This document shows positions 1-32,000 of a DNA stretch of 32,000 nt, piece by piece. Source of the stretch: an uncultured Candidatus Babeliaceae bacterium (GTDB lineage: Bacteria > Babelota > Babeliae > Babelales > Babelaceae). Made by a program: the position numbers and the translations under genes. The first letter of the stretch is position 1. The number at the start of each line of letters is the position of its first letter. The stretch is taken from contig CAYYBE010000006.1 of the NCBI GenBank assembly GCA_964470345.1, positions 65,098 to 97,097 on the forward strand, given 5' to 3'. Under the pieces are notes generated by a model. It saw only the letters and a program-made list of their open reading frames with translations. It ran no database searches and had not been told where the DNA came from.

Positions 1-1106
1 CCAATGACCGTTGTGATATAGGGCATGTACACATGGATTATAATGCCGACAAGCCTCTTGTCGTTGCCTGTAATGAAGAGCGTGTTCAATGGAAGAGTTT
101 ATGTCCAGAGTTTGATCAAGACCTTGCACAAATTCTGTCGGCAAATAAAGGTGATTTGGTTTTTATTGATCGAAGCGCAGATGATATGAAATGGATCTTA
201 GGCTTTGATAATGATATGAGCCCGGGAGTGTATTATTTGTATGACAGAAATACGAAAAAAATAGAGTTTATTTGTTATATCAGTTCTGCCTTTCGTAATT
301 ATCAATTAGCCTCTATGGCCCCGGTAGCAATTACTGCGCGTGATGGATTGCTACTTCATGGCTATCTGACCTGTCCTCCAGAAACTCCTGCAAAGAATTT
401 GCCGCTCGTTCTTTATGTACACGGTGGTCCATGGGCGCGTGATACATGGGGATTTAACTTGATTGTTCAATGGTTTGCTAATCGTGGGTATGCCTGTTTG
501 CAGATTAATTTTCGAGGATCAACCGGATATGGAAAACAGTTTATTAATGCCGCCAACAAGCAGTGGAGCAGAAAGATGCAGGACGACCTCACTGATGCAG
601 TAAGCTGGGCGGTTAATGCGGGAATTGCTGATCCTAAGAAAGTGGCAATTTTTGGAGGATCTTATGGCGGTTACGCAGCACTCTGTGGTGCAACGGTAAC
701 GCCAGATCTGTATTGTTGTGCGATTGATCTGTGTGGCCCGGCCAACTTGATTACGCTTCTTAATTCGCTGCCTGAGACATGGGAATTAGAACGAGCGGGG
801 ATTTTCAAGGTGGTTGGTGATCCTGTAACGGAAGCTAAATTTTTGAAAGCGTGCTCGCCATTATTTAATGTCGATAAAATCAAAATTCCTATTTTTGTTG
901 CTCAAGGAGCACATGACCCTCGCGTGAAACAGGCAGAAGCTGAACAGATTGTTGCAGCATTAAAGGGTCGTGGGTTGACCTATGAATATATGTTGTTTCC
1001 CGATGAAGGACATGGGCTGGTGCGGAAAGAAAATCGCCTGAAATTTTTCGCAGCAGCCGAGAAGTTCTTGGCTCAGCATCTTGGCGGCAGGGTTGAGGAA
1101 GCTTAG
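1..1106 (+). CDS. S9-family serine peptidase (prolyl oligopeptidase / dipeptidyl-aminopeptidase / acylaminoacyl-peptidase type), 5'-truncated by the window edge
   Basis: The frame of ORF 33..1106 stays open back to nt 3, so the Met at 33 is probably internal. The C-terminal alpha/beta-hydrolase domain has HGGPWARD, the nucleophile elbow GGSYGGY, AQGAHDPRV (Asp) and PDEGHG (His). This Ser-Asp-His order is typical of family S9. Confidence 0.85.
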   Translation, partial: NDRCDIGHVHMDYNADKPLVVACNEERVQWKSLCPEFDQDLAQILSANKGDLVFIDRSADDMKWILGFDNDMSPGVYYLYDRNTKKIEFICYISSAFRNYQLASMAPVAITARDGLLLHGYLTCPPETPAKNLPLVLYVHGGPWARDTWGFNLIVQWFANRGYACLQINFRGSTGYGKQFINAANKQWSRKMQDDLTDAVSWAVNAGIADPKKVAIFGGSYGGYAALCGATVTPDLYCCAIDLCGPANLITLLNSLPETWELERAGIFKVVGDPVTEAKFLKACSPLFNVDKIKIPIFVAQGAHDPRVKQAEAEQIVAALKGRGLTYEYMLFPDEGHGLVRKENRLKFFAAAEKFLAQHLGGRVEEA

Positions 1107-1433
1107 GACTTTTCCTGTTTCGACTCTGCCTTTGACGCCAGGATTGCTGCTGCGACTATTTGCTGGAGCGTCATGGTTTTGATTGAAACGTCGCGCGGGT
1201 TACATGGCGCTTCTGAAAGCGCTATTTGGTGCGTGGCGCACTGTTTTCCGAGGGTTGCCTCGCAAAGAACTTTCTCTCGCGACCTCGAAGATATCCCGCA
1301 GCTTGCTGCGTGGGTTCTTCACTTCGCCTCCACCAGTGTGCTAATCTCACAGCAATGATGCGAAAGTTAACAAGCTTTTGGTTCGCGTAGTGCGTTCCAA
1401 CTTCTCATTTTTCATTGTTGGAAGGAACGTCAT
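1107..1433. other. Anomalously GC-rich, hairpin-rich spacer upstream of tlc (candidate structured RNA, leader or decayed gene; function unknown)
   Basis: My hand count over 1141-1320 gives about 54% G+C, against about 35% for 1441-1500 in the adjacent CDS. Short GC hairpins: GCGCTT-ctga-AAGCGC (1207-1222), GTGCG-tgg-CGCAC (1229-1241) and CGCAG-cttg-CTGCG (1297-1310). I recognised no known RNA family. Confidence 0.3.
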
Positions 1434-2852
1434 ATGACAAGTTTACGAACTTCATTTGGAGAATATACGAATCGAGTTATTCGAATTTTATGGGGAGAAA
1501 TGAGCCCTGAAGAGCTCAGAAAGTTTTGGATTTTATCGTTTACATTTTTTCTATTGATCGGCGTGTACTATTTTATCCGTTCTATGAAAGATCCTGTATT
1601 TTCTATTTTTGTTGGATATAAGTATCAGCCTTTTGCAAAGATGTTATCTCTTTTTGTGACGGTGAGTGCCGTTCTTTTCTATAACAAATTAGTTGATGTT
1701 TTTAAGCGAAATGTTCTCTTCTATCTGCTGAGCATTTTTTTTGGCGTTGGTTTTTTGCTTCTTGGCTATGCGATAGCACATCCAACGATATGTGAAGTTG
1801 GCGCAGATTCAACGTTAGGGGGCATGCTTACGTGTCTTCCAGGTAAAGCATTGGGCTGGGTTGTCTACTGCTTTATCGAGAGTTTCGGATCAATTATGCC
1901 AGCGCTCTTTCTTGCAATTATGGCAAGTACCATGACTACCGAATCTGCTAAAAAAGGGTATGGAATGGTCTACTGCTTTGCGCAGCTTGGACTTATTTTG
2001 GGAGCATGGGCAGTGGTTCAGTTTGTTGGATCGGTGGGTTTCGGCAGTATGTTTGCTCTCGGTGGAGCTTTACTTTGTTTTCTCCCATTGCTTATGAAAC
2101 GGTATACCGTTATTTGTGCAGAAATCGATGCGCAAAAACCGGTGGCGCAGCAAGCGGCTCTCGTTCAAGAAAAGCCTAAAACAGGAATATTTGAAGGTTT
2201 GCGTTTATTAGTTAAGAATCCATATATCGCCGGTTTGTTAGTGGTTACTACGATGTATGAGGTTGTTAATACCATTGTTGAGTTTCAAATGGGAATGTGT
2301 GCAAACGAAGTATACCCTGTGGCGGCAGATGGTGGTGCAGGATTTGCTTGGTTCAAAGCATGGAATGGTGTTGCTATTGGGTTTTTATCACTTTCTTTTG
2401 CGCTCGTCGGTACAAGTTTTCTTATGCGTAAATTTGGTCTTAAATTTTGTCTGGTATCGTTTCCTTCATTGATGGGTATTGTGATTGCTCTTTTGTTTGG
2501 CTTATATATCGGCGGTGCAAGTACCTATTTGCTGATGTGGGCGTTTTTTGGTGCCGTTGTCATATTCAAGGGTCTGAGCTATACCCTGAATAATCCTGCA
2601 AAAGAAGTCATGTATATTCCAACGAGCAAAGATGTAAAGTTCAAATCAAAAAGCTGGATTGACGGCTTTGGCGGAAGATCTGCAAAGGGATTAGGTGCGG
2701 TGACGACCGGATCGCTTGGAGGCAACTTTTCTCTCTTAGTGATATTTGGAACAGTTATCTCGCTTGGCATTATAGCGTTCTGGGTCTTTGTTGCTGCTTA
2801 TGTTGGTAACAAATTTAATGAACTGCAACGTGATAATAAAATTATTGAATAG
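1434..2852 (+). CDS. tlc: ATP/ADP (nucleotide) translocase, TLC/Npt family
   Basis: 472-aa polytopic membrane protein. The N-terminal block FWILSFTFFLLIGVYYFIRSMKD and the C-terminal block MYIPTSKDVKFKSKSWIDGFGGRSAKG match, from memory, the conserved blocks of rickettsial and chlamydial Tlc/Npt carriers (..NYSTLRSIKD.. and ..[29 protein letters not shown]..). SD-like GGAAGGA at 1420-1426 lies 7 nt before the ATG. Confidence 0.75.
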   Translation: MTSLRTSFGEYTNRVIRILWGEMSPEELRKFWILSFTFFLLIGVYYFIRSMKDPVFSIFVGYKYQPFAKMLSLFVTVSAVLFYNKLVDVFKRNVLFYLLSIFFGVGFLLLGYAIAHPTICEVGADSTLGGMLTCLPGKALGWVVYCFIESFGSIMPALFLAIMASTMTTESAKKGYGMVYCFAQLGLILGAWAVVQFVGSVGFGSMFALGGALLCFLPLLMKRYTVICAEIDAQKPVAQQAALVQEKPKTGIFEGLRLLVKNPYIAGLLVVTTMYEVVNTIVEFQMGMCANEVYPVAADGGAGFAWFKAWNGVAIGFLSLSFALVGTSFLMRKFGLKFCLVSFPSLMGIVIALLFGLYIGGASTYLLMWAFFGAVVIFKGLSYTLNNPAKEVMYIPTSKDVKFKSKSWIDGFGGRSAKGLGAVTTGSLGGNFSLLVIFGTVISLGIIAFWVFVAAYVGNKFNELQRDNKIIE

Positions 2853-2861
2853 AGGTAATTT

Positions 2862-3512
2862 GTGATCAAAGCAGTTATTTTTGATATGGACGGGCTTATG
2901 GTCGACAGTGAGCCGGTACACTTTAAAGCATATGAACAGGTTTTAAGTGAACTTGGTATAGCAGTTCCTGAAAGCGATTACGCAGAGCATTACGTTGGTA
3001 TTTCTGACGGTGATGCTGCACGAGATATTGTGAAACGCTATCATTTGCCGATAAGCGCCGAAGAATTACTCGTGCGTAAATCAGCGGCATTTGCACAGTT
3101 GCTTCCAGGTCACGTTGTGCCGAAAAAAGGGCTTTTTGATCTTCTTAAAAATTTGCGGCTGCATGAATATAAAACTGCAGTTGCTTCAGGAGCGATGTTG
3201 CCTGATATCGAAAAAATTGTTACAGCACTTGGATTGCAAGATTCTTTTGATACGCTTTGTTCGGCAGAGCAAGTGGCTCATGGCAAACCAGCTCCCGATT
3301 TATTTCTTTTGGCAGCGCAAAAACTGGGAGCACAGCCAGCTGAGTGTTTGGTGCTTGAAGATGCACCGGTAGGAGCGCAAGCGGCGCATGCTGCTGGCAT
3401 GAAATGTTACGCTATACCCAGCAGGGAAACAAAGGGTCGAAACTTTGTAGGTGCAGACAAAGTGCTTAATAGTCTTGATGATGTATGGAGTGCATTGGGG
3501 CAAGAGAAATAG
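2862..3512 (+). CDS. HAD-superfamily hydrolase, subfamily IA (beta-phosphoglucomutase-like phosphatase)
   Basis: GTG start 9 nt after the tlc stop, preceded by AGAGG. Motif I VIFDMDGLMVDSEP (DxDGxxxDSE), motif II AVASGA, and a C-terminal GKPAPD ... VLEDAPVGAQAAHAAGM (K and ED motifs III/IV). Confidence 0.8.
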   Translation: MIKAVIFDMDGLMVDSEPVHFKAYEQVLSELGIAVPESDYAEHYVGISDGDAARDIVKRYHLPISAEELLVRKSAAFAQLLPGHVVPKKGLFDLLKNLRLHEYKTAVASGAMLPDIEKIVTALGLQDSFDTLCSAEQVAHGKPAPDLFLLAAQKLGAQPAECLVLEDAPVGAQAAHAAGMKCYAIPSRETKGRNFVGADKVLNSLDDVWSALGQEK

Positions 3513-3536
3513 CCTAAATGTTGCAGAAAGCTCTTT

Positions 3537-4013
3537 TTAATAAAGCTTCTTTTTCTGCACATCAACTGCTTGGAATTTCTTAAAAAGTGCTAAGTTTTCT
3601 TCGTACATAAAACCGTGAACGATTTCTACCGGGCTTTTGGATAGTTGTTTAAGCTGGTCGTTAGAAATTCTCAGCTCATCAAAACCAACGTGAGCGGCAT
3701 CTTCAATTGTTGTCCCGTATACAATCTTGGAAATCTTTGCCCAATGACATGCGCTAAAGCACATTGGGCATGGTTCGCATGTTGAATAAATTGTACAGCC
3801 AGACAGATCAACCGCCTGCAATTTTTTGCAGGCGGCCCGAATCGCTGTTACTTCTGCGTGGGCAGTAATATCACATGTTTCCCACACGCGGTTATGCTCA
3901 CAGCTAATAATTTGGCTATCTTTTACGATGCAGGCACCAAATGGTGTTTGCCCGTTTTGTATTCCCTCAAGGGCTTTGTTGATAGCTTGTTGCATAAAAT
4001 AGAGTTCTTGCAT
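3537..4013 (-). CDS. guaD: CDA-fold zinc deaminase, guanine-deaminase (GuaD)-like
   Basis: TPFGACIVKD, TAHAEVTAIRAACK and STCEPCPMC (the H-A-E ... PCxxC zinc site). Over most of its length it resembles my recollection of Bacillus subtilis GuaD (PFGAVIVKDG..TAHAEVTAIRKACK..SCEPCPMC) more than TadA. Substrate is not proven. Confidence 0.6.
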   Translation of the reverse strand: MQELYFMQQAINKALEGIQNGQTPFGACIVKDSQIISCEHNRVWETCDITAHAEVTAIRAACKKLQAVDLSGCTIYSTCEPCPMCFSACHWAKISKIVYGTTIEDAAHVGFDELRISNDQLKQLSKSPVEIVHGFMYEENLALFKKFQAVDVQKKKLY

Positions 4014-4035
4014 AACCGATTCTTTCTTAGACGTA

Positions 4036-5319
4036 TTATTTCTTGAGCATTTTGTACATAATCCATCCAGCAGGGAAGCCTACTAAAAATGGGGTAAGGT
4101 ACAAGAATCGCATTGCAGTGTCGTCTCCTGCTTGGAGCCATGAGTAATAAAACAGAGCTGCAAGTGAGCACATGCCTGCACAAGTAATAAGAAGCATCAG
4201 TATGTTTTTGCGTTGTGCGTTATAGGCAATCATTGTAACCAAGACGAGTAAGATTGCAGTTCCTACGCCAAAGTTTGTGATTGAGTTCAGAATAGTAACA
4301 TGACCAATGAGTGCAACTAATGCAAAGAGTACGATGCCATGCAGAATTACTGCATTGATAGGTGTGCCATTACTTGTTCTCTTTGCCAGTAAACGAGCTC
4401 CCAAGATCGACCTTTGAGAGGAAAGTGTTGCAAGATTGGTAATGTTGGTGAGTGCTGCTCCGTAGGTGGTATTCAAAAGGCTGAGCATAATAGCGCAGGT
4501 GATAAAGAGCATAAGCGATTGTGCTGCATAGGGTGATAAGCCAAGGAAATTTGGAAATTCTCCCGAACCAAATGCTATAAGATTATCAGTTCCCATGATG
4601 TTCAGAACACCAAGGTGATAGATCGTATAGAGTACAACGGTAACACCAAAGGCGAGCAACATAACACGTGATGCTTGTGTTGAGCCACCTTTAATCATGT
4701 GGCTAATACTGCAACAGCTTTCAAATCCATAAAAACCAAAGAATGCAAGAGGAAGCGTTGCTCCTAAGCCAGCCAGGTTGCTTGCCGAATAGGTGATGCT
4801 TGGGTTCCAATAAAAAATGATAAGCCCTGCAACAATAAACAGCGGTGTAAGTTTTAAGAGCGTTACAAAGCTTTGAATTTTACTGATCAGTTCGATGCTC
4901 AGCAAGTTAAGCAGAGAAAGAAGAACAATAAATCCAGCGTAAAATAAGTAGGGATGCTGATCAAAGGCGCTGATCCCCGCTTGGCTTACCAATCTTTCTC
5001 GAATAATCACGGTAATAGTACCTGCAGTACCAAGATATCCAAGTAGGTATGCCCAGATTGATAAAAACCCTGCGGTTTCATTCAGGCCTGTTTTACAGTA
5101 CAGGTAGAAACCACCTTCACCAGGGAAGACCCGTGCAGCTTGTGCGACGATTAAAACAATCGGCAGCAATAGAATTCCAGCGAGCACCCAGCTCAAGAAA
5201 CTCATACTGCCCGCCATCACAGCCATACGCTGTGGGGCAACAAAGATAAACGATCCAACGATGATGTTAATACTCATAAGTACAGCGGAAAAAAATGAAA
5301 TCTTGCCTTGTTCGGCCAT
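4036..5319 (-). CDS. APC-superfamily amino acid / polyamine permease
   Basis: 427 aa with about 12 hydrophobic segments. N-terminal SFFSAVLMSINIIVGSFIFVAP and the later FGFYGFES block are typical of APC permeases. AAGGA lies upstream of the ATG at 5319. Confidence 0.8.
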   Translation of the reverse strand: MAEQGKISFFSAVLMSINIIVGSFIFVAPQRMAVMAGSMSFLSWVLAGILLLPIVLIVAQAARVFPGEGGFYLYCKTGLNETAGFLSIWAYLLGYLGTAGTITVIIRERLVSQAGISAFDQHPYLFYAGFIVLLSLLNLLSIELISKIQSFVTLLKLTPLFIVAGLIIFYWNPSITYSASNLAGLGATLPLAFFGFYGFESCCSISHMIKGGSTQASRVMLLAFGVTVVLYTIYHLGVLNIMGTDNLIAFGSGEFPNFLGLSPYAAQSLMLFITCAIMLSLLNTTYGAALTNITNLATLSSQRSILGARLLAKRTSNGTPINAVILHGIVLFALVALIGHVTILNSITNFGVGTAILLVLVTMIAYNAQRKNILMLLITCAGMCSLAALFYYSWLQAGDDTAMRFLYLTPFLVGFPAGWIMYKMLKK

Positions 5320-5379
5320 AATACGTCCTTTCGACGTTTTTTAGTTACGGTTAGTCCAAGCTAGAATATATCGTTTCCA

Positions 5380-5440
5380 GGGAGCTTTGGGAAGAAGGGA
5401 TAAGGGGAGCCTTTTTGGGGAGGTAGGCGGGGGAGTTGGG
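5380..5440 (+). other. Cluster of seven G3-G5 tracts (G-quadruplex-type motif on the + strand, C-rich on the - strand)
   Basis: GGG at 5380-5382, 5389-5391 and 5397-5399; GGGG at 5404-5407 and 5417-5420; GGGGG at 5429-5433; GGG at 5438-5440. Loops are 4-9 nt. The first four tracts satisfy G3+N1-7 x4. Confidence 0.4.
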
Positions 5441-5550
5441 TGCAACTCCCAAATTTCTTAGAAAAATTAGGAGTGTCGCTCCTGTTTTTAATACAAATTT
5501 GAGGATCGACACTCCTCGAATTTGCGCAAAAACTAGGAATTCGATTCCCA
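5431..5550. promoter_or_regulatory. Four tandem units of about 35 nt, each a short GGAG/CTCC-type hairpin followed by an A/T-rich spacer, plus a 10-bp long-range inverted repeat
   Basis: Hairpins: GGGAGTT/AACTCCC (5431-5437 / 5444-5450), AGGAG/CTCCT (5469-5473 / 5479-5483), GAGGA/TCCTC (5501-5505 / 5513-5517) and GGAAT/ATTCC (5536-5540 / 5544-5548). AGGAGTGTCG (5469-5478) is the exact reverse complement of CGACACTCCT (5507-5516). Palindrome TTTGCGCAAA at 5521-5530. The element lies between the divergent permease and AAA-ATPase genes. Confidence 0.4.
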
Positions 5551-5615
5551 ATTTTATATACTTACAGGTGTGGTGGTGCGAGGTCACCGTTTCTGGGTCA
5601 CAAAAAGGAGTTTTT

Positions 5616-6743
5616 ATGTTTAAGCGATATTACCAAGATCTTGGCTCGTATCTGAAGCCGAACCGGGCGCTGGTCATATTTGGCCCTCGCCGGGTTGGTA
5701 AAACAACACTCTTAGAAGAGTTTTTGAAAACAACGAAGCTCAAATATAAACTTGATACGGGTGATAATCTTAAAATTCAAAATCTTCTCGGTTCACAGGA
5801 TTTAGATCAAATTGTTGAGTATGCCCGCGGATATGATGTCATTGCCATCGATGAAGCTCAGCAAATTCCCAATATTGGTATGGGGTTGAAGATTTTAGTT
5901 GACCATGTCCCTGGCTTGTCAGTTATCGCAACCGGATCGTCATCTTTTGGTCTATTGCAACAAATTGGTGAACCGCTTACGGGAAGAAAAACGACGCTGA
6001 CGCTTTATCCGCTGTCTCAGATGGAATTGTTAAAACGATATAACAAATATGAACTACGGGAACAGCTAGAAAACTCTTTGATTTTTGGTGGGTATCCAGC
6101 TGTTGTTTCCGCAGAAACAAGAGAGGAAAAGATTAAGTTGCTCAATGAAATCGTAGACTCCTATTTGTTAAAAGATATTTTCGTTCTCGATAAAGTTAAA
6201 AAATCAGAAACACTTTTAAATTTAGTTAAGCTCTTGGCATTTCAGGTAGGTCAACTCGTTTCTCATTTTGAATTGGCGATACAGTTACAAATCGACCCAA
6301 AGACAGTAGCTCGTTATTTGGATTTGCTTGAGAAGTCATTTATCATAGTTAAGCTTGGCGGTTTTAGCAGGAATCTTCGCAATGAAATTACGAGCAAGCA
6401 TAAGTATTATTTTCTTGATTTAGGTGTACGCAATGCCGTTATTGCTCAATTTAATGATTTGCCTATGCGTCAAGACCAAGGGGCTTTGTGGGAAAATTTT
6501 GTGTTTATTGAACGACTTAAGAGCGGTGCTTATAAAGGCTTTTACGGTTGGCGCTATTTCTGGAGAACGTACCAAGGGCAGGAAGTTGATATTGTCGAAG
6601 ATATAGAAAATCAGCTGCATGGCTTTGAAGCAAAGTGGTCGACAGTAAAACGGGTGAGCGTGCCATCTGAATGGAAAGAAAAATATGCGAATTCTTCATT
6701 TACGGTTATTACCCCAGACAACTATCTTGATTATGTAACATAA
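5616..6743 (+). CDS. AAA+ ATPase with C-terminal DUF4143-type (PD-(D/E)xK-like) domain (AAA_14 family)
   Basis: I chose ATG 5616 (MFKRYYQD...), which has AAAGGAG at 5603-5609, instead of the track start at 5436. Walker A GPRRVGKTT, Walker B VIAIDEAQ, and a C-terminal QEVDIVED...FEAKWS nuclease-like motif. Confidence 0.8.
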   Translation: MFKRYYQDLGSYLKPNRALVIFGPRRVGKTTLLEEFLKTTKLKYKLDTGDNLKIQNLLGSQDLDQIVEYARGYDVIAIDEAQQIPNIGMGLKILVDHVPGLSVIATGSSSFGLLQQIGEPLTGRKTTLTLYPLSQMELLKRYNKYELREQLENSLIFGGYPAVVSAETREEKIKLLNEIVDSYLLKDIFVLDKVKKSETLLNLVKLLAFQVGQLVSHFELAIQLQIDPKTVARYLDLLEKSFIIVKLGGFSRNLRNEITSKHKYYFLDLGVRNAVIAQFNDLPMRQDQGALWENFVFIERLKSGAYKGFYGWRYFWRTYQGQEVDIVEDIENQLHGFEAKWSTVKRVSVPSEWKEKYANSSFTVITPDNYLDYVT

Positions 6744-6829
6744 TGGCAAGTGCGAGATCTCCACTTTCAGTAGAAGTCTGGTAATCTATACATACACAAG
6801 ATTTCGATATTAATACTTGGGGGGACTCT

Positions 6830-7816
6830 ATGTCGGGAACCTATGATGAAGCTTTACTCAAAACAATCGAAGTGGAAAGCGCTCGATTTCAACAACTGAC
6901 AGTCGAGATTAACAAAGTAGTAATTGGGAATAAAGAGTCGATAGACTTTATTCTCACAGCATTGCTGTGTAATGGTCACGTATTGCTCGAAGGAGTGCCG
7001 GGTGTTGCAAAGACAACGATGATCAAAACGATTGCGCAAGCATTAGGATTAAGCTTTAAGCGCATTCAGTTTACGCCCGATCTTTTGCCTTCAGATCTTA
7101 TCGGGACATTAATTTACAATCAAAAGACGATGGACTTTGAAACAAAAAAAGGTCCTATTTTTGCGAACTTGATTCTTGCTGATGAAATTAACCGCGCGCC
7201 AGCAAAAGTGCAAGCAGCGCTCTTAGAGGCCATGCAAGAGCATCAAGTAACAATCGGCAACACGACCTTTAAACTGGAAGAACCATTTTTTGTTTTTGCT
7301 ACGCAAAATCCGATTGAGCAAGAAGGAACGTATCGACTTCCCGAAGCACAGGTTGATCGATTTTTGTTTAAAGTGATTATTGGCTATCCATCACTCAGCG
7401 AAGAAAAAGAAGTGGTGCGCTCGCAACAGCGATCTGCCGATGTTTCTTGTATACTACAAACATCTGATATTCTTGCAGCGCAGGCGTGTGTACAAAAGAT
7501 TTTTATCGACGAAAAGATTATCGATTATATTTTGCAGATCGTTTTTGCAACACGTGATCCGCAAGCGTACGGTTTGTCTGATCTCAAAAATTATATTGCA
7601 TGTGGAGCTTCACCGCGTGCGAGTCTCGCATTACATCATGCTGCACGTGCACAAGCATTTTTAAAGAAGCGCCAATTTGTTACGCCTGATGATGTTAAGG
7701 CGGTAGTATATCCCGTTTTGCGCCATCGCATTGCATTGACCTATCAAGCCGATGCAGAAAATATGACGACTGAACAAGTTATTGCAAAAATTTTGGCGAC
7801 CGTACAAGCACCGTAA
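6830..7816 (+). CDS. MoxR-family AAA+ ATPase
   Basis: Walker A GVPGVAKT, Walker B LADEINRA, FATQNPIEQEGTYRLPEAQVDRF, and a C-terminal lid GASPRASLAL. These are the canonical MoxR/AAA_3 features. Confidence 0.9.
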   Translation: MSGTYDEALLKTIEVESARFQQLTVEINKVVIGNKESIDFILTALLCNGHVLLEGVPGVAKTTMIKTIAQALGLSFKRIQFTPDLLPSDLIGTLIYNQKTMDFETKKGPIFANLILADEINRAPAKVQAALLEAMQEHQVTIGNTTFKLEEPFFVFATQNPIEQEGTYRLPEAQVDRFLFKVIIGYPSLSEEKEVVRSQQRSADVSCILQTSDILAAQACVQKIFIDEKIIDYILQIVFATRDPQAYGLSDLKNYIACGASPRASLALHHAARAQAFLKKRQFVTPDDVKAVVYPVLRHRIALTYQADAENMTTEQVIAKILATVQAP

Positions 7817-7939
7817 AGAAAAAATACGTTTTTTTACATAATCGTTGCTCTTGCGGTCAATCCTATAGTAAAGTATCCCCAAGAAGAAGAAAGATGCTTT
7901 GGAACTCTTGAAACCAAGATGGTTACCATGACGTGTATT

Positions 7940-7967
7940 TTGCACAAAGAGTTCTATTTTATATGCT
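7940..7967 (+). promoter_or_regulatory. Candidate sigma70-type promoter for the secretin operon
   Basis: TTGCAC (7940-7945), a 16-nt spacer, then TATGCT (7962-7967), about 65 nt upstream of ATG 8031. Pattern match only; the promoter consensus of this lineage is unknown. Confidence 0.2.
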
Positions 7968-8030
7968 CATTGATTATGCTGGTACTGCTAGTAGATACAA
8001 GCGTATACATAGACAGGTGAAAAAGGTCCT

Positions 8031-9350
8031 ATGAATATTACGATCAAAAATCCCTGGTGGATATTAAATAGCGCATTCGTTGCGTTGCTTTTGGTGTTGT
8101 TGGCCATTATTCTGCTTATTCGGCCTTCAGCTCCTGCAAGCGCGTCTCTTAATGCTGTTCTCGGAGAAGCTTCGACAGCTGCTACTGCGCGCCGTATTGA
8201 TCTTTCACAAATCTATCGCAATGATCTCTTTGGTACACACATTGAACAACAGGCGCTTGCCGAAACAAAAGAGCAAAAGCCTGAAGTGGTTGTTCCACTG
8301 CCGCCACCACCGCAACCAGCTGCCATTGTTCAGCAACAAATTCCGCAATTTTTGCCTCCCCTTGCGCTGTCAATAAAAGGGATTATGTATTCAAATAATG
8401 AGCTTGATAATCGAGCAATTATTGCCGACACTAAATCACGTCGTGAAGCATTGTATCGGCTGGGAGATAAGCTTCTTGATGCAGAAATTATCTATATCGG
8501 GAACAATAAAGTTATGTTTATTCGTTCCAATGGGCAACAAGAAACGTTATTTGTAACGGCAGAAGATGCGCAACATGATCCGATCTATCGTCAACGTAAG
8601 CTGGGAGAACAAGTTGCACGAAAAATGTCAGAAACCGACTATATCTTATACCCTGATATTTTTAAAGAACGTATTACGACAATGGCCCAATTTTTAGATT
8701 CGCTTGATATAACGACTGCATGGGAACAGGGGAAGATTTTAGGACTTCGCATTGGTAAACTCGGCTTTGATTCAATAGCTCCATCGCTTGGTTTGCAGCC
8801 AGCAGACATTGTTACTACAATCGATGGAATTCCATTGCTCAATACTGAAAATCGTACCAAAGTATTTCGTGCACTTACTACAGCAGAGCTGGGGAAAGTA
8901 ATTGAAGTAAAACTTCTACGCTCAGGGCAGCCAATTTCCTATCGATATACATTACAAGAAAAAGATGAAGATTTTACACAAGATGTCGAACAAGTTTCTT
9001 TGGCGAGAACATTTATCCCGCGTGAGATAGCGCAAGCGGTTCCAGCTCCTCAAATGCAGGCTCAAGCGCCACAAGCTTTGCCCGAGCAGACTGCTGCTGT
9101 TGGAGCACCATACTTTGCAACAGAGCAGCCGCCGACTGAGCCATCTCAGGCGGAGCCGCAAGTGGCCCAGTCAACGACTGAACAGTCATTAACTGAGCAG
9201 TCGCCAGTAGATTTGTCTTCGGCGGTGCCCCAAGAACAGCAAAAGCTTGGATCGATTGGAAATCCCCTTGAACAGATTCAAAAAAGAGACAGAGAATCTA
9301 TGATGGCATTTGGAGGGCGAAATGCCATGCTAGAACCAGCACAGTCTTGA
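8031..9350 (+). CDS. GspC-like protein: N-terminal TM helix, HR (PilP-like) domain, PDZ domain and a Q/P/E-rich C-terminal tail
   Basis: TM segment WWILNSAFVALLLVLLAIILLI. The HR-like segment IKGIMYSNNELDNRAIIADTKSRREALYRLGDKLLDAEIIYIGNNKVMFIRSNG fits the GspC HR pattern. PDZ-like GLRIGKLGFDSIAPSLGLQPADIVTTIDGIPL. The stop lies 1 nt before the secretin start. Confidence 0.6.
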   Translation: MNITIKNPWWILNSAFVALLLVLLAIILLIRPSAPASASLNAVLGEASTAATARRIDLSQIYRNDLFGTHIEQQALAETKEQKPEVVVPLPPPPQPAAIVQQQIPQFLPPLALSIKGIMYSNNELDNRAIIADTKSRREALYRLGDKLLDAEIIYIGNNKVMFIRSNGQQETLFVTAEDAQHDPIYRQRKLGEQVARKMSETDYILYPDIFKERITTMAQFLDSLDITTAWEQGKILGLRIGKLGFDSIAPSLGLQPADIVTTIDGIPLLNTENRTKVFRALTTAELGKVIEVKLLRSGQPISYRYTLQEKDEDFTQDVEQVSLARTFIPREIAQAVPAPQMQAQAPQALPEQTAAVGAPYFATEQPPTEPSQAEPQVAQSTTEQSLTEQSPVDLSSAVPQEQQKLGSIGNPLEQIQKRDRESMMAFGGRNAMLEPAQS

Positions 9351-9351
9351 G

Positions 9352-12090
9352 GTGAAAAAGATGTTTAGTAAGCATAATCATACAAAGTTGAGACAAGTAC
9401 TTTTGCTCATGATAAGCATGAGCGGTTATCTGTGTGTTGCTCAACGAGCGCCTTTAGGTGATTTGCTTGCAGAAAATTCTGACATTCCAAAGCCTGGAGT
9501 ACCGAACGTGGCTCCTCAAGCTCCTCTTGTAGTGCCCCCTGTGCCAGCTGCGCCAATGCCTACTGCTCCTCTCAAGCCCCAAGAAGTGGGAGTAGAACCA
9601 GAAGAAAAAATTTCTGAGCAAGAACTACAAGCAGAAGATATAACGGCCAAAGAGCGCCAAGATGAAGATGCAATAGCTTTGCTTGAACGTAAAAAACCAG
9701 AAGAGCAAGGGGAAACAAAAGAGAGATTTTTCCAAGAACAAATTGTGTCAACCATAACAGAAGACAAAGCGAAGAAAAAAAGTAAAAAAGGTGTTGAAGA
9801 AGACTGGGAAGAAAAGACTGCGGTGAAGGGCAATGACGATATTCTTGCCAAAAGCAAATCGCAAATCTACCTTAAAGAATATTTAGAGCCATGGAAGCAT
9901 GGTGATAGCGATGAGCCAATCGAGTTTCTTTTTGATAACGCTGAACTGTCTGCTCTTATTGAATATGTTGAACAAAGATTTCGCATTAAATTTATTATGG
10001 ATGATGATATTCAGCCTTTGCCTCAAGGCGCAAAAAGTATTATGGGAACAAAAATCTCATTCCGGACGCATAAGCCGCTGAGCCGAAAAGATGCATGGAA
10101 TCTCTTTGTTGCTTTTCTTGATATGGCCGGCTTCACGCCAGTTCCTGGTCCAGGGCCACGAATCTATAAGTTAATGGCCTCTCAAGACCCACGAGCACCC
10201 CAAGGGGCTTCGCGATCACCATTACCTCTGTTTATTGGTGTTGATCCTGAACTTGTTCCCAATAATGATACACGTGTTCGTTATGTCTACTTTGTTGTGA
10301 ATACAAGCCTTGAGGTAATCAAAAATGTTGTTGCTTCTATGCAAAGCGTTTCCGCGCCCAGCTTGATTCCTCTTCCAGAATTGAATGCGGTTATTATTAC
10401 TGACAAAGGTGCTAACGTCCGTGCGATATTAGCAATTGTAAAAGAGTTAGATCAAGCGAATATGCCTGAGACATTAGCGGTTGTAAAATTAAAACATACT
10501 GACGCAAGCAAAGCTGCGCAACTGTATAATTCATTAGTGCAAAAAGATGGACAGCAAGGAGCTATGCGCTTTTGGGGACCTCGTCGACAACAGACGGTTG
10601 ATTATTTCTCTGAAGGATTACGAGTTATTCCTGAACCGCGCTCGAACTCATTGATTTTATTGGGATCACAAGAATCAGTAAAAAAAGTAACCAATTTTAT
10701 TGTTGAGATGGTTGATAAGCAGAGCACGTTGCCACTTACGCCGGTCTATACGTACCATCTAAAGTTTTTAGATGCAGAAGTTATGGCAAAAATTCTGAAT
10801 GAAACGACACAATTTCAACCGGGTACAGAAGCGGCAAAAGCTGGTGGCGTTCGTGATGGTGATAAATATTTGAAGCAGATGATAGTTGTCCCAGAAAAGG
10901 CAACCAATAGTCTTATTATTAATGCTGATTATGATGATTATTCAAAAATAAAACAGCTGATTGAAGAGCTTGATGTTGAGCAGCCGCAGGTGATTTTAAA
11001 AGTCTTTATTCTTGGCGTTGATTTGACCGATCAGCGGCAAATGGGTATGCAACTGCGTAATAAAAAACCTGGAGTTAAAGGGCTTATTAGCGATAAGGTG
11101 AATTTTCAGACGTCAGGTCTTGTTGGAACGAATCCGAGTGCATCGGTAGTTGAGAATACGAGTGGAAGCGGCTCGCAGCGGTTGTTAGGTGATTTAATTA
11201 ATCTTGCTTCTCAAGGAGTGCCTGCGGGATCAACGTTAGTGACATTGGGCAGTGATGTCTTTGGGGTGTGGGGAATTTTAAATATGTTGCAGACCTATAC
11301 CCATACAACATTAATAGCAAATCCATTTTTAACAGCAACACATAAATATCAAGCAGAGTTTTCTATAGGTGAAAGGCGACGTGTCCAAACATCAACAACC
11401 AGCGGGACACAGACCATAGCAAACTTTGGTCCTTTAGATGCTAATTTAAATATATCAATTGTGCCCCAGGTAAGTAGAGAAGATCTTGTAACCCTTAACA
11501 TTAATATTGATATTAATGCGTTCACTGATGCCAATGTAGATTCAACAAATGGAAATCGTATTCTGCGAAATATACGCACTTCGGTCATTATCGCTGACAA
11601 TGAAGTGCTTGCTTTGGGTGGATTGGTAAAGGAACAGACGGTGACAGCGACAACAGGTATTCCTATTTTGAAAGATATTCCTTTGATAGGGTGGCTTTTT
11701 AAGAACAGATCAAAGTCGGTACAAAAAACAAGTTTACTTATTTTGGTTGTTCCTGAAATCATTCGGCCAAAAGATAGAGATGCTATCGATCTCTTCACGC
11801 GCTCAAAAATTCTTGATTCAAAAGACATATCGCGTGGATTTATCTCCCCAAGTACTACACGAGATCCAGTGCATCGTTGGTTCTTTAGTGATCAGAAAGA
11901 TACGGAAAATGAGGCAATCGATGAATATACGAGCTTTCAAGACAGGTATAACGGAGAGCGTTCTGCTGCACATAAAAAGAGTATGAAAGCAAAAGTTGCA
12001 GAATTTGATCTGCCTCGATTATCAAAAGCCGAGCAAAGCATGCGTGACAAGGCGCTTGCCAATCATACCGTTGTTGGAGCGATAGATTAG
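9352..12090 (+). CDS. gspD: GspD-type secretin 1 (signal peptide, long disordered linker, N0-N1-N2-N3, secretin core, C-terminal tail)
   Basis: GTG 9352, with an alternative ATG at 9361. Signal peptide ending CVA-QR. N0 IEFLFDNAELSALIEYVEQRFRIKFIMDD. Three N1-N3-like repeats, each ending ..AVIITDKGANV.., ..NSLILLGSQESV.. or ..NSLIINADYDDY... Secretin core from QPQVILKVFILGVDL to GIPILKDIPLIGWLFKNRSKSVQKTSLLILVVPEII. Confidence 0.85.
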   Translation: MKKMFSKHNHTKLRQVLLLMISMSGYLCVAQRAPLGDLLAENSDIPKPGVPNVAPQAPLVVPPVPAAPMPTAPLKPQEVGVEPEEKISEQELQAEDITAKERQDEDAIALLERKKPEEQGETKERFFQEQIVSTITEDKAKKKSKKGVEEDWEEKTAVKGNDDILAKSKSQIYLKEYLEPWKHGDSDEPIEFLFDNAELSALIEYVEQRFRIKFIMDDDIQPLPQGAKSIMGTKISFRTHKPLSRKDAWNLFVAFLDMAGFTPVPGPGPRIYKLMASQDPRAPQGASRSPLPLFIGVDPELVPNNDTRVRYVYFVVNTSLEVIKNVVASMQSVSAPSLIPLPELNAVIITDKGANVRAILAIVKELDQANMPETLAVVKLKHTDASKAAQLYNSLVQKDGQQGAMRFWGPRRQQTVDYFSEGLRVIPEPRSNSLILLGSQESVKKVTNFIVEMVDKQSTLPLTPVYTYHLKFLDAEVMAKILNETTQFQPGTEAAKAGGVRDGDKYLKQMIVVPEKATNSLIINADYDDYSKIKQLIEELDVEQPQVILKVFILGVDLTDQRQMGMQLRNKKPGVKGLISDKVNFQTSGLVGTNPSASVVENTSGSGSQRLLGDLINLASQGVPAGSTLVTLGSDVFGVWGILNMLQTYTHTTLIANPFLTATHKYQAEFSIGERRRVQTSTTSGTQTIANFGPLDANLNISIVPQVSREDLVTLNINIDINAFTDANVDSTNGNRILRNIRTSVIIADNEVLALGGLVKEQTVTATTGIPILKDIPLIGWLFKNRSKSVQKTSLLILVVPEIIRPKDRDAIDLFTRSKILDSKDISRGFISPSTTRDPVHRWFFSDQKDTENEAIDEYTSFQDRYNGERSAAHKKSMKAKVAEFDLPRLSKAEQSMRDKALANHTVVGAID

Positions 12091-12104
12091 AAGGGAAAAT
12101 CACA

Positions 12105-13646
12105 ATGATGAAAAATCTTTTTATACCACAATCTATTGGTGATTTTTCTCTGTTTACTCAGCGCATTGTTGCTCTTGAGTTTACAGAAACTGAAGTCTTA
12201 TGCGCTCTTGTTGTCTGGCATGGTAAAAGAAAGACCATAGAAAAAGTACTACAAGAGCCTATTTCGCAAGATGTTACAATTGCCCTGAAAGATCGTTCGA
12301 TAGCTGCGTTAAAGCGAGTAATGGAACAGATCGGTTCGTATACAAAAATTATAGCTGTTGTGCCAAGCTCAAAGGTTATTTTTAAAGAGATTTCTGTTCC
12401 TGCAATGAGCTGGCAAAAAATAAAGATGTTGTTGCCTTTTGAGATTGAGCCTCTGCTCCCCTTCTCCTTAGATCAGGCTATGGTTGATGGAGTTGTTATT
12501 CGGCAGGGATCGCAAGAACAAAAAACAGAAGTATTAGTAGCGGCAGTCAAGCAAGACATTATGCAAGAACTGCTGGGATTGCTGGCTGACGCTCAAATTA
12601 AGCCTCATGTTGTCACGACCGACCTTGTAGAGCTTTATAGTTTTTATCGTGCATTACCAGAATATACTTCTGATACCCAAACTACGCTTGTGCTTGATCT
12701 AGAGCCTTCGTATGTCCGTTTACTCATGTTGGTCGACGGCAAACTTTCTGCATTTCGCGTTATTCCTCAGGGGTTGGACCATAACGACCAAGATAGCTAC
12801 CAGGCGCTTTTTGCAACGATTAATGTAACGGTAGAGAGTTTCTTAGCTAAAGTACAAAAAGAGCATATCGAAAACATTATTCTTTGCGGTAAAGGCGTTG
12901 AAACACCGGGAATGCAGGAGTTGGTAACTGATCGCATGCATGCTCCATGTCATGTAGCTCCACTGACGCAGCTTTTGCATGAAGGAATTATCCAAACGAA
13001 ACAAGAGCTTGTGGAAAACAATCGATGTATTGTACCGGTAACGGCAGCGCTTTCATATCCAATGACTGAAGATTTTAATCTTGATACCCATGCTGCGGAT
13101 CAACAGGTAAATTCACTGCTGACCAAACAGCTTATTATTACGCTAGTGCTTATTGGTAGCCTATTTATTATGGTATTGACCAACTCAATTATTACGCAAC
13201 GCAATTTGAATGAGGAGTTTGCTGCGCGTGAACAACAGGCAATTAGTCATATTACGCAACAGTTAAATCTTGTTCTTCCCAAAGCACATGCCGGCAAAAA
13301 AACGACGCTTACGATTGATCAAGTCAATAATTTGGCACAGGCGAAAGTGGTAAAAGAAGAAGAGCTTTGGTTCACGCTCTCCAGCCAAAACAGATTTCTA
13401 TTTTTGGATTATCTTCAAGAGTTAAGCACTCGTCTTAATCGACAGGATCTCGGTTTAGAATTGCGGCAGCTTGTTATGACCGAAGATACGATAACGCTTG
13501 AAGGTCGTGTAAAAAACTTTGAAGCACTGCGAACGTTTGAAGAAGATTTAAATCAATCAAAAATGTTTAAGAGTATCCAAAAACCACAAGATCTTAAATT
13601 TATCGTTAAAATGGTTCTTGATAAATCGCAGAGGGAAGAAGCATGA
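12105..13646 (+). CDS. PilM-PilN fusion / GspL-like assembly-platform protein (cytoplasmic actin-like domain, one TM helix, periplasmic ferredoxin-like domain)
   Basis: The N-terminal roughly 330 aa follow the PilM/GspL pattern (IVALEFTETEV.., AVVPSSKVIFKEISVPAM, LLPFEIEPLLPF, TLVLDLEPSYVRLLMLVDGK). TM segment LIITLVLIGSLFIMVLTN. The C-terminal alpha/beta domain is LGLELRQLVMTEDTITLEGRVKNFEAL. AAGGGA lies upstream of the ATG. Assignment rests on architecture and pattern, not on a search. Confidence 0.6.
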   Translation: MMKNLFIPQSIGDFSLFTQRIVALEFTETEVLCALVVWHGKRKTIEKVLQEPISQDVTIALKDRSIAALKRVMEQIGSYTKIIAVVPSSKVIFKEISVPAMSWQKIKMLLPFEIEPLLPFSLDQAMVDGVVIRQGSQEQKTEVLVAAVKQDIMQELLGLLADAQIKPHVVTTDLVELYSFYRALPEYTSDTQTTLVLDLEPSYVRLLMLVDGKLSAFRVIPQGLDHNDQDSYQALFATINVTVESFLAKVQKEHIENIILCGKGVETPGMQELVTDRMHAPCHVAPLTQLLHEGIIQTKQELVENNRCIVPVTAALSYPMTEDFNLDTHAADQQVNSLLTKQLIITLVLIGSLFIMVLTNSIITQRNLNEEFAAREQQAISHITQQLNLVLPKAHAGKKTTLTIDQVNNLAQAKVVKEEELWFTLSSQNRFLFLDYLQELSTRLNRQDLGLELRQLVMTEDTITLEGRVKNFEALRTFEEDLNQSKMFKSIQKPQDLKFIVKMVLDKSQREEA

Positions 13647-14203
13647 TGGGCTTTGATCGAATCCGTGAATATATAAAGAAGCTTGATCCTCAGCAGCTTT
13701 ATCGAGCGATAGGGATCGTCTTTGGTGTTGTGTTACTCATGATGAGCTTTTTGTTGTATAGCTACTATAGTGAAACGCAACAGCTTGAGCGTAAATTAAG
13801 AAGACTGAATCAACAACGAGAACAAGCCCGTGCCATTTTGGAACGATATGCAAAAGTTTTACAGCAACGGGCTAAGGTCGATGAAATCTTGGCAAAAGAT
13901 AAAAATTTTAAAATAATCCAATATTTTACGAATATTGAACAGAGATTGCAGTTAACACAACTCAGAATACGAGAGCCTGAAATTGCATCCGAAGAAAAAG
14001 TTGATGGATATACGGAAATTAAACTTACCGTTACACTTGGTGGCATCAATATGAAACAAGTGGCAGACTTGCTCTATGCTCTTGAGCAAAATGAACGGGT
14101 GTATATAAAAGAGTTGACTCTTACAAAGATGCAAGGGGCACCACTTGTTGATATGTCTTTGGTTATCGCAACGTTTGAAGCGACGACAACCGTAGAAGAA
14201 TGA
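13643..14203 (+). CDS. PilO / GspM-like bitopic protein
   Basis: ATGA start/stop overlap with the upstream gene. Short cytoplasmic N-terminus, TM AIGIVFGVVLLMMSFLLYSYY, coiled coil, then YTEIKLTVTLGGINMKQVADLLYALEQNERVYIKELTL. This matches the PilO/GspM topology and C-terminal pattern. Confidence 0.5.
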   Translation: MMGFDRIREYIKKLDPQQLYRAIGIVFGVVLLMMSFLLYSYYSETQQLERKLRRLNQQREQARAILERYAKVLQQRAKVDEILAKDKNFKIIQYFTNIEQRLQLTQLRIREPEIASEEKVDGYTEIKLTVTLGGINMKQVADLLYALEQNERVYIKELTLTKMQGAPLVDMSLVIATFEATTTVEE

Positions 14204-14235
14204 GGGGCCCGTAGGAAACAATGAGGGATTGACTC

Positions 14236-16785
14236 ATGAAAAAAATATGCGGAATTTTACTTGTTTGCTTGGTATATACGAGCGGTAGTATGTTTGCGCA
14301 AGATGCAGACGAACAAGAAGCTGCTCTTAAAAAAGAGCAATCAGCTGGCGTTGCCAGTGATGTTGAACGACTTGAAAAACAGGTGACCAAAGAGATGGCT
14401 AAAGGGGTTGATATCGAAGAAGAGGTCACTCCTGAACTCGTAACATCTGAAGAACCAGTAGAGGAAGTTAAAAAAGAAGAAGAAAAAGCGTTTACTACAA
14501 AGAAAGATAAACGAACGCTGGTAAAATTTGATTTTGAAAATGAAGATCTGGTCAATGTTATTAATAAATTTGCCGCACTCCAGCATAGTAATATTATTCT
14601 TCCCTACGGCGCACAAGCGATTACCCAAAAAATTACCTTTAGATTAGGGAAAAAAATATCTCTGGCTGAAGCTGAGCGTTATTTAGATACATTTTTAGAC
14701 ATTGCTGGATACACCAAAGTACCACACGGTGATTTCTTTACCGTTGTAAAAGTTGATCCCAATATTACGCGTGAAACATTACCGTTATATGTTGGAGTTC
14801 CTCCCAAAGACTTGCCGTCGAGTGGGCGTATTCAAGTTGTGTACTATCTCCAGAATTTAAAAGTACCAGAAAGCAGCCAAGGAACCGATCCGTTGCATGT
14901 TATTTTTAATGACATGCTTTCTGTTAATCGCAGCTATACGTTTGACATTAAGGCAAACGCAGTTATTGTCGCTGATAAAGCAAGTAATATTAAGGCGGCG
15001 ATGACTATGTTACTTGAGCTTGATTCGATGGGAATCCATGATGTTGTTCGTAAAATGCAGCTTTATCATGCTTCAGCAACCATGTTAGCACCTCTTTTGC
15101 AGCAGCAAATCATAGCAGTAACCGGTGATCAACGTGGTCGTTTGCGTGCAGATGTAAGATCAGAAGCGGGATTGTTTTTTGCTCCAGGAACCAAAATTGT
15201 TGCTAATCCTCAAGACAACTCGCTCGTGCTTATGGGAAAAGAGCCTTCTGTTGCTCGTATTATGGATTTTGTTAATGAGTATCTCGATGTGCCGCTTGAA
15301 TCAGGTCGTTCTATTTTGCACTATTATGACTGCCAATATCTTGATGCAGAGGCTTTCGCAGCGGTTTTGAAACAAGTGGTCGCTACGCAATCGCGTTCAG
15401 GACAAGCGACAACCGATCAAGTATCCGGACCAAATCGCTCCTTTGAAGGTGTTATTATTGCCGCTGAGTCAATTGTGAAAGAGGAAGTCAAAAAAGCAGA
15501 AATAGCCTTAGCAAAAGAGGGTGAATCAATCTTGAAAGGAACGGTATTCCGAGGAGGAAACCGTATTGTTGTTGCGGCAAAAAATAGCGATTGGGAGCGT
15601 ATTGAAAGGCTTATTAAAGAGATAGACAAGCCGCAACTTCAGATAATTTTGCAAGTTATGATTGTTGATTTTACTGCAGACAAAAACAAGATTTTTGGGA
15701 TGCAAACGCGAAACCCTTCAACGATGCAACTTCCTCATGGTGTAAATTTTCAAGCAGCTAATCTGGCTGCTCCTATTCTTGTTTCAAACACTGCAACAGA
15801 GACTCCAACAACGTTAGCAACTGACCTGCTTATGTTGCTTGGTGGAACGGCTACCACGCCCCCAACCCAAAGCGAGGCAAAAATTTTGACCTCATCTTCA
15901 ACTGGTGATCCCGGCTCCTTGATACTCTCATTATCTGATCCTGCGGGTACCGGCATTTGGACCTTTTTGCAATGGCTTAATTCTTTTGGAGAGTTAAAAG
16001 TGCTTTCTCACCCCTATCTTGTGGTTCTTAATAATCAAAAGGGTGAGGAATCTCTTACTCAAACACAGCGATTGCAAGGACAATCAAGAACTGGTGAAGG
16101 TGGTGCAGTTGTTTCCGAAATTGATGACGTTCCTGCATCATTGAAAGTAAGTATTGTACCGCGTGCAAGTTCAGTTGATCGTCTTAACATTCAAGTTTCA
16201 ATAAAAATTGATCAATTTGAAGGAACTAAGGGAAATATAGCGACTCGAGAACTTCACACGAATGCTAACTTGAATAGTGGTCAGATGTTGGTTCTCGGAG
16301 GCCTTGCCTCGATCAATCAGACTGATGAAGAGAATGAAACACCGCTTTTGGGAAAAATACCAATTATTGGTTGGTTATTCTCAAGCAAGTCAAAAGCTTC
16401 GCGAAAAACCAATCTTGCTGTTTTTATTATTCCAACGATTGTTGAACCAAAAATTCGTTCAGGGCTCAATAAATATACAAGAGATAGAATTGCGATGTCT
16501 TATGGAGATATAGAAAGTGGAGCTCTTTTTGAACAATTTAAGGATCCTATTAACTACCTCTTCTTTAAAGATAGGAAAAATGAGTCAGCCGAAACTCTCG
16601 ATGAATATTTGGCTGAAAGTAAGGGTAATTTTGTGCGCCCACCCAAAATGCGTGGGCCTCGCGGGCCTAAAAGACCCGAAGAACAGGACAAAATTATTCC
16701 TCAAGAGGCCCATCAACTTAAGGTTATGCTTGCAGGAGAGCAAAATCCTGTGCTTTCAGTGAAGAATGGAAAGACGACGTTCTAG
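14236..16785 (+). CDS. gspD: GspD-type secretin 2, paralog of secretin 1
   Basis: Signal peptide ending MFA-QD, an E/K-rich linker, and N0 VKFDFENEDLVNVINKFAALQHSNIILP. N1-N3 repeats (..NAVIVADKASNI.., ..NSLVLMGKEPSV.., ..NRIVVAAKNSDW..). Secretin core from KPQLQIILQVMIVDF to TPLLGKIPIIGWLFSSKSKASRKTNLAVFIIPTIV. GAGGGA lies upstream of the ATG. Confidence 0.85.
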   Translation: MKKICGILLVCLVYTSGSMFAQDADEQEAALKKEQSAGVASDVERLEKQVTKEMAKGVDIEEEVTPELVTSEEPVEEVKKEEEKAFTTKKDKRTLVKFDFENEDLVNVINKFAALQHSNIILPYGAQAITQKITFRLGKKISLAEAERYLDTFLDIAGYTKVPHGDFFTVVKVDPNITRETLPLYVGVPPKDLPSSGRIQVVYYLQNLKVPESSQGTDPLHVIFNDMLSVNRSYTFDIKANAVIVADKASNIKAAMTMLLELDSMGIHDVVRKMQLYHASATMLAPLLQQQIIAVTGDQRGRLRADVRSEAGLFFAPGTKIVANPQDNSLVLMGKEPSVARIMDFVNEYLDVPLESGRSILHYYDCQYLDAEAFAAVLKQVVATQSRSGQATTDQVSGPNRSFEGVIIAAESIVKEEVKKAEIALAKEGESILKGTVFRGGNRIVVAAKNSDWERIERLIKEIDKPQLQIILQVMIVDFTADKNKIFGMQTRNPSTMQLPHGVNFQAANLAAPILVSNTATETPTTLATDLLMLLGGTATTPPTQSEAKILTSSSTGDPGSLILSLSDPAGTGIWTFLQWLNSFGELKVLSHPYLVVLNNQKGEESLTQTQRLQGQSRTGEGGAVVSEIDDVPASLKVSIVPRASSVDRLNIQVSIKIDQFEGTKGNIATRELHTNANLNSGQMLVLGGLASINQTDEENETPLLGKIPIIGWLFSSKSKASRKTNLAVFIIPTIVEPKIRSGLNKYTRDRIAMSYGDIESGALFEQFKDPINYLFFKDRKNESAETLDEYLAESKGNFVRPPKMRGPRGPKRPEEQDKIIPQEAHQLKVMLAGEQNPVLSVKNGKTTF

Positions 16786-16801
16786 TGTTACGCGATAGCT
16801 G

Positions 16802-17356
16802 TTATTTTTTGGGGGCCGGAGTTTCGACAAGGCCGAGCTTTCTGTCCCGATCGTCTTTTTCGTAAAGTGATCGGCTCGAACGTTCACATTTTGTAAGAGA
16901 AACAACCTTGCTGCAATCAATAGGTTTGCACTTAGTTGCGTAGTTGGCAGAGGAAGCGCTTGCTGCTGGTGTTGCTCCTTCAATGTCTCCCTGGAGAAAA
17001 AGATCATTTGGGCATGTGGTAGACGAACTATTTCCTTCGCAGCGGTAACAGGCGATTCGAGCTGGTTTATCTGTTGCATTTCTAAAAAGCTGAGATTGTA
17101 GCCAATCGCATCGAAATCCTAGGAAAAACTCTTTGGAGGGGTTGCTCATATTAACGAGGCGAATCATGTCATACGGTGTTCGGTCAGGCAATGTAATGGA
17201 CGAAATTTGTACAAGACTGAGTTCATTGGGCTTACTTTTGAGCTCAATAACATCGGTTCCCTCAGGGATTTTTACAATCTTACATGAAGGTAACATACCC
17301 CATTGGTACGCTGTATTGGTTGTGAATATGAGAAAAAGAGTTAATTTCTTAAGCAT
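16802..17356 (-). CDS. Hypothetical secreted Cys-rich protein
   Basis: 184-aa ORF with a hydrophobic N-terminus (MLKKLTLFLIFTTNTAYQ), ten Cys mostly in the C-terminal half and a K/D/R-rich tail. AGGGG lies upstream of the ATG. I recognised no family. It is convergent with secretin 2 across a 16-nt gap. Confidence 0.5.
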   Translation of the reverse strand: MLKKLTLFLIFTTNTAYQWGMLPSCKIVKIPEGTDVIELKSKPNELSLVQISSITLPDRTPYDMIRLVNMSNPSKEFFLGFRCDWLQSQLFRNATDKPARIACYRCEGNSSSTTCPNDLFLQGDIEGATPAASASSANYATKCKPIDCSKVVSLTKCERSSRSLYEKDDRDRKLGLVETPAPKK

Positions 17357-17496
17357 AATTACCCCTAACCGTTAGCTTTGTTCTTCGTTCATCTCTTAAT
17401 TAATCTTACTCGAAGCTTTTGGTTAGTTGCAATAACTTTATTTGACTTTTTCCAATATTAATAAAATAAAAACTTTTCACTGTGTAAAAACTATTT

Positions 17497-18756
17497 TTAA
17501 TCTAGAGATCCAAACGTTTGCAATAACTGATCTTCGATTGCAAGCAAACGGTTATACTTGGCAAGCCGTTCACCACGGGAGCAGCCGCCTGCTTTAATTT
17601 GTCCCGCACTAGCCCCAACAGCAAGATCAGCGATAAAGCTGTCATTCGTTTCACCTGACCTATGAGAAACGACCGTTTTCATGTTGTTTTGCTTACAAAG
17701 TTGGATTGCTTGAAGCGTCTCAGTGATAGTCCCAATTTGGTTTGGTTTAATGAGTACTGCGTTTGCAAGGCCTTGTTTAATGCCTTCTTCAATGCGATAA
17801 AAATTGGTTGCAAAAATATCATCACCGATGATTTGTATTTCTGAGCCACAGGCGGTCATGAGCGTTTGCCAGGCTACCCAATCGTCTTCAGCAAGTGGAT
17901 CTTCAATCGAGTAAATAGGGTATGCTTGCAGCAGCGTTTGATATGCTTCAATAAGTTCTAGCGAAGAAAGTTTTTTGTTATTCCAGGAATACAGGGTTGA
18001 GGTTGGGTCGTAATATTGCGTAGCGGCAAAGTCGAGGCCGATTACACAGCGAGAATCATCGCTTTTTCCTACGCGTTCCATTGCTTCGAGCAAAAATTCG
18101 ATTGCTTCTTCTGAAGATGCAAATTGTGCAGCAAAGCCACCTTCGTCACCAACAGCGGTCGATTTACCTTTTTTACGTAAAATCGTTTTTAATTCCTGAA
18201 AGAGTGTGACGCCAATTTCCATCGCAGAACGAAAGCTTGAAGCTCCTACGGGCAAAATCAAAAATTCTTGGATAGGAAGGCCATTGTCTGCATGAACTCC
18301 GCCATTAATAAAATTAAACTGAGGCAGAGGTACGGAGATCGTTTCTGCGCCACATAAATAGGCAAGTAGCTCATAGAGTTCAATTTGTTCAAAGATAGCC
18401 TGTGCTTTATAGACCGCCATACTGACAGCAAGAATCGCATTAGCGCCAAGGCGTGACTTGTCTGGCATCGTATCAAGGTCAAGAATTGCAATGTCGAGCG
18501 TAGGCCCATTTGGTTCTTTGCCGATAAGAGCAGGAGCAATAATTTTTTCAATATTTTCAACTGCTTTGGTTACCCCCATTCCACCTAGTCTGCTTCCGCC
18601 GTCGCGTAACTCATAGGCCTCATGATGCGAGCGGGAAAGGCCGGTAGGGACCGATGCTATTGTTGTCATGCCATTATCAAGATAGAGTTCACATTCAACG
18701 GTTGGACAACCGCGCGAATCAAAGATTTCTCGCGCTTTAATATGGGTTATTTTCAT
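17497..18756 (-). CDS. eno: Enolase (phosphopyruvate hydratase)
   Basis: MKITHIKAREIFDSRGCPTVE..., SHRSGETNDSFIADLAVG..GQIKAGGCSRGERLAKYNRLL. I chose ATG 18756 instead of the track start at 18798. It gives the canonical N-terminus, has GGAG upstream and forms an ATGA overlap with the tspO stop. Confidence 0.95.
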   Translation of the reverse strand: MKITHIKAREIFDSRGCPTVECELYLDNGMTTIASVPTGLSRSHHEAYELRDGGSRLGGMGVTKAVENIEKIIAPALIGKEPNGPTLDIAILDLDTMPDKSRLGANAILAVSMAVYKAQAIFEQIELYELLAYLCGAETISVPLPQFNFINGGVHADNGLPIQEFLILPVGASSFRSAMEIGVTLFQELKTILRKKGKSTAVGDEGGFAAQFASSEEAIEFLLEAMERVGKSDDSRCVIGLDFAATQYYDPTSTLYSWNNKKLSSLELIEAYQTLLQAYPIYSIEDPLAEDDWVAWQTLMTACGSEIQIIGDDIFATNFYRIEEGIKQGLANAVLIKPNQIGTITETLQAIQLCKQNNMKTVVSHRSGETNDSFIADLAVGASAGQIKAGGCSRGERLAKYNRLLAIEDQLLQTFGSLD

Positions 18757-19253
18757 GGGAGCTCCGTAGGTTTTATTGTGGTTCGGTTGCGCAGCCAAAA
18801 TGCGATATTAAGTGCCGTAGCAAGAAGCATCCATGCGGGATACGGCAAAATAAGAAGTGCAACAAGTGAAGAATAATGCCAGCTTAGAAAAAAGAGCCCC
18901 CATGCAACGCAGTCAGTTATCAATGTGACAACCACTGAGCGGGCAAGCTGGTGCTGCTGAAAAAAGACATAGGTCCATGCAATATTTAAAAGAGCTGCCA
19001 GAGCGAAAAGAATCATGCTCAAAAATATTACCCATCCAGAGGTAAATTGGTTCCATATCACAAGCGCGGCGATTGTATTGGTTACAAAAATAATCTGCCA
19101 GGCAATACTAAAGAGCCAACCAGATGGGGTAAACCAAGGGCGGTTAAGTTTTGCATACCATGCACTGTTAACTCCTACAAGATATTTCCCTATAAGTGAT
19201 GTGATAATTGCTATAAGGGGGATAATTGCATAATTTAGCTTAAAATTGTCCAC
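18753..19253 (-). CDS. tspO: TspO/MBR family tryptophan-rich sensory protein
   Basis: 166 aa, five hydrophobic helices and Trp-rich (WYAKLNRPWFTPSGWLFSIAWQIIF, NIAWTYVFF), matching the TspO pattern. GTG start with AAGGAG 5 nt upstream. Confidence 0.8.
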   Translation of the reverse strand: MDNFKLNYAIIPLIAIITSLIGKYLVGVNSAWYAKLNRPWFTPSGWLFSIAWQIIFVTNTIAALVIWNQFTSGWVIFLSMILFALAALLNIAWTYVFFQQHQLARSVVVTLITDCVAWGLFFLSWHYSSLVALLILPYPAWMLLATALNIAFWLRNRTTIKPTELP

Positions 19254-19367
19254 ACGCTCTCCTTTTTTAACGCTTTTTCTTGACCTTTATTCTTTGTACT
19301 ACTCATAGTTAGTATGACGAGTTCATGATCATGCTTGCAATACCTCGAGAATAAAAGGGGAATAAAG

Positions 19368-20768
19368 ATGTCAAAACAGTACGCTTGTGCGCTTTTTATC
19401 TTTCGAAGAGATTTGCGCCTTGCTGATAATACCGCTTTTACCGCGGCGCTTATGCAGAGTGAGACGGTCATACCCTGTTTTGTTTTTGATCCACGCCAGA
19501 TTGATCCAAAGCAGCCGTATTATAGCGATCAGGCTGTTCGTTTTATGCTTGAATCGCTGAAAGACCTCGAGACCCAACTTACTAAAAAAAAGGGCAAACT
19601 CTTTACGTTTGGTGGGCGCGCAGAAGAAGTTTTAGCTAAGCTTATTACGCAGTGCCGTAAGGCGAAATTACCGATTGATGCCGTGTTTGTGAATCAAGAT
19701 TATACGCCCTTTAGCAAAAAGCGAGATGCAGCTCTGGAGCGTGTCTGTAAAAAAGAGCAGATCGCGTTCTGTTCTTTTCACGATAGCTTATTGCATGAGC
19801 CTGGTGTTGTACTCAAAAAAGATGACAAGCCCTACACACTCTTTACGCCATTTTATAAAACGGCGTTACAATATCCAGTTCGGTCACCTCATAACATATC
19901 TTTCACAAAAGCGACAGGGGCGTTATACGCGGGCAAGCTTCCTCTCAAGCCCTTCTTCCTTAAGCACGTCCCGCAACCAAAATCTGTTATTCGCGGCGGC
20001 TCTCGAGCTGCACAAAAACTTGTACGTCACCTCAAAAATTTTACTTCATATCAAAAAACGCGCGATATTCCTGCGATTAAAACGACATTGCTTTCAGCCC
20101 ATCTTAAGTTTGGAACCATTTCCGTACGGTACGTATATGCTCAAATGGTAGCGCATCTGGGCGCCTTGCACCCATTAACACGGCAACTTTTTTGGCGAGA
20201 TTTTTATACACACCTGGTCTGGTATTTCCCTCACGTTTTTGGGCATCCGTATCATCAAAAGTTTGAACAACTTACATGGTCGTCTGATAAAAAACTCTTT
20301 GAACGTTGGTGTCGGGGACTTACGGGAGTTCCTCTTGTCGATGCAGGGATGCGAGAATTAAACGCAACAGGTTTTATGCATAATCGTGTTCGCATGCTTA
20401 CTGCTTCGTTTTTAATCAAAGATCTTCATATCGATTGGCGACAAGGCGAACGCTATTTTGCCCAAAAACTTGTTGATTATGATCCTGCTATTAATAATGG
20501 CAATTGGCAGTGGGTTGCTTCAACAGGGGCCGATTCGCAGCCCTATTTTAGGATTTTTAATCCATGGATTCAGCAAAAAAAGTTTGATCGTGACTGTGTT
20601 TACATCAAAAAATGGGTGCCTGAGCTCGCAAATCTGAGCGCGCGGGAGATACACAGTTGGTTTAAGCAAGCGACCCGAGCACACCATGCGCAACTCTCAT
20701 ACCCTGCACCTCTTGTTGACCACGCAATCGAAACTCAGAAGACGCTCGCACAGTATCGACGTTTGTAA
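19368..20768 (+). CDS. phr: Deoxyribodipyrimidine photolyase (cryptochrome/photolyase family)
   Basis: ATG 19368 (MSKQY...) with AAAGGGGA upstream; the track start at 19335 is a TTG. N-terminal FRRDLRLADN. FAD-binding domain motifs LLSAHLKFGTIS, FWRDFY, TGVPLVDAGMRELNATGFMHNRVRMLTASFL and DYDPAINNGNWQWVAS. Confidence 0.9.
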   Translation: MSKQYACALFIFRRDLRLADNTAFTAALMQSETVIPCFVFDPRQIDPKQPYYSDQAVRFMLESLKDLETQLTKKKGKLFTFGGRAEEVLAKLITQCRKAKLPIDAVFVNQDYTPFSKKRDAALERVCKKEQIAFCSFHDSLLHEPGVVLKKDDKPYTLFTPFYKTALQYPVRSPHNISFTKATGALYAGKLPLKPFFLKHVPQPKSVIRGGSRAAQKLVRHLKNFTSYQKTRDIPAIKTTLLSAHLKFGTISVRYVYAQMVAHLGALHPLTRQLFWRDFYTHLVWYFPHVFGHPYHQKFEQLTWSSDKKLFERWCRGLTGVPLVDAGMRELNATGFMHNRVRMLTASFLIKDLHIDWRQGERYFAQKLVDYDPAINNGNWQWVASTGADSQPYFRIFNPWIQQKKFDRDCVYIKKWVPELANLSAREIHSWFKQATRAHHAQLSYPAPLVDHAIETQKTLAQYRRL

Positions 20769-20850
20769 TATTTGTGACTTCACAAGTGCAAAATTCTGAA
20801 CTAAGCTTGGGGCGTCTCTAGGTTTTTATAAAAGTTGAGAGGTTATTCTT

Positions 20851-21381
20851 ATGAAAGCATCTATCAAAAATTGTTGTTCTGCCCTTATACTCTGCCAGCT
20901 TCTGCTTGGAGCTAACCAAGTATGGTCGTCGGACAAGAAAAAACGCGAAAAACCAGAGCAAGAGCAAAAGGTGTACGCTAAAAAAACTAAAGTGTCACAA
21001 GAAGAGCTTAATAAGCTTAAAAAAATAGAAAGCAGCTTAGCAGAATTATCGCAGAGAATTGTAGGTTTTGATGTTAATTTAAGAGAGAAAGATTTTAAGA
21101 ATCTTGTCCTTTCAGTTCGCACGCAACTTGATGAACATTTAATCGAGTTGGAAAAATCGAATGCTCCTATTGAAGAAAAGAAAAAGATTAAACAAACTAT
21201 TACTGCTGCGGATGAGGCTCTCAATACGATGATTCATATTTGGGGCATGAGACAGGCAAAGCTGGAAGAAGCGCGTGAAAAAGCGTTAGAAGCAGAAGCT
21301 GCTGATTGGATCTATACCGGAACAGGTCCTCGTCCAGCAGGGGCAGACGTAATACCTCCTTCTTATTTAGCTCTTACGTAA
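20851..21381 (+). CDS. Hypothetical secreted coiled-coil protein
   Basis: Signal-peptide-like N-terminus MKASIKNCCSALILCQLLLGANQVWS, then a K/E-rich heptad-like sequence. GAGAGG lies upstream of the ATG. No family recognised. Confidence 0.5.
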   Translation: MKASIKNCCSALILCQLLLGANQVWSSDKKKREKPEQEQKVYAKKTKVSQEELNKLKKIESSLAELSQRIVGFDVNLREKDFKNLVLSVRTQLDEHLIELEKSNAPIEEKKKIKQTITAADEALNTMIHIWGMRQAKLEEAREKALEAEAADWIYTGTGPRPAGADVIPPSYLALT

Positions 21382-21413
21382 AGAGTATTTTGATCTCGAA
21401 ATTGAGATAAAGA

Positions 21414-21458
21414 ACGGGCAGAAGATGTTTGTAGCATACTTCTGCCCGTATTCTTTCT
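21414..21458. terminator. Rho-independent-type hairpin between convergent genes
   Basis: ACGGGCAGAAG (21414-21424) pairs perfectly with CTTCTGCCCGT (21439-21449), an 11-bp stem with a 14-nt loop, followed by T-rich ATTCTTTCTT. It lies between the stops at 21381 (+) and 21467 (-). Confidence 0.65.
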
Positions 21459-21466
21459 TGAACTTC

Positions 21467-23590
21467 TTACTCAAAAGCGATTGTGCCATTACGCAAGCGC
21501 ACTGAAACGTTTTTAGTTTCAGGCTTATGTAATAAAAATTGAGCTAATGGAACAATAACAAGATTTTGCAGTGCGCGTTTTAAAGGGCGGGCGCCGAATT
21601 CTGGTTCATAACCCTCGTCTGCCAATTTCTCAAGAACATCAGGAGCAACGGTGAGTGTAACTTGTTGTTCGGCAAGCCGTTTTTGCAAAAGTTGCATCTG
21701 AATGCCAGCAATCTGAGCCACATCTTGCTTGGTAAGAGCTTTGAAAAAGACAATTGCATCAATTCGATTTAAAAATTCTGGTCTAAAACTCTTTTGTAAC
21801 AGTTGCTCAATATCCCGCTTAACTTTGTCATTGAGTGTGCCTGCAGCAAGAATAAGATCAGAGCCAAGATTTGAGGTCATGATAATAATTGTGTTTTTAA
21901 ATGAGACAATGCGTCCTTGCCCATCCGTAAGATGTCCCTCATCAAGGATCTGTAAGAAGATGTTAAAGACATCGGGGTGCGCTTTTTCTATCTCATCAAT
22001 CAGTAAAACACTATACGGTTGTCGCCGAACCGCTTCGGTGAGTTGTCCACCCTCTTCATAACCAACATAGCCGGGCGGAGCGCCAATTAAGCGGGCAACC
22101 GCATGTTTCTCCATGTACTCTGACATATCGACGCGTATGAGCCGTTTATCGTCGTTAAAAAGAAAGTCAGCTAATGTTTTAGCGACTTCAGTTTTTCCAA
22201 CGCCGGTTGGTCCTAAAAATAAGAACGAGCCAATGGGCTTATTCGGGTCGGTAAGGCCGGTGCGGTGCATTTGAATTGCGTTGGTGATTGCGGTAATCGC
22301 TTCATCTTGGCCAACAACACGTTGTTGGAGGATTTCTGCCATCGAGAGCAATTTTTGCTTTTCGCTTTCTTGTAATTTTTCAACCGGGATGCCGGTCCAG
22401 CGAGAAAGCACCGTTGCAATATCTGATTCATCAACTTCTTGTTTTACTAAACCATGTTTGAGCTTTTTGACCTGCTCTTGTTCGTCGGCAAGCGATTTTT
22501 GGAGTTTGGCTAAAACACCATATTTTACTTGTGATGCTTGAGCAAAATCCCCTTCCCGCTCTGCTTGTGCAAATTTATTTTGTGCTCGCTCGATCTCTTC
22601 TTTGAGTTTATTAATTCGTTCAAGAGGTGCTTTTTCTGCCTTCCACTGTTGTACCAGTGCGCCATGCTGCTCTTTAATGTTGGCAAGCTCTTGTTCAAGA
22701 TCTTTGAGCCGTTTTTGGGATACAGGATCATCTTTTTCTTTGGTCAGCGCAACTTTTTCGATTTCTAATTGACGAATGACTCGATCAAGTCGGTCGATTT
22801 CTTCTGGTTGGGAGTCGATTGACATTTTGACGGTAGCTGCAGCTTCGTCAATAAGGTCGATAGCCTTATCTGGCAAAAAACGGTCGGGAATATATTTGCT
22901 TGAAAGTTGTACGGCGTTTACCAATGCCTGATCTTTAATGCGAATTTTGTGGAAGAGTTCATAGCGGTCCTTGAGCCCGCGTAAAATTGAAAGCGCATCT
23001 TCGACCGAAGGTTCTGGTACAAATACTTTTTGGAATCGGCGTTCGAGTGCCGCGTCTTTTTCAATATATTTTTTATACTCTTTCAGCGTTGTTGCGCCAA
23101 TACAGTGCAGCTCTCCGCGTGCAAGTGCAGGCTTAAGCAAGTTTGAGGCATCCATGCCGCCGCCAGCTCCGCCCGCGCCAATAAGCATGTGCATCTCATC
23201 GATAAAGAGAATAATTTTACCAGCGCTTTCTTGTATCTCTTGTAAAATTCCCTTTAAACGCTCTTCAAATTCTCCTTGGTACTTAGTACCAGCGATGAGC
23301 AGCCCCATATCAAGTGCATAGATAACAGACTGTTTTAAGCTTTCGGGAATGTCATTATTGACGATTCGTTGGGCGATACCTTCGACGATTGCTGTTTTTC
23401 CAACCCCCGGTTCTCCAATAAGCACCGGATTGTTTTTTGTTCTACGTGACAGAATTTGAATCACGCGCCGGATTTCTTCATGGCGTCCGATAACAGGATC
23501 AAGTTTTCCTTGTTCGGCGAGTTTGTTAATGTTTTTGCAATATTTTTCAAGCGTTTCGTATACTGCCTTTGTCTTTGGTTCTTGCATCAT
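21467..23590 (-). CDS. clpB: ClpB disaggregase lacking the N-terminal Clp_N domain
   Basis: NBD1 GEPGVGKT / ILFIDEMH, a long coiled-coil middle domain, NBD2 GPTGVGKT / [16 protein letters not shown], and C-terminal GARPLKR. The ORF begins at ..[24 protein letters not shown], which corresponds to about residue 150 of E. coli ClpB (from memory). Confidence 0.9.
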
Positions 23591-24857
23591 GGTACTCTTT
23601 ACCCCTCAAAAGTTTGTGATAACTGATGGCAAAATGGTGCGCATAGTCACGCAAGGCGATTAAAAGTCGGCCCTGCGGGGTTTGTATATCTAAGTGTACC
23701 GGATGTTGAAGGCGGGATGCAAAAAGTATCTCTTCTTTTTTAGCAAGACTTGCCATGGTTGCTTGGGGCAACGCCGCTTGGGCTGCGCTCAGCTGCCCTT
23801 TGCCACCGTCGATAAGAATAAGGTCAGGAATGTCGGCAGGATTTTTATAGCGTCGCTTAACAATTTCTTGGAGAGCAGCATAATCATTTTGTTCGGTAAG
23901 CGTTTTAATCTTAAAGCGCCTAAATTTATTTTTTTCAGGTTTCCCATCGGTAAAGCGGACGCATGAACCAACAAGAGAGGTGCTCTGAAAATGGGAGATG
24001 TCAAAGCAGTCAATCGTATGGATGGGATTAGGTAGATTCAGTAATTCTTGGAGTGTTGCTAAAGCCTGTGCGTGGTCGATTTTTGTAATATCGTTTTTGA
24101 GGGGATCAAGTAAAAGATGAGCAACTTCTTTTGTATATTTTTGTTCAGTAAAATGTGCTTTGAGCGTTGCAAAAATTGATTCAAAATTTTGTGTATATTC
24201 GTGGATATGGCGTGCTTTTTCAAATTCACAGTGCGCATTATACAGTTTAATTTGCTCGTCGATTGTTGTAAAAAAGGCTTTGGCATCACCTTCTAGTGCC
24301 TGTTTTGCGAGCTCTATTCTGCCAAGGTAACCGGCGCTATCAAATGTCTTGGTACAGGTTCCTGCGCATTTGCCGAGATGAAAATCAAGGCATCCGTTAG
24401 CAATCTGCTTATTACAACGATAAAGCTTAAAGGTACGCATCAGATAATCGTAGGCTTTGCGCGCCTGTTGACGATGTATGAAGGGACCAAAATAGATACC
24501 TTTGGCTTTTTTAAACCGTACAATTGAAAGCGTGGGAACTGCTTCTTGGGAAAAGAATAGGTATAAAAAGGGGTCGCCGCTTTTTAAGAGTGTATTGAAT
24601 TTTGGTTGGTGTTGTTTAATGAGCTGTGCTTCAAGTAAGAGAGCATCAGTTTCTGAGTGGGTAACGATATATTCAACCGTTGCATGCTCTGCGATAAGCG
24701 ACTTTACTTTCCAATCATCATGCTGTTTGACAAAATAGCTGGCTACCCGTTTTTTGAGCGACTTTGCTTTGCCGATATAAATAACGGTATTGTTTCCATC
24801 TTTAAAGATATAAATGCCCGGGAGATTGGGCAGGTGCTCAGGTGCTTGTCGTTCCAT
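23547..24857 (-). CDS. uvrC: UvrC excinuclease subunit lacking the C-terminal (HhH)2 domain
   Basis: GIY-YIG ([30 protein letters not shown]), a UVR motif region ([20 protein letters not shown]), and an RNase-H-like endonuclease domain ([10 protein letters not shown] ... [10 protein letters not shown] ... [13 protein letters not shown]). 436 aa against about 600 for the canonical protein. The last 44 nt overlap clpB. Confidence 0.85.
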
Positions 24858-24892
24858 GCGGTTTTTGTCTAGTATTGGGTTGTATCTCGAAC

Positions 24893-25336
24893 TTAAACTG
24901 CAGGGGCAGGTGCGGGAGCGCGTAGTTTTTCTCGAATCTTTTTAATAGCTACATAGGTTCCCCAGACGGTAAGACCTGTCCCTGTTGCCAGGAGAAGAAC
25001 ATGCCATGGGTTACGAAAATTGGCACTCAAGACCCAGTTAAATGGGGGTATTGGTTGATAATTTGCCCAGGAGCGGGACCGCGCAAAGGCATTTTGAGCA
25101 CTTTTAATGCAGGAAGCGCCATATTCTTGTAATTGTGTATTACTCGAATTAATATGCTCTGCCCCTTGTAGCGATCGAATAAGCCCGAGGTCTTTGTACA
25201 GCAATGAAATAAGATTGCGAATAGTGAGTTTGGCGGGCAATAGCTCTACAGAAAGAGCAGAGACCTGCTGCGAACAGCACAGAGCTACCATACTCAATAA
25301 TCCGAGGATGTGGCATCGTATAGTATATTGTTTCAT
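24893..25336 (-). CDS. Hypothetical protein with N-terminal signal peptide and C-terminal TM anchor
   Basis: 147 aa. N-terminal signal LGLLSMVALCCSQQVSA, C-terminal helix WHVLLLATGTGLTVWGTYVAI and a PAPAPA tail. GGAG lies 5 nt upstream of the ATG. No family recognised. Confidence 0.45.
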   Translation of the reverse strand: MKQYTIRCHILGLLSMVALCCSQQVSALSVELLPAKLTIRNLISLLYKDLGLIRSLQGAEHINSSNTQLQEYGASCIKSAQNAFARSRSWANYQPIPPFNWVLSANFRNPWHVLLLATGTGLTVWGTYVAIKKIREKLRAPAPAPAV

Positions 25337-25529
25337 GCGAGCTCCACTTTTTAAACCTAGTCAGATTTACTTTTCTCTACTTATTATCTCTAGTATACCA
25401 GAAATCAAAAACAGGTCCATTATTTCAATTTGTAAATTAACATCAGAAAGAAGTTGATTTACGCACAGGGTAAAATCAGGTATAGTTGATTCGATGTGAG
25501 TTCTTTTTCAGCGTGTTTTGGGGGTTTTT

Positions 25530-26732
25530 ATGTGGTTGAATGCTCGTGCTTTAAAAATTGGTCTTTTTGTTATTCTAGGATATTTTGGTTGGCGGAGTTT
25601 TCGGTATTTTTTTGATACTTCAGCTCCGGTGATCTCGGTTGTCGGCGTTGAGCATGGCGGCCATTATGCTGGCGATGTCTCTTGTACCGTTGTAATGAGT
25701 GATGGGTATAAGGTAAAAGATGTATCATTGTTTTTAGATACTAAGTCATTGGTTTCCCATTTTGCCATCGGCCGTTCCCATGATGAACATGCCTTCACCA
25801 TTCCTTCAAAGACGCTTGCCAATGGTCCGCATCTTTTAAAAATCGAAGTGCGTGATGCATCATACCGTCAAAATACGACAACAGAAGAAGTGCCATTTAT
25901 CGTTGACAATCGCCCCTTACAGGCGGCATTTGTAAAATCAAATACTGACATTAAAGTATTTCAAGGGCAAACATTACACGTGCAATTTCAGGTAAATAAA
26001 CCGCTTAAAAAAGCGGTGGTGAGTGCGCTTTCAAAGACATTTAGCTGTGTTCCAGAGACAGAAAACTCTCTCATTTACGAATGTTATATTCCGATCTCTT
26101 GTGAAGAACAGCCCAACGAGTACCTCCTGTCCATAGAAATTATTGATATGGTCGGTAATTCGATGACGCTCGAAACTAAGTTTCAAGTTGTTCTCTTTCC
26201 TTTTAAACAACAAAATCTTGCACTCACCTCCGAGAAGCTTAAAGAAGAAACAGAAAGTGGTAAGCCGGAAAAAGAATTAGAAGATCTTTTGGCTGCATTA
26301 GTTGAAAAATCACCACATCAAAAATTATGGCATGGTTCATTTTACACTCCGATGGATGCAAAACGAGTTTCAACTGAATTTGGTACCGTTCGTGTGACGC
26401 AACACAAAGGTAAATATGCACATAAGGCGGTTGATCTTATTGGCGCACCTAAGAGCGTGATCTGGACAACGCAAGATGGTGTTGTGATTGTAAAGGATCG
26501 CTTTGTGCACAGCGGTAATACAATTGTTGTTGATCACGGTTGTGGTATTTTCTCACTTTTTTACCATCTTGATACCTATGCAAATATTTCCGTTGGTGAT
26601 CTCATTCGTAAGGGTAGCCCGGTAGGAACGCTTGGAAAAACAGGCTATGCGACTGGATATCATTTACATTGGGAAATGCGTATTAACAATGTCCCGGTTG
26701 ATCCGTTGCAATGGGCAAAGAATGACTTTTAA
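25530..26732 (+). CDS. Membrane-anchored M23 (LytM-type) metallopeptidase
   Basis: I chose ATG 25530; the track start at 25518 is a TTG. N-terminal TM IGLFVILGYFGW, a beta-rich middle region, and a C-terminal HKAVDL (HxxxD) ... GNTIVVDHGCGIFSLFYHL ... GYATGYHLHWEM (HxH), which is diagnostic of M23. Confidence 0.85.
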   Translation: MWLNARALKIGLFVILGYFGWRSFRYFFDTSAPVISVVGVEHGGHYAGDVSCTVVMSDGYKVKDVSLFLDTKSLVSHFAIGRSHDEHAFTIPSKTLANGPHLLKIEVRDASYRQNTTTEEVPFIVDNRPLQAAFVKSNTDIKVFQGQTLHVQFQVNKPLKKAVVSALSKTFSCVPETENSLIYECYIPISCEEQPNEYLLSIEIIDMVGNSMTLETKFQVVLFPFKQQNLALTSEKLKEETESGKPEKELEDLLAALVEKSPHQKLWHGSFYTPMDAKRVSTEFGTVRVTQHKGKYAHKAVDLIGAPKSVIWTTQDGVVIVKDRFVHSGNTIVVDHGCGIFSLFYHLDTYANISVGDLIRKGSPVGTLGKTGYATGYHLHWEMRINNVPVDPLQWAKNDF

Positions 26733-27279
26733 GGAACGAATCTTTATTGCCATGGCGGCACGTCCGTCATGGCTTCGCTTTCTTATCACTTTCTTTTTTC
26801 TTAGTATGTGTGTTTTGTTGTGGTATCTTTTGAGCTACCGCCAGTTGCAAGCGCAGGTTGCCCGCGTAGAACAACGCATACAAGAAGAACAACAGCAGCT
26901 TGCGCAACAAGCAAACGTGGTACATAAACAAACAATTGCTCATGCTGAGAGCAAAACGCGCGAAGAAGCAATGCATAATGCATGGGAGTCGTTTTTTGTA
27001 TGTAAACAGACGACAGCATTCGTTGAAGCGCTTGTTACGTATGCTCAAGAGTATAAATTACAATTAAACTCCTACCGTCTTTCTGAGCCCCAAAAAGAAG
27101 CATGGGGTAAGCGCGTTGAGTTGACTTGTGAACTTTCTGGTGATTTCTTTTCGTTCATATCATTGTTAGAACAGTTTGAGCCGATGACCAATCTGGTCGG
27201 TTTGAGCTGTGAGATGCAGTCAATCCAAGACCAACGCATTCGCAGCACTTGCCGTTTTATGCTCTGTTGTCCTCTCTAA
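26722..27279 (+). CDS. Bitopic coiled-coil protein, PilO/GspM-like by architecture
   Basis: The start is ambiguous. ATG 26722 overlaps the M23 stop by 11 nt; ATG 26752 is the alternative; the track start at 26632 is a TTG inside the M23 CDS. TM WLRFLITFFFLSMCVLLWYLL, a Q/E-rich coiled coil, then KRVELTCELSGDFFSFISLLEQFEPMTNLVGLSCEM, resembling the PilO C-terminal pattern. Confidence 0.35.
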   Translation: MTFKERIFIAMAARPSWLRFLITFFFLSMCVLLWYLLSYRQLQAQVARVEQRIQEEQQQLAQQANVVHKQTIAHAESKTREEAMHNAWESFFVCKQTTAFVEALVTYAQEYKLQLNSYRLSEPQKEAWGKRVELTCELSGDFFSFISLLEQFEPMTNLVGLSCEMQSIQDQRIRSTCRFMLCCPL

Positions 27280-27355
27280 TCTCTTATCTTAGATTCTTGT
27301 TTTTCTCCTGAACAAATCAGTACGCTCATAGTAAGTACGGTATCTTAAGGAGTCT

Positions 27356-27577
27356 ATGAAGCGTTGTGTTGTTGGGGTAGTGCTTGCTCATGTTGCACTG
27401 AGTGGGATGCATAAAATTACCCGTAATCCTTTTGCTCCTGTTCCCCTTGCCGATAATGAATTAATTGCGACAGCCTATATTCACACGACTCATACGAATG
27501 TGAATTTTATGGTACAGGGTAAAAAGATTACAGCTGTTGTGGGCGGAAAAAAACCCCTTCAACTTTATAAAAGCTGA
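27356..27577 (+). CDS. Small secreted protein, possibly a miniature PilP/HR-like protein
   Basis: Strong SD TAAGGAG (27346-27352) before the ATG. Signal-like N-terminus, an RNPFAP motif (compare the R-D/N-P-F motif I associate with PilP N-termini), and a short beta-rich tail ELIATAYIHTTHTNVNFMVQGKKITAVVGG. The functional call is weak. Confidence 0.3.
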   Translation: MKRCVVGVVLAHVALSGMHKITRNPFAPVPLADNELIATAYIHTTHTNVNFMVQGKKITAVVGGKKPLQLYKS

Positions 27578-27724
27578 AGGGTTAGGGGGGTAACAATACA
27601 AAAAATGTATCGTTACTTAGGGACATTAAAAACAGAAACTCTTGCATGACAAGAGATCTAAATCCATTTCGAAGTCCAATGCTATCAGGAGAGTTTACGT
27701 GTGTCAAATTTTAAAAGGAGAAAG

Positions 27725-29812
27725 ATGATGTATAAAAAAATCAGTATGTTCATATACATCTTGAGCATCTGTGTGACAGCTTTCCCATCGGCTACGCAAA
27801 AAGTATCTGCGGAAGAAGAAAAGATAACAATGGCACGTGCTCCACAAGGTCCGGCCCGTTTTTTAGCCATCTTTCTTAATGAATCTGAATTTCGTGGACT
27901 GCAAGAACTTGATATTCCACAAAATGCTACGGTAAGTGCAGAACTATCCAAGGCATTGATGGCAAAAAGTTTTCCAATCTTAGTTTCAGCTTCACTCTTT
28001 ACCGCGGTTGTTACCAAAAGAGAATGGTTTGACAATAGGTGGACCAAGACTCACTCTTTTCTTGACTCAGCTGTCAATGAAGATTTTACCCAGATGTGGC
28101 AAGATTTAACCAAAACGCAAGAACGATCTGTTGATAGTTTTCTGAGTAGCTTACAAGTTCCTTTAAGTCTACGTTTTGGCATAGCCCAAGATTTACGTAA
28201 TCTTTTTTATTATCGAACGCTCTACGATAGTAATTGGCAAGCTTTTGGAGTACAACCTCTTTTTAATTTTGATGAGTGGGAGATTCGTGGTTTAGCCGGT
28301 GATATGGGAGATATCCTTTATTTGCTTGTACCTAAAACCTATCTTCACGCTATTGGCTGTACGCAAAGTACGCGATCATCACGTGGGCTCGTTCCTGAAG
28401 ATCCATCCATAACAGCATGCGAAAAGGCGCTCGGACTTAAAATTGATCATATGGATTGGTTTGATTGGAAGCATATTATGCAGGTTTTTACGGGAAGAAA
28501 ACATCCTGCAACTGACAAAGAACAGGAACAGAGAAACATTATGACAACGTCTGCTTTGTTAGCATATGTTTTTGTTCCAAGAGATGCATATACCGGCAAA
28601 GATACGTTTCCAGGGTGGGTAATCTACGCGACAGGTCATGGGTCGCAAGGGGAGCAGATTATGTCTTTAGGAAAGGCATCATTTGGCCTTTTTCTGGATG
28701 CGCTCGCCGCAACAGATACGAAAGCTCTTTTTATTAATTCATGTTTTGCTGGTGGCGGGAGTGTTCAGACCGCTTTGAGTTTTGCTGCAAATGTTTATAA
28801 AGATAAAGTAGGAGAGCGTGGCGGGAACCCCTATCCTTTTCCTATTATCATTCAATCAATTAACGAGACAGAGACCTATCTTGCTTTTGACGCAATGTAT
28901 TTTAACAATGTGACTGCAGCTGATATTGATTGGGCAACAAAAACATTTAAACCGATCCGTCTCAAAGGGCGCGAATTTGGCCAGGTCGCTGCCGAACTAC
29001 AAAAAAGAGGGCCGTTAAATTTTGAGGTATTACAAAAACTTCTTTTTCCTCCTTCAGGTATTAAAAAAATAGCAGATATTGCGCAGATTATTGAACCGGG
29101 TGAGGCTCCTAAACTTTTACGAAAAGGTACTTTTAATATCTCAGAAGAATTTGCGTTGGGCAGACGCGCCAAATTGATTTTGCCTGAACCATCAAGTGCT
29201 GTTCCGCTTACAACGCTTGCTCTTAACACCGATGTCTTTTTTGATATTGAGATTAATACCCCCGATCCAATCGACATTTTTACGGTAGGAGGTTTTACCT
29301 ACGTCTTTCTTCAAAAAGTTGCAACGACAAAAAATTGGGGCATAGCAGGAATTTTGCAATCGTTTGTAAAAGGCGTTCTGGAGGATAAGCAAACATCTCG
29401 TGTTATTTCGATTGATGAGGTAGAAGGGCCGGGAAAGAAGATTTGTACGAATGTAATTATAGCTCTTAACTTTTCTCTTGAAATGGGCGAAAAACAGGCT
29501 AATACTTGTATAATTCTCTTAACATGTAATGGAAAGCTTCAAGTGGTCCAAGATTGCAGTGCAAAGCAGTTTACGTTCAGAGACGCAACTCAAGAAGAAA
29601 AAGGACTTTATTATAAAATGAATTTTCAATTGCCTTATTTGAAAGAAGCAGCACAACAAGGTCAGCAAAAACGTATAGAAAAACGAGAGCAAGAGAAAAA
29701 AGAGCTTGAAAAAGCATTGAAAGAAGGAGAAGCGCAAAGAGCTGATAAAATAGCCAAAGCGCTTTCAACTCTTGATGCTCAATTAAAAGCCCTCACGCAA
29801 GCGCTTTCATAA
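27725..29812 (+). CDS. Large secreted protein with a putative clan-CD-like cysteine peptidase core and a C-terminal K/E coiled coil
   Basis: ATG 27725 preceded by AAAAGGAG (27713-27720); the track start at 27701 is a GTG. Signal peptide ISMFIYILSICVTAFPSATQKVSA. WVIYATGHG (His codon 28637-28639) and ALFINSCFAGGG (Cys codon 28742-28744) lie 35 residues apart, each after a hydrophobic strand. The CDS itself is well supported; the peptidase call is tentative. Confidence 0.5.
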   Translation: MMYKKISMFIYILSICVTAFPSATQKVSAEEEKITMARAPQGPARFLAIFLNESEFRGLQELDIPQNATVSAELSKALMAKSFPILVSASLFTAVVTKREWFDNRWTKTHSFLDSAVNEDFTQMWQDLTKTQERSVDSFLSSLQVPLSLRFGIAQDLRNLFYYRTLYDSNWQAFGVQPLFNFDEWEIRGLAGDMGDILYLLVPKTYLHAIGCTQSTRSSRGLVPEDPSITACEKALGLKIDHMDWFDWKHIMQVFTGRKHPATDKEQEQRNIMTTSALLAYVFVPRDAYTGKDTFPGWVIYATGHGSQGEQIMSLGKASFGLFLDALAATDTKALFINSCFAGGGSVQTALSFAANVYKDKVGERGGNPYPFPIIIQSINETETYLAFDAMYFNNVTAADIDWATKTFKPIRLKGREFGQVAAELQKRGPLNFEVLQKLLFPPSGIKKIADIAQIIEPGEAPKLLRKGTFNISEEFALGRRAKLILPEPSSAVPLTTLALNTDVFFDIEINTPDPIDIFTVGGFTYVFLQKVATTKNWGIAGILQSFVKGVLEDKQTSRVISIDEVEGPGKKICTNVIIALNFSLEMGEKQANTCIILLTCNGKLQVVQDCSAKQFTFRDATQEEKGLYYKMNFQLPYLKEAAQQGQQKRIEKREQEKKELEKALKEGEAQRADKIAKALSTLDAQLKALTQALS

Positions 29813-29833
29813 GACATAAAACTTGTCTTTTTT
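29811..29833 (+). terminator. Weak AT-rich hairpin followed by a T-run after the large secreted protein gene
   Basis: AAGACA (29811-29816) pairs with TGTCTT (29824-29829) across a 7-nt loop and runs into TTTTTT. Only 6 bp and low stability. Confidence 0.35.
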
Positions 29834-29895
29834 ATCGTCGTCTGACTATATTCGAGTGGATGGCTTGGATGTTACTCTTGGTTATGGAGGAATAG

Positions 29896-30084
29896 ATGAA
29901 AAAAATTCTTGATATAGTTGCCTTAGTGCTTATCATTATTGGCGGGATTAATTGGGGACTTTTTGGTTTAATTAACGTAGATTTGGTTGCCTGGTTGCTG
30001 GGACCAGCGAGTTTAATTGCTCGTGCCATCTATGTTCTGATTGGCCTTGCAGCGCTCTACGCTATTTCATTTCTCAAAGAATAG
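29896..30084 (+). CDS. DUF378-family small membrane protein
   Basis: 62 aa with two TM helices. IIIGGINWGLFGLINVDLVAWL matches the GxxNWGLxG signature I associate with DUF378. GGAGG lies upstream of the ATG. Confidence 0.75.
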   Translation: MKKILDIVALVLIIIGGINWGLFGLINVDLVAWLLGPASLIARAIYVLIGLAALYAISFLKE

Positions 30085-30088
30085 TATT

Positions 30089-30134
30089 AAAAAAGTGAGC
30101 ACGTATTGTTTTAAAATACGTGCTCACTTTTTTT
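30089..30134. terminator. Bidirectional rho-independent terminator
   Basis: Perfect 13-bp stem GTGAGCACGTATT (30095-30107) / AATACGTGCTCAC (30115-30127) with a 7-nt loop. It is flanked by an A-run (30089-30094) and a T-run (30128-30134) and sits between convergent stops at 30084 (+) and 30154 (-). Confidence 0.85.
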
Positions 30135-30153
30135 AAGTTCTTAGTTTTATTGT

Positions 30154-30918
30154 TTACGCGATATCCCATTTTTTCTTAATGGTGTCCAGCGTCCCATCTC
30201 TTTCCATAGCTACAAGAGCATCATTCACTTCTTTAAGAAGATTAGATCGTTCTTTCGCTATGCCAAGTGCAATGTTTTCATTAATTTCTTTGATCACAAA
30301 TGTTGAGAACTTATCTGGTCCATACTGTTCCAAGATAGGTTTGAGTGTTGCAGCAGCAGTTACTAAAACTCGCCCTTGTCCATCTGCAAGCATAGTGACA
30401 GCATCGGTGAGCGTGCCAGCGTGCTTTAGGGTAACGCCGGGGATGTTAGCGAGAAACTGTTCTGCCGTATAGCCAGGAATAATAATGACCTGTTTCCCTG
30501 AAAGCTCTTCAGTACTGACGAGCGGGGTTGTGCTTTTGGGGGTAAGTGCTACTAATGGATCACTTGTCAGGTAGGGAGTACTAAAGTTAATAAGCTTTGC
30601 CCGTTCGTCGGTGATGGTTATGCCAGCGGCGATGATATGTATTTCCCCTGCCTGTAACTGGGGAATAAGCGTTTCGAACGGCAAATCTTTAATCTCAATC
30701 TCTTTGTTGAGGCGATTGGCAATTTCTTGCATGATATCAATGTCATACCCAACAATCTTACCTTCTTTAATAAAAGAAAGTGGTTGATAATCAGCTGTTG
30801 TTCCAATGATTAACGTATCAGGAATAGCAAGAGCCTCTGATTGTTGACTATGACGTACCCAAACGAGTGCAAGAACACCCAGCGCAACAGCAAGCGCGAT
30901 CCAAATTGCTTTTTTCAT
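30154..30918 (-). CDS. Family-3 (PBPb-type) polar amino acid substrate-binding protein, membrane or signal anchored
   Basis: N-terminal AIWIALAVALGVLALVWV. LIIGTTADYQPLSF, GYDIDIMQEIANRL, AAGITITDERAKLINFSTPY and a C-terminal DGTLDTIKKKW are typical of SBP_bac_3 proteins. No ABC permease or ATPase is adjacent. Confidence 0.8.
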   Translation of the reverse strand: MKKAIWIALAVALGVLALVWVRHSQQSEALAIPDTLIIGTTADYQPLSFIKEGKIVGYDIDIMQEIANRLNKEIEIKDLPFETLIPQLQAGEIHIIAAGITITDERAKLINFSTPYLTSDPLVALTPKSTTPLVSTEELSGKQVIIIPGYTAEQFLANIPGVTLKHAGTLTDAVTMLADGQGRVLVTAAATLKPILEQYGPDKFSTFVIKEINENIALGIAKERSNLLKEVNDALVAMERDGTLDTIKKKWDIA

Positions 30919-30939
30919 ATGATCCTTTCTCTTGCACTA

Positions 30940-31719
30940 TTAACAGTTAGTGCATGCATGTGCAGGAGCACTAATTCGTTTTGATGCAATCATAATTGCG
31001 CCAATATTAAAATACGGAGCGCGGTAACTTGGGCTGTATTGAACCGATTGAGCCAATGTCGCGAGCGCTTTTTCAATCTCATTATTTATAAATAATGCAC
31101 AACCTAAACTGTTTAACGTAACGTGATTATGTGGGTTGATTGCTAATGTTTTTTCAAACCACGTAATCGCTTCTGCTAGTTTGTTTTGCTCGTAGGCTAA
31201 TGCACCTAAGTTATGCAATGCAAAATCAAAATCTTTACGAATTTCGATTGCCTTTTCAAATGCCTGCTGTGCTTCAGCCAATTTGTTTTGATTAATAAGA
31301 GCAATGCCCAAATTGTTGAAAGCGGATTCATGTTGTGGGTCGATTGCAATGACTTGTTCAAAACGTGCTTGAGCTTGGTCAAAAAAGCGGCTATTCAGCA
31401 ACAATGTTCCGAGGTTATAAAATGCTCCTGTGCAGACTTTATCAAGTTCTAATGCTTTATTGAGCAGCTTGATGCCTTCATCAAATTCGCCTTTGGTACA
31501 TAAGAGTGTGCCTAAATTGCTTAACAAATGAGCCGAAGAAGGCGCAGCTTGAACTGCTTTGCGATATGCTCCTTCAATAGCTTCATTATGCCCTTGTTGA
31601 AACGCTTGATTTGCTTGTTTAAGCGCTTCGCTTGCTGAAGTATTAAGATTGGGAATTTCTGTATAAAAAATAAAAGGTGTTGGTAAAACCGTTGTCATTA
31701 ATTGATTTTTGATTTCCAT
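30940..31719 (-). CDS. TPR-repeat protein
   Basis: About six consecutive 34-residue repeats fit the TPR pattern (e.g. AFYNLGTLLLNSRFFDQAQARFEQVIAIDPQHES, AFNNLGIALINQNKLAEAQQAFEKAIEIRKDFDF). AAGGGA lies upstream of the ATG. Confidence 0.85.
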   Translation of the reverse strand: MEIKNQLMTTVLPTPFIFYTEIPNLNTSASEALKQANQAFQQGHNEAIEGAYRKAVQAAPSSAHLLSNLGTLLCTKGEFDEGIKLLNKALELDKVCTGAFYNLGTLLLNSRFFDQAQARFEQVIAIDPQHESAFNNLGIALINQNKLAEAQQAFEKAIEIRKDFDFALHNLGALAYEQNKLAEAITWFEKTLAINPHNHVTLNSLGCALFINNEIEKALATLAQSVQYSPSYRAPYFNIGAIMIASKRISAPAHACTNC

Positions 31720-31737
31720 AATGTCCCTTATTTTTGT

Positions 31738-32000
31738 TTAATAAAGTTGGTTGATTAACGTATCTATATTTTGATTATCTTTTGTCATGGCTGCATAAAA
31801 TGCTTCATCATAACTTCGTGTCTCAATAACAATCGGCATGGTGATAGCATGACCTAGCAAGAGTACCTGTTTTTTACTGTCGAGTGAAGCCAGTACCGAG
31901 CGTAGGTGCTGGGCATTATTTGCCCCCGTAAGCACAGCCTGTATGTCTTTCTCGTCGTTAAGTTGTGCAATAATTTTTGTGCCAATTTGTGACAAAATTT
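31738..32000 (-). CDS. C-terminal fragment of a larger protein, 5' end beyond the window; tentatively a HerA/DUF87-like P-loop ATPase C-terminus
   Basis: The frame is open to nt 32000, and the track start at 31995 is a TTG. IIAQLNDEKDIQAVL...LASLDSKKQVLLLGHAITMPIVIETR resembles the C-terminal block of HerA-like ATPases as I remember it (..RLxxxxDxxxV...LxxLxxGEAxxxGxAxxxPxxV). Weak. Confidence 0.35.
   Translation of the reverse strand, partial: ILSQIGTKIIAQLNDEKDIQAVLTGANNAQHLRSVLASLDSKKQVLLLGHAITMPIVIETRSYDEAFYAAMTKDNQNIDTLINQLY

Follow-up and report, generated by a model that had tools for sequence, protein, structure and literature searches.

Two GspD-type secretin paralogues beside a single gspC, gspL and gspM-like gene set in Candidatus Dependentiae

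Gene content of the locus

The window, i.e., the whole stretch of 32,000 nucleotides that was analysed, contains a cluster of five genes, all on the + strand, from position 8031 to 16785 (Table 1). They encode a GspC-like protein, a first secretin, a PilM-N fusion of the GspL type, a weakly supported GspM and a second secretin; this order is abbreviated below as C-D1-L-M-D2. The coordinates of the open reading frames matched exactly those of an earlier, sequence-only reading, which had described the same gene order and tight junctions. Homologues carry the names Candidatus Babeliaceae, Dependentiae, Babeliales and also Chromulinivorax, and, judged by these names, the source of the window is a Babeliaceae-like member of Candidatus Dependentiae (TM6). 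A TLC ATP/ADP translocase is also encoded in the window, which fits, together with the homologue names, the host-dependent lifestyle that had been proposed.

Table 1. Genes of the secretin cluster and its upstream neighbour (window coordinates)
Feature	Length (aa)	Position	Strand	Pfam matches
MoxR-type AAA+ ATPase		6830..7816	+	AAA_3 2.1e-66, AAA_lid_2
gspC-like	439	8031..9350	+	T2SSC 36.3 bits (GA 27)
secretin 1 (gspD1)	912	9352..12090	+	Secretin 9.8e-34, three Secretin_N stretches
gspL-type PilM-N fusion	513	12105..13646	+	PilM_2 69.9 bits, T2SSL 26.1 bits (GA 25.5)
gspM-like bitopic protein	186	13643..14203	+	T2SSM 17.4 bits (under GA 27.8)
secretin 2 (gspD2)	849	14236..16785	+	Secretin 1.7e-33, two Secretin_N stretches

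In 5' to 3' order the junctions, read from the sequence, are 1, 14, -4 and 32 nt. Between gspC and gspD1 the TGA is followed by a single base and GTG; with an alternative start, an in-frame ATG 9 nt downstream of the GTG, the gap would be 10 nt. The 14-nt gap between gspD1 and gspL includes AAGGGA, gspL and gspM overlap by ATGA, and the 32-nt gap in front of gspD2 includes GAGGGA. There was no enrichment of promoter-like sites (22 observed, 20.7 +/- 3.9 expected) or of terminator-like sites (14 observed, 9.6 +/- 3.3 expected), and none of either kind fell within the four junctions. The five genes are probably co-transcribed. The MoxR-type gene ends 214 nt upstream of gspC; whether the ATPase belongs to the secretion system is uncertain. 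No motor ATPase, platform protein, pilin or prepilin peptidase was detected in the window by a scan of the remaining open reading frames, a prepilin-motif scan and a GspE Walker-A scan, nor by the latter two scans within +/-10 kb across 17 loci.

The GspC, GspL and GspM-like proteins

In the gspC product, an N-terminal transmembrane helix precedes an HR domain at about aa 100-180, which is followed by a weak PDZ domain at about aa 230-310 (PDZ_6 16.8 bits, under GA 27) and a Q/P/E-rich tail. Its best GspC model was GspC_delta of NCBIfam, a T2SS model, with 75 bits against a cut-off of 150. The HR region was the most conserved segment of the operon that was measured (mean distance 0.77), and in 16 of 16 other genomes gspC lies directly upstream of gspD1, so that a GspC with an HR domain adjoins gspD as in T2SS.

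GspL as known from T2SS is recognizable in the next protein by its cytoplasmic actin-like domain, its transmembrane helix (around aa 340-365) and its periplasmic domain; T2SSL was just over GA, and the PilN match (19.1 bits) was under GA. The GspL family comprised 690 representatives at E<=1e-30, and after its members the search scores fell steeply to P0197, a gene of a gspC-M operon.

The fourth protein may be a GspM, although this identity is weak, with all model scores under their cut-offs (for GspM_XpsM of NCBIfam, 2.6e-7 and 30.5 bits, cut-off 60). T2SSM was the most recurrent Pfam match of the orthologues (7/17, best 2.2e-5), and alignment by hhalign with the gene following gspL in a classical operon (L021) gave a probability of 63% and an E value of 7e-5 over 139 columns; a sequence match in the PDB was not obtained. 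Homology of the middle genes to GspL/PilM-N, as supposed from the sequence, was thus borne out; that to GspM is weakly supported.

The two secretins

Both secretins are intact, full-length and of the GspD rather than the PilQ type; Pfam, TIGR02517, PDB, AF2 and Foldseek agree in this respect with the sequence-only reading. Secretin 1 consists of a signal peptide, a disordered linker of ~130 aa with proline and charged residues, the domains N0, N1, N2 and N3, the barrel and C-terminal helices. The layout of secretin 2 is a signal peptide, an acidic linker of ~75 aa, N0, N1, N2, N3 with an insertion, the barrel and C-terminal helices. Signal peptides were assigned by visual inspection, with the N-terminal helices of the AF2 models as a further guide. 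The GspD N0 domain scored 29.2 bits in secretin 1, over GA, and 21.5 bits in secretin 2, under GA. The C-terminal helices contain the motif RDPxxxxFF in secretin 1 and KDPxxxxFF in secretin 2.

N0-N3 and the barrel were present in both AF2 models (pLDDT 72 and 66 for secretins 1 and 2, respectively), with lower confidence at the N3 insertion of secretin 2. The top Foldseek match of both models was PulD (6hcg_A; 4.4e-37 and 6e-27). In the PDB, the top match of secretin 1 was V. cholerae GspD (1.3e-34, residues 233-806), and the top matches of secretin 2 were likewise GspD; PilQ structures matched at 1e-13 and 1e-8, compared with 1e-34 and 1e-20 for GspD. Scores with the GspD model TIGR02517 were 256 and 226 bits, short of the equivalog cut-off of 351 but above those with the PilQ model TIGR02515 (126 and 114 bits, cut-off 284). 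Pfam gave no AMIN domain in either secretin.

The two proteins are 28% identical over ~700 aa. The gate-hinge glycine of secretin 1 (G673) was invariant in 25/25 sequences and occurs in 15/20 outgroup secretins, whereas the position is T608 in secretin 2 and glycine is kept in 5/19 sequences; by this alignment the gate hinge diverged in secretin 2 only, i.e., the paralogues have diverged.

Conservation in Dependentiae

The order MoxR-C-D1-L-M-D2 was found in 15 other Dependentiae genomes (L001, L003, L005, L007-L015, L017, L018 and L022; the sequences of L005 and L009 end inside D2). In L016, C-D1-L-M is kept and D2 does not follow gspM; it may be dispensable or relocated there. Both secretin genes were retained together in 13/14 other genomes with sequence reaching past gspM. 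A MoxR gene is located 15-267 nt upstream of gspC in 15/16 other genomes, the exceptions to this spacing or arrangement being L008, with an insertion of 2.5 kb, and L009, which begins inside gspC. Junctions within the operon ranged from -26 to +79 nt among relatives, D1-L being mostly a 4-nt overlap and gspM-D2 ranging from -4 to +79 nt. This survey shows C-D1-L-M-D2 to be the phylum-wide Dependentiae version of the T2SS outer-membrane and alignment genes.

Origin of the operon

In an NJ tree, for which the outgroup sample was limited by word-index search, the D1 sequences grouped with a bootstrap value of 99 and the D2 sequences with 98, and the two clades were joined to each other, apart from other secretins, at 100, which makes the two secretins sister paralogues. 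A single old duplication of gspD probably took place before the sampled Dependentiae lineages split, and both copies have apparently been kept intact since. Mean distances were 1.18 for secretin 1 and 1.35 for secretin 2, both slower than GspL and GspM; by this measure the two evolve at similar rates.

The nearest GspL outside Dependentiae (P0197) is encoded in an operon of the order C-D-E-F-G-H-I-J-K-L-M that has a single secretin gene. The Dependentiae operon was probably derived from a classical operon of the gspCDEFGHIJKLM type, the E-K genes being now elsewhere in the genome. The suggestion, made from the sequence alone, of a fusion between a T2SS C-D pair and a T4P M-N-O-Q module is contradicted, since the secretins are each other's closest relatives and both GspD/PulD-like; the position of the nearest GspL outgroup in a classical gsp operon also argues against it.

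Comparison with known systems

Classical T2SS (gspC-M; Pul, Eps, Xcp; GspC_delta type) have in common with the Dependentiae operon the GspC HR domain, a GspD with N0-N3, barrel and C-terminal helices, a GspL composed of PilM-like and PilN-like parts, a putatively GspM-like bitopic protein and the order C-D ... L-M; the top sequence and structure matches were GspD/PulD. Differences are the absence of E, F, G-K and O from the Dependentiae operon, the second full-length secretin after gspM, scores of all five proteins under the NCBIfam equivalog cut-offs, and, in both secretins, the long disordered linker at the N terminus and the lineage-specific motif at the C terminus.

The pilMNOPQ cluster of type IVa pili is similar in having a secretin gene at the 3' end behind PilM/N/O-like genes, and PilM_2 was the top Pfam match of the Dependentiae L protein. 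However, M and N form a single GspL-like polypeptide instead of separate proteins, there is no PilP lipoprotein, the sole protein with an HR domain being a bitopic GspC with T2SSC, and secretin 2 groups with secretin 1, its sister, and not with the sampled PilQ-type sequences.

Secretins are generally regarded as homo-oligomeric pores encoded by one gene. A T2SS would accordingly contain one secretin, in contrast to the two full-length paralogues in a single operon conserved across the phylum. In P. aeruginosa, the XphA/XqhA hybrid T2SS reportedly adds an extra GspC/GspD-type outer module to a shared inner-membrane machine; unlike in Dependentiae, this extra secretin is said to have its own GspC-like partner and a separate locus, and no phylum-wide conservation. 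The mitochondrial T2SS of heteroloboseans, jakobids and malawimonads also possesses two secretin C-domain paralogues, GspD and GspDL, which are conserved together, but it is eukaryotic and nucleus-encoded, its GspD is split from the N domains (GspDN1-3), and GspC, L and M are missing.

Motor genes elsewhere in the genome

The sequence-only reading had stressed the lack of a motor. This holds locally, for about 10 kb in every genome examined, but not genome-wide: COG counts for Babela and TM6SC1, respectively, were 3 and 2 for PulD, 2 and 2 for PulE-PilB, 2 and 2 for PulF, 1 and 1 for PulO, and 1 and 1 for PilM, and the motor genes are dispersed in the genome, with pilins also encoded (PMC4378268). 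The counts of PulE and PulF pairs are from the supplementary COG table for these two genomes, neither of which is the genome of the window.

The claim of an undescribed architecture goes too far. Two gspD copies were described in all TM6 genomes by Yeoh et al. 2016 (PMC4776705), who proposed that one of them replaces pilQ and who included components of the T2SS, and possible ones of T4P, in the TM6 core, and Deeg et al. 2019 (PMC6561590) mentioned a "derived pulD channel". No description of the C-D1-L-M-D2 order was found in the literature searched, and it seems that only the operon order and the history of the paralogues are unpublished.

Possible arrangements of the two secretins

The arrangement favoured here, to which we would give an even chance, has two homo-oligomeric channels, separate from each other but attached to the same GspC-L-M module, with each channel serving one filament machine. 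Each secretin would form its own channel in the outer membrane; homo-oligomers are taken as the default because the solved bacterial secretins matched in the PDB are 12- to 15-mers of a single polypeptide. The one HR domain of GspC, together with the GspL-GspM platform, would receive the N0 domains of both channels, and each channel would be paired with its own PulE/PilB-PulF machine, two of which are encoded elsewhere. Of these, one might be a secretion pseudopilus for a large repertoire of secreted effectors, the other a fibre resembling a type IV pilus or a system for a second substrate class; secretin 1 would be the canonical gated T2SS pore and secretin 2 a specialised copy with a diverged gate. 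Since GspC, GspL and GspM are single, the one-to-one pairing of channels and motors is conjectural. Two observations speak against this arrangement: pili were not observed on Babela (per Yeoh et al. 2016, PMC4776705), and L016 has no D2 after gspM.

An unlikely but plausible arrangement is a single T2SS which uses either secretin interchangeably, the two pores differing in substrate range or gating. The single C-L-M set, the complete N0-N3 of both GspD-type secretins, the gate hinge diverged in D2 only, the lack of observed pili in Babela and the equal correlation of GspC distances with both secretins (partial r 0.67 each) would agree with it, and XqhA of P. aeruginosa is reportedly able to replace XcpQ. 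Against it are the two PulE/PilB and two PulF in Babela and TM6SC1, which argue for two machines, the similar constraint on both copies, and the consideration that plain redundancy seldom lasts through phylum-level divergence when genomes measure 1-1.7 Mb.

Somewhat less probable is a hetero-oligomeric or coupled secretin, in which both proteins share one ring or form two rings on a common axis, giving one composite conduit on one GspC-L-M platform. The packing of both genes into one operon, their co-retention, the lineage-specific C-terminal (R/K)DPxxxxFF motif common to both, the single-copy GspC, L and M and the proposal that mitochondrial GspD and GspDL form one pore are in its favour. The distance matrices of the two secretins gave the highest correlation of all pairs measured by mirror-tree (r 0.94, partial 0.80), a result which does not discriminate between separate and joint rings and would be expected anyway of paralogues similarly constrained in the same lineages. 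The shared operon, near-universal co-retention and correlated distances are as compatible with a physical D1-D2 complex as with separate rings. However, hetero-oligomeric bacterial secretins are not known, all solved examples matched being homomers; at 28% identity the barrel-lateral and N-ring interfaces would need co-adaptation; and L016 has C-D1-L-M without an adjacent D2.

Least probable is a repurposing of secretin 2 as a large outer-membrane pore for uptake of DNA or nutrients from the host, or for envelope architecture, without a filament machine: loss of the gate-hinge glycine in most D2 sequences, the N3 insertion with its lower AF2 confidence, and the import of many host metabolites by Dependentiae, including a TLC translocase in the window, would suit it, but N0-N3, the domains which dock to the inner-membrane platform, are retained and conserved, D2 directly follows gspM and no uptake-specific partner gene is nearby.

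Significance

A phylum of obligate intracellular parasites thus keeps two diverged GspD paralogues beside a single docking module, and their persistence despite severe genome reduction implies that both are needed. Effector export in Chromulinavorax, where signal peptides were predicted on 44% of the proteins (PMC6561590), bears on this operon. If the composite conduit exists, Dependentiae would provide the first example of a bacterial secretin that is hetero-oligomeric or dual-ring, and a parallel to the mitochondrial GspD/GspDL pair, which raises the same question of pore composition. The cultured Babela, Vermiphilus and Chromulinavorax make the question experimentally tractable; an answer would tell how two filament machines are served by a minimal envelope, or else whether two kinds of subunit can make up a secretin ring.

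The operon and its products

Six-frame ORF calling recovered the five plus-strand genes at the coordinates of the sequence-only reading, and their junctions, re-read in the sequence, agreed with it (see table). Searches against Pfam and NCBIfam identified gene 1 as gspC (T2SSC above GA, PDZ weak), genes 2 and 5 as secretin genes (Pfam Secretin about 1e-33, several Secretin_N stretches, GspD N0), and gene 3, with PilM_2, T2SSL and a weak PilN, as having the architecture of GspL; gene 4 was weakly assigned to GspM, for which PDB sequence and profile searches returned nothing relevant. The best NCBIfam model of both secretins was GspD (256 and 226 bits, as compared to 126 and 114 bits for PilQ). 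Consensus scans for internal promoters or terminators, which would speak against a single operon, gave background levels and no site in any junction; secretin 2 could still have an internal promoter.

Coordinates of the operon and of other features in the window
Feature	Position	Strand	Remarks
DUF4143/AAA_14 ATPase	5436-6743	+	inserted upstream of MoxR
MoxR-type AAA+ ATPase	6830-7816	+	upstream of gspC, 15-267 nt, in 15/16 other Dependentiae genomes; exceptions in spacing: locus L008 (MoxR 2.5 kb upstream), locus L009 (begins within gspC)
gspC	8031-9350	+	1 nt to secretin 1 (TGA-g-GTG); with the in-frame ATG 9 nt farther on as start, the gap would be 10 nt
Secretin 1 (D1, 912 aa)	9352-12090	+	14 nt to gspL
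gspL	12105-13646	+	ATGA overlap with gspM
gspM	13643-14203	+	32 nt to secretin 2
Secretin 2 (D2, 849 aa)	14236-16785	+	
Cys-rich ORF (184 aa)	16802-17356	-	signal-peptide-like N-terminus; no family match; between secretin 2 and enolase
ClpB	21467-23590		intact; no Clp_N domain match
Neighbour of GspM-like gene	25518-26732	+	
Second GspM-like gene	26749-27279	+	TM and coiled-coil protein, beside M23-peptidase protein
Neighbour of GspM-like gene	27356-27577	+	
ORF (703 aa)	27701-29812	+	signal-peptide-like N-terminus; C-terminal coiled-coil E/K-rich tail; no Pfam/NCBIfam match

Integrity and divergence of the two secretins

In PDB sequence searches secretin 1 aligned to Vibrio cholerae GspD from N0 through the entire barrel (1.3e-34) and secretin 2 to GspD structures in two stretches; the PilQ matches of both were far weaker. 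AF2 models (pLDDT 72 for secretin 1 and 66 for secretin 2) contained in both cases a disordered charged linker, followed by N0, N1, N2, N3, the barrel and C-terminal helices, and PulD (6hcg_A) was the top Foldseek match for both. Neither protein is degenerating: both are full-length with all domains, and their mean distances across 13 genomes were similar (1.18 and 1.35), both evolving more slowly than GspL and GspM. A degenerate copy is thus ruled out, and the earlier view that neither gene is a pseudogene was borne out.

The two proteins share 28% identity over about 700 residues, including a common C-terminal extension. Both also carry a lineage-specific C-terminal motif, whose consensus reads RDPIHRWFF for D1 and RDPVTYLFFK for D2; the common form, (R/K)DPxxxxFF, is located at about residues 836-846 of secretin 1 and 768-778 of secretin 2, some 30 residues past the barrel, in predicted helices, and possibly acts in pilotin binding or, like an S-domain, in assembly. 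A difference was found at the gate hinge, which was located by alignment to G453 of V. cholerae GspD (G453A mutant, PDB 5wq9). The equivalent glycine is invariant in D1 (25/25; G673 in the window) and present in 15 of 20 outgroup secretins, whereas only 5 of 19 D2 sequences have it and 14 have replaced it, T608 being found in the window. The central gate of D2 has diverged.

Conservation in Dependentiae

Homologues of secretin 1 were named Candidatus Babeliaceae, Dependentiae or Babeliales, and one GspL homologue Candidatus Chromulinivorax. Secretin 2 has an identical database entry, P0106, encoded on a 105-kb NCBI contig. Loci were obtained by a GspL-alignment scan of a genome collection (13 distinct genomes), to which protein look-ups added others, and gene order was assigned by ORF calling and subsequent phmmer comparison with the window proteins. 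The order MoxR-GspC-Sec1-GspL-GspM-Sec2 was present in 15 other genomes, represented by the loci L001 (chromosome shared with L006), L003, L005, L007-L015, L017, L018 and L022, the last one a Chromulinivorax sp. assembly; the sequences of L005 and L009 stop inside secretin 2, and L018 has the most divergent secretin 2. Junctions ranged from -26 to +79 nt, with mostly a 4-nt overlap between secretin 1 and gspL. The sole exception among the genomes surveyed was L016 (CAZGZQ010000002.1, 11605-14336), with C-D1-L-M followed by genes for a metallophosphoesterase and Lon protease in place of D2. An exhaustive profile search for the GspL family, clustered at 50% identity, gave 690 representatives with E<=1e-30, and of the best 150 nearly all were full-length (about 500-550 aa), so that the module is widespread in environmental Dependentiae.

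The upstream MoxR ATPase may act as chaperone of the secretion module, or its position may reflect nothing more than conserved synteny. Farther upstream the context in the window is rearranged: other Dependentiae have TIM-SecG-MlaE-MlaF where the DUF4143/AAA_14 ATPase is found, which points to a mobile insertion or to a rearrangement at this site. On the 3' side an enolase gene converges on the operon. In most of the other genomes it borders secretin 2 directly or runs into its end, while in the window the Cys-rich ORF lies in between.

Motors and a possible division of labour

Among the remaining ORFs of the window none matched an ATPase, platform protein, pilin or peptidase of a T2SS or T4P, and regex scans of the window and 17 related loci found neither a prepilin motif nor a GspE Walker A. 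The reported absence of motor, platform and pilins therefore holds for the window; it probably does not hold genome-wide, since Babela and TM6SC1 encode these proteins elsewhere, their T2SS/T4P genes being scattered over the genome (Pagnier et al. 2015, PMC4378268). According to the same authors, T2SS is the sole secretion system of Babela; the COG counts in their Additional file 11 (Babela/TM6SC1) are PulD 3/2, PulE-PilB 2/2, PulF 2/2, PulG 3/0, PilE 1/1, PilV 2/0, PulO 1/1 and PilM 1/1. In both genomes there are thus two pairs of motor and platform, yet only one L-type protein. A second GspM-like gene in the window (NCBIfam 4.6e-7) was rejected, as BLAST, Pfam and PDB were unsupportive and hhalign against the operon GspM family gave a probability of 14%; its product more probably belongs to the divisome or the envelope than to a T2SS. 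One of its two neighbours is a 73-aa signal-peptide ORF with "RNPF".

The operon is tightly packed and conserved, with two intact, diverged GspD paralogues and a single GspC, GspL and GspM, the motors being elsewhere. We propose that C, D1, L, M and D2 would be transcribed together and that each secretin would make its own homomeric channel. The two separate channels would both dock to the single module of GspC HR, GspL and GspM, and each would work for one of two E/F machines, D1 as the canonical gated pore and D2 as a specialised pore.

The main rival, a mixed or coupled D1/D2 complex, is considered rather improbable. It would agree with the strict co-retention of both genes and with the strongest distance-matrix correlation measured, that between secretin 1 and secretin 2 (r 0.94, partial 0.80), but such a rate correlation is expected of paralogues anyway, and no bacterial precedent is known. 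Mirror-tree comparisons of GspC with each secretin did not discriminate between secretin 1 and secretin 2, the partial r values being 0.67 vs 0.67 for whole proteins and 0.40 vs 0.28 for HR compared with N0. In the literature searched, the mitochondrial GspD/GspDL pair was the sole precedent found for an apparatus of T2SS origin with two paralogues that contain a secretin domain. A hetero-oligomeric D1/D2 secretin, although a striking reading, is unsupported.

Ancestry of the genes

In a neighbor-joining tree (65 sequences, 695 columns, 100 bootstraps) the orthologues of secretin 1 and of secretin 2 formed clades with bootstrap values of 99 and 98, respectively, and D1 and D2 together were split from all other sampled secretins with 100; the distances are saturated and the outgroups are those returned by a word-indexed search. 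These supports argue for one duplication, older than the radiation of the sampled Dependentiae. Outside Dependentiae the GspL protein had its nearest relative in P0197, which followed the family members at a much lower score and is encoded in a classical C-D-E-F-G-H-I-J-K-L-M operon with a single secretin, whereas the Dependentiae operon has two secretins and lacks E-K. The gene following L in the P0197 operon could be aligned with the GspM family of Dependentiae in 139 columns (hhalign probability 63%, E 7e-5), and the outgroup secretin P0097 is located in a D-E-F-G-H-I-J operon.

The operon is therefore best read as a T2SS set that retains C, D, L and M, from which E-K were removed and where a duplicated D was put after M. 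A fusion of a T2SS C-D pair with a T4P M-N-O-Q module, as suggested in the sequence-only reading, is ruled out, since the secretins are sister paralogues, both of GspD type, and the L outgroup stems from a classical gsp operon.

Other genes and significance

Homologues named Dependentiae and a TLC ATP/ADP translocase encoded in the window assign it to a Dependentiae (TM6) bacterium, in keeping with the designation as host-dependent. The 703-aa ORF may be a candidate secreted effector. In contrast to the intact ClpB of the window, that of L001 (697-3256; 1.4-Mb MFD02248 chromosome) seems split into five short ORFs, which could be a pseudogene or due to frameshift errors of long-read assembly.

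The designation "undescribed" cannot be upheld for the two secretin copies. Two gspD copies in TM6 have been in print since 2015, and Yeoh et al. (2016, PMC4776705) reported two copies in all TM6 genomes and the absence of pilQ, with the suggestion, posed as an open question, that one gspD may replace pilQ; T2SS and possible T4P components were among the TM6 core genes. In the literature searched, no description was found of the C-D-L-M-D operon, the single ancient gspD duplication in Dependentiae, the T2SS ancestry of their L and M genes, or the divergence of the D2 gate. The operon is thus a T2SS variant, whose central oddity, two gspD genes, is not new, and whose unusual architecture poses a testable question.
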